From Fidelibacterota bacterium (GTDB lineage Bacteria > Fidelibacterota > Marinisomatia > Marinisomatales > TCS55), in assembly GCA_046861385.1 (NCBI GenBank), contig JBHHTW010000008.1, positions 1 to 64,000 on the forward strand: a stretch of 64,000 nt of DNA, given 5' to 3'. The position numbers were made by a program, and so were the translations under genes. This document shows positions 1 to 64,000 of the stretch, piece after piece. The notes under the pieces were generated by a model. The model searched no databases. It worked only from the letters and a program-made list of their open reading frames with translations, and was not told where the DNA came from. Numbering within the stretch: the stretch's first letter is position 1; each line of letters opens with the position of its first letter.

Positions 1-165
1 CTATGTAGTGTTTTTAGTCTTTTTTATCAATGAGTGACCAATCAGCTTCGAAACTGTGTATAGGTCTATCAAACCAGATTGAAGTAGAATGCTGCCAAAT
101 GTTTTTCTCAATGAATGCAAGTTTGCTACTTCAACTTTAGCCAATTTATAGGAGTTATCATCATT
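1..165 (-). pseudogene. Tyrosine recombinase/integrase C-terminal remnant
   Basis: Manual minus-strand translation gives YKLAKVEVANLHSLRKTFGSILLQSGLIDLYTVSKLIGHSLIKKTKNTT*. This has the HxLR and LGH-like boxes. An in-frame stop lies upstream, and the expected catalytic Tyr (cac tac = HY) is in another frame. Confidence 0.75.
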
Positions 166-236
166 CTATACTCTTAATCCCGCGCAGTTCCAAAAATACC
201 TACGGCAGTAGACAGGGAAAAAGCAGTTATTAGATC

Positions 237-480
237 GATGTGAGTCGTTCAATATTGTACTACACTCCTTTTGAACAAGGGCCCGATTTAGAAGAACTTG
301 AAATCAAGAAGGAAGTTGACAAGCTTCATATTAAACATCCATATGGGGTCACGAAATCTTCGTGATTAAGGGGTACAGAATAAACCGTAAGCGGGTTCAA
401 AGGCTCATGTATAAAAGAAAAACACTAATTCAAAATTAGCAAAATACTCTCGCCAAACTACAAAGCGAAATACCATAAAA
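237..480 (+). mobile_element. Degenerate IS3-family transposase (OrfB N-terminal) fragment
   Basis: Manual translation: DVSRSILYYTPFEQGPDLEELEIKKEVDKLHIKHPY, then frameshifted MGSRNLRD*, then GYRINRKRVQRLM (371-409). These are typical IS3 OrfB HTH-region motifs, broken by frameshifts and stops. Confidence 0.75.
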
Positions 481-583
481 ATCCGATGCGAAGTCAACGG
501 GGATTAATAACCGAACATAGCCTCCTATATTTGATGAATATTTAAATTGATTCAATGGTTGATAAAAATAAATATCTGATAAG

Positions 584-625
584 AAAAAAAAGCCTCAAAA
601 AATCCTACGACTTCTTGAGGCTTTT
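584..625 (-). terminator. Intrinsic terminator of the beta-barrel gene
   Basis: Inverted repeat AAAAGCCTCAA...TTGAGGCTTTT followed on the minus strand by a T-run, about 65 bp after the stop at 691. Confidence 0.65.
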
Positions 626-690
626 AATGCTATTATCCTACCCTAATATGATGAACCCATTTTAGGACAAGATATACTATTATACTTCTA

Positions 691-1185
691 TTAGAAGGAG
701 TAGCTCGCCATAGCTCCTATGCTGGCAAAACCAGTAATGGAGCTACCATCTGAACCGCCAGCAAAAGCGACTACTGCTCTAACGTACGGTTTGACAACTA
801 ATGGCATATTGGGTACATTATAATCAAATGATGCACCACCAGTAGCACCTATTCCCCCAAGCCAACCTGCACCAGCAAATACTGACACAGGACCCTGAGG
901 AAGATTATAAACTGCTGCATTAGCATACGCATACGCAGCTGTTAATCCATTCATCGATCCAATTCCTGCATTGAAACCAACATCAAATGGTCCGACAGGC
1001 ATACCATATGGTGTTCCAACTGTGATTGCGAATACAGGCTCAGTGCCTAAATCATCAAAAGTTTCACCAGATAAAATAGGATAGCCTACATCTAAACCAA
1101 TCGTATACCCGCCCAATGCGGTCTGCGCATTCACCGTTGGTACCACCATTAATGCGAATAGAAGCAATATCGAAACGCGTTTCAT
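691..1185 (-). CDS. Small outer-membrane beta-barrel protein (164 aa)
   Basis: Start reassigned to MKRVSILLLFALMVVPTVNA (signal peptide), which has GGAGG 5 bp upstream. Gly/aromatic alternating strands and C-terminal ..ASYSF beta-signal. Confidence 0.7.
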   Translation of the reverse strand: MKRVSILLLFALMVVPTVNAQTALGGYTIGLDVGYPILSGETFDDLGTEPVFAITVGTPYGMPVGPFDVGFNAGIGSMNGLTAAYAYANAAVYNLPQGPVSVFAGAGWLGGIGATGGASFDYNVPNMPLVVKPYVRAVVAFAGGSDGSSITGFASIGAMASYSF

Positions 1186-1238
1186 GTGTTCCTCCATTAT
1201 TTTGTATTTGTTAGACTTGTTATGTTGCATGCAGGCCC

Positions 1239-1268
1239 ATCTTACGGTAAGAATTGATGACAAGTCAA
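1239..1268 (-). promoter_or_regulatory. Putative sigma70-like promoter TTGACT-N18-TAAGAT
   Basis: Minus strand reads ttgact tgtcatcaattcttaccg taagat, upstream of the ATG at 1185. Confidence 0.45.
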
Positions 1269-1389
1269 TTGTTTTTTCCGACTTCAATTACAAAGTTTTA
1301 TAGATATCTGCAATCATAATGAAACTCATGAAAATATCATTAGGAAGCTTGGAAAATCGATTTTGAGTAGAATTTTGTATTATAATGCA

Positions 1390-3675
1390 TTATTTCTTTC
1401 CCTTAAATCCACTAAGAACCGCTTCCGGTGTAATGGGTAATGCTCTGATTCGAACCCCACAGGCATTGTAAATCGCATTTGCCACTGCCGGTGCTGGGCC
1501 GTTAATAGGGATTTCCGCCACCGCTTTGGCGCCGAAGGGACCCGTCGGTTCGTTTGTGTGAACAAACTCAGCAATAATTTCCGGCATATCAATGGACGTA
1601 TATATATGATAATCCTCAAAATTTTTATTAATGACCCTTCCTTTTTTATCAAAAACCATGAATTCTGATAAGGTCATTCCCAAAGATTGAGGGATGGCCC
1701 CTTCAGCTTGGCCTTCGGACATTTGTGGATTAATAACCTGTCCGGAATCGGTGACGGATACAATTTTATTTACGTTCACAAATCCCGTTTCAATATCCAC
1801 TGTCACACCGGCAAAGGTGGCATTATAGGGGGGTGGACTTTCATAGCTGATCTTTGATGCTGTAGCCTGTATTTGTTTCTGGTGGTCTGTATAAAAAGAT
1901 TTTGTACAAATGTCCGTATAGGATATTGATTTTCCGTCAGGCGAAACAACGCTATTCTCTTTGATGATTGCTTTTGTCACACCCAATATCTTTTTCCCCT
2001 GTTCCAGAATTTGTTTTAATATTTCTTCTGCTGCTTTTTTAACAGCGCCGCCGGAAATATAGGTAGTACTGGATGCATATGCTCCGGTATCAAAAGGTGT
2101 TGTATCCGTATCCGATGACAGAACTATTATTTTATCCACAGAAACGTGCAATACCTCCGCTGCAATTTGAGCCAGAGCTGTATCAGAACCGGTCCCCAGA
2201 TCGGTGGCGCCCACGTTTAAATTAAAGCTGCCATCCTCATTCATTTTCATGTAAACCGATCCCATATCGATCCCGGCAATCCCCGAAGCCTGGGCAACAG
2301 TTGCCAAACCCACTCCTCGTCGAAATATGCCTGTTTTTTCATCGTTCCGGATCGTTTCCCATTCAATCAGTTTTTTTCCTCTGTCGATGCAAGCCTCTAT
2401 GCCAGTTGTATTTAATATAACAGGAAATCCTTCTCTTCCTTCCCCCAGGACTTTGGCAATGGGAACTTCTTCTCCCTCATGAAAATAATTCTGTTTTCGA
2501 AGTGCAATGGGATCCACATTCAATGATTCAGCGATTTCATCCATGAATGATTCCAGAGCAAAGAATCCTTGGGGAGCTCCATAACCACGGTAGGCGCCGG
2601 CGGGCGGTAGATTGGTATAAACAGAATTGGCTCTAATTCTGATATTGGGAGATCGATACAATGCAAGTGCTTTGCTGGCGGTTACAGACATGACTGTTAA
2701 TGAATGGGGGCCGTATCCTCCGGAGTTCTGAAGGATGTTCATGTCAATAGCATGAATTTTTAATTCTTTTGTGAGTCCGATTTTCAGTGTGACGTATTGG
2801 GGATGTCGGGACCTGGCCGCATAAAATTCTTCCTCACGGGTATATTCCAGCCGACAGGGCATTCCCGTTCTCATTGTCACCGCAGCACATATTTCTTCAT
2901 TTAGAATTTCCTGTTTCCCCCCAAAACCGCCTCCAATCCTCGGTTTAATCACTCTAATTTTTCTCACTGGAATATCCAATACTTCGCCCACGATTCGCCT
3001 GACATGATATGGCACCTGCGTGGCTGTTCGGATAATGAGTCGGTCATTTTCATCTAACCAAGTCAGTGTTATGTGCGGCTCAATATGCGCCTGCTGGGCG
3101 TAGGGTGTAAAATAAGACCCCTCAAATACGTGGGCAGAATCTTTTAATCCTTCATCAAGGTTACCGATTTCTTCATGAATATTAGCAGCAATGTTTCTTT
3201 TTGCATTATGGAGAAAACTGAAACCATCTTTGTCCGGATGAAGAATAATTTTGTTATCGATAGATTCTCTTGGGTCAAAAATGGCTGGTAATTCTTCATA
3301 GTCTACCCGAATCATTTTTAAACCTTTTTCAACGATCTCCAATGAATCCCCGGCGACCACTGCCACCCGGTCGCCCACAAATCGCATGGTGTCGTCAAAA
3401 ATCCGGGTATCTCTCGGAGATGGCTCTGGATAACCCTGCCCTGCCGTTGTATAATAATGAACCGGAAAATCTTCGTGGCTTAAAACAGCTTGAATACCAT
3501 CCATGGCCATGGTGGCACTTTTATCAATGGATTTTATCTTGGCATGGGCAAAAGGACTGTGGAGAATTTTAGCATAAAGAAACCCCTTTTTTGGAATATC
3601 ATCTGCAAAAACGGGTTTACCTTTTGCAAGTCCAAGACCATCAACTCTTCGTGTCTTCTGTCCGACAATCTTCAT
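1390..3675 (-). CDS. xdhD: Xanthine dehydrogenase-family molybdopterin-binding subunit (XdhD/YgfN-like)
   Basis: Motifs GGGFGGKQ, YRGYGAPQ, GAYASSTT and GPFGAKAVAE; lies next to ygfM-like and 2Fe-2S genes. Confidence 0.85.
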   Translation of the reverse strand: MKIVGQKTRRVDGLGLAKGKPVFADDIPKKGFLYAKILHSPFAHAKIKSIDKSATMAMDGIQAVLSHEDFPVHYYTTAGQGYPEPSPRDTRIFDDTMRFVGDRVAVVAGDSLEIVEKGLKMIRVDYEELPAIFDPRESIDNKIILHPDKDGFSFLHNAKRNIAANIHEEIGNLDEGLKDSAHVFEGSYFTPYAQQAHIEPHITLTWLDENDRLIIRTATQVPYHVRRIVGEVLDIPVRKIRVIKPRIGGGFGGKQEILNEEICAAVTMRTGMPCRLEYTREEEFYAARSRHPQYVTLKIGLTKELKIHAIDMNILQNSGGYGPHSLTVMSVTASKALALYRSPNIRIRANSVYTNLPPAGAYRGYGAPQGFFALESFMDEIAESLNVDPIALRKQNYFHEGEEVPIAKVLGEGREGFPVILNTTGIEACIDRGKKLIEWETIRNDEKTGIFRRGVGLATVAQASGIAGIDMGSVYMKMNEDGSFNLNVGATDLGTGSDTALAQIAAEVLHVSVDKIIVLSSDTDTTPFDTGAYASSTTYISGGAVKKAAEEILKQILEQGKKILGVTKAIIKENSVVSPDGKSISYTDICTKSFYTDHQKQIQATASKISYESPPPYNATFAGVTVDIETGFVNVNKIVSVTDSGQVINPQMSEGQAEGAIPQSLGMTLSEFMVFDKKGRVINKNFEDYHIYTSIDMPEIIAEFVHTNEPTGPFGAKAVAEIPINGPAPAVANAIYNACGVRIRALPITPEAVLSGFKGKK

Positions 3676-4139
3676 CTCGTATCACCGTTTTTTGAGGCTA
3701 AATAATTGATAGCAGCCTTTACCGGTTTAACATAACCAGTACATCTGCAATAAACACCTGCCAGCACATCTTTTATATCGTCTGTCGATGGAGATTCATT
3801 TTCACGAGCCAAAGATTCAACGGCTAAAATCATTCCCGGAGTGCAATACCCGCATTGGATCGCTCCTTCTTCGATAAATGCGTCCTGCAAAGGGTGAACA
3901 TCCTGACCGGTTGCAAATGATTCTACCGTTTCTACGTTTTTACCGTTAATAGTATGAATGAGCATCAGTGATGCGTTCATGATTTTCCCGTCAACCAAAA
4001 CAGAATCAGCACCTGTCTCACCTTTATCTGAACCGTACTTTACACTGAAAAACCCCTGGTCCCGCAAATAATCCAACAATGTGGTTCCCGGTCGTAAATC
4101 GACGGATACCATTTTTCCATTTAACTGAAAGGTAGTCAT
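3672..4139 (-). CDS. (2Fe-2S)-binding subunit lacking the N-terminal cluster cysteines
   Basis: Retains QCGYCTPG...CRCTGY, but the first motif reads GSDKGETGADS...NASL. Confidence 0.85.
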   Translation of the reverse strand: MTTFQLNGKMVSVDLRPGTTLLDYLRDQGFFSVKYGSDKGETGADSVLVDGKIMNASLMLIHTINGKNVETVESFATGQDVHPLQDAFIEEGAIQCGYCTPGMILAVESLARENESPSTDDIKDVLAGVYCRCTGYVKPVKAAINYLASKNGDTR

Positions 4140-4900
4140 AATGCGTCACCTACTCTTTTCACTGCTGTGTTGATTAACGATTCTTTATAATTCAGTGAAC
4201 CAAAATGATCCATGATAAATTGACTCACAGCTTCTTTGGCTATATTGGATGCGGACATATTTGTCCAATCATCGGCCATGACGTTAAACGTTTGAATTGT
4301 ATTGGCTGTACCGCCGATAGCAAATTCAAATTGTCCATTTCTACGGATTCCTCCAACAATGACAATGGCAGATGCAGACGGAATGGGAGAAAATCGTTGC
4401 AATTCGATACCATTAATTTTATTCGGATAGTAAGCAATCTGTGTTACAATCCCATTCCCATCCCAATCTCTGATGGGTATTATTGATTCTGAATCGGTAT
4501 GAACTGTGAGTTCAGCATTCACTGCATGCAGGAAAACCATGATGTCGGAATTGGGCCTGTTTTGTCCCGCTTCTCCACCAAATGTTCGTTGGTTTCTGAT
4601 ATTTTTGGATGGACAAGAAGATTTCACCCCGTCAAGTAAACGACAATTTGGATTAATTGGTTTAACTGTGTCGAAGAACGTTTGTAAGGACGCCCCTGCC
4701 AATATCCTTACCTCCTCATGGCTAGCAGTGACACCGTGACCAATCAAACCGTTGATATCAATCAATGTATGGATTGAAGGGTTCTTTTCAGCCACCAAGT
4801 AACTTCCGCCTGCAAATAAGGAAGCACTTTCATTTTGTTGTAATGAGAAGGCCCCTGCCAAGGTCTCCGGTGTAATGATAGATTTAATCGAGTACCACAT
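4136..4900 (-). CDS. ygfM: FAD-binding subunit, YgfM-like
   Basis: FAGGSYL and a degenerate IRNQRTFGG motif; sits between the ygfK region and the xdhD-like genes. Confidence 0.65.
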   Translation of the reverse strand: MWYSIKSIITPETLAGAFSLQQNESASLFAGGSYLVAEKNPSIHTLIDINGLIGHGVTASHEEVRILAGASLQTFFDTVKPINPNCRLLDGVKSSCPSKNIRNQRTFGGEAGQNRPNSDIMVFLHAVNAELTVHTDSESIIPIRDWDGNGIVTQIAYYPNKINGIELQRFSPIPSASAIVIVGGIRRNGQFEFAIGGTANTIQTFNVMADDWTNMSASNIAKEAVSQFIMDHFGSLNYKESLINTAVKRVGDAL

Positions 4901-4905
4901 AATTC

Positions 4906-6303
4906 TTAACTATTTTGAAGAAAATCTATCCCCGTTTTTTGTTGTGCTTTTTGAAGCATTTCCGCTGCAATTTTATTATGATGCTGGATTAATATATTTT
5001 CATCAATATTTGTTTTCCCTTCATCGATTTGGACTGAACCGTTGATGATTAGCACATCCACCGGTGCAGTTCGAACAGAAAATACAAGAGATGCAATTGG
5101 GTCTGACAAACCACCTGCATATTCCAGTCTGTCCATGGAAAATAGAGCAATATCTGCCTGTTTTCCTACCGAAAGTTCTCCGATATCATTCCGCCCCAAT
5201 ACAGAAGCGCCACCCCGTGTTGCCATCCATAATACATCTCGAGCTGTGAGCCAGAACGATTCTTCCCGCAACCGCGACATCATCATCGCATTCCGGACTT
5301 CCATAAGCATATTTCCCGCATCATTGGAGGCCGATCCGTCCACCCCAATACTGACATTGATTCCAGCGGACAACATTTCCTTAACCCTGGCAATGCCGCT
5401 GCCCAACCTCATATTGGACGTTGGACAATGACTGCTTCCAGCGCCTGTCTCAGCCATCCGGTTGATTTCATCATTATTCAAATGAATAGCGTGTGCGTAC
5501 CAGGCATTGGAATTCATCCACCCCAATTGACCAACATATTCCGCCGGTCTTTTACCAAATAGATCTAAACAGAATGTCTCTTCATCCAGCGTTTCTGCCA
5601 GATGAGTATGCATTTGTAGATTATTGGCCAAGGCAAATTCCGCAGTGGATTTCATGAGTTGCGGCGTTACGGAAAAAGGGGAACATGGCGCAAGGGATAT
5701 TCGTACCATGGCTCCATCCGATTCGTCGTGGTATCTGGCCAGTAATCTCTCAATATCCAGCTGAATCTCTTCTTCCGTTTGTACTGTATCATCCGGTGGC
5801 AGGCCTCCATTGGATTTGCCCAGGGACATGGACCCACGTGTCGGCTGAAACCGAATGCCCAATTCTCTGGCGCTTTCTATTTCTACATCAATCAACTCAC
5901 CACTGGTTTGTTCAGGAAATAAATACAGATGGTCTGAACTGGTGGTTGTCCCTGATTTCATCAACTCCAGTAATCCGGTTTTTGCACTGATACCAACTGC
6001 TTCTTCTGTCAATTCCCGCCATACTTCGTAATGATTGGTTAGCCATCGGAACAAAGACTGGTTCTGCATCAAAGGAATATTCCTCGTGAGCGTTTGATAA
6101 AGATGGTGATGTGTATTGATAAATCCCGGAAGTACTACCATATTAGAAGCATCAATCATCCTATCAGTTTCGATGTCCAAATCATCTTGACCTATCGAAG
6201 CAATTTTATCGTCTTCGATTAAAATATGCCCACCGTTGAACTCCTCCTTTGAATCGTTCATTGTTGCCACAGCCAATGGATTTTGGATCAGGATTCGGCT
6301 CAT
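4906..6303 (-). CDS. 8-oxoguanine deaminase-like amidohydrolase
   Basis: PGFINTHHHLYQTLTR, APCSPFSVT, HTHLAET, HCPTSNMRLGSG, GVDGSASND. Confidence 0.8.
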   Translation of the reverse strand: MSRILIQNPLAVATMNDSKEEFNGGHILIEDDKIASIGQDDLDIETDRMIDASNMVVLPGFINTHHHLYQTLTRNIPLMQNQSLFRWLTNHYEVWRELTEEAVGISAKTGLLELMKSGTTTSSDHLYLFPEQTSGELIDVEIESARELGIRFQPTRGSMSLGKSNGGLPPDDTVQTEEEIQLDIERLLARYHDESDGAMVRISLAPCSPFSVTPQLMKSTAEFALANNLQMHTHLAETLDEETFCLDLFGKRPAEYVGQLGWMNSNAWYAHAIHLNNDEINRMAETGAGSSHCPTSNMRLGSGIARVKEMLSAGINVSIGVDGSASNDAGNMLMEVRNAMMMSRLREESFWLTARDVLWMATRGGASVLGRNDIGELSVGKQADIALFSMDRLEYAGGLSDPIASLVFSVRTAPVDVLIINGSVQIDEGKTNIDENILIQHHNKIAAEMLQKAQQKTGIDFLQNS

Positions 6304-7536
6304 TTATATATTTCGCTTATTGTCGCTTTTCACAACTATTTCTTCACTAGGATTAAATTCAAACACATTATCATAGGTCAACAGTTTCAATGGAATATTC
6401 GGGTATTTATTCTTAAAAAATTTGTATTTGTATTGTTTAAATAAATTATCAGAAAATTTGACTTCATATGCCCGTTTTTCCTGGATGATAAAATCTACTT
6501 CCTGTTTTTTCTGTGTGCGCCAGTATTTGATATCCCAGTCAATATCATAAGAATCCGAAAACAATCGAAATACGTAATTCTCCAAAAGAGCGCCCCTATC
6601 ATGGCGTAGTAAAATCGGGTCAAAATTCCCGGCAAAGAAATTCCTTAATCCCAAATCTTGAAAATATCCTTTTTTCATTTTCCGCAATTCTGTTACGGCG
6701 CTCTTATAAAATGGTTTAATAAGTGCAATGTGAAAAGATTTTTGCATAACATAAAGATAAAATTCAACAGTTTTGTTTTGAATTTGTAGTGTTTTACCTA
6801 TCGAATTTGGATTAAGTAATTGACCTGTTTGTCCTGCAATAATTTTTAGTATGTTTAAATATATTTCCGGATATTGAATTGAGGCTTCATTAATATCCTT
6901 TTTCACATAAGACGTTGCCAGTTCTTTCAACAAGGTTTTTTTCCTTTTTAATGAAGAAGAAGTCACAACTTTAGGATAACCACCATAAAGCAGATACTCA
7001 GCGAAAAGTGCTTTTAAATCATTCAGATAAACCTTGGGTAAATAATCAGAATGGACATATTCCATAATATTTTCATAATTCCTGAAGTAGAGGAATTCGC
7101 TGAACCCCATTGTGGATAAATTAAATATCTGTTTTCTTCCTGCCAGAGAGTCTTTGAATTTTTTATCAATATAAAAGCTTGAAGACCCACTGACGATTAG
7201 TTTTAATTGCGGTGCGTACTCATCATACAGGAGTTTTAAAAAATTCGATGGATCTCGTAAATATTGCACTTCATCAATAAAAACAAAAGTGGTTTTTTCA
7301 GAATCAGATAATGGAATAAACTGGAACAGATTTTTTGGATGTTCATTGAAAGCATTTAAATACATTATATCTTCTAAGGAAAAAAATGTAGTTGTTTCAC
7401 CCTGTTTTCTTAAATGACCGTCAATTTGCTTCAGAAGCGTTGTTTTTCCAGTTTGACGTGCACCGATTAATAGCGTTATTTCTTTTTCTTTCGAATGCTC
7501 AATAAGTTTGTTCAAAAGTCGTCTTGGCCTCATCAT
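6304..7536 (-). CDS. AAA+ ATPase with DUF4143 / PD-(D/E)XK-like C-terminus
   Basis: Walker A GARQTGKT, Walker B FIDEVQY, SGSS, SLAGR, GGYP and C-terminal EVDFIIQEKRAYEVK. Visibly more AT-rich than its neighbours. Confidence 0.85.
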   Translation of the reverse strand: MMRPRRLLNKLIEHSKEKEITLLIGARQTGKTTLLKQIDGHLRKQGETTTFFSLEDIMYLNAFNEHPKNLFQFIPLSDSEKTTFVFIDEVQYLRDPSNFLKLLYDEYAPQLKLIVSGSSSFYIDKKFKDSLAGRKQIFNLSTMGFSEFLYFRNYENIMEYVHSDYLPKVYLNDLKALFAEYLLYGGYPKVVTSSSLKRKKTLLKELATSYVKKDINEASIQYPEIYLNILKIIAGQTGQLLNPNSIGKTLQIQNKTVEFYLYVMQKSFHIALIKPFYKSAVTELRKMKKGYFQDLGLRNFFAGNFDPILLRHDRGALLENYVFRLFSDSYDIDWDIKYWRTQKKQEVDFIIQEKRAYEVKFSDNLFKQYKYKFFKNKYPNIPLKLLTYDNVFEFNPSEEIVVKSDNKRNI

Positions 7537-7546
7537 GACGATAAAC

Positions 7547-7677
7547 TACTATATTATTCTTATTATATGCAATAACAATACTATATTATTCCAATATATA
7601 ATAGTAATGACTACCATATTATTCCATTTATAGAGATAGTCAGTAGAAAATTATTCTACTTTTGAATAGTAATAACT
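7547..7677. repeat. Four imperfect direct repeats with 32-33 bp period
   Basis: Core TACTATATTATTC at 7547 and 7579, TACCATATTATTC at 7612, TAGAAAATTATTC at 7644. Confidence 0.75.
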
Positions 7678-7687
7678 GAGCCAATGA

Positions 7688-10600
7688 TTATCCCTCATAT
7701 TGAAAGATGGGTGTTTTTTTCAGATTCTCAAACAAAATGATCATTTCAACAGCCTTGGATAATTTCACTTCATGTTCACCATTCAGGAACTTGACAAATT
7801 GAATATCCAAATTGACTTTATTCATTGTTACTTCCACAGTATGGTTGATAAATCTAAACACAGTTTCCTCGTTTCTTAACACCGATGTTTTTTCCATAGA
7901 TTTAAACACCAATTCATCTCCATTCAGCCAATAGCCATGTGTTTCTGCGTCGAAACTTTCTTTTGTTAAATAAAACCTGGGTTTTGTTTTATATGGATCA
8001 CCCGATGTGGGACAAAATGTGGTGCAATTTCCACATTCATTGCAAAAGTCACCAATATTGATTATTTGGGGTTCTTGAGATAAATCAAAGGTTCCAGTCA
8101 AATAAACTTCATAACCATTTTCGGTTTTTCGCACCGAATAAACCGGATAACTTTTCTGTCTGGCCATGTAAGACAAATTGGACAGGTTGGGACACACGCC
8201 CACACAAATGTCGCAGACATCATCGCAGAAAAGGCATCGTTCAGCTTCCTTCATGGCTTCGTTTTTTGTTAAAGTTCGCGTCACGAGATTAAAGTTAATC
8301 CGCTCATCGGGCGCTAAGTGCGGCGTAGTCAGTCCAAATTCTCTGAAAGCCAGTCTTTTCTGATATTCAAATTTTTCTAATCTTAACGGATTACTATCCC
8401 CTTCGACATTGTGCTTAGTTCCTTCGGATTGAATAATATTCAGTGCGGCTCTGCGTCCGTCACCAACGGCATTAATCACTGATGAAGCACCACGGACTGC
8501 ATCGCCACCGGCAAACACTTTTGGAAGTTTCGTTTCGTTGGTTTCCAGATTGACTATCAAATCGTCCCGCGTGAGAAAATCAAAGGCAATGTCCTGTCCG
8601 ATGGCAGGAATTATTGTATCAAATTCCATATCAAATTCTGATTTTTCAATTTTGACGGGACGGGCGCGACGGCTTTCGTCAGCTTCTCCTAATTCCATTT
8701 TTGAACAGGTCATAACAACGCTTCCATTTCCATTGCTTAAAATGGTTTCAGGCGCTGTCAATTCTTCCAAACGGATACCCTCACCTAACGCAGCGACAAT
8801 TTCTTCAATATCTGCGGGCATTTCGTTCATAGTTCGTCGATAAACAATCGTGACTTCCGCCCCCAGCCTTCGCGACGCCCGGGCCGCATCCATGGCTGTA
8901 TTTCCACCGCCAATGACGGCCACTCGATTACCAATTGAATTCGTTTCTCCACGACGAACTTTCGATAAAAAGGTTAGCGGTTCTACAACGTTTGGTAGTT
9001 CTTCTCCATCAATATTTAATTTCTTATTCTTTTGAGCACCCGGGCTTATATATATATAATCAAATTCTTTTTGAAACATGTCAAAAAGGTTTTTATCTAC
9101 CATGGAATTATAATGAATATTTACGCCCTTGGATTCAACAAGGTCTATGTCATTTTGAATGCTCTCGCCGGTAAGTCTGAACACAGGAATGGCATCAGAT
9201 ACCATACCGCCTGAAAACGGTTTTGCTTCATGGATGTGTACTTCAAAACCCTCTAATGCTAAAAAGTAGGCACAAGATAATCCGGATGGACCGGCGCCTA
9301 TAATCGCGGCTTTTATTCCATTTGATGGTTTTGGTGGTAAACTTAAGACTTGACCATTTTCCGTAGCAAAACGCTTGATTTCCCGAATCAGCAATGTACT
9401 ATCCAAATTACTGCGGGTGCATTTCATTTGACAAAGATGGTCGCAGACAGAACCCGTAACGCCGGGAAGTGGATTGGTACGAATAATTGTTTTGTAAGCT
9501 TGATTAATATCGCCTGCAGCAACATGGTGCATATATTCAGGGATTTCTTGGTCTGTGGCACAATTTTCAATGCAAGGAGCCTTTATACAATCAAAGGCTG
9601 TCAATTCCCGGTCTGTTTTGATGGACTCAAAATGTTTATTCTCTTTGTGGTACGCTGGATTGCTTAATACAGATTCTGCATAACGATTAAGATTATTTAA
9701 ACCCGATTGTTTTAAATCAGAACCTCCATCATTTTTTAAGATATATTCATCAATAGAAGCGGCATTTACTTCTGAAAATCGCCTGTTTATTTCACTCAAA
9801 TATTGGGTAAACCGTGTATAGCCACCAGGCTTTAGAATATCGGTACAAACTGTGATGGGTTTAATATTGGCGGCTAAAACATCCGGTACATTGAAGGCAT
9901 CCGTCCCTGCAGAAAACGAAATGTCAAGAATCCCATTAAATTCATTTTGTAGTTTAGCCGCCAAATTGATGCTGATGGGATGCAAAGCACGACCGCTCAA
10001 ATACATCATGTTTTCTTTTTCGGAGAAAATGGATCTATGGTTTTCCACTTCCAACGTATTGGTAAGTTTTAGACCAAAAGCAACCCCCCGCTTACCTGCT
10101 TTTATCTGAAGATTATTAATCAAATTCAATGCGTCGGGATATTTTAAATCGTGGTCAAATGCTTCATCAGGTACGACCACATTCTTGTACCCTAAATGCT
10201 CATTTAATATTTTCCGTAGACGATCCGTCCCAAGTAATGTCGGATTTAACTTTATAGTAGTATTGTACCCTCTTTCTTCAATGAGATACGTCCCGATTGC
10301 TTCAATTTCATGGGGTGGACAACCGTGCATAGTCGACAAGGTGAGATTATCGGAAAGGGTTGCGGGGATATTCAGATTTTTTACATTGGGGTAAATATCT
10401 GAAATCTGTTCTAATCGTATGCCCAATTCCGGTTGGCTGTTTTCCATCAAATCCAGAAACTGCTGAACATTCGCATTTTTAATTCCAGCCAAATCGTAAC
10501 CGGCACTCATATTGAAAATGCCGCCTAAATCTATGTTCACTCCCCAATCAAATTTATCCTTTAATATGTGGATAATGATCCAAGCATTTAAATATTCAGA

Positions 10601-10960
10601 GAAAGATTGATGAAGCCGTAATTCCTGGGACCATTCACAATTATAACCTTCGTCCTGCATGTCAATACAGGGTTTTGATACTTCAAGTTTATCCAGTGTT
10701 TGAATCGTTTTCAATTCAATGTACCTTGCACCCATAAGCCAAGATAGTACGATATTTTGCGACATTTGAGTGTGGGGTCCTGCTGCTACACCGATAGGCG
10801 TTTCCATCAGTTGTCCGTACCGATTCATTCTAAAAACATCGCTTTGCGCCGGCTGAAAGAATAAGTCTGTTGTAACTCCAAAGATGCTTCCGTGTTTTTC
10901 TTCTTCAAGAATCCATTTTAGCAAATGCCGGAGTTTTATGGGATACAGTTTATCAGACAC
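7688..10960 (-). CDS. ygfK: YgfK family Fe-S flavoprotein oxidoreductase
   Basis: GVAAGPHTQMSQN, STMHGCPP, FGLKLTNT, GAGPSGL, GGGNTAMD, and C-terminal CDICVGVCPN / CNECGNCTTFCP. Confidence 0.9.
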   Translation of the reverse strand: MSDKLYPIKLRHLLKWILEEEKHGSIFGVTTDLFFQPAQSDVFRMNRYGQLMETPIGVAAGPHTQMSQNIVLSWLMGARYIELKTIQTLDKLEVSKPCIDMQDEGYNCEWSQELRLHQSFSEYLNAWIIIHILKDKFDWGVNIDLGGIFNMSAGYDLAGIKNANVQQFLDLMENSQPELGIRLEQISDIYPNVKNLNIPATLSDNLTLSTMHGCPPHEIEAIGTYLIEERGYNTTIKLNPTLLGTDRLRKILNEHLGYKNVVVPDEAFDHDLKYPDALNLINNLQIKAGKRGVAFGLKLTNTLEVENHRSIFSEKENMMYLSGRALHPISINLAAKLQNEFNGILDISFSAGTDAFNVPDVLAANIKPITVCTDILKPGGYTRFTQYLSEINRRFSEVNAASIDEYILKNDGGSDLKQSGLNNLNRYAESVLSNPAYHKENKHFESIKTDRELTAFDCIKAPCIENCATDQEIPEYMHHVAAGDINQAYKTIIRTNPLPGVTGSVCDHLCQMKCTRSNLDSTLLIREIKRFATENGQVLSLPPKPSNGIKAAIIGAGPSGLSCAYFLALEGFEVHIHEAKPFSGGMVSDAIPVFRLTGESIQNDIDLVESKGVNIHYNSMVDKNLFDMFQKEFDYIYISPGAQKNKKLNIDGEELPNVVEPLTFLSKVRRGETNSIGNRVAVIGGGNTAMDAARASRRLGAEVTIVYRRTMNEMPADIEEIVAALGEGIRLEELTAPETILSNGNGSVVMTCSKMELGEADESRRARPVKIEKSEFDMEFDTIIPAIGQDIAFDFLTRDDLIVNLETNETKLPKVFAGGDAVRGASSVINAVGDGRRAALNIIQSEGTKHNVEGDSNPLRLEKFEYQKRLAFREFGLTTPHLAPDERINFNLVTRTLTKNEAMKEAERCLFCDDVCDICVGVCPNLSNLSYMARQKSYPVYSVRKTENGYEVYLTGTFDLSQEPQIINIGDFCNECGNCTTFCPTSGDPYKTKPRFYLTKESFDAETHGYWLNGDELVFKSMEKTSVLRNEETVFRFINHTVEVTMNKVNLDIQFVKFLNGEHEVKLSKAVEMIILFENLKKTPIFQYEG

Positions 10961-11786
10961 GTATATTTTCCATAGTGTATTTCAAAACATTTTTCAGCAC
11001 CATTCTCCGATATTCAGCAGTAGCTCTTATATCGTCAATAGGAGAAATATCTTCATCTATTAGCTGAATTGCTTTTTCTAAAGAAACACCGTTTATTATT
11101 GCATCAGTAAAAGATTTAAAATAAACAATGGTCGAGGCTACCGCACCGGCTGCAATATTTAGAGAGGTAAATGCTTGATTTATGTTCAAATTATATACAA
11201 TTGCAAAATTGACAACCGCAATAGCCATAGATCGGCGTAAACCTAATTTATAAAATAGAGATTTTTCACCTTTTCGTGGCAAATGAATTTCTGATACAAT
11301 TTCTCCTGCTTCCAAAACAGTTTTTCCGGGACCTAAAATAAAATCTGATATAGGTAAGAGCCGTATACCGTTTGGTCCTTTCATCTGAATCTTTGCTTGA
11401 TGTGCATACAATCCGGGCAACAGGTCTCCTGCAGGCGATGCATTACAAATATTACCCCCAATAGTGGCCCGGTTCCGGATTTGAATACCGGCAAATTGCC
11501 TTGCAGCTTCGGATAATGAACTATATTCATTGTTAATCAATGATGAATTCTTTATGTCGTGAATGGTTGTTAATGCTCCAATGATAATTTCATCCTCATT
11601 TTCCCGGATTCCCCCAAAATCACCCATTTTCTTAATATCAACGAGGACATCTGGCATTAACTCTTTATCAAGTTCCCAACTCGGCATTAAATCAGTTCCG
11701 CCTGCAAATACACCGCACTCAAGGTGTGAATGATCCAACAAGATCTGTTTGAATTCCTTAAAAGATGACGGTGTTTTATAAATCAT
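10953..11786 (-). CDS. xdhB: Xanthine dehydrogenase FAD-binding subunit
   Basis: AGGTDL, QIRNRATIGGNICNASPAGD, PIDDIRATAEYR. Confidence 0.88.
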   Translation of the reverse strand: MIYKTPSSFKEFKQILLDHSHLECGVFAGGTDLMPSWELDKELMPDVLVDIKKMGDFGGIRENEDEIIIGALTTIHDIKNSSLINNEYSSLSEAARQFAGIQIRNRATIGGNICNASPAGDLLPGLYAHQAKIQMKGPNGIRLLPISDFILGPGKTVLEAGEIVSEIHLPRKGEKSLFYKLGLRRSMAIAVVNFAIVYNLNINQAFTSLNIAAGAVASTIVYFKSFTDAIINGVSLEKAIQLIDEDISPIDDIRATAEYRRMVLKNVLKYTMENIRV

Positions 11787-12256
11787 ATCTTTGTGCCTGC
11801 TACTTCTATGGCATCAACTATTTTTTGGTATCCCGTACAGCGGCAGATATTCCCCGATAAATCCTCACGGATGGTTCGTCTATCAGGAGAGTCATGGTCT
11901 TTAATTATCTGCTCACCAGATAATATCATTCCAGGAATGCAATAACCACATTGGACTGAATGATGATCTACAAACGTTTGTTGTATTTTATTTAGCGTTT
12001 TACCATTAGACAATCCTTCAATTGTCATCAATTCAGATCCATTGGCTTCAACAGCAAGAATAAGGCAGGAATTAACTGTTTTCCCATCAAATACTATTGT
12101 GCACGCTCCACATTCTCCCTCTCCGCAAACCTCCTTGGCTCCTGTAAGATTCAAATTATTTCGGAGAAAGTCCAATAATTTAAGACCGGCGGGGACTTCA
12201 GCATGAATTCTGTTCCCATTTACTATCACAGAAATTGGGTAAAGTGAATCAGTCAT
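11783..12256 (-). CDS. xdhC: Xanthine dehydrogenase 2Fe-2S subunit
   Basis: CGEGECGAC...NSC and QCGYC...CRCTGY; both clusters are intact. Confidence 0.88.
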   Translation of the reverse strand: MTDSLYPISVIVNGNRIHAEVPAGLKLLDFLRNNLNLTGAKEVCGEGECGACTIVFDGKTVNSCLILAVEANGSELMTIEGLSNGKTLNKIQQTFVDHHSVQCGYCIPGMILSGEQIIKDHDSPDRRTIREDLSGNICRCTGYQKIVDAIEVAGTKI

Positions 12257-13487
12257 TTATCTGATTCCACGTTTCATTAAAGGAATCCAAATTAGGTGAA
12301 ATAGGCATTGGAACCTTAATCATCTGCTGGGCAGCATCTATATCTTTAAGTCCTGTACCGGTAATCAATACGGTAGCAGTCTCATCAAAATTGATTTTGC
12401 TATCATTTGCTGATTTTATCAGTCCGGCCAAGGCTGCGGCGGCTGCCGGTTCTGCAAATAACCCTGTCGTTTTCGACAGATGATGTTGTGCACTTAATAT
12501 TTCTGCATCGGTTACTTTAAGACCATAGCCCTGACTTTCTTTTACAGCTCGGATGGCTTTCTGTCCATCCCTGGGCTTATTAACAGATATGCTGTCGGCA
12601 ATTGTATCAGAACTCACAGGAATAATCGTACTACTTTCCAATGCATCCACAATTGCTGAAGATCCTTCAGCCTGAATGGCAACAAGTTTTGGCATTCTTT
12701 CTATCCAACCCAGTTGTTGCAAATCGTGGAATCCCTTGTAAACACCTCCGATGATACATCCGTCACCAACCGGTACGAATACTTGATCTGGAATTTTCCA
12801 ATTCAATTGTTCGGTTATTTCCAATGCCACTGTTTTCTTCCCTTCCGACATAATGGGATTCGTTCCCGTGCTTCTGGAATACCAGCCTGTTGTTTTCACA
12901 ATTTCCTCTGATAAATCGAAGGCGTCATCGTAGCTGCCACTCACTGGAAAAAATTTGGCTCCATATTGTAAAACCTGAGTCAATTTAGCTGGTGGAGCAG
13001 AAGACGGTGCAATAATGATGGCATTCATTTGATGGTACGCTGATAAACAAGCCAGAGAAGCAGCCGCATTTCCGGTTGATGCAACCACCATTGACTCAAA
13101 TTCTAACTCTTTGGCATGTTGAACGCCAACTTCTGTGGCCCGGTCTTTCAAGGAACCGGAAGGATTTCTGGTATCATCTTTTAGCCATAGGTCTTTAATA
13201 CCTAATTCTCTTGCTAATCGGGTTTGGTTTACCAATGGCGTTGCTCCAACCAAAATAGATGTATTGTTCGGACAATGGTTTACGGGTAAAATGGGAAGAT
13301 ATCTCCAGATAGAACGATCACAATTTTCCAATAACTGTTTGGTAGACCAACCCTTTTTGATTTGGTCATAATCATAGACAGCATCCAAATTGGAATTACA
13401 TTTTTCACATGTGTAGAGGAAAGGATCAGCTAATGAAAATTCATCACAGGAAATACAACGATATCCAATATGGAAAGATTGTGTCAT
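12249..13487 (-). CDS. Threonine synthase-like PLP enzyme (fold type II)
   Basis: N-terminal CxxC...CxxC, NPSGSLKDRA, ASTGNAA, PVGDG, AEPAAAA, TGTGLKD. Confidence 0.8.
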   Translation of the reverse strand: MTQSFHIGYRCISCDEFSLADPFLYTCEKCNSNLDAVYDYDQIKKGWSTKQLLENCDRSIWRYLPILPVNHCPNNTSILVGATPLVNQTRLARELGIKDLWLKDDTRNPSGSLKDRATEVGVQHAKELEFESMVVASTGNAAASLACLSAYHQMNAIIIAPSSAPPAKLTQVLQYGAKFFPVSGSYDDAFDLSEEIVKTTGWYSRSTGTNPIMSEGKKTVALEITEQLNWKIPDQVFVPVGDGCIIGGVYKGFHDLQQLGWIERMPKLVAIQAEGSSAIVDALESSTIIPVSSDTIADSISVNKPRDGQKAIRAVKESQGYGLKVTDAEILSAQHHLSKTTGLFAEPAAAAALAGLIKSANDSKINFDETATVLITGTGLKDIDAAQQMIKVPMPISPNLDSFNETWNQIND

Positions 13488-14950
13488 TCGTATTTTTTTA
13501 GTAAACCTGTTTTTTCATTGAATTCCGTTATTTTCTCGTCCCATGTATTTACTTGACTGTATGAGTTTGTCCAGTAATTGTCATCATACCATTGGGCATC
13601 CAGCTCTTCAACGGTTTTTCCTTGTTGTTCAATCCACGTAAAATATTTCAGGTTATGCATCCGCTTTTTATCAAGGTAGGAAAGCTCCATCACCCCTTCT
13701 GAATCCAGTCCCATGAGTCGGGCTTCAAAATCTACAGCTGCTCTTTGAGTCGAATATTCACCATACTTTTCACGTTCTTCAACTAATCGTGAGCCATACA
13801 TTTCCATAGAGTCCGTGCCCACCGTAAAGACCATGTCATTTTCATTAAATTCATAATATTTTGCCATTTTTATTGCACCTGCCAGGTTCGCAATTCCGGA
13901 AATACCAAGGAGATGAAGCTGGTCAACGATATTAGAGGACACACCTTGTTCCTTTAGAAAGTCCATACCTATTGATTCATTAAATAACTGCATGAGACGA
14001 ATGGAGATTTCATCATCGATACCGATAATCATATCCATATTTTTCATATTATGAATCCAGGGTACGTGTTTATCGCCAATCCCTTCAATACGGTGCGTGC
14101 CATAACCATTATACAAAAGTGTTGGACATTGAAGCGCCTCTCCTGCGGCGATTTTCATGGCTGGGAATTTTTCGCGCAAAAAATCCCCGGCGCCCAACGT
14201 GCCGGCCGATCCTTGGGTTAAGAACAATCCACTGAAACGCGAAGTATCCATTTTTTCTTGCATAAAGACTTCCTTCATCGCTGAGCCGGTAATGGCATAA
14301 TGCCACAATGGATTGGCAATTTCTTCAAACTGATTTAACACAACTAAATCGTCTCCGCGCTCCTTCTTCAATGCTTTTGTTTTGTCGTAAATCTCCTTTA
14401 CGTTGCTTTCACTTCCGGGAGTCCGGTGCACTTCAGATCCAATCTCTTCCAGCCAGTCAAAACGCTCTTGACTCATTTCTTCAGGCAAAACGGACACAGA
14501 CGGACAACCGAGCAATGCAGAATTAAATGATCCGCCTCTGCAGTAATTCCCTGTGGAAGGCCATAAGGCTTTCTGCCGGGTTGGATCAAACTTGCCAGTA
14601 ATTAATCGTTGTACCAACGGACCAAATGTTGCTCCGACCTTGTGAGTTCCAGTTGGGAAATATTTTCCGAGCAATACAAAAATCCGAGCCTTTACCCCGG
14701 AGAGTTCTTTTGGAATTTCCAAATAATTCACGTTTCCAAATCCCCCGCCTGTCTCCGCTGGTTCATTTTTCCAGGTAATTCGAAATAAATTTCTCGGATT
14801 GACATCCCAAAGTCCGATACTGGATAATTCCGATTTAATTTTTTCAGGAATTTTTTCCGGGTATCGCATTTGTTCATACGTCGGTATCAGGATATTTCTT
14901 TCCCGGCAAAGGCGAATAGCATTTTCTAATATTTTTTCTTTTGTTGTCAT
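13484..14950 (-). CDS. PLP-dependent fold type II enzyme (cysteine synthase/dehydratase-like), uncharacterised
   Basis: FPTGTHKVGA (candidate PLP lysine), PSTGNYCRGG, GSAGT, HRIEGIGDKH. Confidence 0.75.
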   Translation of the reverse strand: MTTKEKILENAIRLCRERNILIPTYEQMRYPEKIPEKIKSELSSIGLWDVNPRNLFRITWKNEPAETGGGFGNVNYLEIPKELSGVKARIFVLLGKYFPTGTHKVGATFGPLVQRLITGKFDPTRQKALWPSTGNYCRGGSFNSALLGCPSVSVLPEEMSQERFDWLEEIGSEVHRTPGSESNVKEIYDKTKALKKERGDDLVVLNQFEEIANPLWHYAITGSAMKEVFMQEKMDTSRFSGLFLTQGSAGTLGAGDFLREKFPAMKIAAGEALQCPTLLYNGYGTHRIEGIGDKHVPWIHNMKNMDMIIGIDDEISIRLMQLFNESIGMDFLKEQGVSSNIVDQLHLLGISGIANLAGAIKMAKYYEFNENDMVFTVGTDSMEMYGSRLVEEREKYGEYSTQRAAVDFEARLMGLDSEGVMELSYLDKKRMHNLKYFTWIEQQGKTVEELDAQWYDDNYWTNSYSQVNTWDEKITEFNEKTGLLKKYE

Positions 14951-14967
14951 ATTGAATCCTTTTATTC

Positions 14968-15936
14968 TTACAATTGATCAGAAACGATTTCTGTACCTGC
15001 CTTACCTCCCAGGGCATCCATCATCTTTTCTACAGATGAAATAATGGACCGCTGTCCCCCATTTTCTATAAATGCAATGCAGGCTTCTACTTTCGGTGCC
15101 ATACTGCCGGATGGAAACTGACCCTCTTTCAGGTATTTTTTTGCTTCCGAAATGCTGATTTTTCCCAGGGGAATTTGTTGGGGAGTTCCAAAATTCAGGT
15201 ATACCTGATCAATATCCGTCAGCACAAGAAAAATGTCTCCATGGACAATTTCGGCCAACCGTTGCCCTGCTTTATCCTTGTCTACCACTGCTTCAATACC
15301 GGATAATTCGCCACTTTCCCCTCGAATAACCGGAATGCCTCCTCCTCCGGATGTAATGACAATGACTCGATTATCTAGGAGAACTTTGATTGCTTCCGCT
15401 TCCACCAGGTTTACCGGATCTGGAGAGGGAACAACGCGACGCCAGCTTTTTTCAATGCCGGGACTCACTTCTTTTACCACATACCCTTTGTTTTGCTGCA
15501 AGGCCATGGCTTCATCTTCAGTATAAAACGGACCCACCGGCTTAGACGGATTTTTGAAATTAGGGTCATGTTCATCAACGATCATCTGGGTAATAACAGT
15601 GGCGATGGGAATGTCGCGACCGTCCCTGTGAAAGGCATTTCGGAGCTGGTTTTGAAACATGTAACCAATTTCTCCCTGAGTCATTGCATCTACTACATCC
15701 AGGGGCATCGATGGAACCAAGTCACTTCCTTCTTCCTGCTGAATCAAAAGATTTCCTGCTTGGGGTCCATTGCCGTGAGTGAGAATCATCAGATAACCCT
15801 CTTTGTTCATATTCACTAGTTGGTCACATGTAAGTGCTATATTTTTAAACTGATCATCAGATGTTCCTTCTTCACCTACCGGTTTGATAGCATTTCCTCC
15901 GAGAGCAATTACAACCAATTTTTTTCCGTTTATCAT
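14968..15936 (-). CDS. arcC: Carbamate kinase
   Basis: VIALGGNA, THGNGPQ, NPSKPVGPFY, RRVVPSP, GGGGIPV, EAVVDKD, GSMAPK. Confidence 0.93.
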   Translation of the reverse strand: MINGKKLVVIALGGNAIKPVGEEGTSDDQFKNIALTCDQLVNMNKEGYLMILTHGNGPQAGNLLIQQEEGSDLVPSMPLDVVDAMTQGEIGYMFQNQLRNAFHRDGRDIPIATVITQMIVDEHDPNFKNPSKPVGPFYTEDEAMALQQNKGYVVKEVSPGIEKSWRRVVPSPDPVNLVEAEAIKVLLDNRVIVITSGGGGIPVIRGESGELSGIEAVVDKDKAGQRLAEIVHGDIFLVLTDIDQVYLNFGTPQQIPLGKISISEAKKYLKEGQFPSGSMAPKVEACIAFIENGGQRSIISSVEKMMDALGGKAGTEIVSDQL

Positions 15937-16050
15937 ATTATTCTTTAATAACCTTGTGATTGGTTAGTGGTAACTGGTGGAGTTATGATTATACCCATTT
16001 TAACTTTTTGGCGTTCCTTTGCGTTCTCCGGGACTAATAAATAAATCATT

Positions 16051-17232
16051 TTAGAATCGTTTCTCCCCTTTCCTTAGGATTTGATCTAAATTATTTATCG
16101 GATCTTCCAACCTCCCTAAAAACATCATAGACGCAATCACGAAGGGTTTATAGCTGGCTTCCAGGTAGGTCTCTCTTCGATATCGCTCAAAGACAGACTG
16201 GCTGACTTCTCCCTTTTCACAACTGACACTACTAATATCTGCCGGCAGACAATGCATATAGAGCGCTTTCCCCTTTTTAGTTAAAGACATTTTTTCTTCA
16301 TCGCATTCCCAATCCTTGAATCGGGCATTATTGGCTAATGCCTCTTTTTCCAGTGACGCCAAACCATCATTATCACCGGATTTTAATAAGTCGGTTCGTT
16401 TTTCCATCACTTGGTAAGGTGCCCATGATTTTGGATAAACTATATCTGCTCCATTGAAGGCCTCTTTCATATCATTAACCATGGTAAAAGAGCCACCGCT
16501 TGCTTCCGCTTGCTTTCCAGCAAGGTCAACCACCTCCGGAATTAATCCATATCCTTGAGGATGGGCCAAAGTAACGTCCATTCCAAATCGTGTCATTAGT
16601 CCAATAATTCCCTGAGGAACAGACAACGGTTTTCCGTAGCTGGGCGAATACGCCCATGTCATGGCGATTTTCTTGCCACGAAGATTTTCCAGCGAGCCAA
16701 ACGTCTGTTTCAGCATGGCCAAATCAGACATGCTCTGGGTTGGGTGATCAATATCGCACTGAAGATTCACCAATGCAGGTCGTTGATGGAGAGTTCCTTC
16801 CTCAAATCCAGTTTGCACAGCTTCCGCCACTTCCACCATATATTGATGTCCTTCTCCCAGATACAAATCATCCCGAATTCCAATTACATCTGTCATAAAC
16901 GAAATCATGTTTGCTGTTTCGCGGACGGTCTCACCGTGAGCAATTTGGGATTTTTCTTCGTCCAAATCCGATACTGCCAATCCTAATGCGTTGGCAGCAG
17001 ACGCAAAACTGAATCGTGTTCGTGTGGATTTATCTCGGAATATGGATATTGCCAATCCAGTTTCAAATGTTTTGAAGGATAATCCTTTTCGATGCATTTC
17101 CCGGAACAACTCAGCAAGAAATAATGTGGCTTTTATTTCGTCATAGGATTTTTCCCAGGTAAGCAGAAAATCTTTTCCATATCCGCTGATATCCAGTTGT
17201 GTGATTTGATTAAATGTCTCTTTTAGATTCAT
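16051..17232 (-). CDS. ygeW: YgeW family (knotted) carbamoyltransferase
   Basis: [53 protein letters not shown]. Confidence 0.92.
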
Positions 17233-18458
17233 TGCATCTTTTCCAATTGTTGTTTTTTCTGTAAATAAACCAGTGGAATTACCACATACATGGCTGCTGC
17301 TTCCACCAATTCACTTTTCCATGTTTTTTCGTTTGGGGCATGTCCTTCTTCTTCATGTCCCGGACCGAAGCCAATGCAGGGAATTCCGTGGCGACCCATG
17401 ATGGCCACTCCATTTGTGGAAAACGTCCATTTATCCACGACAGGTTCTTTGTTAAACAAGGATTTATAAGATTCAACCAAAGATTGCGTCACAATGTGGT
17501 CTTCTTCAATCACCCATGTGGGAAAAAACGCTTCAGTGGGATAGGTAAAACCGGTATAGGATGGTTTTGCATAATTATACATTTCCACCGTCGCACTAGC
17601 AGCTTTCACCGATGGCAAATTACGGATCTCCTCCAGCGCAGACTCCGGTGTTTCACCCATAGTCAGTCTTCTATCAATAGAAATGGTGCATCCATCCGCC
17701 ACTGCACACCTTGATGGGGAACTGTAAAATATTTCAGATACAGTTAATGTTCCTTTTCCAAGAAATTTGTCATCTTTTAACTCACGATTAAGTTGTTCCA
17801 ATTCCATCAGAATAGGCGCCATTTTAAAAATGGCATTATCACCCCGTTCAGGCGCGGAACCATGGCAGCTTACTCCCGGTGTACTTACCTTAATTTCCAT
17901 TCGGCCACGATGACCACGATAAATCCGACAGGCGGTTGATTCCGTACTGACCACGAATTCAGGTTTTAATTTTTTATTATCCAAAATGTATTGCCAGCAA
18001 AGTCCATCGCAATCTTCTTCCTGAACTGTTCCGGTTACAACAAATGTATAATCGTCTTCTAATCCCAAATCTTTGATAATTTTTCCTGCATAAACCATAG
18101 ATGCCATTCCGCCGGTTTGATCCGATGATCCCCGGCCGATAATAATTTCATTATCCTCAAATCCTTCGTACGGATCATAGTCCCAGTTTTCTATATTTCC
18201 TACGCCAACTGTATCGATATGGGCGTCCATGGCAATCACCGTTTTGCCATTTCCCATAAATCCGTATATATTACCCATTTCATCTATTTCTGTTCGGTCA
18301 AATCCCACTTTTTCCATTTCTTCTTTTATCCGCAGAATAACCTGTTCCTCCTGGCAGCTTTCGCTGGGAATGGCCAGAAGATCTCTTAAAAACCGGGATA
18401 TTTCCGGTTTGTAGGCTTCCGCTTTTTCTAAAATTAGATTGTAATCAATGTTTCTCAC
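17229..18458 (-). CDS. ygeY: YgeY family M20 metallohydrolase
   Basis: [44 protein letters not shown]. Confidence 0.92.
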
Positions 18459-19832
18459 TTATTTATTTCCTTCAACTGCGTCCATTTTTTTCCATAGTCG
18501 TTTTGACTGTGCCTGGGCATTGTTTAAAATTTCAATTTCTGATATTTCTGTAAATTTATAATCTCGAATTCTGAATCGTCCTGCTGTCATTACATCGCTG
18601 GGTTTGTCCAGTCCAAATAAGATATGGCCAATCCAATTCCCAGCATGAAATTGGGTTCGCGGATGATAGTCAAAAATGGCCAAATCCGCAGAATAACCGG
18701 GATCGAGTTTTCCTATTTTCCGATTAAATAATTTTGTGGCAATGTCGGAGTTATTTTTAAACAGCAGCTTTGCATAATTCACATTTCCCGACCCACCTGG
18801 TAAATGACTGCTTCGAATCAACAACCCTTCCTTTGCTTCAGCCAGCATGTTTCCCTGCATCCCATCCGTTCCCAATCCCGCATCCAAATTTTCGATGAGT
18901 TCCGATGATGTCATTCCAACTCGATTATTGGCATTGGAAGATGGATTATGCACCAGCATAGCCCCGGTGCGTTTTATAATTTCTGAATCTTCAGGCTGAA
19001 AATGGATCCCGTGGATGACCAAACTGTTTTCATTTAGAAGGCCAAAAGAATCCAGGCGTTGAATTACGGATGAAAACCCACGGTTTTCTGCGTCAATTTG
19101 ATCAGCTTTATCTTCAGCTGTGTGAACATGAACACCCCAATTTGATTCATGTTTTATTTGTTCTGCAATGCATTGTAATGATTCATCTGATAGCGTGAAT
19201 GAAGCATGTAAACCAATAAGCGGTCGAACTGTTTCTGAATTGTTATTTGCTTTATGGAAACGAATATTCTCTTCTAAACTTTCCTGGAAAGTTTGAGAAC
19301 CGTTTCGGTCAGTTATTTCAAAAGCACCTGAAATATTGATCCCGAAATTTTTCGCCGTTTCTGTCAGTAATTCCAGCGACCCTTCTACAAAGTTTTGACT
19401 GGAATGGTGATCAATAACCGTCGTCACGCCATGGCGAAGATGATCCAATAATCCTGCCTGAAACGATGCTTTTGTACTTTCTTTGTCCAATGCCCTGTCT
19501 AATATCCACCAGACTTGTTCAAGAATTTCTGTAAAATTACTCGGATTGCCTTTCGGAAATGGCATCCCCACTGCCAAAGCGGAGTATAAATGAGCGTGGG
19601 CGTTAATCATTCCCGGGAGAACAGTCTTACCGTATAAATCAATTGTTTCATCGACTGAAATAGGAATCTTAATATGACCGATTTCTTTGATAATTCCATC
19701 CTGGATCAGGATTGACCCGTTTTTGACAAAGTCAATTTCACCGTAAGGATTGACGATGCGGCAGTTTGTGAGTAACTCTATTTTCTTTGAAATTTTCATT
19801 TTTAATAAAATTGAATCATAATTAATTGTCAT
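18459..19832 (-). CDS. ssnA: SsnA-like amidohydrolase
   Basis: PGMINAHAHLYS, GVTTVIDHHSS, GLHASFTLSD, HVHTAE, GLGTDG. Alternative start at 19799. Confidence 0.82.
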   Translation of the reverse strand: MTINYDSILLKMKISKKIELLTNCRIVNPYGEIDFVKNGSILIQDGIIKEIGHIKIPISVDETIDLYGKTVLPGMINAHAHLYSALAVGMPFPKGNPSNFTEILEQVWWILDRALDKESTKASFQAGLLDHLRHGVTTVIDHHSSQNFVEGSLELLTETAKNFGINISGAFEITDRNGSQTFQESLEENIRFHKANNNSETVRPLIGLHASFTLSDESLQCIAEQIKHESNWGVHVHTAEDKADQIDAENRGFSSVIQRLDSFGLLNENSLVIHGIHFQPEDSEIIKRTGAMLVHNPSSNANNRVGMTSSELIENLDAGLGTDGMQGNMLAEAKEGLLIRSSHLPGGSGNVNYAKLLFKNNSDIATKLFNRKIGKLDPGYSADLAIFDYHPRTQFHAGNWIGHILFGLDKPSDVMTAGRFRIRDYKFTEISEIEILNNAQAQSKRLWKKMDAVEGNK

Positions 19833-19838
19833 TAAACC

Positions 19839-19871
19839 TTGCTAATTACACAAGCGTTGTGTAATTAGCAA
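19839..19871. repeat. Perfect 15-bp inverted repeat, 3-nt loop
   Basis: TTGCTAATTACACAA-GCG-TTGTGTAATTAGCAA between xdhA and ssnA. Confidence 0.85.
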
Positions 19872-19900
19872 AATAAATAAGGTTAATACCTCATTCCTAA

Positions 19901-22159
19901 TTATTTCGCTTCGCTCATACTTTTCAATACCAATTCGGAGGTCAGGGGAATTTCATTCATCTGAATTCCCAATGCAGAACTCACTGCATTTGCAATGGCT
20001 CCGGCTGTTGGAATGATACTCGGCTCTCCGATTCCTTTTGCGCCCCAGGGACCTTTCGGTTCCGATTTTTCCACGATGGCTGTTTCTATTTCCGGACAAT
20101 CCAAAGCTGTCGGTAACAAATAAGTGGATAAATTTGGCGTAGCAACCACACCGCGATCCATTTTGAAATCTTCTGTTATAGCCCAGCCGACTCCCTGGGC
20201 TGATCCACCCTCGACCTGCCCTTCAATTCCAGCAGGATTGATGGCTTTGCCTACATCATGAGCCGCGAATATTTTGTCAACAAACACCTGACCTGTGAGC
20301 GTGTCCACGCGGACTTGTGCAATATGAGTTGCAAAAGAATATGAAAAATAGGCTTCACCAATCCCCGTTTCAGCGTCGTATTCTAATTTGGGTGTATGCC
20401 ACCATCCGGTAAATTCCATAAGAGCATTTGATTTATACAGATAATCACATAATTCACGAAATATGATTTCAGTACCAGATTGGTTATCAATCACTTTATC
20501 ATTTAAAATAGTGATATTCGATTTGTCGCAGCCTAATAATTCAGATGCAGCTTTCTTAAGTATCGGCAAGAGTTTATCTGCTGCATTGCGAATGGCGTTC
20601 CCTGTCATTACCACATTTCGGCTTGCCACGGCCGGACCGCTATCCGGAACTTTTGCTGTATCAGTCGGCAGGACCACAACTCGCTCAGGTAAAATGCCCA
20701 AAGCATCAGCAGTCATTTGTGTCACAACTGTTTCCGCTCCCTGTCCCATTTCGATCAGACCGTACGCAATATGTACTTCCCCTGATGGTTGAATTTTGAT
20801 AGTAACTCCCGATCCGTCCATATGCCAACCTGCTGCACCTAAGCAATTTCCATAATGAATCGTACTGATACCAAGTCCATGCTTATGCCGTCCGGATTGG
20901 TCTGGATTAAAGCTGGACCATTGGGCTAGTGTCGCGGCTTTATGAATCGTTTCTTCAGCTCCCACACTATTATTCAATATTTGGCCGGTCTGGGTCTCGG
21001 AACCGGATTTGACAATATTTTTTAACCGTAATTCAATCGGATCCATTTTTAGCTTTTCGGCAATAATATCCATCATTCTTTCATGACCAAAGGCAGCCTG
21101 TGGCGACCCGAATCCCCGAAAGGCACCTGTCGGTGGTAAATTGGTGTAATAAGAATTAGAGTCAACATGGATATTCGGGATAACGTAGGGTCCCATTGAC
21201 TGGGCACAAGACCGGTAGGAAACCACCGTGGAGAGGGTGGCGTAGGCACCGGCATTTTCTTCTAAAAGTATTTCTGCCGATACTAAGGTTCCATCTTTTT
21301 TGACACCCACTTTATAGTGCATTTGAAATGGATGTCGCTTGCTAGTAAGCTGCATGTCATCCGGGCGTGAGTAAACTATTTTCACCGGGCGGTTTATTTT
21401 GACTGCTGCCACCGCCGCACGGGCACACACTTCTGATGGAATATCCTCTTTTCCGCCGAAGGCACCACCTGTCGGAGCTTGTTCTACTAAAATGTGGTGG
21501 ACCGGCAAATGAAATATCCGTGCGATGGCCTTTTGAATATAAAAAGGACACTGAAGTGATCCGAGAACCTTTATTTTTCCATGTTCTTCCGGGGTAACAA
21601 TGCAAGCCTGTGGTTCTAAATAATAATGCTCCTGATAAGGCGTTTTAAACCGGGTGGTGATGATAAGGTCAGATTCAGAAAATCCCCGTTGAATATTTCC
21701 CTTCCTGACCCGGTGATGACAGGCCAGATTGGTTTCGTGAATAAAATTGTCTTTTGCATCTTTACTTTCATCAATAGACAAAAAAGGAGTTCTTTTATTA
21801 TAATTAATTTTTACCCGTTTTGCCGCTTCCCGGGCAGCTTCCGAAGTTTCAGCCACAACCAACCCAATACTGTCGCCAATGTAACGAATTGTTTTATCAG
21901 CAAACAACGGCTGGTCCGGTATAATGACTCCAACCTGGTTTTCACCCGGGATATCTTCGGCGGACACAAAATCAATAAAGCCAGGTACTTTCCTGGCGGC
22001 AGAAAGATCAATCCGGGTGAATTCACCAAAGGGAATGGAAGAATATACCGGTGCGCCATGGGCCACATTTTCTACAGAAATATCCGTTAGAAAACGGGTG
22101 TCTCCATTGGTTTTTCCAGCAGCATCAGGCCGCCGTAAAGATTTTCCGATTTGTCTCAA
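19901..22159 (-). CDS. xdhA: Xanthine dehydrogenase-family molybdopterin-binding subunit
   Basis: GGAFGGKED, AFRGFGSPQ, EMGQG, DSGPAVASR, GAKGIGEP; TTG start. Confidence 0.88.
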   Translation of the reverse strand: MRQIGKSLRRPDAAGKTNGDTRFLTDISVENVAHGAPVYSSIPFGEFTRIDLSAARKVPGFIDFVSAEDIPGENQVGVIIPDQPLFADKTIRYIGDSIGLVVAETSEAAREAAKRVKINYNKRTPFLSIDESKDAKDNFIHETNLACHHRVRKGNIQRGFSESDLIITTRFKTPYQEHYYLEPQACIVTPEEHGKIKVLGSLQCPFYIQKAIARIFHLPVHHILVEQAPTGGAFGGKEDIPSEVCARAAVAAVKINRPVKIVYSRPDDMQLTSKRHPFQMHYKVGVKKDGTLVSAEILLEENAGAYATLSTVVSYRSCAQSMGPYVIPNIHVDSNSYYTNLPPTGAFRGFGSPQAAFGHERMMDIIAEKLKMDPIELRLKNIVKSGSETQTGQILNNSVGAEETIHKAATLAQWSSFNPDQSGRHKHGLGISTIHYGNCLGAAGWHMDGSGVTIKIQPSGEVHIAYGLIEMGQGAETVVTQMTADALGILPERVVVLPTDTAKVPDSGPAVASRNVVMTGNAIRNAADKLLPILKKAASELLGCDKSNITILNDKVIDNQSGTEIIFRELCDYLYKSNALMEFTGWWHTPKLEYDAETGIGEAYFSYSFATHIAQVRVDTLTGQVFVDKIFAAHDVGKAINPAGIEGQVEGGSAQGVGWAITEDFKMDRGVVATPNLSTYLLPTALDCPEIETAIVEKSEPKGPWGAKGIGEPSIIPTAGAIANAVSSALGIQMNEIPLTSELVLKSMSEAK

Positions 22160-22249
22160 TTTTACAATTCTAATCTAATGTTTTTATCAAGGAATATTTT
22201 CAAAATCAAAAGTGATTAGCGATTTTAATAATAAAATATATCTTATTCT

Positions 22250-22283
22250 GCATAGTATGTAGAGAATTTTCGACATGCTATGC
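22250..22283. promoter_or_regulatory. 34-bp imperfect palindrome, candidate operator of the purine operon
   Basis: GCATAGTATGTAGAGAATTTTCGACATGCTATGC matches its reverse complement at 28/34 positions and abuts a TATAAT. Confidence 0.55.
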
Positions 22284-22313
22284 ATTATACCGGACTTGAC
22301 TTCCCACGAGCAA
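22284..22313 (-). promoter_or_regulatory. Putative sigma70-like promoter TTGCTC-N18-TATAAT for the xdhA operon
   Basis: attata at 22284-22289 and gagcaa at 22308-22313, read on the minus strand. Confidence 0.45.
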
Positions 22314-22421
22314 GGCGAGTGGGGTGTTAATAACGGTAGTATATACAAGAGCAAAGCGAGTGAGAATTTAAGAACAGTAGTCGCCCATTAACTAAGCGAA
22401 ATATGGATTAACAACAGCAGT
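22301..22421. repeat. Three degenerate ~40-bp tandem units, REP-like
   Basis: Units 1 and 2 share GAGCAA(G/A)GCGAGTG; all three end TTAAnAAC(G/A)G(T/C)AGT. Unit 1 contains the hairpin CCCAC...GTGGG. Confidence 0.55.
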
Positions 22422-22466
22422 CCCAAGTATTAAATCAAAATATTTATATTTGCATTCACTGGCAAA

Positions 22467-24089
22467 TCACCCGGTAAACAAAGATGTAAATTCAAACGAT
22501 TTTCCATCAAACAGTCCCTGATCGCTTAATTTCAAATCGGGGATAACCAGCAGAGCCATGAAAGATAATGTCATAAATGGAGCGGTCAATTCTGATCCCA
22601 TTTCTTTGGCCATTTGATCCAGTTTGGCGTATTGTCTGCCCACCTCATAACCATCTCCATCTGTCATGATCCCTGCTACAGGTAATGGTATGATAAGTTG
22701 CTGATCCCCGTGGACGGCACACACGCCGCCCTGATATTTGATTACCAGATTAACTGCTTCACAAAGGTCCGCGTCCGTAGCGCCTACTGCAACGATATTA
22801 TGGGAATCATGGGCAACGGAAGAAGCAATGGCACCTGTTTTTAACCCGAAATTCCGAATAAATGCAACAGCTGGTTTCTGGTTTTCATAGCGATTAATAA
22901 CGGTGATTTTTAACAGGTCTCTGTCGATATCCTGCACAACATGGCCATGGTGTATTTTAGGATTTTCCAGTGATATTTTGGTAATTAATTGCCCGTCGAT
23001 CACATCCATAATCCTCAGTTTGCCCTTGCCGACAGGGACTGTAAAATCATCAACTGATTTTTCCTGCGCCTCAAAAACATTAACTTTATTCACCGATTGG
23101 GTTGCAATCAGCGGATGTCCCATTTCGGCGATTTTTTCGCCGTTGACAATAGTGGATAACACATTCATGTTTTCCAAATTATCAATAATGATGAAATCAG
23201 CTGAATCGCCCTGTTGTAATAATCCAACATCTAAACCATAATGTTTAGCAGCCGTGACACAGGCAGCCCTGAGAATATTGAATAGGTCGTGTCCCCCGCG
23301 TTTTGCCCTTAATACCCAATCACGCACATGGCTTTCCACCAAATCATCGGGGTGGCGATCATCGCTGCAAAGCATTACTTTTCCAGGGAATTCATCAATC
23401 AACGGCATCAGGTCATCCAGATTTTTGGCCGCCGATCCTTCTCTGATCTGGACTGTCATACCATAGGCTATTTTCTCTCTGGCTTCTTCAATCGTAACAC
23501 ATTCATGATCGGTTGTGATTCCGGATTTCACATACTTTTTTGCATCTTCCCCTCGCAGCTCAGGGGAATGTCCATCCACATTTTTCCCATATTTCCTGGC
23601 AAGATTTAATTTTTCTATTTCCCCGGGGGCATCATTCAAAACGCCGGGGACGTTCATCATTTCTGACAAATATAAAATATCCTTTTTCTGAAACAATGAT
23701 TCTAACTCTCTGGGGGTAAAGTTTGCTCCTGCTGTTTCAAATGGTGTGGCCGGGACACACGCCGGCGCACCGAAATAAAACTTAAAGGGAACCGTCGATG
23801 CATTTTCCATCATGAATTCTACACCTTTAATTCCAAGAACATTGGCAATCTCGTGGGGATCGGACACAGTTGCCACCGTTCCATGGACCGAAGCAAGCCG
23901 TGCAAATTCTGAAGGAATCAGCATGGAGCTCTCTATATGGATATGTCCGTCAATAAAACCGGGGAGTATAAACTGATTATCGGCAGTTTTAACCTTTTCA
24001 ATCGCTTGAATGACGCCATCTTTCACTTTGATTGCTCCCGGGAAAATGGACCGGTTGACTACATCAACTATGTTACCGCTGTATTTCAT
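22467..24089 (-). CDS. ade: Adenine deaminase
   Basis: PGFIDGHIHIESS, DPHEIANV, DGHSP, TDHEC, REGSAAKN, SDDRH, SVAHDSHN. Start taken at MKYSGNIVD (the ORF track starts at 24104). Confidence 0.92.
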   Translation of the reverse strand: MKYSGNIVDVVNRSIFPGAIKVKDGVIQAIEKVKTADNQFILPGFIDGHIHIESSMLIPSEFARLASVHGTVATVSDPHEIANVLGIKGVEFMMENASTVPFKFYFGAPACVPATPFETAGANFTPRELESLFQKKDILYLSEMMNVPGVLNDAPGEIEKLNLARKYGKNVDGHSPELRGEDAKKYVKSGITTDHECVTIEEAREKIAYGMTVQIREGSAAKNLDDLMPLIDEFPGKVMLCSDDRHPDDLVESHVRDWVLRAKRGGHDLFNILRAACVTAAKHYGLDVGLLQQGDSADFIIIDNLENMNVLSTIVNGEKIAEMGHPLIATQSVNKVNVFEAQEKSVDDFTVPVGKGKLRIMDVIDGQLITKISLENPKIHHGHVVQDIDRDLLKITVINRYENQKPAVAFIRNFGLKTGAIASSVAHDSHNIVAVGATDADLCEAVNLVIKYQGGVCAVHGDQQLIIPLPVAGIMTDGDGYEVGRQYAKLDQMAKEMGSELTAPFMTLSFMALLVIPDLKLSDQGLFDGKSFEFTSLFTG

Positions 24090-24204
24090 TTCGTTTTTCA
24101 CCAATTGTTCTTTAATTCTTTTTTGTAAATAACCATTCTCAATCGTCTTATTCCATTGCGTAATTTATGAACATATTGGTTAATTTAATTCCTCGAAACC
24201 GCCT

Positions 24205-24954
24205 ATGCCACGATCACAATCATTTCTGAATATTTTACCCGAAGAGTCCAAAGACAATCCAAAACTGTGTATTGCATTATTGGGTGGCGGTGGAAAAACA
24301 TCATTAATGTTTCAGTTGGGTGACGAATTTGCCCATCAAAACAAACATACCTTATTGACTTCTATTACCAAAGCGGGACCACCCCAAAATGTCCCAATGA
24401 CATTGATTGGTGCGAACGGAAATATTTCTCTACCCCAATTGTTCGACCTTCAAAATCCTATCTATCTTCTATCGGAACAAATAGAAGAGAATAAATACAA
24501 AGGGATTTCCCCCGCGCAATTGGAATCCTTTCTGCCGGAAGCAGATGTAACGATTTTTGAGTGTGATGGCTCGAGGAATTTACCCCTCAAGGCACATAGT
24601 GAATGGGATCCCATGGTACCGGATTTTGCATCCTGTGTGATTATTATCATCGGAGCCGATGTAATTCATTCAAAAATAAGTGAGGGAAAAATTCACCGGC
24701 CCGAGTTATTCAAATCTCTCTGGCATATAGACAATACGACTACAATTGACGTTGAACTCGTTTCTGAAATAGTCACAAATCATAAAGGATATTTATCAAA
24801 AATACCAGAACCTGTTTCCAAAATTTATTTTGTGAATAAAGCAGATGCTCATCCAGAAGAGGCTCACTCGCTTGGAGAAAGTATTTCTTTAAACACCTCA
24901 TCGCCTGTTTATTTCGGCAGCGTGAAAAAAACTTGGTGGGAGCAGATTTCGTGA
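24205..24954 (+). CDS. yqeC: Selenium-dependent hydroxylase accessory protein YqeC
   Basis: GGGGKTSLM, ECDGSRNLPLKAH..WDP, IHRPELF, NKAD. Confidence 0.82.
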   Translation: MPRSQSFLNILPEESKDNPKLCIALLGGGGKTSLMFQLGDEFAHQNKHTLLTSITKAGPPQNVPMTLIGANGNISLPQLFDLQNPIYLLSEQIEENKYKGISPAQLESFLPEADVTIFECDGSRNLPLKAHSEWDPMVPDFASCVIIIIGADVIHSKISEGKIHRPELFKSLWHIDNTTTIDVELVSEIVTNHKGYLSKIPEPVSKIYFVNKADAHPEEAHSLGESISLNTSSPVYFGSVKKTWWEQIS

Positions 24955-25535
24955 AAATTTCCATGATTATCCCCGCTGCCGGATTGTCCAAAAGACATCC
25001 TCCCAATAAATTACTGGATAAGATTGGCGGTAAAACAGTTATTATGAAAACAATTGAATCACTTCTTAATCATAATTTTGAAATCTTTCTTATTACTGGA
25101 CATGATTATGAAAGGATGAATGAAGTGATTCCTTTATCTATCAAAAAACAGATTAAAATCATTAAGAATAATCAATATCAAGATGGATTATCTGAATCCA
25201 TAAAAAAAGGTGTTAATTCAGTAACAGAAGATTGCGATTATTTTGGGTTTTGCTTGGGCGATAAGCCATTCATTCAAAAAGAAACAATTGATACAATGGT
25301 GAATAAATTAGAAAAAGAAAGGCCAAAAATTTTAGTTCCAACATTTAATGGTTTTATTGGCCACCCGGCGTTTTTTTCCCAAAATTACCGCGATGAATTA
25401 TTAAACATTTCCGGTGATTCCGGCGGTAGGGAAGTATTGAATTCATATGATTCTGATGTAATATATTTTCCGGTTCTTGACCGCGGAATCATTTTAGATA
25501 TGGACACCTATTACAATGAACAAAATGATAATTGA
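24951..25535 (+). CDS. mocA: Molybdenum cofactor cytidylyltransferase (MocA/YgfJ)
   Basis: IIPAAGLSKR..NKLL, LGDKPF, GHPAFF, GDSGGR, DMD. GTG start overlaps the yqeC stop (GTGA). Confidence 0.82.
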   Translation: MKISMIIPAAGLSKRHPPNKLLDKIGGKTVIMKTIESLLNHNFEIFLITGHDYERMNEVIPLSIKKQIKIIKNNQYQDGLSESIKKGVNSVTEDCDYFGFCLGDKPFIQKETIDTMVNKLEKERPKILVPTFNGFIGHPAFFSQNYRDELLNISGDSGGREVLNSYDSDVIYFPVLDRGIILDMDTYYNEQNDN

Positions 25536-26331
25536 TCCACACATATTGATCTGGATTCGAGGAGCAGGAGAAATTGGCAGCGCAACCGCCGTCTCACTAA
25601 CCAAAGCAGGATTTAAAGTCGTTATCAGTGAAATTAATCCTCCACTGGCCATACGTCGAACTGTGACCTTCAGTGATGCAGTAATAGACGGAGATACATC
25701 CGTTGTTGGAATTCAAGTCAAATTGCAAACATTAGAACAATATCGGAATCAGGACACAAGAGGTTTCATTCCATTATTCATCGATGATCCAAATCAAATT
25801 CTTTCCTTAAAACCATCGATTATAATCGATGCCCGGATGATCAAATCCTATAATGAAGATTACCGGGGATGGGCTAACCATGTTATTGGATTTGGTCCAG
25901 GGTTTTCTGCTAATCAAAATTGCCATACTGTTATTGAAACGATGCGAGGTCACAACCTCGGAAAAATCATTTCTGTAGGCGAACCAATGAAAAATACCGA
26001 TATCCCTGGAATCATTGGCGGCGAATCAAATCGTCGTGTACTTTATGCATCTAATAAAGGCAAACTGGAATGGGACGTAGATTTTGGAGATATAATTGAA
26101 GAAAAGCAACGACTTGGTACCATCGACAATACAATTGAAATTCTTGCCCCTTTTTCCGGAATGGTTCGCGGATTGATTCATCCGGCAGTTCCCATGAAAC
26201 CAGGCCTAAAAATTGCAGATGTGGATCCAAGAGGAAAGGAAATCGATTTTACCTCTCTTTCTGATAAATCAAGGAGCCTGGGGAGGGCGGCTTTGGAAGC
26301 AATCATGATTTTTATAGCAAATGATTCATAA
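25516..26331 (+). CDS. yqeB: Selenium-dependent molybdenum hydroxylase system protein YqeB
   Basis: IRGAGEIGS, PLAIRRTVTF, GFGPGF, ETMRGHNLG, RGLIH, KIADVDPRG, SDKSRSLG. Confidence 0.88.
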   Translation: MNKMIIDPHILIWIRGAGEIGSATAVSLTKAGFKVVISEINPPLAIRRTVTFSDAVIDGDTSVVGIQVKLQTLEQYRNQDTRGFIPLFIDDPNQILSLKPSIIIDARMIKSYNEDYRGWANHVIGFGPGFSANQNCHTVIETMRGHNLGKIISVGEPMKNTDIPGIIGGESNRRVLYASNKGKLEWDVDFGDIIEEKQRLGTIDNTIEILAPFSGMVRGLIHPAVPMKPGLKIADVDPRGKEIDFTSLSDKSRSLGRAALEAIMIFIANDS

Positions 26332-26393
26332 TTTAATATTACCTAAATTGAGATGAAAAATTGCACTCTCCAAATTCAAAACCCCTCTTTTAT

Positions 26394-26415
26394 TCTCCCC
26401 TTATTAAAGGGGAGA
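26394..26415. repeat. REP-like palindrome
   Basis: TCTCCCCTT-ATTA-AAGGGGAGA in the yqeB-xdhC spacer. Confidence 0.55.
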
Positions 26416-26458
26416 TTTTAAAAGGATTCAAATCTATGTCAGCAAAATTAATAGTCTA

Positions 26459-27460
26459 ATGGAAAACAGATTTTACCAAAAACTCATTGAATATGATTTC
26501 AGTGAGCCCTGCGCTCTCTGCACCGTTATGGAGTGGAAGGGGTCTGTCCCACGAAAAGATTATCCCATGATGTTAGTGTGCAAATCAGGGAAGATCGTTG
26601 GAACAATCGGTGGTGGCACTATGGAAAAAAATGTGATAGAACTGGCCATGAGTTCACTGGAAAATAACCAAACGGCACTGGAGTCCTTTGATTTTACAAA
26701 TGATGATTTATCTAAAGATGGGGGACTTTGTGGTGGGACGGTCAAAGTAGCTGTGGAGCCCTATACTGAAGAAGTTCAATCTTTCTGGTCCGGGCTGATC
26801 GATCAAAATGAAGGACAGGCGTGGTTGACCACTTATCATTTTAAAACAAAGGAAATTACCAGATATGCTCTGAATTCTGGTCAATTACCCTCAAACATTC
26901 AAATAGCTCAATTAGTGAAAGAAAAGAATAACAGAACGCTTCTTTCTAATGATGCAATTCGTCTTTTTCGCTATGTGGCTCCTGATCCCGTTCTTCACAT
27001 TTTTGGTGGAGGTCATGTGGGAAAAGCAGTTGGGGAACTGGCCCTCTTTGTTGATTTAAATATTACGGTTCATGATGACAGGAAATCCTTTGTTAGCAAA
27101 GAAAGATTTCCAAACGCCTTATCCCGTTCGTTTGAACCTATAACTGCAATAATTGAAGGGGGCGCTCTTCAATCGTCAGATATGGCTTTGGTAGCAACCC
27201 GGGGACACCATCATGACTTAACACTCATTAGATGGCTTCTTAATTCAAAAGCAGGATGGATTGGACTGATAAGCAGCAAACGAAAATGGAAACTCCTTTA
27301 CCAAGGCCTGGAAGAAGAAGGGTTTACTCCAAAAGATTTAGATCGGGTTCAAGCCCCTGTGGGCTTGGATATCCACGCGCAAACTGTTCCGGAGATTGCA
27401 GTGAGTATTATTGGGGAGATAATTAATTATTTGCGAAAAACAAAAAAAAGGCGTAGTTAG
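26459..27460 (+). CDS. XdhC/CoxI family Moco insertion chaperone
   Basis: GSVPR, GTIGGG, GLCGG, FGGGHVG, TRGHHHD, APVGLDIHAQTVPEIAVSI. Confidence 0.9.
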   Translation: MENRFYQKLIEYDFSEPCALCTVMEWKGSVPRKDYPMMLVCKSGKIVGTIGGGTMEKNVIELAMSSLENNQTALESFDFTNDDLSKDGGLCGGTVKVAVEPYTEEVQSFWSGLIDQNEGQAWLTTYHFKTKEITRYALNSGQLPSNIQIAQLVKEKNNRTLLSNDAIRLFRYVAPDPVLHIFGGGHVGKAVGELALFVDLNITVHDDRKSFVSKERFPNALSRSFEPITAIIEGGALQSSDMALVATRGHHHDLTLIRWLLNSKAGWIGLISSKRKWKLLYQGLEEEGFTPKDLDRVQAPVGLDIHAQTVPEIAVSIIGEIINYLRKTKKRRS

Positions 27461-27527
27461 TTTGATATTTTAAATCGGTAAAAAATCCAACTAATTTCAA
27501 TTGTTTACAGTATTATGTTAAAAAAAT

Positions 27528-27737
27528 GACATACCATCCCACAGGCATGGTCAGCCATTCAAGATGGCAGGGAAATCCCGCCTGTCTGCCAAAGTGAAAC
27601 GTCGGACAGGTAGGGATGAAATATCTAGGCTATATTCTACAACCTTACTGAATTAGACATAATAAAACTATTCAACACCTAACGGCGTTGGCAGTAAGAT
27701 ATCATTATAGTTTATAGACATACAACTCCTACAGAGT
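27528..27737. repeat. Cluster of degenerate and nested REP-like palindromes
   Basis: CCATCCCACAGGCATGG; ATCCCG[CCTGTCTGCC..GTCGGACAGG]TAGGGAT; CAACACCTAACGGCGTTG; ACTCCTACAGAGT. All lie between convergent genes. Confidence 0.5.
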
Positions 27738-27764
27738 ACGAAACAATATTATGTTGTACAATGT

Positions 27765-29702
27765 CTATATTGATCCAGTGACCAGATTTTCAACAACCGT
27801 TGGGTCAGCCAATGTTGAAATGTCTCCCAGATTACTGGTATCTCCTTCTGCAATTTTTCTCAAAATACGCCGCATAATTTTCCCTGAACGAGTTTTGGGT
27901 AAAGCATTTGTAAACTGAATCTTATCCGGTTTTGCGTGGGGACCGATCTCTGTTGTCACTGAAGCCCTAATTTTATTTTCAACCTCATTTGAATTTTCGA
28001 CACCAGTCATGAGTGTCACAAAAGCATAAATACCTTGTCCTTTAATATCGTGAGGGAAGCCCACAACAGCAGCTTCTGCCACTCCATTAGCTTTGCCGAT
28101 AGCCCCTTCTACTTCCGCCGTGCCGATGCGATGGCCTGAAACATTTAATACATCGTCCACACGGCCGGTGATCCAGTAATATCCATCCTCATCCCGGCGT
28201 GCACCGTCCCCGGTGAAATAATATCCCGGGAATTGGGAAAAGTAGGTTTCAAAAAAGCGCTTATGGTCACCATAGAGTGTTCGCATTTGTCCCGGCCAGG
28301 ATGTTTTTATAGCCAGCAAACCGGAAACATCATTCCCTTCAATTGCTTCCCCCTCTTCTGTTAGCAAAACAGGCTCAACTCCGAAAAATGGAAATGTTGC
28401 TGACCCGGGCTTAATGGGGGTGGCGCCGGGGAGCGGTGTTATGAGGATCCCTCCTGTCTCAGTTTGCCACCAGGTATCTACAATGGGGCATTTCCCTTTC
28501 CCCACAATATTATAATACCACATCCATTCAGGCTCTTTGATGGGTTCTCCAACGGTGCCCAGTAGACGAAGTGAAGACAGATCTCGGTTGGTGACAAATT
28601 CATTGCCCTCTTTCATTAATGCACGTAATGCGGTCGGAGCTGTATAAAACAAGGTGATTTTATGTTTATCCACAATGTCCCAGAAACGTCCATAGTCCGG
28701 ATAGTTGGGCACACCTTCAAACATAACGGACGTTGCGCCATTTGCCAAGGGTCCATACACAATGTAAGAATGACCTGTAATCCAGCCGATGTCTGCCGTG
28801 CACCAATAAATATCTTCTTCATGATAATCAAAGATAAGTTCGTGAGTATAACTCGTGTAAACCAAATATCCACCGGTTGTGTGAAGGACGCCTTTTGGCT
28901 TTCCCGTTGATCCTGATGTGTATAATATAAATAAGGGATCTTCAGCATCCATTTCTTCCGGTTTGCAAACTGAGTCCGCTTTTTCCATTTCTTCATGCCA
29001 CCAAATATCCCTTTCCATAACCATATCAACCGATTCTCCTGTTCTTTTTACGACAATAACTTTCATTATGGATGGCGTCTGGGACACCGCTTTGTCTGCC
29101 TTGGTTTTCATGGAAATATTTTGCTTCATCCCCCGAACGCCGGTGTCTTGGGTAATAAGCACTTTACATTGTGAATCGTTGATTCGATCCCTTAAAGAAT
29201 CAGCGCTGAATGCTCCGAACACAATGGAATGGACAGCGCCAATTCTGGCACAGGCCAGCATCGCGACTGGTAATTGTGGAATCATTTGCATATAAATACA
29301 TACCCTATCTCCCTTCTCCACGCCGTTGTTTTTTAATACATTGGCAAATTTTTGTACTTCCTCCAGTAATTCTCCGTATGAATAAGACCGGTCTTCTTCT
29401 GGATTGTTTCCCTCCCAAATAAGAGCTGTTTTATCGCCCCGGCCTGCTTCAACTTGACGGTCTAAACAATTATAACTCACATTGAGTTTTCCTTCGGAAA
29501 ACCATTTAATATCTGCCTTGTGAAAGTCAATATCACTTACTGAATTCCATTTCTTGTACCAGGTAATCCGTTCTGCATGCTCACCCCAAAACGTATCTGG
29601 ATCCTGAATCGATTTATTATATATCTCCCGGTATTCATCTTGAGATTGAATCCATGCGTTATCCGAGAAATTTTTCGCCGGTAAAAATTGCTTAATAGAC
29701 AT
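27765..29702 (-). CDS. acs: Acetyl-CoA synthetase (AMP-forming)
   Basis: [46 protein letters not shown]. Start taken at MSIKQF, which has AAAGG upstream. Confidence 0.95.
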
Positions 29703-29812
29703 GTTGTTTCCTTTCAATAAAACTTTATGGAATAATTTTTATAGAATTAATTTAACAAATAATTAGGATGAATTAGTCCAATCTGTTTTATCTATAAATT
29801 TCAGTTTTAACA

Positions 29813-31441
29813 TTAATTGGAAATCCACGATAAGATGAGATAAATACCGATGGTAATACTCATTATAGCAATGGAGACTTTTTTTGCTTGGGGCCATGGT
29901 GTTATATCCACGGGCGCAGGAACTCTCTCATCACTGATAGCGATTTCTTCAGCGGATTTGGGTTTAAAATATCCAATGATCAACATTACCATCACCGATG
30001 CAATAAAACTGATAAAATAGCCGTGCAGCCAGTGCAGATCTCCATCAGTGTTGGCAAAAAATGTTGGAACGTCTTTTATATTAACAAAAGTGAAAAATGA
30101 ATAAAATCCAATTCCTACAACCATTCCAACCTTTGCGGCAATGGCCGGTACATGCTTGGTTGAAATACCCAAAAGAAAGATGCCGATTATGGGTACACTG
30201 TAGAGTCCATTTACTTTTTGCAGGTATTCGAAAATTGACTGCATTTGATTCAGCAAGGGTGCTATGAAAATAGAAGCGATTGCCAGTCCAATGCCAAATT
30301 TTTTCCCGATAGAAACTATTTTCTCTCCGCTGGCAGCGTGATTGATGTAACCCTTATAGAACTGGAGGGAAAAAAGTGTGGAAGCGCTGTTTAAAGCGGA
30401 ATTAAATGAACTCAGAATTGCCCCCATCAAAATAGCTGCGAATAAGCCAAGAGACCAATCCGGCAATACGTGTCGGACAATCGCTCCATACACTTGATCC
30501 GGTTTTTCAATCGCCAGATCAGTCATGTGAAGTGCAATAATTCCGGGAAGGCACAGCATGATCGGGCCTACCAATTTCATCGCCGATGCAAACAGGACGC
30601 CTTTTTGTCCTTCAGCCAAACTTTTAGCTGCCATCGCCCGCTGTACAATCACCTGATTAGTGGACCAGTAAAATACCTGAATAAACATCATTCCCGTAAA
30701 CAACGTAGGCCAGGGTACGGATACAACCTTACTATCGACATTAGTTTGAGCGAAAACAGAAAGATATTCGGGATTTGTATTTATCAATCTTGCAATCCCA
30801 CTAAAAAAAGAACCATCTCCAAGGGCAATCAAGGCTAACAATGGGATTGTCAAACCACCGATCAATAATCCGATTCCATTTATCGTATCACTGACGGCTA
30901 CGGATTTTAATCCGCCAAAAATCGCATATGAGCTACCCAAAATTCCGATGGTGGCCACCACAAACCATAACGGCAGGTTGAGATCAAACATTCCGATCAA
31001 TGCCAAAGAACCGGTATAAAGCACAACAGGTAACAGTACGGTAACATAACCAAATAGGAAAAGACCTGATACCCAGGAACGAGTCGTTTTATCAAAACGC
31101 TTTTCCAGAAACGCTGGAGTGGTAGTAAATCCACTGGCGAGATACTTCGGTAAAAAGACTAAAGCTGTGGCAATCATGGCGAAGGCAGCCAGTGCTTCCC
31201 AGGCGATACCCACCAGAGCTTTATCTCCAAAAATAGCGCCGTTTAATCCAACTAATTGTTCTGTTGAGAGATTGGTCAGCAACAGTGATCCGGCAACAAC
31301 CGGCCAAGCCAATGCGCGTCCACCAGTAAAATATTCCTCTGTGGCATTATCCGATTTTTTCATCCGATGAACAATTCGATAAGTTAGAACAGCAACGGAG
31401 CCGGTTGCCAATATGAATGAAATAATTGAAATCGTATTCAT
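29813..31441 (-). CDS. Sodium:solute symporter (SLC5, YidK-like sugar transporter)
   Basis: YFTGGRAL, SLLLTNLSTEQLVG, GGLKSVAVSD, YWSTNQVIVQR; many TM helices. Confidence 0.88.
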   Translation of the reverse strand: MNTISIISFILATGSVAVLTYRIVHRMKKSDNATEEYFTGGRALAWPVVAGSLLLTNLSTEQLVGLNGAIFGDKALVGIAWEALAAFAMIATALVFLPKYLASGFTTTPAFLEKRFDKTTRSWVSGLFLFGYVTVLLPVVLYTGSLALIGMFDLNLPLWFVVATIGILGSSYAIFGGLKSVAVSDTINGIGLLIGGLTIPLLALIALGDGSFFSGIARLINTNPEYLSVFAQTNVDSKVVSVPWPTLFTGMMFIQVFYWSTNQVIVQRAMAAKSLAEGQKGVLFASAMKLVGPIMLCLPGIIALHMTDLAIEKPDQVYGAIVRHVLPDWSLGLFAAILMGAILSSFNSALNSASTLFSLQFYKGYINHAASGEKIVSIGKKFGIGLAIASIFIAPLLNQMQSIFEYLQKVNGLYSVPIIGIFLLGISTKHVPAIAAKVGMVVGIGFYSFFTFVNIKDVPTFFANTDGDLHWLHGYFISFIASVMVMLIIGYFKPKSAEEIAISDERVPAPVDITPWPQAKKVSIAIMSITIGIYLILSWISN

Positions 31442-31479
31442 TAAATCCTTATATGCCTAATTGAAGATGAGATGTTGCT

Positions 31480-31497
31480 TTGTGAATATATTCACCT
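31480..31497. promoter_or_regulatory. Rex-like (or CRP/FNR-like) operator
   Basis: TTGTGAA-TATA-TTCACCT versus Rex consensus TTGTGAA-N4-TTCACAA. It overlaps the -10 of a minus-strand TTGACT-N18-TATATT promoter (31485-31514). Confidence 0.55.
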
Positions 31498-31607
31498 ATA
31501 GGTCGCATAGTCAAGAATGGGAACCTCAGATGTTTGTTGTATTTTCTATATAGTTAATTGGAAAGTATTGATCATAAAAGACGTACCTAGGTAATAATAG
31601 TTTGAGG

Positions 31608-31631
31608 TAGTAACTTATATGTGAGTTACTA
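31608..31631. promoter_or_regulatory. Palindromic operator copy 1 (candidate TrmB site)
   Basis: TAGTAACT-TATATGTG-AGTTACTA, 31 bp upstream of the gap pair. Confidence 0.7.
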
Positions 31632-31662
31632 AATTATTTCTTACTTAAATTATAGTAAAGAT

Positions 31663-32676
31663 ATGGCAGAAAAAATTAATATTGGTATCATTGGATTTGG
31701 AAGAATCGGGCGCAACCTATTGCGTTTGGGTTATGATGATCCTCATTTGAATTTCGTTGGTGTCAGCGATTTGGCTGATCCGGAAGCATTATTTTATTTA
31801 TTACATCACGATTCCGTTTATGGTCCTGTGAACACGGAAGCCTATCTGGAAGACCATTATATCCACTTTGGGAATCAATCGGTGCGTGTATTACCCGGCT
31901 CCGGTCAATTGCCATGGGATGCTCTCGGGGCTGATATTATTATTGATTGTACCGGTCTTATTTCCCCAAGAGTAAAATTAGAAAAATATCTTGAAGCAGG
32001 CGCGCGGCGTATTATTGTTACCACTCCTCCTAAAGACCCCGTAGACAGAATTATTGTAATGGGATTAAATGATAAGGAAATTTCTTTAGATGATAAAATT
32101 GTTTCCCCTTCTTCATCCACTACTCAAGTTTTGGCTCTTATGCTCAACCTTTTAGATAAAGAATACGGCCTTGTAAAGGCCATGATGACCACGATACATT
32201 CGTACACTGCCGATCAGCCCTTGGCCGATAGCGTGCGGTCCGACTTGAGACGCAGCCGATCTGCAGTAGAAAATATAATACCCAACCAAACACCTTCACC
32301 GAAATTAGTGGAGTCTGTATTACCTCAATTGAAAGGGAAAATTGAAGGGATTGCATTTAACGTACCTATCCCTGACGGATCCTGCATAGATCTCACCACA
32401 GAATTAAAAGAGCTCCCTACCGTGGATGCTTTGAATGCTAAAATGAAGGAAATCTCCGAAGGTCCTCTGAAAAATATTATTGGTTATACGGATGATCCGA
32501 TTGTTTCCAGCGATGTAGTCGGTGACAGTCATTCCATGGTTTTTGATGCCAGGGCTACCATGATAGCCGCAGGTAAACTGATTAAAACAATTAGCTGGTA
32601 TGATGACGGATATGGATATTCTCAGCGCATTCTGGAATTGGTAAAAGCATATGGTCATTTGGAGGCAAAATCGTGA
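31663..32676 (+). CDS. Type I GAPDH-like protein lacking the catalytic cysteine
   Basis: GFGRIGR, HDSVYG, TIHSYTADQ, NIIP and WYDDGYGYS are present, but the active site reads SPSSSTTQVL instead of SNASCTTNCL. Confidence 0.85.
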   Translation: MAEKINIGIIGFGRIGRNLLRLGYDDPHLNFVGVSDLADPEALFYLLHHDSVYGPVNTEAYLEDHYIHFGNQSVRVLPGSGQLPWDALGADIIIDCTGLISPRVKLEKYLEAGARRIIVTTPPKDPVDRIIVMGLNDKEISLDDKIVSPSSSTTQVLALMLNLLDKEYGLVKAMMTTIHSYTADQPLADSVRSDLRRSRSAVENIIPNQTPSPKLVESVLPQLKGKIEGIAFNVPIPDGSCIDLTTELKELPTVDALNAKMKEISEGPLKNIIGYTDDPIVSSDVVGDSHSMVFDARATMIAAGKLIKTISWYDDGYGYSQRILELVKAYGHLEAKS

Positions 32677-33674
32677 AAGTCGCTATTAATGGGTTTGGTC
32701 GGATTGGAAGATCTGTTTTCAGGATATTAAACAAGCAAAGCAAAATTGATGTTGTGGCAATTAATGATCTGGCAGACAATAATGCGCTTGCTTATTTATT
32801 AAAATACGATACAGTTATGGGGCGTTTAAAAGATTCTGTTGTTGTGACAGACAATGTACTAAAAACATCAAATCATGAAATCCAAATGTTATCAGAGCCA
32901 AATCCCGATAAGTTACCTTGGAAAAATATTGGTGTTGATGTTGTTGTTGAAGCAACCGGTATTTTTCGATTAAAAAATCAACTCCAGGCACATATTAACG
33001 CTGGGGCATCAAGAGTAATATTAACTGTACCGTCTAAAGATGAAATAGATTATACTGTAGTGATTGGCGTTAATGAAGACGGATTGACTCCGGAACATAA
33101 AATTGTATCAAATGCATCTTGCACCACCAATTGCTTGGCGCCCATGGCAAAAATTTTAAATGATGCGTTTGGAATCGAATACGGCGTGATTAACACCATT
33201 CATGCTTATACAAACGATCAACGCTTAGCAGACGTTCCTCACTCTGACTGGCGGCGCAGCCGAGCTGCCGCAGAAAATATTATTCCAACAACGACCGGTG
33301 CGGCAAAGGCCGTGGGGAAGGTACTCCCTGAACTCGATGGTAAATTGGACGGAATCGCCATGCGCGTTCCTGTGCCCGATGGATCAATCGTAGATTTAAA
33401 CACGGAATTGAAAACCAATGTGACGGCGGTTGATGTACGCCAAGCAGTAAAAGAAGCTGCTTCCACAAGTAGATTAACTCCGATTTTGGAATATGAGGAG
33501 ACACCGATAGTATCTACGGACATTATCGGAAACCCTCATTCGTCCATTTTTGATGCTCCTTTTACAACTGTAATCGATAAACGATTTGTAAAAACACTCA
33601 ATTGGTATGATAATGAGTGGGGTTACTCAAACAGGGTAGTAGATTTAATAAATATATTCTTTCAACAGGTGTAG
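32673..33674 (+). CDS. gap: Type I glyceraldehyde-3-phosphate dehydrogenase
   Basis: INGFGRIGR, SNASCTTNCLAP, IHAYTNDQ, NIIPTTTGAAKA, RVPV, WYDNEWGYS. GTG start overlaps the upstream stop. Confidence 0.95.
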   Translation: MKVAINGFGRIGRSVFRILNKQSKIDVVAINDLADNNALAYLLKYDTVMGRLKDSVVVTDNVLKTSNHEIQMLSEPNPDKLPWKNIGVDVVVEATGIFRLKNQLQAHINAGASRVILTVPSKDEIDYTVVIGVNEDGLTPEHKIVSNASCTTNCLAPMAKILNDAFGIEYGVINTIHAYTNDQRLADVPHSDWRRSRAAAENIIPTTTGAAKAVGKVLPELDGKLDGIAMRVPVPDGSIVDLNTELKTNVTAVDVRQAVKEAASTSRLTPILEYEETPIVSTDIIGNPHSSIFDAPFTTVIDKRFVKTLNWYDNEWGYSNRVVDLINIFFQQV

Positions 33675-33675
33675 C

Positions 33676-33864
33676 ATGATTGACACAACTGAAGCAAAAA
33701 AAATATATCAAATTGGTGATCGGGTCTTGATTGATCAACAGGAATGGGTCATTGCCGATGATCTTAATGGTAATGTACTGCTCTATCGCGACAGCGTAGA
33801 CGGACGCAGTCGCACCATGAAATATCCCAAACGAGACCTGCCTGATAAAAGTGAATTTCCTTAA
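33676..33864 (+). CDS. Small hypothetical protein (62 aa, possibly SH3/KOW-like)
   Basis: ATG 1 bp after the gap stop; YQIGDRVLI..WVI beta-rich pattern. Confidence 0.6.
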   Translation: MIDTTEAKKIYQIGDRVLIDQQEWVIADDLNGNVLLYRDSVDGRSRTMKYPKRDLPDKSEFP

Positions 33865-33951
33865 TTATTTTAAGCAAATAATACTTTAAAGCATCACTTT
33901 ATTACCAATAATGAACTCGGATAGGCCCGTGACATTATTAGGATTTCTCAC

Positions 33952-36303
33952 CTATTTGATTATTCTTCTGGCAAATAAGGAACTATATGGTTTCAGAATG
34001 GCCGAATCCATATATACTTTACTTTTTGGTTGTGTTGAATACACAAATTCGTACTCATACCTTGGATCCAGTTCTACATTTAATTCTTGAGGCCCTTGGT
34101 TGATTACTACAATTATTTCTTCATTAAAATATTTTTTTAACATTACCATAATCGGTCCATCTGCTAATAGGATTTGTATATCCCCAAGAGACAGGGCAGA
34201 ATAATTTCGACGCAATTGATTCAAATTACTTATGATTTCTTTGTGCATTATTTCGTCTAAATCCAATTTATCACCAAAACGCATCATCCTTCGATTATCG
34301 GGATCTCCGGCACCCATCATTCCTATTTCTTCTCCATAATATATAACAGGTATACCTGGCAGGCTGATATTCAACGCATGAAAATTCTGTAGTTTTCTAT
34401 AACTGGATTTCATTTTTACTTCTGTCGGAGAATTGAAAAAAGACCGTTCAGTTCCATTATCGCTAAATTCCATTTGACCATCAGCAAAGGCGATGAAACG
34501 CACTTGGTCGTGACTGGAAGTAATGTTTCCCATGAGGTGAATTGGATCAAATGCAATTAGATTATTTTCAATAACATCAGTTAAAAGAGAAAAATCTGCT
34601 TTTTGACTACTGAACTGCCAGCGTGCATTAAAATAAATACTGAAATTAAACTGGGCATCCAGTTCGCCTGGATTAACATAACTGCGAATCAATTGATCTG
34701 AACCAAACGTTTCACCAATTTGATAATACGATTTATTATTTTCCAATTGATGGATTTTTGATGTTAATTCTCTCCAAAAAGTATGGGGAACATGCTTTAC
34801 AGCATCTTGCCGAAACCCATCTAAGTTATACGTTTCCAGCCACCAGATTGCATCATTTGTTACTTCCTCAATGGCTTCGGGATTTGATAGATAATCAAAC
34901 GACGGTAAAAATATGTCAAACCATGTTGTCAATCGTGTTTCTTCGCTCCAATTACGAATATTTTTTCCTCCATCAGGTAGATTAACATTTCCAAACCATT
35001 CCCTGTTTTCTCTAACAAAAGGATGTTCTTTATGAACATGGTTGGAAACAAAATCCAAAATGACTTTCATATCCTGCTCATGAGCCTCATTTACAATCTG
35101 TAATAAATCTTCATCTACACCGAATCTAGGATCAATCGATCGCCTTGAAATTGGCCAGTACCCGTGATAACCAGACACATAGCGATTGGGTTCTGTAAAT
35201 TCCATGAATGCACTATCCGGCTGCTGCTGAAGAGGGGAAATCCATAGAGCCGTTATATTCAAATCTCGAAAATACCCATTGATCAATTTTTCTTTTACCC
35301 CCGATAAATCACCCCCTTTAAAATTAAACGCCGGTTCTAAATTAACATGATCAATGGATATATTATTCTTGGTCTCATTATCAAAAAAGCGATCCACCAT
35401 TAAACTGTATAATACAGAGAAATACCAGGAATCATGATGGTTTGCAGTGTTTAATGCTTTTTTATCTATTATTTCAGTATGATTTTCCAGCAGGACTCTA
35501 TCCTTATCATCGACTGCAACAATACGCAATCGTCCATTCCGCAGCCCCCTTTTATGGACAATTATTCTATTTAAGTCTAAATCATAAACGTCCGGATGCA
35601 GTCGTTCATTATCCATAGAAATAATGATATCCCGCATAGCAGCGCCGCCTTTTGGCGGTTCATAAACGAACGTCAGTCTATCATCAAATTCTTTTTCTTT
35701 AAAAATTTTTCCTGGAGGTTGTGTTTTCCAGCCAGATAAATCCAAGATAGAATTCCATCCGCCAATATTATTGGAAACAAATACAGGATTGTCCGGATCA
35801 ATCAGTTCTTCACCGTTTACTACAAATTTATATTCATGTTTCTTTGGTCCTAAAAAGACTGTTTTTTCAAAAATACCATCTCCATCTATATCCTCCATTT
35901 TCAACTGACTACGAGACCAGTCGTTAAAACTTCCCATAACCACAACAAGACTATCATCTTCATCCGTTTGATAAGTAAATGTATGAATAACCATTTGTTT
36001 TAATCGAACCATTAAATATTGTGTCTGACCATTTGCAGAAAATGGAATCATTGAAAAATTAGGTGTTTTATCAGTTGCTGAAATAATTAATGTATCCGAT
36101 CTTGAATCAAATATTAAATCCACAAAAGGTTGTTTCGAAAAATGAATTTTTGTAGTCGGGACTTTTTTATACAAACCCATGTCCATTATGAGTGGTTCCC
36201 CCGGATGCAACTGTTGAGTGGGAATAAAATATATGGCGTTTTCATTATTTTCGGAACAACCTGCTAGGAATAATCCAAACATTAAAATAAGTTTTTTCAT
36301 CAT
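33952..36303 (-). CDS. GH13 alpha-amylase family lipoprotein with CBM48/AMPK-like module
   Basis: Lipobox FLAGC; VMGSFNDW..YKFVVNG; GYHGYWP, DGFRQDAVKH, GETF, SSHDQ. Confidence 0.88.
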   Translation of the reverse strand: MMKKLILMFGLFLAGCSENNENAIYFIPTQQLHPGEPLIMDMGLYKKVPTTKIHFSKQPFVDLIFDSRSDTLIISATDKTPNFSMIPFSANGQTQYLMVRLKQMVIHTFTYQTDEDDSLVVVMGSFNDWSRSQLKMEDIDGDGIFEKTVFLGPKKHEYKFVVNGEELIDPDNPVFVSNNIGGWNSILDLSGWKTQPPGKIFKEKEFDDRLTFVYEPPKGGAAMRDIIISMDNERLHPDVYDLDLNRIIVHKRGLRNGRLRIVAVDDKDRVLLENHTEIIDKKALNTANHHDSWYFSVLYSLMVDRFFDNETKNNISIDHVNLEPAFNFKGGDLSGVKEKLINGYFRDLNITALWISPLQQQPDSAFMEFTEPNRYVSGYHGYWPISRRSIDPRFGVDEDLLQIVNEAHEQDMKVILDFVSNHVHKEHPFVRENREWFGNVNLPDGGKNIRNWSEETRLTTWFDIFLPSFDYLSNPEAIEEVTNDAIWWLETYNLDGFRQDAVKHVPHTFWRELTSKIHQLENNKSYYQIGETFGSDQLIRSYVNPGELDAQFNFSIYFNARWQFSSQKADFSLLTDVIENNLIAFDPIHLMGNITSSHDQVRFIAFADGQMEFSDNGTERSFFNSPTEVKMKSSYRKLQNFHALNISLPGIPVIYYGEEIGMMGAGDPDNRRMMRFGDKLDLDEIMHKEIISNLNQLRRNYSALSLGDIQILLADGPIMVMLKKYFNEEIIVVINQGPQELNVELDPRYEYEFVYSTQPKSKVYMDSAILKPYSSLFARRIIK

Positions 36304-36326
36304 TGAATAGTTTGAAGTTTTTAAGT

Positions 36327-36350
36327 TAGTGACTCATTTATGAGATAATA
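36327..36350. promoter_or_regulatory. Palindromic operator copy 2 (candidate TrmB site)
   Basis: TAGTGACT-CATTTATG-AGATAATA in the 50-bp spacer between two divergent GH13 genes. Confidence 0.65.
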
Positions 36351-36353
36351 GAG

Positions 36354-38360
36354 ATGAAGAATTTACAATCAGCCATTATTCTCTGCACTTTGCTAATATT
36401 AATTTCGAGTACGGGCACATCGATGAATCATAAAACAGATCCACTGTCTTATGGTGCTTTTATATCAAATAATAGTACCACGTTTAAACTATATGCGCCA
36501 AAGTCAACCAAAGTTTATCTGGTGATTTTTGACTACCCTGAAGCTAAAACGGGAAAAGAATATGAAATGAAGAAAAATGATAATGGCGATTTTTCCGTTG
36601 AAGTAAAAGATGCCGGTGCGGGAACTTATTACGGATATCGATTGGAAGGTCCTTTGAATGATCCTGATATTATCATCGCCGATCCATATTCTAAAGCAGC
36701 TGTCACTCAGAATTCGATGCGACACGTGGCAAAATCGCTAATCATTGATGATTATTACGATTGGGGAGAGGATACCTGGATGGAATTGGATCAGCGGGAT
36801 GCAATCATTTATGAAATGCACATCCGGGATTTGACATCGCATATTACCTCCACAAGTGAACAAAAAGGAACCTATTTGGGCTTGGTGGAATCCGGACAAA
36901 ACAGCGGTATTGAGCATATTAAGTCCATGGGTGTTAATGCAGTACAAATTCTACCTGCTCAAGAATTTGCAAATGTTGAAGTGCCGTACATGGATAAGGA
37001 TGCCCCTGTTTATAACGATTGGAACCCATACGCGCGTAACCATTGGGGTTATATGACCACATTCTTTTTTGCTCCAGAATCGTATTATGCGACTGATGGG
37101 ACGGATGCTCCCGGCGCCTGGAACGGGTCCGACGGTAGAGCCGTGAGAGAATTTAAAGATATGGTTAAATCCTTCCACAACGAGGATATTGCCGTCATCA
37201 TGGATGTGGTATACAACCATGTGTCTAATTACGATTGGAACCCATTGAAATTTATCGATAAGAGTTCATATTTCAGATTAGATGAAAATGAAAATTACAT
37301 TGTGTTTAGCGGTTGCGGGAATGATACCCGAACAGAAAATTTCAAAATGCGTCAAATGATTCTGGAAAGTGTTAAATACTGGATGACAGAATATCACGTT
37401 GATGGTTTTCGCTTTGATTTGGGGAATCTGATTGATCCAGAAACCAGACAGCAGATTTTAAATGAATTAAAAGCCATAAATCCCAATGTCATTATTTTGG
37501 CAGAACCCTGGGGAAACGGATACGATCCAAATGGATTTTCTGATATGGGCTGGGCTTCATTCAATGACCAATTCAGGGATGGACTAAAAGGCAGCACATT
37601 TGATATTAATGACAAGGGTTTTCTCTTTGGTCAATTTCGAGGTAATGATGATCAAGAATTTCTACAGCGAATTGTGATGGGATCCCTTCGAGGATATGGA
37701 GGGCAATATATTGATCCTTCTCATAGTGTAAACTATCTGGAGAGCCATGATGATTATACATTTGGAGATCGTCTTCGAATCACTGGTGGTTTTGTGAAAC
37801 CGGACGAAAAGATAATTGATCTGGAAAATAATGCTCTCGTCAAAGGTGAACTATTGGCCATGAATAAACTGGGTGCATTGTTCCTGTTCACAAGCCAAGG
37901 AATGGCATTTATGCACGAAGGACAGGAATGGGCTCGCAGCAAGGTCATTGCTGAGACATCTGTTCCCGATGACCATGTTGGCAGAATTGATCACAATTCT
38001 TACGAAAAGGATAATGAAACTAATTGGCTCAACTGGAATGAGCGGGGAATGAACTCTGAACTGGTGGATTATTATAAAGGATTAATTGCATTTAGAAAAC
38101 AATACCCGGAATTTCGCCAATCAAATCCCGAAGATTTTGAATTTATTAATGTCAGTGAAAATGTAGCTGTAGCTTATATACTGAAAAATAAGTTTTTTGT
38201 CGCTTTGAATGGTGAGAAGTCAAATATTAATCTCGAATTACCTAAGGGAAAATGGACGGTGTTAGTGGATGATAATGAAGTATATTCAAAAAATAAAAAA
38301 ATGATGAGTGGAAATATTTCCATTCCCAAAACATCAGGAATTGTTTTATTGCGTCGCTAA
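36354..38360 (+). CDS. GH13 pullulanase/debranching enzyme with signal peptide
   Basis: ADPYSKA, IYEMHIRD, NHWGYMT, DVVYNH, SGCGN, DGFRFDLG, AEPW, ESHDD, HNSY. Confidence 0.88.
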   Translation: MKNLQSAIILCTLLILISSTGTSMNHKTDPLSYGAFISNNSTTFKLYAPKSTKVYLVIFDYPEAKTGKEYEMKKNDNGDFSVEVKDAGAGTYYGYRLEGPLNDPDIIIADPYSKAAVTQNSMRHVAKSLIIDDYYDWGEDTWMELDQRDAIIYEMHIRDLTSHITSTSEQKGTYLGLVESGQNSGIEHIKSMGVNAVQILPAQEFANVEVPYMDKDAPVYNDWNPYARNHWGYMTTFFFAPESYYATDGTDAPGAWNGSDGRAVREFKDMVKSFHNEDIAVIMDVVYNHVSNYDWNPLKFIDKSSYFRLDENENYIVFSGCGNDTRTENFKMRQMILESVKYWMTEYHVDGFRFDLGNLIDPETRQQILNELKAINPNVIILAEPWGNGYDPNGFSDMGWASFNDQFRDGLKGSTFDINDKGFLFGQFRGNDDQEFLQRIVMGSLRGYGGQYIDPSHSVNYLESHDDYTFGDRLRITGGFVKPDEKIIDLENNALVKGELLAMNKLGALFLFTSQGMAFMHEGQEWARSKVIAETSVPDDHVGRIDHNSYEKDNETNWLNWNERGMNSELVDYYKGLIAFRKQYPEFRQSNPEDFEFINVSENVAVAYILKNKFFVALNGEKSNINLELPKGKWTVLVDDNEVYSKNKKMMSGNISIPKTSGIVLLRR

Positions 38361-38460
38361 ATATTCCGTGCCCTGATCATCTTGATCCCGGGGATTATAA
38401 TTATCTTCAAGGTTCATCCAACAAAGATGATGGATGTAAATAGAAATCGGTATTGGAACA

Positions 38461-39663
38461 TCAACGACCATAGCCGCCATAACCTTTATCCGTTTTTTCC
38501 GGAACACCAAGTTTTGAATGCAGACCATCCTGGCCATGCAAGTTTTTTATCTTTCTGGCTTCTGTGTGCAGAAGGATTTCTTTCCATTTCAGTTTTATGA
38601 CTTCCGGTCGGAAATCGTCCAAGGCGATTCTGGCATGTTCGGCTTTGGTCCGTCGGTCATCGGGGTGTGAATCCCAAAACGTTTCAAGTGACTGCAAAAA
38701 ATTATCCACATCTTTATCAAAGTCCTGATCCACTTCATACATAAACACTGAATCCTGAACGCTTGCTGTAATTTCGCTGGGCCCGTCTATATTTTGAACG
38801 ATAGCAGGTACTCTTCTGTCCAATGTTTCGCACATGGTATAACCGAATGGTTCATAAATACCGGTGATGCTGTTGGCGCCTATACTGTTCCAGTAAAAAC
38901 GAGCTGTTTCTTTATTTGAACTAAAAGGAATAATGACGAGTTGTTTAGGATGTTTTCTACCCAATTCTTCCCAGAAGGGATTTCCTTGTTCTCCTCTGTA
39001 ATCTACACCCATATTAAAAACTCGAACGTCTTTGCGTTGAGATCTTTCTACAGCAAAAATGGAAAGATCGGGGCGTTTTCTGGGCACGTGTCTACCGATG
39101 TAGCCAATATCATTTAAATCATAATTAGGGCGCCAGGATTCATCATCAAGTTTTGGTTTATAACTATTATAAATAACATAGGGTACCGATTCATATTTGT
39201 CATAACCAAAAGAGATGTAATGTTGTTTTTCTGCCTTACTGATCAACACAACAATATCTGAATATTGAAACGTGATTTCCTGTTCAAAATATTGACCGGT
39301 TATTGGTCCGCCCATATTAGTGATATGTTCCATTTTTATCAGCGAATGGCAGACTGAAATCATCAATTTATCCGGATAGGTTTCTTTGATGGTGCGTGTG
39401 GTATCAAATGCAACCCAAAGGTTATTGATACAAGCATCCAGATCAGCAAAGGCATTCTTCACATCCTCCGGACCGTGAATGATTCGTATGCCTGGGTATC
39501 TCTCAGGGAAATCGGTCGGTGGTTCGTCTAACTGGGCTAAAAATACCGGAATAATTTCAATGTCTTCATCATTGTCAAACATGTCCATGAAATTCATAAT
39601 CCACGTAGCAACACCCCCGTAAACAATTGGCGGAATTTCATTCGTCAGTAAACCGACTTTCAT
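38461..39663 (-). CDS. GT4 family glycosyltransferase (GT-B)
   Basis: LLTNEIPPIVYGGVA, CHSL, YIGR..RK, IYEPFG..E. Confidence 0.8.
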   Translation of the reverse strand: MKVGLLTNEIPPIVYGGVATWIMNFMDMFDNDEDIEIIPVFLAQLDEPPTDFPERYPGIRIIHGPEDVKNAFADLDACINNLWVAFDTTRTIKETYPDKLMISVCHSLIKMEHITNMGGPITGQYFEQEITFQYSDIVVLISKAEKQHYISFGYDKYESVPYVIYNSYKPKLDDESWRPNYDLNDIGYIGRHVPRKRPDLSIFAVERSQRKDVRVFNMGVDYRGEQGNPFWEELGRKHPKQLVIIPFSSNKETARFYWNSIGANSITGIYEPFGYTMCETLDRRVPAIVQNIDGPSEITASVQDSVFMYEVDQDFDKDVDNFLQSLETFWDSHPDDRRTKAEHARIALDDFRPEVIKLKWKEILLHTEARKIKNLHGQDGLHSKLGVPEKTDKGYGGYGR

Positions 39664-39698
39664 AATATTTCTCTTCTAATAATTTCTAGTTTTATGTT

Positions 39699-39748
39699 GT
39701 AGAACAGACCTTCCTGTTTGTTCTACTGCAGACAAGAATGTCTGCAGT
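39699..39748. repeat. GTAG-type REP doublet (two adjacent hairpins)
   Basis: GTAGAACAGAC-CTTCCT-GTTTGTTCTAC followed by ACTGCAGACA-AGAA-TGTCTGCAGT. Confidence 0.6.
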
Positions 39749-39822
39749 TCGGTATTTTTCAACCAAGGATGCCAATAGCGATAGGCTAAATATCCTATTA
39801 TTTCCTATTGAGAAATCTCTCC

Positions 39823-42747
39823 TTATTTCACCAATATCATCTTAATTGTTTTTGTTTTCGACCCGGATGTCAAACGGACAAAATAGACACCACTTGAATT
39901 TGAAAAACTTTTCCACTGTATGGAATAATTCCCGGGATCCAGAGATTCATTAATTAGCGTCGAAACCAGTCGTCCGGTGACGTCAAATATCTGTAGAGAT
40001 GTCTCCTGCAATGATTCAACTGAAAATTGAATGGTGGTCGTAGGATTGAATGGGTTGGGGTAATTCTGATTCAAACTAAATTCTTGTGGAACCAAACCCT
40101 CTTCTTTTATATTGGATAAAATACCTTGCTCTGGTGGTTCAATGTAACTATCCGTATATATGTGAAATTCTCCCGGGAATAATGATATTTGATCACCAAC
40201 ATTTTGTACACTAAGGCTATCTCCCGAAAAATAATCATACCACATTCCAGCATGATGAAACTGGGGGGGAATGGATTGATTGATAACACCGAAATTGCCA
40301 ATAATCACCGCATTCATATCACTATGAGATAATCGAATCCGTTTCTTTCCAGTTGAACTGCTGACGGATAAAGACACATCAGTATCTGCACTGTGAAAAA
40401 CTGCGTTTTCTTTACGCAATTTGATTAATGCTTGATACACCTTATACAGTCTGCTACGATTTGTATTGTTGTAATAATTCCAAAGAATCGGTTTTTCACA
40501 AATACGGCACGGATCATCAATGCTAACATCATACCCTAATTCACCAAACTGCCAAAGCATTTTTGGTCCTGGAATGGTAAAGAAAAAAGCGCCAACTGCT
40601 TTCATCCTGTTTAATGCAGTTGATAATTGTGTAACATCGTAATCTCCCGAGCTGTCACCCCAAGTTAAATTTTTGTACATGAGTCGTTCTTCGTCATGGC
40701 TTTCAAAATAAGTGACTAAATGTGGATTGTTCCAACCTCTTGTTCCATAATAACCCCATGAAAAATCAGAATTACTGTTATAGCCCATTGCAGCTTCAGC
40801 ATAATTATAATTGGTATTCCCCCATAATAGCATACCATAATCAGCCAATTCCTTCTCTTCAGAGTTTACTGCCAGATGCTCCAAAATTACGTACGCCGTA
40901 GAATCAGCTTCCCAAATTTCATCAGCCATTCGTTTCAATATTCGAATTCGATCTGCATCATAATTGCTTCCCCAGGGATCATTTGATCCTTTGATATTAT
41001 TTCCAAACCCTTTGGTAAAATCAAACCGGAAACCATCTATTTTATATTCATCCATCCAGTAGCGGTTAATGCGGTCTACTAATTTTTGCGTATGAATACT
41101 TTCATGGTTAAAATCGTTGCCCCACTGAGCATCAGGATTGGTAAAGTTGGATTGGGTATTATACCATGGGTTTTGCGGTGTCGGCGGTCCCCACTCTTCT
41201 ACATTATATAAACGAACAAATGGTGATTGTCCATATGTATGGTTTAACACAATATCCATCACTACAGCAATTCCTCGATGGTGGCATTCATCGACAAACG
41301 CTTTTAATGCATTTTTCGGACCGTAATATTTATCGGGTGCGAAATAGAAAGATGGGTTATAGCCCCAGCTGGAATTGCCTTCAAATTCATTGAATGGCAT
41401 AATTTCAATAGCATTAATCCCCAGATTTTCAAGGTAATCCAGTGTATCAATAAGCGTTTGATAATCATGTCGAGATACAAAATCGCGAATAAGTAACTCA
41501 TAAATAATGAGTTCTTCTTTTGGTGGTCGTTCAAATGAATCGCTGTATTGCCAATTAAATGGGAGTTGATTTGTTTGCAAAACTGAAACTATATGATCTG
41601 TTTTGCCAAGGGGATATTCTTTGAGGTTTGGATAAGTGATATTGGGTATCCATGGATCATTCCATTTGTCCAGTATTTTATCCGTGTACGGATCTGCAAT
41701 CCTTATTTCGCCATCCACTAAGTATTGAAAAGCATATTCTTGTCCAGGGATTAGGTTGTCCAATGTGATCCAGAAATGAACTGAATCTGGTGATCCCACA
41801 TCTTTCTGCATGTAGTAATCTTCATCGACCGCCCAATCATTGAAATCGCCAATAACATAGATAAATTCTTTATACGGTGCAAATAATGATAATTGTACCG
41901 TACCAATACCGGCATCAATATATGTAATACCATCTTCAGTGCCCGTCGGTCGTTGGCTCTCAATCGGTTCATTGTGAACCATAATGTAAAACTGCGAGCT
42001 GTCTGTTAAACCTGCTGTATCCAACGCGACTGCTATTAGTTCATGCATCCCAAAGGAAAAATTTTGCAAAATTAAATCAGTTATCAATGTGTCCGATGAT
42101 GATTGCGAATGCAGAGAATCATCGACTAACAAAAGTAAATCAGAAATTTCAGTATTGATTGCTGCGCCAGTAATTGATACTGGAATTGTATCTGCTGGGA
42201 ATCCAAATACCGGCGCTCGCCGGGGATCTCTAAAAGAAAAATCTACAAATGGAGACACAACAATTGCTGTTACTCCGGGATCATACAAATCTAAAAAAAT
42301 ATCGGCACCTCCGATATCTCTTCCAGTTTGGCTTCCATCATGATTACGAAATACAAACGCCAATTGAAGAATCTGTTCACCATTCGGGACGCCATAATAA
42401 GTATGTGGAAACCCAATATCCAATTTCCAAAGATCATTTCCAAGAGGTGTTAATTGAGTATCGTCGGTATTTTCTCCCCAATTTGTTTTTACATATTTCC
42501 AATCACCAGGACTTGTGCTGTTAGTAGTTATTACGCCCGTATGAGCCCAGATATCACCCGAAAAACCCATGAGCCCCTGGTCGCCTTCTGTGGCGTCAAA
42601 ATATACGGTTATGGAATCTCCCTCCATTGCATAAAATGGATCCGAATAAACAACTTGAGCATTAATAGTCTGGAAAAACAAACCGCAAACCAAAACAATA
42701 ATTCCTTTGGTTTTCATCCGTAATGTTAGAATTTGTCTATCTTTCAT
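39823..42747 (-). CDS. Secreted GH13 alpha-amylase with T9SS type A C-terminal domain
   Basis: Signal peptide; IGDFNDW module; SWGYNP, DGFRFDFTKG, ILEH, ESHDEE; C-terminal QNYPNPFNPTT...SSGVYFVRL...KMILVK. Confidence 0.9.
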   Translation of the reverse strand: MKDRQILTLRMKTKGIIVLVCGLFFQTINAQVVYSDPFYAMEGDSITVYFDATEGDQGLMGFSGDIWAHTGVITTNSTSPGDWKYVKTNWGENTDDTQLTPLGNDLWKLDIGFPHTYYGVPNGEQILQLAFVFRNHDGSQTGRDIGGADIFLDLYDPGVTAIVVSPFVDFSFRDPRRAPVFGFPADTIPVSITGAAINTEISDLLLLVDDSLHSQSSSDTLITDLILQNFSFGMHELIAVALDTAGLTDSSQFYIMVHNEPIESQRPTGTEDGITYIDAGIGTVQLSLFAPYKEFIYVIGDFNDWAVDEDYYMQKDVGSPDSVHFWITLDNLIPGQEYAFQYLVDGEIRIADPYTDKILDKWNDPWIPNITYPNLKEYPLGKTDHIVSVLQTNQLPFNWQYSDSFERPPKEELIIYELLIRDFVSRHDYQTLIDTLDYLENLGINAIEIMPFNEFEGNSSWGYNPSFYFAPDKYYGPKNALKAFVDECHHRGIAVVMDIVLNHTYGQSPFVRLYNVEEWGPPTPQNPWYNTQSNFTNPDAQWGNDFNHESIHTQKLVDRINRYWMDEYKIDGFRFDFTKGFGNNIKGSNDPWGSNYDADRIRILKRMADEIWEADSTAYVILEHLAVNSEEKELADYGMLLWGNTNYNYAEAAMGYNSNSDFSWGYYGTRGWNNPHLVTYFESHDEERLMYKNLTWGDSSGDYDVTQLSTALNRMKAVGAFFFTIPGPKMLWQFGELGYDVSIDDPCRICEKPILWNYYNNTNRSRLYKVYQALIKLRKENAVFHSADTDVSLSVSSSTGKKRIRLSHSDMNAVIIGNFGVINQSIPPQFHHAGMWYDYFSGDSLSVQNVGDQISLFPGEFHIYTDSYIEPPEQGILSNIKEEGLVPQEFSLNQNYPNPFNPTTTIQFSVESLQETSLQIFDVTGRLVSTLINESLDPGNYSIQWKSFSNSSGVYFVRLTSGSKTKTIKMILVK

Positions 42748-42786
42748 TTTCAGATCATTCCGTTAGAGTGTTTGCCAATAAGGATT

Positions 42787-44577
42787 CTAATCGTTTGTAG
42801 AAAGATGCTTGTACCACGAGAAATACAATATGATTGTAAGTATACCGCAAATTATACCAAGAATCAAGGCGGTCGACCATGTTTTAAACATGAGACTCAT
42901 CATAAATAAAAAGAGTGTAATTTGCCACGGGACAGCAATAATAGTTGAAAATATATCTCTTTTATTTTCAGATTCAATGGCAAGTTGTTGTTGAGGACCC
43001 AACTGATTTTTGAATTTTCCCCATGTTCCAAAAGGGCGTGTTTTATTATAAAATTTTTGGAGAGTTTCATCGTCCGTCGGTTCTGTTAATAAAGTACCTA
43101 AAATTGTGCCAATCAATGATGCAGAACTAGATACCATAAACATCGTGTATTCCGTAACGCCTTCCGGAGCCATTGCTTTAAAAGCGATGGCAGAAATCAT
43201 ACCGGCTAACGTACCAATGGAAAATCCCCAGCCATTCATTCGGGACCAATACCAGCGCAGGAGCATGGGAATCAGCATTCCAGAACCAATACTCATGGTA
43301 ATCCAGCCCCATATGGCATTAATATTTTTAAATACCAGCATAGTAGCCAACCCCAATAACACAATCAAAACAGAAGCGCCATAACTATGGGCCATGAGCT
43401 GACGATTATTTGCTTTTGGATTAATATGAACCTGATAAATATCTTTTACCCAATAGGAGGCACCAGCATTCACCGTCGAGTCAAATGTTGACATTCCTGC
43501 GGCCATTAAACCAGCAACCAAAAATCCTTTAATTCCTACCGGTAGCGTTTCCACTACTTTCGGGAGAACAAGTTCAGGGTCTGTAACTTGGGTCCCAAGT
43601 GAAATACCAATCACTGCAATGGCTCCGATGAATACCCAGCGAAATGAGAGGAGGAACACCCATAGGGCGCTCAATAAACCTGCTTCCCGATCATTTTTTA
43701 CAGAGAAATATCTTTGAAGCATGTAATTACCAGTTCCGCCTGATCCTTCCAACACTACTTTTATCATGTAAAACATAACTGCAATGCCAAACAAATTGTA
43801 AATAGAATATTGGGATACTTCATCAATGGCAAGTTTGCTTTGGGGTAAAAAGCTGGACCATTCTCTGAAAGTCGTATCGAATCGTTGAAATGTTCCATCA
43901 AACATGGGTAATGAAATTGAAAAGGTTTCCGGCAAATTAATTTGGAGAGCAACATATGCCATATACATAATAGCGGAAAAAATAAACATACCCTGAAAAA
44001 CATCCGTCCAAACAACGCCATATAATCCAGATGCAACCGTATAGATCATGGCAATAGAAATCAATAAGGCGGCTGCCCAGAATTCAGATGGTAACCCGAG
44101 ATAATTACCAATTCCTAAAAATGAATCTAAGAATTTTCCGCCGCCAAGAGCAAAATAGGTCACCATAGCAATGGTCATAACAATAGAAGAAATTGCTGCG
44201 ATTAGACGCGCTGCTTCACCTTGTTTGCCATTTCCAAAACGGAGTTTCATCCATTCAGCCAAAGTCATGGCGCCGGAACGGGTATTCCACTTACCCATAA
44301 AAATCATCAGAAATGCCATAATCAGCGTAACGCCACCCCTGATTTCGATATAAAATCCTTTGGCGCCCAAAGCATAAATTAATGCTGCAATTATCATGGT
44401 TCCGGTAATGTCCAAATTCGACGACATCCCGGAGGATGCCAATGCCCACCAAGGTAATTTGCGACTGCCAAGGAAATACGAATCGATGTCTTCACTTGCT
44501 TTTTTGCGCATGAACAATCCTACAAGGACAATGGCAATTAAATAAATTAGAACAATGGTGTAATCAATGGCTGTCAT
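42787..44577 (-). CDS. Sodium:solute symporter (probable glucose/malto-oligosaccharide importer)
   Basis: YFLGSRKLPWW, GLYGVVWTDVFQ, QRYFS, AAGMSTFDS; inside the alpha-glucan operon. Confidence 0.85.
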   Translation of the reverse strand: MTAIDYTIVLIYLIAIVLVGLFMRKKASEDIDSYFLGSRKLPWWALASSGMSSNLDITGTMIIAALIYALGAKGFYIEIRGGVTLIMAFLMIFMGKWNTRSGAMTLAEWMKLRFGNGKQGEAARLIAAISSIVMTIAMVTYFALGGGKFLDSFLGIGNYLGLPSEFWAAALLISIAMIYTVASGLYGVVWTDVFQGMFIFSAIMYMAYVALQINLPETFSISLPMFDGTFQRFDTTFREWSSFLPQSKLAIDEVSQYSIYNLFGIAVMFYMIKVVLEGSGGTGNYMLQRYFSVKNDREAGLLSALWVFLLSFRWVFIGAIAVIGISLGTQVTDPELVLPKVVETLPVGIKGFLVAGLMAAGMSTFDSTVNAGASYWVKDIYQVHINPKANNRQLMAHSYGASVLIVLLGLATMLVFKNINAIWGWITMSIGSGMLIPMLLRWYWSRMNGWGFSIGTLAGMISAIAFKAMAPEGVTEYTMFMVSSSASLIGTILGTLLTEPTDDETLQKFYNKTRPFGTWGKFKNQLGPQQQLAIESENKRDIFSTIIAVPWQITLFLFMMSLMFKTWSTALILGIICGILTIILYFSWYKHLSTND

Positions 44578-44591
44578 AGTTTTTTCACTTT

Positions 44592-46238
44592 CTAATAATA
44601 TTTTGTCTGATAATCTCGAATCATTCGGAGAGCAGTAAACTGGACTCCGGTTTTAATAGAAGCCTTCATAATATTTATCCACGCTGTAGATTCACCATAA
44701 TATAGTGGTATTATTTCATTCTCTAATAGTTCATATAAATGGTTTGCGTCAGCCTCATCGTCTGGTGTGTCAGGATTTCCAATAGCCCAGCCGTTTATTC
44801 CATGGTCGCATCCTTCAGCCCACCATCCGTCTAATACAGATAAATTGGGAACACCATTTAGCGCCGCTTTCATTCCACTCGTCCCGGACGCTTCATTGGG
44901 CCGTAAAGGTGTATTTAGCCAAATATCAACTCCGGAAGTAATTAACCGTCCCAGCCACATATTGTAATTTTCGAGAAAAATTACTTTCACTTTTCCATAA
45001 AGCTTATTTGAGTTGGCGACTACTTCCCGAATAATACTTTTCCCTTGATCATCTTTTGGATGTGCTTTTCCGGCAAAAACAAATTGTACCTTACCATGGG
45101 ATAATTTGATGAATCGATCCATATCGGAAAATAATAAATGAGCTCGTTTATAAGTGGCAGCTCGTCGGGCAAAACCTATAGTTAACACCTGCCGGCTCAA
45201 TGCTTTCTGGACTTGGGCATTGGCATAACCCAACAATGTCCGCTTACGATTTGCATGAGCGACCAATAGTTTTTCATCCGGGATTGAATCTAAGTTCAAT
45301 AATTTTTCTCCTTCTTGTCTCCATCCCGGTAAATAATCATCAAATAATTCACGGTATTGTGGACAAACCCAATAGGGATGATAAACACCATTGGTAATAT
45401 GTCCAATTTTGAATTGAGGAAATTGATTTTGTGCCACTTTACCATGGAGTTCAGAAACACCATTGGCTGAACGACTAAAATACAACCCCAATTCAGTCAT
45501 GTGTAATCGGCTATTTTGAACCAATGATGGTAATTCAAGATTTTCAGGAATTAAATCATGAAGAAGGTTCTTAACTCTCTTTACTGAAAAATGATCGTGC
45601 CCGGCAGCAACGGGTGTATGGGTTGTAAAATGGCACTTCTTTCTTACTACTTGTTCATCTTTAAATTTGTCCAGCAGCCCAAGGGTAAGAAAAGAACAAT
45701 GCCCTTCATTCATATGAAATGTTTCGATGTTTTCCAAAATACCCAAGTGCTTCAATAAATGAATGCCACCAAAACCCAAAATAGCTTCTTGCATAATTCT
45801 ATGATCTTTGTTCCCGGAATATAGTCGTAAAGAAATGATTCTATCTTCTTCAGTATTACTATCCAAATCGGTATCCATAAAATAAATAGGAACTGTGTGA
45901 CCACTCAATCCTTTGTAGTCCAAACGAAATACTTCTACTTGGACGTTTCTGTCTCGAAGGTGGAGTGGAAACGTAAAATCCAGTTTTGTTAACAAGGGTT
46001 CTGGATCAAATTTTGGATAAGTCTCGGATTGATTTCCTTTTTCATCTATGCGCTGTTTGAAATATCCTTCTTTGTATAACAATGTAATGGCACAAAACGG
46101 CAGACCCTCATCCGTAGCTGCCTTAATATGATCTCCGGCCAAAACACCCAGACCGCCACTATAGGTAGGCAAGCTGGAACTAATTCCAATTTCTGCAGAA
46201 AAATAAGCAATTTTTATTTGTGATTCTGTTGAGGTCAT
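44592..46238 (-). CDS. glgP: Alpha-glucan (maltodextrin/glycogen) phosphorylase, short form
   Basis: YSGGLGVLAGDH, HMNEGH, FTTHTP, ITNGV, ARRAATYKR, AGKAHP, EASGTSGMKA. Confidence 0.92.
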   Translation of the reverse strand: MTSTESQIKIAYFSAEIGISSSLPTYSGGLGVLAGDHIKAATDEGLPFCAITLLYKEGYFKQRIDEKGNQSETYPKFDPEPLLTKLDFTFPLHLRDRNVQVEVFRLDYKGLSGHTVPIYFMDTDLDSNTEEDRIISLRLYSGNKDHRIMQEAILGFGGIHLLKHLGILENIETFHMNEGHCSFLTLGLLDKFKDEQVVRKKCHFTTHTPVAAGHDHFSVKRVKNLLHDLIPENLELPSLVQNSRLHMTELGLYFSRSANGVSELHGKVAQNQFPQFKIGHITNGVYHPYWVCPQYRELFDDYLPGWRQEGEKLLNLDSIPDEKLLVAHANRKRTLLGYANAQVQKALSRQVLTIGFARRAATYKRAHLLFSDMDRFIKLSHGKVQFVFAGKAHPKDDQGKSIIREVVANSNKLYGKVKVIFLENYNMWLGRLITSGVDIWLNTPLRPNEASGTSGMKAALNGVPNLSVLDGWWAEGCDHGINGWAIGNPDTPDDEADANHLYELLENEIIPLYYGESTAWINIMKASIKTGVQFTALRMIRDYQTKYY

Positions 46239-46240
46239 TT

Positions 46241-47773
46241 TTATCGCATCCTGTTACTTTCTTCAGTCAATTTTCTCATTCGTTTTATTAATTTATCTGA
46301 TAATTGGGCTTTTTGGAATCGCCATTCCCAATTCCCTTCAACCGTACCGGGTATATTCATTCGAGCTGTCGAATCCAAACCCAAAATATCCTGGAGCGGT
46401 ATAATCGCCGTATTGCTCTTTGAGTTCAACGTAAAGGAAATAAAATCCCAATTAATTTCAGACCCATCAGTATCAAGTAATTCTAAGGCTTTGTTTTTTT
46501 CAAAGGAAATTTCATCGGCAGATTGTTTATTCCCAACACCCGGTTTGGATTGAAACCATCCGATAGAGGTATCGTTGTCGTGGGTTCCCGTATATACAAC
46601 AATGTTTTCTTGATTTAATTCATGGATAGAGCCGTTGATATTATTATCATTTCCAAAAGACATTTGTAAAATTTTCATCCCGGGAATATTAAACATTTTT
46701 TTTATTGGCTCTGAATCCGATGCCGCTTCGCCTAAATCTTCTGCAATGATGGGTTTTGAACCAATACTCTTTTTCACGGCAGATAGTAATGTTTCTCCGG
46801 GACCTTTAACCCATTGAGCCTTTGCGCCATCGGATTTATCCATCGGTATTTCCCAATATTTCGCAAACCCGTTGAAATGATCAATCCTGACAACATCCAC
46901 TAAGGTAAATAAATGTTTAAACCGAGAAATCCACCAAACATAATTTGATTTATCATGAGCATCCCAATTATAAATAGGATGACCCCAAACCTGGCCTTCT
47001 TTAAGGAAAAAATCCGGTGGGCAGCCTGATTGAGATTTCATACACCCAAACTCATCCAGTTTAAACAGACCCGGGTTTGCCCACACATCAGCACTATCAT
47101 GGGACACATAAATAGGAATGTCGCCTACTATACGAATTCCTTTTTCATTGGCATAATTTTTCAACTGCTGCCATTGGGTATGAAATAGGAATTGTTGAAT
47201 TTTTAGTTTTTGAATATAGTCTCGTTGTTGATGTTGGATTTCCTTTTGATCGACTTCGTTAATATTTAAATATTTATGTTCCCACTTTGTCCATGTTTTA
47301 TTATTATGAATTTTTTTAAGTGACAGAAATAAAGTATACGTATTTAACCAAAACTCGTTTTTTTTACAATATATTTCATATTGCTGCTTTACATTTTCAG
47401 AGGCTCTTTCAAAAAAATGATTGCTTACAACATTTAGAATCTTGAGTCTATCCGGGATTACTGTCGTGAAGTCGACTTTTCTTTTAGAATATTTTTGGAG
47501 ATTATTTAACTCACTTTTCAGTAAATAACCATCTTCCAATAAAGAATCAAAGCTGATTAGAATTGGGTTATTTGCGAAGGCTGAAACTGATGTATAGGGA
47601 GAGCGATTTGATCCTGTATCACAGGTGGGCAAAATTTGCCAAAGGCGTTGTCCCATTTCAGCAAGTTGGTCAATGAATTTGAAAGCTTCCGGCCCTATTT
47701 CTCCTATCCCGTAGGCCCCCGGGAGTGAAGAAATATGAAGCAGAACACCGCTTTCTCTGGGGAAAAATTTCAA
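46241..47773 (-). CDS. malQ: 4-alpha-glucanotransferase (amylomaltase, GH77)
   Basis: SGVLLHISSLP, WQILP, GDIPIYV, RIDHFNG, IAEDLG, YTGTHDNDT, RMNIPG; TTG start. Confidence 0.93.
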   Translation of the reverse strand: MKFFPRESGVLLHISSLPGAYGIGEIGPEAFKFIDQLAEMGQRLWQILPTCDTGSNRSPYTSVSAFANNPILISFDSLLEDGYLLKSELNNLQKYSKRKVDFTTVIPDRLKILNVVSNHFFERASENVKQQYEIYCKKNEFWLNTYTLFLSLKKIHNNKTWTKWEHKYLNINEVDQKEIQHQQRDYIQKLKIQQFLFHTQWQQLKNYANEKGIRIVGDIPIYVSHDSADVWANPGLFKLDEFGCMKSQSGCPPDFFLKEGQVWGHPIYNWDAHDKSNYVWWISRFKHLFTLVDVVRIDHFNGFAKYWEIPMDKSDGAKAQWVKGPGETLLSAVKKSIGSKPIIAEDLGEAASDSEPIKKMFNIPGMKILQMSFGNDNNINGSIHELNQENIVVYTGTHDNDTSIGWFQSKPGVGNKQSADEISFEKNKALELLDTDGSEINWDFISFTLNSKSNTAIIPLQDILGLDSTARMNIPGTVEGNWEWRFQKAQLSDKLIKRMRKLTEESNRMR

Positions 47774-47790
47774 TTAATATTCCTTAAATA

Positions 47791-48624
47791 TTAAGCAATG
47801 AAACCGCTTGGATCTTGAGCCTGAGAAATCAATCTATCCAAATCAAATTCATCTTTTTGCATAATATTTTTTACAATCGGATTAATATCTATATCAAGAC
47901 GCTGCCCGGCTAAGGTAATATCCAAAACAATGTAATCTGATGCAATTTTTGTAATGGCCGGGTTTGAAGTCCAAATTGCACGTCCATTATGTTTGGACGC
48001 GCTTCCCATGATTGTCACTTTATGATCAATCACCATTACAATTTTGGGTTTCCAAATTTTCTGAATATCTTCTTCTTTCAACTTATATGAAATGGTTGTT
48101 CCTATAGGATGACTGATTTCGGAAAAAGAAAAAACTATAATATCAATATTCCGCTCATGAGCTGATTGTAATTCTTTGTACACTTTTTTGAATTCGCCGT
48201 TCCATACATTGATTATGATGGATGATTTTGCATTATTGATAGCTTCACGCATTTTAAAAATAAGATTGGCATATCCATGGATATGCCAAAAATCAAACGC
48301 TTCTTCATTTAAATCTAATTTATCTAATGCTGTTTTCAATCCGTCTATTTGGTCATCGTGCAAATTTTTTAAATGTTCTATCAGTGAATATGGAGATAAA
48401 GGGATAAACCGTTTTGGAGAATCTCCCTCAGAATTCACTATACCTTTTTTTTCTAATCGGTTTAATGTGGCATAAATTGCAGAACGGGGAATACCGGCAT
48501 CCTTGCTGATTTCGTAACCAGTTGCTGGATTATTTTGTATCAAGCTAATATAAGCTCTTGCTGCATTTGTCGATATACCGAATTGTTCCAGTAATAGTAT
48601 AATTTCTTTATCAGTATTTGTCAT
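47791..48624 (-). CDS. trmB: TrmB family sugar-responsive transcriptional regulator
   Basis: N-terminal wHTH ARAYISL..ATGYEISKDAGIPRSAIYATLNRLEKKG; C-terminal effector domain (AKSSIII..VID). Confidence 0.88.
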   Translation of the reverse strand: MTNTDKEIILLLEQFGISTNAARAYISLIQNNPATGYEISKDAGIPRSAIYATLNRLEKKGIVNSEGDSPKRFIPLSPYSLIEHLKNLHDDQIDGLKTALDKLDLNEEAFDFWHIHGYANLIFKMREAINNAKSSIIINVWNGEFKKVYKELQSAHERNIDIIVFSFSEISHPIGTTISYKLKEEDIQKIWKPKIVMVIDHKVTIMGSASKHNGRAIWTSNPAITKIASDYIVLDITLAGQRLDIDINPIVKNIMQKDEFDLDRLISQAQDPSGFIA

Positions 48625-48703
48625 AGTTCTTTTGAATTAATAATTTATTTAAAATTAATCAAATTCTGTTGAGCTGTTGGCTTGAATATACTTAAGTTAC
48701 AAA

Positions 48704-48727
48704 CAGTAACTCAATAGTGAGTTACTA
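48704..48727. promoter_or_regulatory. Palindromic operator copy 3 (candidate TrmB site)
   Basis: CAGTAACT-CAATAGTG-AGTTACTA between divergent trmB and the GH13-TBDR operon; extra half-site AGTTACAA at 48695. Confidence 0.75.
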
Positions 48728-48759
48728 ATAATTATAGTTATTTAGCTAAACACTTTTAT

Positions 48760-50604
48760 ATGAAATTCATACTTTGCTCATTGCTATCAAGTGCGATGTT
48801 TATAAAAGCCGAAAGCCCTGATTGGGCAAAGAACGCCGTCTGGTATCAAATTTTTCCTGATCGATTTTATAACGGGGATAAAACAAACGACCCCACATTA
48901 GAAAGCCTGATTGGGACATGGCCTTGGGAGCGTCAAGATGAATGGAGCCTTTCCCCCTGGACTTCAGATTGGTATCAATTTCAACCGTGGGAAAAAGAAA
49001 ACGGTAATGATTTTCGGTACCAGTTTCAAATACGCCGGTATGGTGGTGATTTACAAGGAGTAATTGATAAACTGGGTTATTTAGAACAATTGGGTATTAA
49101 TGCCATTTATTTTAATCCGATATTCGATTCTCCATCTTCCCATAAATACGGCGCAGCTTATTACCATCACATTGATAGATATTTCGGACCTGATCCTTAT
49201 GGTGATACCAAAATAATGGAATCTGAGACACCTGACGACCCCGAAACTTGGCAGTGGACAAGTGCCGATAAATTGTTTCTTGATTTAATTCAAAAAGCCC
49301 ATCATAAAAATATTAGAATTATCCTAGATGGCGTATTTAATCATGTGGGGCTCACATTTTGGGCATTTCGGGATGTAATCGAGAATAGAGAAAACAGCCC
49401 ATATTATTCATTATTTAATATTGAAGGTTCTGAATTAATGGACAAATCCCATCTCAACGATTATCAAACTCTACCTGATTATTTAATCCAAAAAGACCAA
49501 TCTCCCCTTCGATATACCGGCTATGTGGCAGATCTTCCAGCTTTTCGTCAGAATGAAGGGGGACCCGTTGAACCCATCCGAAGTCACATTCACCAGGTTG
49601 TTAACCGTTGGATGGACCCAAACGGTGATGGTGATCCATCCGATGGTATTGACGGCTGGCGACTGGACGTGGCAGAGCGCGTACAAATGGTATTCTGGGA
49701 TCAATTTGGCAAGTGGGTTCGGGAAATCAATCCTGAGGCGTATATTACCGGAGAAGTATGGTGGGAAGACTGGTGGAATAATAAACAATTTAATGCTTCA
49801 CCTTGGTTAGAAAATGGTCGATTTGATGCTGTGATGAATTATCGTTTTGGGGATGCCATGTTTAGATTCTTCATCAATCAGAAAACGCAAATTTCTCCAT
49901 CAAGCTTGGATAGTTTGCTGAATGGAATAATTTCAGATTATGGTTACGAAAAAACATTGGTGCTGCAAAATATATTGGACAGCCATGACATGGAACGTCT
50001 TGCGTCGGCTGTAGTGAACCCTGACCGATGGATTGATCATGGAAACAACGTTTGGTACAACCGCGAGTTTGATATTAGAAAACCCACGGCAAATGAAAGA
50101 CAAATTCAAAAGACCATTATTACATTTCAGTTTGTATTCCCCGGGGCGCCTTTTATATATTATGGTGACGAAGCGGGCATGTGGGGTGCCGATGATCCCG
50201 GCTGCAGGAAGCCCATGGTTTGGCAGGAGTTCATTTATGATACTGAAAAAGCTCATTTTTGTGACGAATTAGATGATTGCTCAGGTTCCCGGCCTGTCGA
50301 TGAAGTTTTTTTTGATGATGATTTATGGACCCATTATCACCAACTCATTATGTTACGTAAAAAACATAAATCCCTTTCAAGGGGAGAGTATCTAGTTGTT
50401 TACACTAATGATAAAACGGGTATATTTGCCTTTGAGAGACATCATGATAATGAACGAATTTTAGCAGTTTTCAACAGTTCAAAAAATTCGATTTTATTAA
50501 ATGATGATATTTTTCCTGAAAGCAGATCAAGTTGGAAACAGTTATTTGGTACTATTTCAAATAATTTAAATGCAAAAGATGCAAAAATATTTATTCATTA
50601 CTAG
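48760..50604 (+). CDS. GH13 neopullulanase/cyclomaltodextrinase-like enzyme with signal peptide
   Basis: PDWAKNAVWYQIFPDRF, YGGDLQG, LDGVFNH, DGWRLDVA, GEVW, DSHD, YYGDEAGM. Confidence 0.88.
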   Translation: MKFILCSLLSSAMFIKAESPDWAKNAVWYQIFPDRFYNGDKTNDPTLESLIGTWPWERQDEWSLSPWTSDWYQFQPWEKENGNDFRYQFQIRRYGGDLQGVIDKLGYLEQLGINAIYFNPIFDSPSSHKYGAAYYHHIDRYFGPDPYGDTKIMESETPDDPETWQWTSADKLFLDLIQKAHHKNIRIILDGVFNHVGLTFWAFRDVIENRENSPYYSLFNIEGSELMDKSHLNDYQTLPDYLIQKDQSPLRYTGYVADLPAFRQNEGGPVEPIRSHIHQVVNRWMDPNGDGDPSDGIDGWRLDVAERVQMVFWDQFGKWVREINPEAYITGEVWWEDWWNNKQFNASPWLENGRFDAVMNYRFGDAMFRFFINQKTQISPSSLDSLLNGIISDYGYEKTLVLQNILDSHDMERLASAVVNPDRWIDHGNNVWYNREFDIRKPTANERQIQKTIITFQFVFPGAPFIYYGDEAGMWGADDPGCRKPMVWQEFIYDTEKAHFCDELDDCSGSRPVDEVFFDDDLWTHYHQLIMLRKKHKSLSRGEYLVVYTNDKTGIFAFERHHDNERILAVFNSSKNSILLNDDIFPESRSSWKQLFGTISNNLNAKDAKIFIHY

Positions 50605-51853
50605 TTTTTTAGTCATACTCTTCTTTTCATGTGAAAAGCATAAAGAGGAGTCCTTGGCTGTAGTTAATGGAAATACCATTGCTTTAAAATCATTTATTCA
50701 ACGATATAATGATTTTCTATTTCAGACACAACTCCAGGACAATTTATTAAATAGAAACCTTTTTCTAAATTCTCTCATTGATGAAATTTTAATTGTTGAT
50801 TACGCCAATGATAGCGGTATAATAAACGATCCTGCTGTTATTAGAGAAAAACAACGTTTATATGATCAATTGTTATTGAATCAATTTTTTAATCATCAAA
50901 TATCCCCCAAGACAAATGCGACAGAATCGGAATTAAGACGTTTATTTACCTGGTCAAAAACTTCGATCCATGTCCGGCACTTATTTTCCAAAAACCTCGC
51001 GACCATTAAGAAAATTCAAAAAGAAATTCAGAGTGGCATTCAATGGGACATATTAGCTAAAACTTATTTTAATGATCCCACGCTAAAGGACAATGGCGGG
51101 GACATCGGCTGGATGAATATGGGTGAAATGGATCCTGCCTTTGAAGTTGTTGCTTTCTCGCTTACGGGGGATGAAATATCCGCTCCTGTAAAAACCAGAA
51201 ATGGTTATAGTATCATTCAAGTTATAGAAAGGGAAAAAGATATTTTTTTGACTGAACAGGATTATCAGCATGAGAAGGCCTGGCTGGAACAGCTGGCAGT
51301 GCAATATAAAAAATTACCGGCAGTCCGGGCTTATACCGATAGCGTTGAGGCAGAACTCAATATTCATTTTTCACAAAATAATTTATCGAAACTTTTTAAT
51401 GCAATAGTATATCATACGGAATCCAGCCACATTTATAATCATTCTCCTCTAGTATTTTTTAAGGACGGTAACCACTGGACAGTACAGGAAACATACCAAA
51501 AGCTGAATGACCTTTCCAGACGGCAATTCAACCATATAACAACAGAAGAAAATCTAAAAAATATTATCCGGGGACTGGCCGTGAGAAATATATTTCTTGC
51601 GGAGGCTGAAAAGATGAGATTAGAAAAATCAGCATTATTTACGGAAACTTTCACTCAAAAATATAATGCATATTTAATCAATCTGTGTCTTGAAAATTGT
51701 TATAATTCGATTCCTTTGGATACTATCGATCAAATTCAAAGCGTCAAAACAGCTTATATAAATTTTCGTAATGAATTAGCTAATAAAAGTTCAATCAGTG
51801 TTGACAGCCTGAAAGTAAAATCATTTATTTTAAATCAGGCGATTACATTATGA
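50570..51853 (+). CDS. Parvulin/PpiC-type peptidyl-prolyl isomerase lipoprotein (SurA/PrsA-like)
   Basis: Lipobox LFFSC; VRHL..., GGDIGW...MDPAFE.VAFSL...ISAPVKTRNGYSII. Confidence 0.8.
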   Translation: MQKMQKYLFITSFLVILFFSCEKHKEESLAVVNGNTIALKSFIQRYNDFLFQTQLQDNLLNRNLFLNSLIDEILIVDYANDSGIINDPAVIREKQRLYDQLLLNQFFNHQISPKTNATESELRRLFTWSKTSIHVRHLFSKNLATIKKIQKEIQSGIQWDILAKTYFNDPTLKDNGGDIGWMNMGEMDPAFEVVAFSLTGDEISAPVKTRNGYSIIQVIEREKDIFLTEQDYQHEKAWLEQLAVQYKKLPAVRAYTDSVEAELNIHFSQNNLSKLFNAIVYHTESSHIYNHSPLVFFKDGNHWTVQETYQKLNDLSRRQFNHITTEENLKNIIRGLAVRNIFLAEAEKMRLEKSALFTETFTQKYNAYLINLCLENCYNSIPLDTIDQIQSVKTAYINFRNELANKSSISVDSLKVKSFILNQAITL

Positions 51854-54768
51854 ATCGTAAACTAATTCCATTTCTATTATTGATTAATCTGATTGTATTG
51901 TCTGCCGGTACAACAGGAAAATTGACAGGTATTCTTTCGGACAAAAATACAGGTGAACCCCTTATTGGCTGTAATATCATATTAAATGGAACTGACCTCG
52001 GTACTGCTTCTGACATTAATGGTGAATATTTTATATTAAATATTCCCCCTGGGACATATTCCGTTCGATTTCAAATGATTGGTTATGAATCGATCATTTC
52101 AAATAATGTTTCAATTTCAATTGATAAAACAACCCGGCTGAATGCTGGTTTAGCTATTGAAGTTATTGAAGGGTCTGAAGTGGTGGTTACAGCAGAGCGA
52201 AAATTAATCCGGTTTGATGTGACACAATCGGAAGCGCGTATTACTTCTGACGAATTGGATGCCATGCCGGTGACAGAAGTGAAAGATATACTGCGATTAC
52301 AGGGAGGGATAACACAAGATGCCGGTGGCGGTCTGCATATGCGAGGCGGCCGAACCAATGAAATATCATATATGGTAGACGGTGTTCCCATGAGCGATGC
52401 CTATGACGGAGGTCTTTCCGTACAAATTGAAAATGACAATATACAGGAGTTGCAGGTCATCAGCGGTACATTTAATGCTGAATATGGAAAAGCGCTTACC
52501 GGAGTAGTGAATATGGTGACAAAAGATGGTGGAAATAATTTTGAAGGATTTGTAAATCTTTACGCCGGTGATCATTCAACCAGTGATACCATTTTCCTTG
52601 ACCTTGATTCTTATACTGTCCAAAATGATATTAGTCTGTCCGCAAATTTAAACGGTCCTATTATTCCTGGTTTAATTACATTTTATTCATCAGGACGGAT
52701 AAATAAATCAGACGGATGGCTCAACGGTCTCCAAACATTTACAATGTATGGTGATACATTGTTCTACGATAAAAACAATAATGGTTATCGTGATAATCAA
52801 GAAAAACTAAAAGATCCATTTTATAAAAGTATGAATTGGTACGATTCTTGGTCAACTCAAAATAAAATAACCGTTAAAATAAGCCCGACAACACGCATAA
52901 AAAGAAATTCCATTATCAATTCCAGAGAATCGCAAGACTATAACGAAGACGAGGATCATTTCAATCAAATGGTTCAGGGCGGTAGAAAAACTGACTACAA
53001 CTACGGTAGTTTTATTGCATATAATTTATCTCATTCATTTTCATCTATGTCCTTTGCCGAAATTAATGCCACGGAATACATACATAAATTTGAGTCATAT
53101 TTATTTGCAGACCCTCTGGATAGTCGATATACGACTCCAGACAGTCTTTTTTGGGCACATACAGTCGGTTTGTTACCGGACCACATTTTAGATAAATATG
53201 GTCAAGAAGCAAACTATTTCCCAGAGTATACATTTGATCGATGGGATGTGGAAACAGACAGGTTGAAGCGAAAAACAGACACAAAAAGTTTAAAGTTTGA
53301 TTTAACAGGCCAGATAAATAAATATAACCAGGTAAAATTTGGATTTGATATTACAAGGCATCAATTAACGTATGACAGCTATGATTTGTTGGATTTATCA
53401 GAAGCCGATCAAATATATACTCCCATTATTCCTGCAAAGGGCAGTTACAACCGAACAACGTATAAATTCAAACCTGAAGAAATGTCTTTTTATCTACAAG
53501 ACAAAATTGAATACGGAGATATGATTATTAATGCGGGAATCCGATTTGAATCCTTTGATCCAAAGGCCAAAGTACCAAGGAATATTCATGAACCTTACAT
53601 TTATAACCCTCGTAATCCGGCGCTTGATACACTCTCTTTTGAAGAATTAGAAAATATCCATTGGGGGGATATTTCGTATTTGGATGAAGACAGTCTGGGG
53701 AATCCTGTCAGTCATACGTATGCAGAATATTATAACCGTTTTAACGATCAACCTGATCTAGTGAGCCAAAAAGGCTGGTGGAAAAAAACAACTGTAAAGT
53801 CTCAATTAAGTCCACGGTTGGCAGTTGCTTATCCAATTTCTGATAAAGGAGTTATTCATTTTGCTTACGGCTATTTTTTTAAGATTCCTGATTTTTCAAA
53901 ATTATACAACGAAACAGATTACAAGCTTTCGGAAACAGAAACAAATTTCGGAATATTTGGTAATCCGGATTTAAAACCAGAATCAACGGTCAGCTACGAG
54001 CTTGGTCTTCGACAGGAAGTCGGCCCTAATATGAAATTAGAAATCAAAGGTTTCTATAGGGATGCCAGAAATTATGTTTCCAGCGGAATTCCAATTGACT
54101 TAGGTGATGGTAAATCATATTACACCTATGTGAATAAAGATTATTCCAATTCTCGTGGTATTATTATTTCTTTCTATAAACGTTTTAATCGACTCATTGG
54201 ATGGAACTTTGATTATACATATCAGATAGCAGAAGGATCCAATTCAAATCCAGATGAGGAATTTGGCGCTGTACTGGATGGAAAGGAACCCACACGATCC
54301 ATTATTCCATTGGACTGGGATCAAAGACATAATATAAATGGATCTATTTCCATTGGAAAAAATGGTTGGGGTGCAAATATGATTATCCAATATGGAAGCG
54401 GCTACCCTTACACGCCGGAGATCACTAATTATGAACAACAGGGAGCTGTATTATCAAATGTTTTAATACGTAATAGTCGGAGAAAATCAAGCAATTTCAG
54501 AATCGATTTAAAATTATTCAAGCAGGTACAAGTCGGAGCCTTAAACGGTAAATTCTATATTAATATTTATAATTTGTTTGACAGACGAAATGAAATAAGT
54601 GTTTACGGAGACTCGGGGCGATCCGACCAGACAATCGAGGAATCCCGCGCAGAAATAATTTCGCCTTTTGAACCGTTAAGACCTAATACGATCAATGAAT
54701 ATTATAACCGACCACATTGGTACGATGAACCGCGGGAAATACAATTTGGATTTCAATTCGCATGGTAA
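51850..54768 (+). CDS. TonB-dependent receptor with N-terminal carboxypeptidase-regulatory-like domain
   Basis: GTTGKLTG..GEPLIG; plug HMRGGR..YMVDG..SGTFNAEYG; SPRLAVAYPI, GNPDLKPE, NIYNLFD; C-terminal PREIQFGFQFAW. Confidence 0.9.
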   Translation: MNRKLIPFLLLINLIVLSAGTTGKLTGILSDKNTGEPLIGCNIILNGTDLGTASDINGEYFILNIPPGTYSVRFQMIGYESIISNNVSISIDKTTRLNAGLAIEVIEGSEVVVTAERKLIRFDVTQSEARITSDELDAMPVTEVKDILRLQGGITQDAGGGLHMRGGRTNEISYMVDGVPMSDAYDGGLSVQIENDNIQELQVISGTFNAEYGKALTGVVNMVTKDGGNNFEGFVNLYAGDHSTSDTIFLDLDSYTVQNDISLSANLNGPIIPGLITFYSSGRINKSDGWLNGLQTFTMYGDTLFYDKNNNGYRDNQEKLKDPFYKSMNWYDSWSTQNKITVKISPTTRIKRNSIINSRESQDYNEDEDHFNQMVQGGRKTDYNYGSFIAYNLSHSFSSMSFAEINATEYIHKFESYLFADPLDSRYTTPDSLFWAHTVGLLPDHILDKYGQEANYFPEYTFDRWDVETDRLKRKTDTKSLKFDLTGQINKYNQVKFGFDITRHQLTYDSYDLLDLSEADQIYTPIIPAKGSYNRTTYKFKPEEMSFYLQDKIEYGDMIINAGIRFESFDPKAKVPRNIHEPYIYNPRNPALDTLSFEELENIHWGDISYLDEDSLGNPVSHTYAEYYNRFNDQPDLVSQKGWWKKTTVKSQLSPRLAVAYPISDKGVIHFAYGYFFKIPDFSKLYNETDYKLSETETNFGIFGNPDLKPESTVSYELGLRQEVGPNMKLEIKGFYRDARNYVSSGIPIDLGDGKSYYTYVNKDYSNSRGIIISFYKRFNRLIGWNFDYTYQIAEGSNSNPDEEFGAVLDGKEPTRSIIPLDWDQRHNINGSISIGKNGWGANMIIQYGSGYPYTPEITNYEQQGAVLSNVLIRNSRRKSSNFRIDLKLFKQVQVGALNGKFYINIYNLFDRRNEISVYGDSGRSDQTIEESRAEIISPFEPLRPNTINEYYNRPHWYDEPREIQFGFQFAW

Positions 54769-57700
54769 AATACATTTCTACATTCTTCCTTTTGGGTGTT
54801 CTGCTTCTGGCTCAATCGAGTGAGCGGGGAGACCCAAATTTTCGCCGGGCCACCAACATTGATGTCAATAAAGTCCGCACCACAATATTTAATTATGGAA
54901 TTACTGGAAGAACTGGCGCCAACCCGGGTGAAATTCCCTATGAATGGCCCGTGAATTCTAATCAACATTATATTGCCATGACCGCATTGGCTGTCGGCGC
55001 TGAGGTACAAACAACGTCCGGTGAAACCAGAGCATTGGTTACCATTCCTTTTCGTTCGGATCAATCTGGTAATTCCATGGCTTGGGAACCCGTCCCGGAG
55101 TATTTAAACCCCAATTCCCAGAAAATAACTATCAGTGATGACTTAGACACATGGCCTTCATATTGGCCGGATAAAATGGATGACAGTAACGATCCTGGAT
55201 GGCCAGGGTCTTGGAATGGTTATTTTGGAAAAAATCAATTTAACGCACAACAGGAAATTTATTATAAAACATCGGATGATAGAAATTTCATTATTGGAAA
55301 TCCTTACTCTCCAGATACAACGGATTTGAGCCGTAAAGGAGCGGGACTGTTAACTGGAGTTCGAATCATGGAATGGAAGCAAATTCTTATTGAAGATGTC
55401 GTTTTTATTCTCCATGAAATCACCAATGATGGTTCTTTTGACTATAATAAAGTATCCTTTTCCATGTGGTTGGCTGATCTGGTTGGTGGTGATGGTGATA
55501 GTGGCGATGATACTCCCGATTTCGATTTGATCTATGATGTCGCCTGGTCCATGGACAGCGACGGTGTTGGTAATGCTGCTTTTGGTTCAGATCCTGTGGG
55601 TGTTGCTGCAACGTCTTTTATTGAAACGCCTGGAAATAATACAGATCGAATTGACAATGATGGCGATGGAGAAGAGGACGGGCCTATTATTCTTGAAACG
55701 ATGATTGAGAATGAAATATTGGGGAACGCTATTGATGATAACGGCAATGGTCTTGTGGATGAAAATATGACTCATGTCCCTTTTGGTAACCAGGCAGGTG
55801 TTTCCTTTGCTGACCATATCGACAATGACAATGATGGGGAAGCTGGAAGCCCGGTGGTAACTCAAGACATGATTAATGCAGCAAATTCCGGGCAATGGAG
55901 TATTTGGCCTAATATAAACGACGAAATTCAAGATTCAATAATCCACCTCATTGGTTTAGATGAATCTGATTTAGATCATGCTTATAAGGATGGAATTGAT
56001 AATAATGCTGACCCAGACAATCCATATTTTCTGGAATACCCAGTTGGATTAGGGGCAGAAGTCAATTCTCCACTAGTGGATTCGGCTATGGTTTTAGCGG
56101 CCGCAAGTGACTTGTGGCTCCGATATAAAGTTCCCAATAGTGATATTATCCTCTATGACGTGAATATTGAAGATATTGGGAAACCGTTTGCGGACGGAGT
56201 GGATAATGATGGGGACGGAGCTGTTGACGAAGGTATCGATGAAGGAATTGATGAAATGATTGATGAGTCTCGAGATGATTTTCTTGACAATGATGGTGAC
56301 TGGGAGTTGAGCGACGATATTGGCATCAATGGTGATGAGTCTGGCGGAATAGAAGCGGGTGTTGGCGATCAAAAACCTACGTCTGGTTCAGGCACAGGTT
56401 TCCCCGGTGAGCCCAATATTGATAAAACGGATGTATCAGAATCGGACCAAATGGGGTTAACCGCCGTTGGTTATGATCCTGCCGGATCCATTCCGGTTAC
56501 GAGTGACAATTATTTATGGCTGTTTTACATGACTCCGGGAAGCTACTGGCAGCCACCTCCCGGCGGTCAACCACCCGGTGATTATGATTTATTTGTTACA
56601 TCTGGATTTTTCCCGCTGCAGGCCGGGCAAACTGAACGCATTGCCATGGCTGTAACTCTTGGGAACGATGAAGCAGACGCCCTGAGAAATAAAGCTGTAG
56701 CACAAACCACCTATGACTTTGATTATCAATTTGCCAAAGCTCCAGACCCACCCGTAGTTACAGCGGTTCCCGGAGATGGAAAAGTGACTATTTATTGGGA
56801 TAAGAGCGCTGAAGAATCAATTGATAAATATATGGGCGAAGTTACAAATGGTGTGGATCTCCATGACTTCGAAGGATATAAAATTTACAGAGCTACGGAT
56901 TTCGAATTTAACGATGCCTACACCATCACTGACGGTGATGGGAATCTTACTTTTTTGGAACCCTATTCGCAAAATGGACAGAAAGCCCAATGGGATATAA
57001 TTAATGGTAAAAGAGGGTGGCATCCAGTTGATTTAAACGGTATCAAATTTTACCTCGGGGATGATTCCGGTCTGGAACATTCTTTCGTAGATGAAAATGT
57101 CGTTAATGGACAAAAATATTATTATGCTGTTGTATCCTATGATTACGGCGGTGATTTGACCAACAATATCATTCCCAGCGACTCCCCCATGAAGCTCCGT
57201 GTGAATTCATTAACCGGTACGGTAGAATTGGGGCCAAATGTGGTTGAAGTCACTCCTTCACCTCCTTCCGCCGGGTACGTTGATGCTGAATTCCAAGGAG
57301 ATCAAATTGATCACATTTCCGGCACATCAGTTGGAGAAATATTTCTTGAAATTGTTGAACCGATGGCTATTAAAGACCATCACACATACCAGATAACATT
57401 TGAAGACACAATATTGCCCAATCAGCAGGGGTTGGCCGGGTATGATACCATTACGACCAAATCTTATTATTTGGTGGATGTTACCTTTGATGAAAATCCA
57501 GACACATTAGTCAATGACGATCATTATTTCCCCGAATCAGATGGACAGATTGTTGATGGCTTCAGATTGGCTTTTAATAATATTGCTGATTTGACGTTCA
57601 ATGAGGAACAGTCAACATGGTCCAGAGATAGTCTCTGGACATTTAAAGTTTTAAGATATGCCACTTTTAATGTAATTGGTACCAAAACTCCTTATGATTA

Positions 57701-58487
57701 TCGAATTATTTTTTCTGAAACACAATCTGATTCCACCATTGATTTTTGTATGCGCTATCTCCCAAATTCATCTACGTGCTTTCCTGGGTTTTTATATCCG
57801 GGACGCGCCGTTAATTTTAAAGTTCAGCGGCGTGAATCCCTCACCGGCGATGACAGTGTAGACTGGGTGGAAATTCCCATTGGATTTATAGACGTTATCC
57901 CTATCGGAACCTCTGATGGTTATTTCAATGCAGATGGAAATAGAGAAAGTGATTGGATTGTATTTTTGGATTACGAAGATGCTGCCGGAAACCCTGCTCC
58001 CTCCTGGGCGTTTTATTTAAATCTCCTCCCATTTGATGATGAACTCATTTATAACGAACCGCAACCGGGCGATACAGCATATATTATTATCGAAAAGCCA
58101 TTCCTCCCTGAGGATGTTTATGAATTTACCACCATAGCTTCACACATTGACCCCGCTCAAGCAAAGATCGATCTAAAAAAGATTAAGGTGGTGCCAAACC
58201 CATATCTCGCAGCGAATGCTTTTGAGGGTCAGAACACGTTTACGTCGGGACGAGGCCCAAGAGAAATTCAATTTCGATATTTACCGAAAGAGTGTACGAT
58301 TCGCATATATACAATATCCGGTGAATTAGTGAAAACGATTCATCATTCATCGTCTATGGATTCCGGTACAGGAAAGTGGGATTTGCTTACAAAAGATAAC
58401 CTGACAGCATCTTATGGTATTTATATATATCACATCGAAGCACCGGGGATCGGTGAAAAAATCGGGAAATTAGCTATTGTAAAATGA
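54762..58487 (+). CDS. Large acidic secreted protein (1241 aa) with Asp-rich repeats, FN3-like region and variant T9SS-like CTD
   Basis: Signal peptide; repeated DxxDNDGDG; PGDGKVTIYWD...FEGYKIYR...YYYAVVSYD; C-terminal KVVPNPY...IRIYTISGELV...WDL...GIYIYHI...GKLAIVK. Confidence 0.8.
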   Translation: MVKYISTFFLLGVLLLAQSSERGDPNFRRATNIDVNKVRTTIFNYGITGRTGANPGEIPYEWPVNSNQHYIAMTALAVGAEVQTTSGETRALVTIPFRSDQSGNSMAWEPVPEYLNPNSQKITISDDLDTWPSYWPDKMDDSNDPGWPGSWNGYFGKNQFNAQQEIYYKTSDDRNFIIGNPYSPDTTDLSRKGAGLLTGVRIMEWKQILIEDVVFILHEITNDGSFDYNKVSFSMWLADLVGGDGDSGDDTPDFDLIYDVAWSMDSDGVGNAAFGSDPVGVAATSFIETPGNNTDRIDNDGDGEEDGPIILETMIENEILGNAIDDNGNGLVDENMTHVPFGNQAGVSFADHIDNDNDGEAGSPVVTQDMINAANSGQWSIWPNINDEIQDSIIHLIGLDESDLDHAYKDGIDNNADPDNPYFLEYPVGLGAEVNSPLVDSAMVLAAASDLWLRYKVPNSDIILYDVNIEDIGKPFADGVDNDGDGAVDEGIDEGIDEMIDESRDDFLDNDGDWELSDDIGINGDESGGIEAGVGDQKPTSGSGTGFPGEPNIDKTDVSESDQMGLTAVGYDPAGSIPVTSDNYLWLFYMTPGSYWQPPPGGQPPGDYDLFVTSGFFPLQAGQTERIAMAVTLGNDEADALRNKAVAQTTYDFDYQFAKAPDPPVVTAVPGDGKVTIYWDKSAEESIDKYMGEVTNGVDLHDFEGYKIYRATDFEFNDAYTITDGDGNLTFLEPYSQNGQKAQWDIINGKRGWHPVDLNGIKFYLGDDSGLEHSFVDENVVNGQKYYYAVVSYDYGGDLTNNIIPSDSPMKLRVNSLTGTVELGPNVVEVTPSPPSAGYVDAEFQGDQIDHISGTSVGEIFLEIVEPMAIKDHHTYQITFEDTILPNQQGLAGYDTITTKSYYLVDVTFDENPDTLVNDDHYFPESDGQIVDGFRLAFNNIADLTFNEEQSTWSRDSLWTFKVLRYATFNVIGTKTPYDYRIIFSETQSDSTIDFCMRYLPNSSTCFPGFLYPGRAVNFKVQRRESLTGDDSVDWVEIPIGFIDVIPIGTSDGYFNADGNRESDWIVFLDYEDAAGNPAPSWAFYLNLLPFDDELIYNEPQPGDTAYIIIEKPFLPEDVYEFTTIASHIDPAQAKIDLKKIKVVPNPYLAANAFEGQNTFTSGRGPREIQFRYLPKECTIRIYTISGELVKTIHHSSSMDSGTGKWDLLTKDNLTASYGIYIYHIEAPGIGEKIGKLAIVK

Positions 58488-59491
58488 TGAACATTTTTAA
58501 AAAAATATACATTCTTTTGTTCATCATTTCTTTATCCTATGGCGTAGATAAAACGGGTACAACAGCTGCAAAATTTTTATCCATCAATATTGGTTCTCAA
58601 GCTGTTGGCCTGGGTGGCGCTTTTACTTCGATAGCCAATGATGCTACAGCCATGTATTGGAATCCTGCCGGATTAAGTTTTTACAATACTAAAGAGGTGT
58701 ATTTAAACCATTCCAATTGGATAGCGGATATTGCATTTGATTATTTTGGCGTAACTCTGCCTCTTCGAGGCGGACATGTTTTTGGGTTTAATATTACATC
58801 CTTAACGATGGATGATATGGAAGTTACCCGATATGGAAATGAGGATACAGATCAAACCTTTTCTGCGGCTGATTATGCAATCGGCATGACATATTCAGTA
58901 AACCTGACGGATAGATTTTCGATTGGTTTTAATGGGAAATATATTCAAGAAACGATTGCTAATAATCACGCGTCTAGTGCTGCTCTGGATGTGGGAACAC
59001 TATTTACAACACCATATGGATTCAGATTGGGAACCAGTATCAGCAATTTCGGTCCGAAAATGAATATGACTGGTGACGATTTGTTGGTTCCGGTTGATGT
59101 GAATGAAACAATCAATGGTGACAATGAAAGCATAACCGGGTATTTATCAACAGATTATTTTGATTTACCCCTTGTCCTAAGAGTGGGTATTTCAAATGAT
59201 ATCCAATTGGGAAATTTAGGTCGTTTCACATGGGCCATTGATGCCAATAATCCTAACGATAACTCCATGTATTTGAATATGGGTGCCGAAGCAGGACTGT
59301 TCAAAGATTTATTTGTAATAAGAGTCGGGGCGAATTCACTATTTTTGAATGATAGGGAGAAAGAGCTTTCTCTCGGTTGCGGAATTAACACACCAAGTGC
59401 TTTGGGTAGAATTTTGCATTTTAATTATAGCTTTGAAACATTATCTCATCTTGGAGACCTTCATCAAATTAGTTTTCATATTTCTTATTAA
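58484..59491 (+). CDS. PorV/PorQ family outer-membrane beta-barrel
   Basis: KTGTTAAKFLSINIGSQAVGLGGAF..ANDATAMYWNPAGL, ISNFGP, LPLVLRVG; C-terminal aromatic residue. Confidence 0.85.
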   Translation: MMNIFKKIYILLFIISLSYGVDKTGTTAAKFLSINIGSQAVGLGGAFTSIANDATAMYWNPAGLSFYNTKEVYLNHSNWIADIAFDYFGVTLPLRGGHVFGFNITSLTMDDMEVTRYGNEDTDQTFSAADYAIGMTYSVNLTDRFSIGFNGKYIQETIANNHASSAALDVGTLFTTPYGFRLGTSISNFGPKMNMTGDDLLVPVDVNETINGDNESITGYLSTDYFDLPLVLRVGISNDIQLGNLGRFTWAIDANNPNDNSMYLNMGAEAGLFKDLFVIRVGANSLFLNDREKELSLGCGINTPSALGRILHFNYSFETLSHLGDLHQISFHISY

Positions 59492-59539
59492 AACATCTGA
59501 AATTTTTCTTGAATATTCCACGAATTCTGTTGAAATTCT

Positions 59540-59563
59540 GAGTGACTCATTTATGAGTTACTA
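59540..59563. promoter_or_regulatory. Palindromic operator copy 4 (candidate TrmB site)
   Basis: GAGTGACT-CATTTATG-AGTTACTA, 86 bp upstream of the tandem-CBM gene. Confidence 0.75.
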
Positions 59564-59649
59564 ATTATGTTCAATGAATTATCTCCTTTGAATATATACT
59601 TTAAAACATTTGAAAAACTAAATAACATTATAAAATCAAGGATAATCTT

Positions 59650-62163
59650 ATGAATAAAATGCTAAAATCTTTCAGTCAAATTATTATGACTGGAGCACTT
59701 TTCATGTCACTTGGGTGGTCACAAATAAGTGTCACCTTTCAAGTAGATATGAATAATGAAACTGTGGATGCAAACGGTGTTCATTTGGCTGGCGCTTTTC
59801 AGGGTTGGGATCCTGCTGCAACAGAATTAACCGATACAGATGGCGATGGAGTATATTCTATCTCAGTGGATACCCTTACAGCAGGTGCTACTTATGAATA
59901 TAAATATGTCAACGGCAATGCCTGGGGCGGCGATGAATTCCAAGGTGGATCAAATCGCTCTATTACAATTCCTGACACTAATACTGTTTTACCCGCTTAT
60001 TGTTTTAATTCGCTTCTTATTTGCTCTGAAGTAAATATCACTTTGAATGTTGATATGAATTTTGAAGTTGTTTCAGCGGCTGGTGTTCATGTTGCTGGCG
60101 CTTTTCAGGGTTGGGATCCTGCTGCAACAGAATTAACCGATACAGATGGCGATGGAGTATATTCTGTAACGCTGGCTATGACGATTGGAGATACTGTTGA
60201 ATATAAATACGTCAATGGTGATGCCTGGGGAAGTGATGAATTTCAAGGGCAATCGAACCGCTCTTTAATTGTTCCTGATGTAGATACCGAATTACCTGCA
60301 TACTGTTTTAACAGTCTTGATCTTTGCGACTATGCAGCCGAGGGTGTTTGGGTCACTTTCCAAGTTGATATGTCATATGAAATTATCAATGAGATAGATG
60401 GTGTTCATATCGCCGGTTCCTTCCAGGGCTGGGATCCATCGTTAACGGAATTGTCTGATGTGGATGGCGATATGGTCTATGAAGTAACGCTGGATATTCT
60501 CGAATCAGCTGGTGACTCTGTATATTACAAATACGTTAATGGAAATGAATGGGGCGAAGATGAAAATATAGGCGCTGATAGACTGTTGGTTGTCCCGGAT
60601 ACCACGACTATTATAGCCGCGCCCTGTTATGGTAGCGCTGATCCATGTCCTACCCCGCCTGACAGCGTTAATGTTACATTTGTTGTTGATATGTTATATG
60701 AAACTGTTTCAGCAAACGGTGTTCATGTCGCCGGAAACTTCCAAAGTTGGGATCCTGCTGCCAGTGAAATGACAGATGCAGATGGCGATGGTAAATATGA
60801 AGCCACTTTTCACGTTGCCACGGGAGAAGAACTACAATACAAATTTATCAATGGCAATGATTGGGATTCAGCAGAAACCGTACCGGATGAGTGTGTCTCT
60901 GGTGGTAATCGCACTGTTAATGCTCCCAACTTCGATCGACCATACGAAGTGTGTTATGCAATGTGTGAAATTTGTCCAGAAGAACCTGTTACTAAAACGG
61001 TTGTATTTTCGGTTGACATGTCAGAGTGGCTGGATGAAGACGGTGCAACAGGAATGCCTATTTTCAGTGTGTCACGAGGCGATCAAATGCAGGTCCGCGG
61101 CGGTTTTAACGGCTGGAATTGCGATACTCCTGAAGATTGTGAAATGTCACGTACGCCCGGCACAAACGTTTTTAGCCTAGCGGTTTCTTTAACGGATCAA
61201 GCCGATAAGGAATTTGAATACAAATTCTATTTGCAACACGATTCAACATCATTAGCCTTATTTGAAGCTGAGTATGGCGCCATGTACGGAGATATGGGCT
61301 GGGAAGATTCACCACAGTTTGGTGGATCCAATCGTATCTTTCAAATGGGTGAAGATGACGGAACAGGCTTATTGGAACTGCCTCTTGCTGGTTATTACGA
61401 TCTCCCGGCAGGTGCGGTAGTCCCTGCAGGTACACCTGTTTCTCTTACGTTCTCAGTGGACATGACCGGCGCAGATGCGGATGGTTTTGACTCAGCTGAA
61501 GATACGGTCTCATTGGTTCTAAAAGACAAATGGTTGAACTATTTACAGGGTTTTGGCGATAATTCTACCCATACGGCTACATCAAATGGTGATGGTACAT
61601 ATTCAGTTACGGTTGATTTTGTTGGTCCGATTCCCTGGCATATGATTTATACTTGGGGATTCTATGATGTTTCATCAGTTGTTGATATTGAAGAGGGCGG
61701 TGGTTTTGGATTGGGCCGCTTCCGCGCTCGTTATCATCACGCCAATTCGGATAGAGGTTGTGCTTGGGAAGATTTTACTTTCGAACAGGATACTTGGCAG
61801 AAAGATCCACCCTTGCCTCTTGAAGACTTTGACCCAACTGCAGTATGTATTGCACTGGAGATTGTAAGTGATGTTGTACCGGCTAAATTTCAATTGTCGG
61901 ATAACTATCCAAATCCATTCAACCCAACAACGAATATTTCATTCAGCATTCCCACGGCGTTAGATGTCCAAGTGAATGTCTATAATATTCTGGGACAAAA
62001 AGTGGTTACCTTCAATGAGGGACAACTCAATGCCGGTACTTATAATATTCGCTGGAATGGTAGAGATCAAATGGGGAATGTTCTCTCTAGCGGTATTTAC
62101 TTCTACGAACTCCAGGCTGGTGATCAGTTTAAACAAATCAAGAAAATGACTTTTGTGAAATAA
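59650..62163 (+). CDS. T9SS-secreted protein of tandem starch-binding (CBM20/48-like) modules; no catalytic domain recognised
   Basis: Four ~100-aa repeats VTFxVDM..GVHxAGxFQxWDP..DxDGDG.Y..YKY/FxNG..W plus two divergent FSVDM modules; CTD NYPNPFNP...SGIYFY...KKMTFVK. Confidence 0.82.
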   Translation: MNKMLKSFSQIIMTGALFMSLGWSQISVTFQVDMNNETVDANGVHLAGAFQGWDPAATELTDTDGDGVYSISVDTLTAGATYEYKYVNGNAWGGDEFQGGSNRSITIPDTNTVLPAYCFNSLLICSEVNITLNVDMNFEVVSAAGVHVAGAFQGWDPAATELTDTDGDGVYSVTLAMTIGDTVEYKYVNGDAWGSDEFQGQSNRSLIVPDVDTELPAYCFNSLDLCDYAAEGVWVTFQVDMSYEIINEIDGVHIAGSFQGWDPSLTELSDVDGDMVYEVTLDILESAGDSVYYKYVNGNEWGEDENIGADRLLVVPDTTTIIAAPCYGSADPCPTPPDSVNVTFVVDMLYETVSANGVHVAGNFQSWDPAASEMTDADGDGKYEATFHVATGEELQYKFINGNDWDSAETVPDECVSGGNRTVNAPNFDRPYEVCYAMCEICPEEPVTKTVVFSVDMSEWLDEDGATGMPIFSVSRGDQMQVRGGFNGWNCDTPEDCEMSRTPGTNVFSLAVSLTDQADKEFEYKFYLQHDSTSLALFEAEYGAMYGDMGWEDSPQFGGSNRIFQMGEDDGTGLLELPLAGYYDLPAGAVVPAGTPVSLTFSVDMTGADADGFDSAEDTVSLVLKDKWLNYLQGFGDNSTHTATSNGDGTYSVTVDFVGPIPWHMIYTWGFYDVSSVVDIEEGGGFGLGRFRARYHHANSDRGCAWEDFTFEQDTWQKDPPLPLEDFDPTAVCIALEIVSDVVPAKFQLSDNYPNPFNPTTNISFSIPTALDVQVNVYNILGQKVVTFNEGQLNAGTYNIRWNGRDQMGNVLSSGIYFYELQAGDQFKQIKKMTFVK
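59788..60165 (+). repeat. Identical 72-bp direct repeat (59788-59859 and 60094-60165)
   Basis: gctggcgcttttcagggttgggatcctgctgcaacagaattaaccgatacagatggcgatggagtatattct occurs twice, 306 bp apart. Confidence 0.9.
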
Positions 62164-62182
62164 CTACTTTCTTGCATTGATT

Positions 62183-62216
62183 AAAAGAGGGCTCATGTAA
62201 TGTGGGCCCTTTTTTT
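62183..62216. terminator. Intrinsic, probably bidirectional, terminator
   Basis: AAAAGAGGGCTCA-tgtaatg-TGGGCCCTTTTTTT between convergent genes. Confidence 0.75.
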
Positions 62217-62231
62217 ATACTCTAGATAACT

Positions 62232-63980
62232 TTATTTTGTTAAAACACCCTTTACTACAAAAATTCTATTTTGTGATTGATACCTAATAAAATATATGCC
62301 GCTTGGAAATTGGCTTGCATTCCAAACGAAGTCATGTTCCCCCTTATCCACTTTTTGGTTTATTAATGTATCAATCCATTTTCCCTTGATATTATATATA
62401 TCCAAACGGAGAGGATGCTTATCTGCGTTCTCAACTTTAATTCGGATGGTTGTTTCTGGATTAAAGGGGTTGGGGTATAGACTTATGATATTGTGTTCAA
62501 TTGGTATTATATCACTTTTAATCGTCAGCGGAAATACATTTCCGGATCCTTTAACCAGTAAATACCTTTGATTGGTTTCAGAAACATCGAAAAATTCTCG
62601 TTCTCCATCGGGCCAATTAACTACCACTGAATCAATATCAATCTCATCTCCCAAGCCAAAGTGTTGCCGTAGTGTATTTTGTGAACAGTAACCGTTTCCA
62701 GCTGCCACCTGACTAAATTGGGATCCGGATTGAGTATATATTATAATTTTGGCTCCAATTGCAAATGGATCTCCTTCATTTGATTGCAGTAAAAATTGAA
62801 CCCAGTTATTTGATGGAGAGTCGTTTCTGTATAAGAGAACAGATCCATCAGAATAGGAATGCCCTGCGGCAATAATATCGAGATCCCCATCGTTGTCTAA
62901 ATCTCCATAAGCACAACCGATACCATTATTGTAACTCTGTAGGCCGGAAGATTGACTCAAATCTTCAAATGAACCATTTTGCAAATTTCGAAAAAATGAA
63001 TTGGGGACATCTCCAAAACCAGATTGATTATTGTTAAAAATATCCAGCCAGCCATCATTGTCTGCATCAAAGAAAAACGTTCCCCAGGCCATACTCCCGG
63101 GGATGTCTGAAACACCGGTTAAATCTGCAACATCATAAAAATATCCCTGTGGTGAATTTTGCAGTAATGAATTTTCATACAGATTAGATGTATACACATC
63201 TATCCAACCATCTCGATTATAATCGCCGAGCGCTACACCCATGCCCATCACAGGTAAAATAACACCTGCTGAAGCGGATATATCTGAAAATACGCCGCTC
63301 TCTTCTTTCCGAAGTAAAATATTACCTCTGTTATTATCTTGAGTAAGGAAAAGATCATCATCTCCATCGTTATCATAATCAAAAAAACCTAACCCCATAA
63401 CCAGTCCTCCATTTTGTGGTCCTGCAGCATTTATATTTTGCGCGAAGTCTGTAAATGTCCCGTCTCCATTATTCTTAAAGAAATAATTAAACTCAGTTAA
63501 CCGCCCAACATATAAATCTATCCAACCGTCATTATTAACATCGTTCCATGCGCCACCTTCGAGTCCACCATTTGTTACGATTCCCGACCGGACGGTTACA
63601 TCGCTGAATGTCCCGTCTCCATTGTTTCTATATAAAAAACTGTTGCCTTTCATTGCTCCGATGAATAAATCCAGATAGCCATCATTATTATAATCAGCCG
63701 CTAGGGGGAGTCTTGTTTCAGCAGATGTTGTTATACCAACCGCGAACGATACTTCTTCAAATTCCATGCTGCCCAGATTATGAAACAATAAATTAGAACC
63801 ATTATTCCGATCGCAGACAAATACGTCCTCCAAATCATCGTTATCGAAATCAAAAATACAAACTCCCTCACCGGATATATTATAATTCATCCCGGCTTCG
63901 GAGGTCAGGTTTGTGAAATAAATTTGCCCGTTCACTGCCGTAAACAACGTGATGATACCAATGAAAATTATTGCATTCAT
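62232..63980 (-). CDS. FG-GAP repeat / ASPIC-UnbV (CRTAC1-like) protein with T9SS CTD
   Basis: Repeated DxDNDGxxD motifs; AIGAKI..GNGYCSQN..HFGLG..VNWPDG; C-terminal YPNPFNP...SGIYFI. Confidence 0.87.
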   Translation of the reverse strand: MNAIIFIGIITLFTAVNGQIYFTNLTSEAGMNYNISGEGVCIFDFDNDDLEDVFVCDRNNGSNLLFHNLGSMEFEEVSFAVGITTSAETRLPLAADYNNDGYLDLFIGAMKGNSFLYRNNGDGTFSDVTVRSGIVTNGGLEGGAWNDVNNDGWIDLYVGRLTEFNYFFKNNGDGTFTDFAQNINAAGPQNGGLVMGLGFFDYDNDGDDDLFLTQDNNRGNILLRKEESGVFSDISASAGVILPVMGMGVALGDYNRDGWIDVYTSNLYENSLLQNSPQGYFYDVADLTGVSDIPGSMAWGTFFFDADNDGWLDIFNNNQSGFGDVPNSFFRNLQNGSFEDLSQSSGLQSYNNGIGCAYGDLDNDGDLDIIAAGHSYSDGSVLLYRNDSPSNNWVQFLLQSNEGDPFAIGAKIIIYTQSGSQFSQVAAGNGYCSQNTLRQHFGLGDEIDIDSVVVNWPDGEREFFDVSETNQRYLLVKGSGNVFPLTIKSDIIPIEHNIISLYPNPFNPETTIRIKVENADKHPLRLDIYNIKGKWIDTLINQKVDKGEHDFVWNASQFPSGIYFIRYQSQNRIFVVKGVLTK

Positions 63981-64000
63981 ATAGAAGAATAAATTACGCA

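Follow-up and report, generated by a model that had tools for sequence, protein, structure and literature searches.

The 64,000-nucleotide stretch of DNA from a marine Marinimicrobia bacterium examined in this study (the window) contains an outer-membrane locus of three consecutive forward-strand genes, which encode a TonB-dependent receptor (972 aa), a 1241-aa protein with a signal peptide, and a PorV/PorQ-family barrel (335 aa). Neighboring reading frames share 7 nt (receptor and 1241-aa protein) and 4 nt (1241-aa protein and barrel), in agreement with a previous sequence-only reading of this DNA, which had described three overlapping genes. Table 1 gives the positions of this triad, of the parts of its second protein, and of the surrounding genes and sites.

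Table 1. Features of the triad and its surroundings, in window coordinates (aa, amino acids; res, residues of the 1241-aa protein).
Feature	Position	Strand	Basis
TrmB-family sugar-sensing regulator, divergent from the operon	47791..48624	-	PF01978 65.5 bits, PF11495 34.3 bits
Palindromic operator AGTAACTCA-N4-TGAGTTACT, between TrmB-family gene and operon	48705..48726	.	Exact match to AGTRACTCANNNNTGAGTYACT
GH13 enzyme resembling alpha-amylases/cyclomaltodextrinases, at the start of the operon	48760..50604	+	PF00128 157.2 bits
SurA/PrsA-like PPIase, possible periplasmic chaperone; gene overlaps that of the receptor	50570..51853	+	PF00639 Rotamase 60.3 bits, SurA_N_3 21.9 bits
TonB-dependent receptor, non-SusC subfamily (NTE, plug and barrel)	51850..54768	+	Pfam, NCBIfam
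Gene for the 1241-aa protein	54762..58487	+	Open reading frame
Signal peptide of the 1241-aa protein, lacking a lipobox Cys	54762..54818	+	Read from translation
Beta-supersandwich, first part (res 20-289)	54819..55628	+	Structure model, VIA
Asp-rich insert of variable length, with repeats of the DxDxDG type (res 290-563)	55629..56450	+	Sequence
Beta-supersandwich, second part, and closing helix (res 564-655)	56451..56726	+	Modeled strands and helix
FN3-like domain with insertion (res 657-835)	56730..57266	+	VIA
Beta-rich middle domain(s) (res 843-1125)	57288..58136	+	pLDDT mostly above 85
Variant T9SS C-terminal domain (res 1130-1241)	58149..58484	+	VIA, hhalign, own HMM
PorV/PorQ-family 14-strand-type barrel, private to the operon	58484..59491	+	NF033709
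Palindromic operator, second copy, upstream of the CBM gene	59541..59562	.	Motif search
Starch-binding surface protein (CBM48, CBM20, X25) with ordinary type A T9SS CTD	59650..62163	+	Pfam, NCBIfam

The receptor matches the Pfam families CarbopepD_reg_2 (59 bits), Plug (44.5 bits) and TonB_dep_Rec_b-barrel (66.4 bits). Its score on the SusC/RagA model TIGR04056 was no more than 51.4 bits (cut-off 368.25), and the match is confined to its N-terminal part (residues 24-410; model positions 2-208 in the genome profile scan). This makes it a TonB-dependent receptor that occupies the position of SusC without belonging to the SusC family. The earlier description of the receptor as SusC-like thus holds for the type of protein and its position but fails for the barrel. 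A true SusC-family member is encoded elsewhere in the genome (C60:10289-13126, 484 bits on TIGR04056), and the whole genome contains only one true SusC/SusD pair compared to ten receptors of the triad type (E ≤ 2.5e-58; the remaining seven TonB-dependent receptor matches have E ≥ 1.4e-30). Sequence comparison with solved structures identified no close relative of the receptor.

The second gene encodes, as had been read from the sequence, a non-lipoprotein in the position that SusD would occupy: its N-terminus (MVKYISTFFLLGVLLLAQSS) carries no lipobox cysteine, and the lipoprotein test, applied to MVKYISTFFLLGVLLLAQSSERGD, likewise encountered no cysteine. At E ≤ 0.01, the 1241-aa protein matched no Pfam family, the SusD/RagB families PF07980 and PF14322 included, and the only NCBIfam match, at 15.3 bits, was with the portion of the PorU model that covers its CTD; a profile search of the PDB returned no matches. 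Its relatives in the ESM Atlas all fall into clusters labeled 'hypothetical protein', and the family, with approximately 3,950 clusters at 50% identity, is still without a name. The structure model consists of a beta-supersandwich followed by beta-sandwiches and not of the helical SusD-type fold. For the half containing the supersandwich (pLDDT 85.2, pTM 0.83), the best VIA alignments were with the N-domains of dextran dextrinase (9ju0, Z 19.4), glucoamylase (1lf6, Z 19.2) and glucodextranase (1ulv, Z 18.9), covering 230-256 residues at an rmsd of about 3 and spanning model residues 1-639; the fold of this head thus resembles the sugar-side N-domains of glucoamylases and of GH94/GH65 enzymes (Z 19). 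Foldseek also matched the supersandwich (E 2e-4), with TM-scores that were low on both halves of the protein because the models are multi-domain, and VIA alignment was the more informative method here. In the matched enzymes the supersandwich plays an accessory part without catalysis, and sharing a fold does not by itself reveal a function.

The Asp-rich insert that divides the supersandwich differs in length across the family, is mostly non-regular in the model and, judging from its motif, probably binds calcium. The FN3-like domain, which aligned with many FN3 domains at Z ~8 (model residues 3-181), is the most conserved part of the protein (DFEGYKIYR), and the family alignment has invariant columns. 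The sole match to the middle domain was a weak one to domains of the flagellar junction protein FlgL (Z 9.5 over 90 residues, for a domain within a larger model). Across paralogues, the body of the 1241-aa protein is the most diverged component of the triad.

The protein ends in KVVPNPY...IRIYTISGELV...WDL...GIYIYHI...KLAIVK. This tail is homologous to type A T9SS C-terminal domains and yet forms a class of its own. Its best structural match was the CTD of PorZ (5m11, Z 11.2, rmsd 2.6, 91 residues aligned), followed by those of PorU (6za2, Z 9.1) and mirolase (Z 7.8), and hhalign aligned it with the 41 type A tails of the genome over 72 columns (probability 97.1%, E 6.1e-11). The type A models TIGR04183 and PF18962 did not match the tail at E ≤ 0.01, and the 1241-aa protein remained below the Por_Secre_tail threshold, unlike the three other CTD proteins of the window (34.5 bits for the CBM protein, 43.2 for 62232-63980 and 43.9 for 39823-42747). 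The type B models (PF13585 CHU_C, TIGR04131) did not match the 1241-aa protein either; CHU_C gave 24.6 and 26.2 bits on two shorter tail-bearing paralogues, against a cut-off of 27. When an HMM of the tail was run against the proteins of the genome, 11 scored at least 52.9 bits and all others at most 32.8, a gap that upholds the earlier distinction between this variant and the YPNPFNP-type CTDs of the window. Eight of the 11 variant-tail proteins are encoded between a receptor and a PorV paralogue.

The barrel that follows had been assigned to the PorV family, and this assignment is confirmed by the PorV/PorQ-family model NF033709 (186.6 bits, cut-off 90, residues 26-334). It remains below the equivalog cut-offs for PorV (NF033710, 69.4/250), PorQ (NF033711, 88.3/220) and PorV2 (NF052325, 80.8/325), as do eight other receptor-linked barrel paralogues. 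No PorP/SprF model of NCBIfam matched it at E ≤ 0.01, and a profile of 46 homologues matched Flavobacterium johnsoniae PorV (6h3i_F) with E 7.9e-26. In complex prediction, which the sequence-only reading had suggested as a check, the tail docked on the adjacent barrel with scores of 0.91, 0.91 and 0.90, compared to 0.04 for the best of three controls, although the predictor may here be recalling solved PorV complexes. Of 157 solved complexes, 116 attained the mark used for such scores, as did 2 of 215 mismatched pairs; with the custom alignments used here, this calibration holds only roughly. The predicted interface has 162 contacts, agreement in contacts between runs is no lower than 88%, and partner pLDDT does not fall below 77. 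These models support in silico the putative tethering of the 1241-aa protein by its own barrel. PorV with bound substrate has already been solved (6h3i, 8gl6 and others).

The same genome contains SprA (588.6 bits, cut-off 200; contig C30), PorU (584.7 bits, cut-off 420; contig C15) and a separate PorV candidate (C2:21063-22442) that scores better than the triad barrel (195.1 bits, cut-off 250), and these three indicate a T9SS. SprA was also found in four of the five other triad-bearing genomes tested.

A census of 79 loci, taken from the best 80 of 664 relatives and saying little about more distant members, found all three genes adjacent in 53 of the 55 testable loci, and the two exceptions still have all three. 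Where each side could be tested, the receptor lies upstream in 61 of 62 loci and the barrel downstream in 69 of 71, with median intergenic gaps of 9 and 14 bp. These loci come from Marinimicrobia, Ignavibacteria, Calditrichota, KSB1, Rhodothermales and others. Of 201 genomes sampled from the phylum, 195 contain the family, as do 57 of 101 in a phylum-wide scan around Melioribacter, a figure for all classes taken together. The 2.4-Mb genome studied here carries five full copies of the triad plus variant loci; for example, one locus (C13) has receptor and barrel with no tail protein between them, and two tail proteins (C9:14772-16901 and C89:102353-104635) have their nearest barrel at 4.4 and 3.0 kb, respectively. 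The census, which had been proposed as a check on the initial reading, thus supports a strongly conserved, multi-copy module.

Co-evolution of CTD and barrel had been proposed as a further check. Raw mirror-tree correlations were all high (0.72-0.86) and uninformative. Partial Mantel tests on 51 triads retained residual co-variation between receptor and body (0.55), receptor and barrel (0.55), and tail and barrel (0.39), each unmatched in 999 permutations, but none between body and barrel (0.05, 241/999) or receptor and tail (-0.07, 846/999). Such tests are known to be liberal on related and linked genes. Synteny, overlapping genes and residual co-variation are the only hints of contact with the receptor.

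The palindrome AGTRACTCA-N4-TGAGTYACT occurs at 48705 and 59541, with no matches expected in shuffled sequence, and the shared operator postulated earlier is thereby substantiated. With up to two mismatches, the window holds four matches (none expected); with up to one, the whole genome has only three sites, all within the window. The NCBIfam models TrmBL1 and TrmB matched the TrmB-family gene below their cut-offs. Among the related loci, 18 of 79 have a GH13 homologue on the upstream side (a count limited by flank length), 33 of 54 testable ones have a PPIase homologue immediately before the receptor, and 31 of 79 have a homologue of the CBM protein downstream; the gene order GH13-PPIase-triad-CBM48/20 recurs in other phyla, and a Melioribacter locus shows it too. 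The assignment of this triad copy to alpha-glucans fits its gene context and the palindrome, and the malto-oligosaccharide substrate originally suggested is consistent with that context, the operator and the recurring gene order.

Taken as a whole, the triad is somewhat more probably than otherwise a single outer-membrane nutrient-uptake module, here for alpha-glucans. The 1241-aa protein would cross the inner membrane through Sec and the outer membrane through the T9SS, with the variant C-terminal domain as its guide. Rather than being passed to the general PorV/PorU attachment route, the tail would stay on the co-encoded barrel, as the docking models suggest, and so form a lipid-free surface anchor in the manner of the PorU and PorZ CTDs, which are retained on PorV and PorQ, respectively, according to the sections of PMC10202324 that treat them. 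The anchored protein could then hold its galactose-mutarotase-like supersandwich head, on an FN3/Ig stalk, beside the TonB-dependent receptor. It is likely that the protein has a SusD-like capture role, in which oligosaccharides freed by GH13 and CBM48/20 proteins that the T9SS secretes would be bound by the head and passed to the receptor for TonB-driven import. In Bacteroidia, a role of this type belongs to SusD and surface glycan-binding lipoproteins. Besides the operon and the CBM gene, the TrmB-type regulator may control, through the shared palindrome, a second GH13 pair as well as a transporter/GAPDH unit.

How closely the three proteins work together is less certain. It is possible, though we hold this only tentatively, that receptor, PorV-like barrel and large protein form one stable three-part machine in which the small barrel packs on the TonB-dependent barrel and grips the tail of the T9SS-delivered protein, while the head caps the receptor. 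Such a machine would be the lipoprotein-free SusCD counterpart of most non-Bacteroidia FCB lineages, possibly an older design, and its tails a further T9SS class sorted to private PorV paralogues. The large protein on its private barrel may instead be an independent surface glycan-binding or adhesion protein, comparable to SusE/SusF or SGBPs, that neither joins a stable receptor complex nor acts as a lid. This is unlikely but deserves serious consideration: the long FN3/Ig stalk with its distal head would suit such a protein, as would the presence of binding proteins with ordinary type A CTDs in the same loci, while the almost invariant, closely spaced position directly after the receptor and the receptor-body co-variation argue mildly against it. 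The large protein could also be an enzyme of a new family, active in the supersandwich or the middle domain, and the module an enzyme plus importer. Galactose-mutarotase-like supersandwiches are catalytic in mutarotases and form part of the region around the active site in some lyases, and residues 843-1125 have no fold assignment. An enzymatic role is nevertheless improbable: the head is best matched by N-domains that are not catalytic in GH15/GH94/GH65 enzymes, the protein lacks the (alpha/alpha)6 catalytic domain found alongside those N-domains, searches of Pfam, NCBIfam and PDB sequences placed it in no family, and members of its family occur in loci for chemically different substrates. 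Least probable of all is a receptor that helps to export the 1241-aa protein or assemble it at the surface, with the PorV-like barrel as landing site and no nutrient import. Myxococcus offers a parallel, since its secretion of PopC requires the TonB-dependent Oar; PMC6434023 describes a TonB-dependent transporter required for the secretion of protein, and the receptor of the triad lacks a characterized close relative. Against this reading, the catabolic loci that contain the modules also encode matching enzymes and inner-membrane symporters, the tail is of the T9SS CTD type in a genome with a complete-looking T9SS, and the plug and TonB-box-type architecture is usual for importers.

The reading of the triad as an uptake module can be compared with several known systems. 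Like the SusC/SusD (RagA/RagB) pairs and utilisomes of Bacteroidia PULs, the triad places a transporter gene directly before the gene for a surface partner, in a substrate-specific catabolic locus with a regulator, secreted enzymes and many paralogous copies. It differs in a receptor that fails the SusC model, in a partner of ~1240 rather than ~550 aa that has no SusD domain and is no lipoprotein, in an obligatory PorV-family barrel, and in a proposed anchor that is a T9SS tail and not a lipid. With the PorU-PorV and PorZ-PorQ pairs of Porphyromonas gingivalis, in which a retained CTD is docked on a PorV/PorQ-family barrel, it shares the structurally closest tails and the NCBIfam family of the barrel, and its own tail may dock in a similar way and be retained; however, each of those pairs is a housekeeping component of the secretion system, present in single copy and with an unrelated cargo body, whereas the triad pair is multi-copy, lies behind a TonB-dependent receptor in catabolic operons and has a barrel below both equivalog cut-offs. 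The SprB/SprF system of F. johnsoniae also combines a special CTD class with a clustered, dedicated PorV-like barrel as the proposed anchor, and the portion of PMC10202324 concerned with type B CTD proteins describes clustered cognate PorP/SprF barrels; in contrast, the triad tail aligns with type A, its barrel belongs to the PorV/PorQ family, and there is no link to gliding. BamG of the Bacteroidota BAM is, in the account given in the relevant part of PMC12578637, a small FadL-type barrel on BamA whose extracellular loops hold a surface protein. A small barrel packed on a larger one provides a precedent for the receptor-barrel contact hinted at by co-variation, but BamG differs in family, partner and function, its surface proteins are lipoproteins, and among the barrel paralogues a single one matched BamG, at 20 bits against a cut-off of 250. 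In the literature covered, which excludes most subscription journals, no account of an operon of TonB-dependent receptor, CTD protein and PorV-like barrel was found, and in the matching text of the Caldithrix genome paper the only receptors named are those for B12 and thiamine (PMC5317091). The triad probably does the job that SusC/SusD performs in gut Bacteroides.

In those relatives of the Bacteroidota that predominate on marine particles and in sediments, hot springs and bioreactors, glycan uptake is usually inferred from counts of SusC/SusD, of which these lineages have few or none. If the triad is a capture-import unit, its three-gene signature could be used to find and count PULs in Marinimicrobia, Ignavibacteria, Calditrichota, Rhodothermota and others, and the T9SS would gain a new role in building nutrient importers. 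Paralogous triads with diverged heads may handle other substrates, such as peptidoglycan or chitin fragments; one triad paralogue is located among S66, M15, GH18 and NamZ genes (peptidoglycan/chitin). The same reading, if true, would explain the expansion of PorV paralogues, which number 11 in this genome and 8-18 in three others.

The trio of TonB-dependent receptor, 1241-aa partner and PorV/PorQ-family barrel is a conserved module and not a coincidence of gene order, and it is almost certainly one that serves uptake. A scan of species-representative genomes found 664 partner-encoding stretches, and the best 80 of these yielded 79 loci (the closest relatives, not distant members of the family), whose neighbouring genes were searched with HMMs made from the paralogues in this genome. 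Among these closest relatives, a receptor lay immediately upstream of the partner in 61 of the 62 loci with sufficient flank, a PorV-family barrel immediately downstream in 69 of 71, and all three genes were adjacent in 53 of 55, with median intergenic gaps of 9 and 14 bp. Both exceptions contain all three genes, one being an ORF-calling artefact and the other having the order receptor-barrel-partner. The loci carry the labels Marinimicrobia/Neomarinimicrobiota, Ignavibacteria (including a cultured Melioribacter), Calditrichota, KSB1, Rhodothermales, Balneolaceae, Kryptonium, Stahlbacteria and others; the census proposed in the sequence-only reading finds the triad conserved in several phyla. 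Within the window's own phylum, the partner family was present in 195 of 201 sampled genomes (136 of 141 good-quality genomes; 78 of 78 genera), and the genomes without it are mostly 0.8 Mb in size. The family is very large and unnamed: 3,656 homologues were found at E<=0.001 among 7,999 scored candidates, all of those displayed being named 'hypothetical protein', and a full scan of 1.84 billion representatives gave 3,954 clusters at E<=0.001, of which 530 reach E<=1e-30. Its conserved core spans approximately residues 497-1241.

In the window, these are the final three genes of a tightly packed five-gene run, and the original observation of overlapping genes for a receptor, a 1241-aa non-lipoprotein with a variant T9SS C-terminal domain (CTD), and a PorV-family barrel was confirmed. 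The partner's signal peptide lacks a lipobox cysteine; the protein ends in the tail as quoted and matched no Pfam families. The barrel scores 186.6 bits on the NCBIfam PorV/PorQ family model, above its cut-off of 90, and falls far short of the equivalog cut-offs for PorV, PorQ and PorV2. The receptor comprises a CarboxypepD_reg-like N-terminal domain, a Plug and a TonB-dependent-receptor barrel, and has no close solved relative by sequence. It had been called SusC-like, which holds for its position but not for its family, as its score on the SusC/RagA model is 51.4 bits (cut-off 368), with the match confined to its N-terminal third; it is a receptor occupying the SusC position and is not a SusC.

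Coordinates of the features discussed (window positions unless another contig of the same genome is named)
Feature	Location	Strand	Remark
Palindrome, one mismatch	31609-31630		between symporter and two GAPDH genes
Tandem GAPDH genes	31663-33674		337 and 333 aa
GH13 enzyme	33952-36303
Palindrome, two mismatches	36328-36349		between two GH13 genes (divergent pair)
GH13 enzyme	36354-38360
GH13 enzyme	39823-42747
TrmB-family regulator	47791-48624	-
Palindrome	48705-48726		between regulator gene and triad operon
GH13 enzyme	48760-50604		first of five packed genes
SurA/PrsA-like PPIase	50570-51853		second of five packed genes
Receptor, 972 aa	51850-54768	+	overlaps partner by 7 nt
Partner, 1241 aa	54762-58487	+	overlaps barrel by 4 nt
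Beta-rich region of partner	57288-58136		residues 843-1125
Barrel, 335 aa	58484-59491	+
Palindrome	59541-59562		upstream of CBM48/20 gene
Complete triad	C89:126918-133967		neighbourhood C89:122000-137659 (L012)
Complete triad	C9:30276-37163
Complete triad	C67:12099-18876
Complete triad	C89:41537-49097
Variant locus	C13:7712-13030		L018
Variant locus	C9:14772-28152		L013
Variant locus	C89:107655-113961		second NamZ close by
Second PPIase	C52:11658-12986		in a variant locus
CTD protein and two barrels	C30:17302-29020		downstream of SprA (L021, L102)

The tail was claimed to be distinct from ordinary CTDs, and an HMM made from 74 tails of the partner family bears this out: in a search of all ORFs of the genome it recovered 11 proteins at 52.9 bits or more, and the highest score below these was 32.8 bits, from an ordinary type A CTD. 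Eight of the 11 have a PorV paralogue no more than 540 bp away and a receptor no more than 117 bp away; of the other three, one stands at the very start of a contig, one adjoins a receptor with the nearest barrel 4.4 kb off, and one is 3.0 kb from a barrel. Profile comparison (hhalign) with 41 type A tails of the genome (probability 97.1%, E 6e-11, 72 columns) shows that the tail is a relative of type A CTDs, the main difference being an insertion following the PNPY strand. In the predicted structure (pLDDT 88.5), the tail most resembles the PorZ CTD (Z 11.2, rmsd 2.6, 91 residues) and the PorU CTD (Z 9.1). A review describes PorZ and PorU as the two T9SS proteins that retain their CTD and are seated by it on PorQ and PorV, and reports that type B CTD proteins cluster with cognate PorP/SprF barrels (PMC10202324). 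Matches to SprA (588.6 bits) and PorU (584.7 bits) indicate that this genome has the T9SS machinery, and its best PorV candidate, by a wide margin, is a further barrel of 459 aa (195 bits). SprA was also found in four of five triad-bearing genomes of other lineages, the fifth being a MAG whose completeness is not known. Docking of the tail on the barrel had been proposed as a check, and complexes predicted from barrel residues 21-335 and tail residues 1124-1241, with an alignment supplied for each, scored 0.91, 0.91 and 0.90 vs 0.04 for the best of three controls. Of 157 solved complexes 116 attain the mark, as do 2 of 215 mismatched pairs. At least 88% of contacts were common to the runs, and the partner pLDDT was at least 77. 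The score may reflect likeness to solved structures, because PorV has already been solved with substrate (6h3i, 8gl6 and others); the model supports binding of tail to barrel, short of demonstration, and the partner is likely to be tethered by its private barrel. Downstream of SprA, contig C30 encodes possible attachment components of the PorQ/PorZ type for this phylum: a 552-aa CTD protein and two further, very diverged PorV/PorQ-family barrels of 334 and 287 aa, which score 91.6 and 51.2 bits on NF033709.

The N-terminal half of the partner (pLDDT 85.2, pTM 0.83) is modelled as a beta-supersandwich of approximately residues 20-289 and 564-655, split by a variable Asp-rich insert with DxDxDG-type repeats whose length differs greatly across the family. 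VIA-align matched the supersandwich to dextran dextrinase (Z 19.4), the bacterial glucoamylase N-domain (Z 19.2), glucodextranase (Z 18.9) and the N-domains of GH94, GH116 and GH65 enzymes (Z 15-18), with 230-256 residues aligned at about 3 A across matches, and Foldseek gave weak agreement (E 2e-4). In these enzymes the supersandwich comes with an (alpha/alpha)6 catalytic domain, which the partner lacks. Its C-terminal half runs from an FN3-like domain, the most conserved stretch, through a beta-rich region with no fold assigned to the tail domain that closes the protein; the beta-rich region is confidently modelled, and its sole structural match is a weak one to domains of the flagellar junction protein FlgL (Z 9.5, 90 residues). 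This predicted head, stalk and anchor would fit a surface binding protein, a fold alone giving no function.

Contact between partner and receptor is the weakest link of the whole proposal. Pairwise distances of receptor, body (the partner without its tail), tail and barrel were compared over 51 complete triads, and raw correlations were uniformly high (0.72-0.86), which linked genes would be expected to show. Once the two remaining parts had been regressed out, correlation was kept for receptor-body and receptor-barrel (partial r 0.55 each), tail-barrel (0.39) and body-tail (0.37), each reached by 0 of 999 permutations, but was gone for body-barrel (0.05; 241 of 999) and receptor-tail (-0.07; 846 of 999). 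This is the pattern expected from a contact ring of receptor, body, tail, barrel and receptor again, and is treated as a hint only, because partial Mantel tests on related sequences are liberal. Substrate capture by the partner for the receptor is plausible, the whole chain having slightly better than even chances; that the partner would form a SusD-like lid over the receptor is a possibility with clearly less than even chances.

The triad resembles SusC/SusD in position, context and multiplicity but fails all membership tests of both families. Likewise, the tail-barrel pair works like PorU-PorV, PorZ-PorQ and SprB-SprF, but belongs to none of these equivalogs and occurs in a different setting. 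BamG of the Bacteroidota BAM demonstrates that a FadL/PorV-like barrel can stand permanently beside a larger barrel and hold a surface protein (PMC12578637). TonB-dependent transporters that have a surface partner are known, as is T9SS cargo that docks on a PorV-like barrel; their combination here is very widespread and unnamed, and no description of a triad of receptor, CTD protein and PorV-like barrel was found in the full-text literature searched, mostly outside subscription journals.

The 2.43-Mb assembly contains 11 PorV-family matches and five complete paralogous triads including that of the window, together with variant loci where the place between receptor and barrel is taken by another, shorter protein that has the same type of tail. 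PorV paralogues are expanded elsewhere too: one Melioribacter genome has 8 matches, one Rhodothermales genome 14 and one Calditrichaceae genome 18. One receptor subfamily accounts for 10 of 17 receptor matches (E<=2.5e-58 to the window's receptor), all ten in triad or variant loci, while the remaining seven match at E>=1.4e-30; the only true SusC (484 bits) adjoins a SusD on contig C60. Among the five paralogues the partner body is the most diverged component (p-distance 0.63-0.80), compared to receptor (0.62-0.69), barrel (0.59-0.68) and tail (0.49-0.67). The module grammar is looser than five full triads suggest. In a variant locus on contig C13, a receptor directly adjoins a PorV-like barrel, no tail protein intervening, and next comes an NHL-repeat protein whose signal is of the lipoprotein type. 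In another, on contig C9, a tandem pair of receptor loci has one common barrel; a TIG-domain protein and tail proteins of 680 and 709 aa are also encoded there. The triad at C89:126918 has S66 LD-carboxypeptidase, M15 D-Ala-D-Ala dipeptidase, T9SS GH18 and NamZ exo-muramidase genes as neighbours, a peptidoglycan/chitin context that looks like a cell-wall scavenging locus.

The window itself is an alpha-glucan island, which in addition to GH13 enzymes encodes a GH77 MalQ, an alpha-glucan phosphorylase, two sodium:solute symporters and a CBM48/CBM20/X25 surface protein. The order GH13-PPIase-receptor-partner-barrel-CBM protein is seen again in other phyla: the PPIase, which may be a dedicated periplasmic chaperone for barrels or large cargo, immediately precedes the receptor in 33 of 54 testable related loci, 31 of 79 loci have a CBM48/20 homologue downstream, and 18 of 79 have a GH13 homologue, a count limited by flank length. 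The shared operator was recovered as the palindrome AGTRACTCA-N4-TGAGTYACT, which precedes both the operon and the CBM gene, with 0 matches in shuffles, and the entire 2.4-Mb genome holds it at one mismatch or fewer only at 48705, 59541 and 31609. The TrmB-family regulator appears to have a small, palindrome-marked regulon, putatively the uptake operon, the CBM48/20 gene, the divergent GH13 pair and the symporter/double-GAPDH unit. In the latter, two tandem glyceraldehyde-3-phosphate dehydrogenase genes stand behind one operator site.
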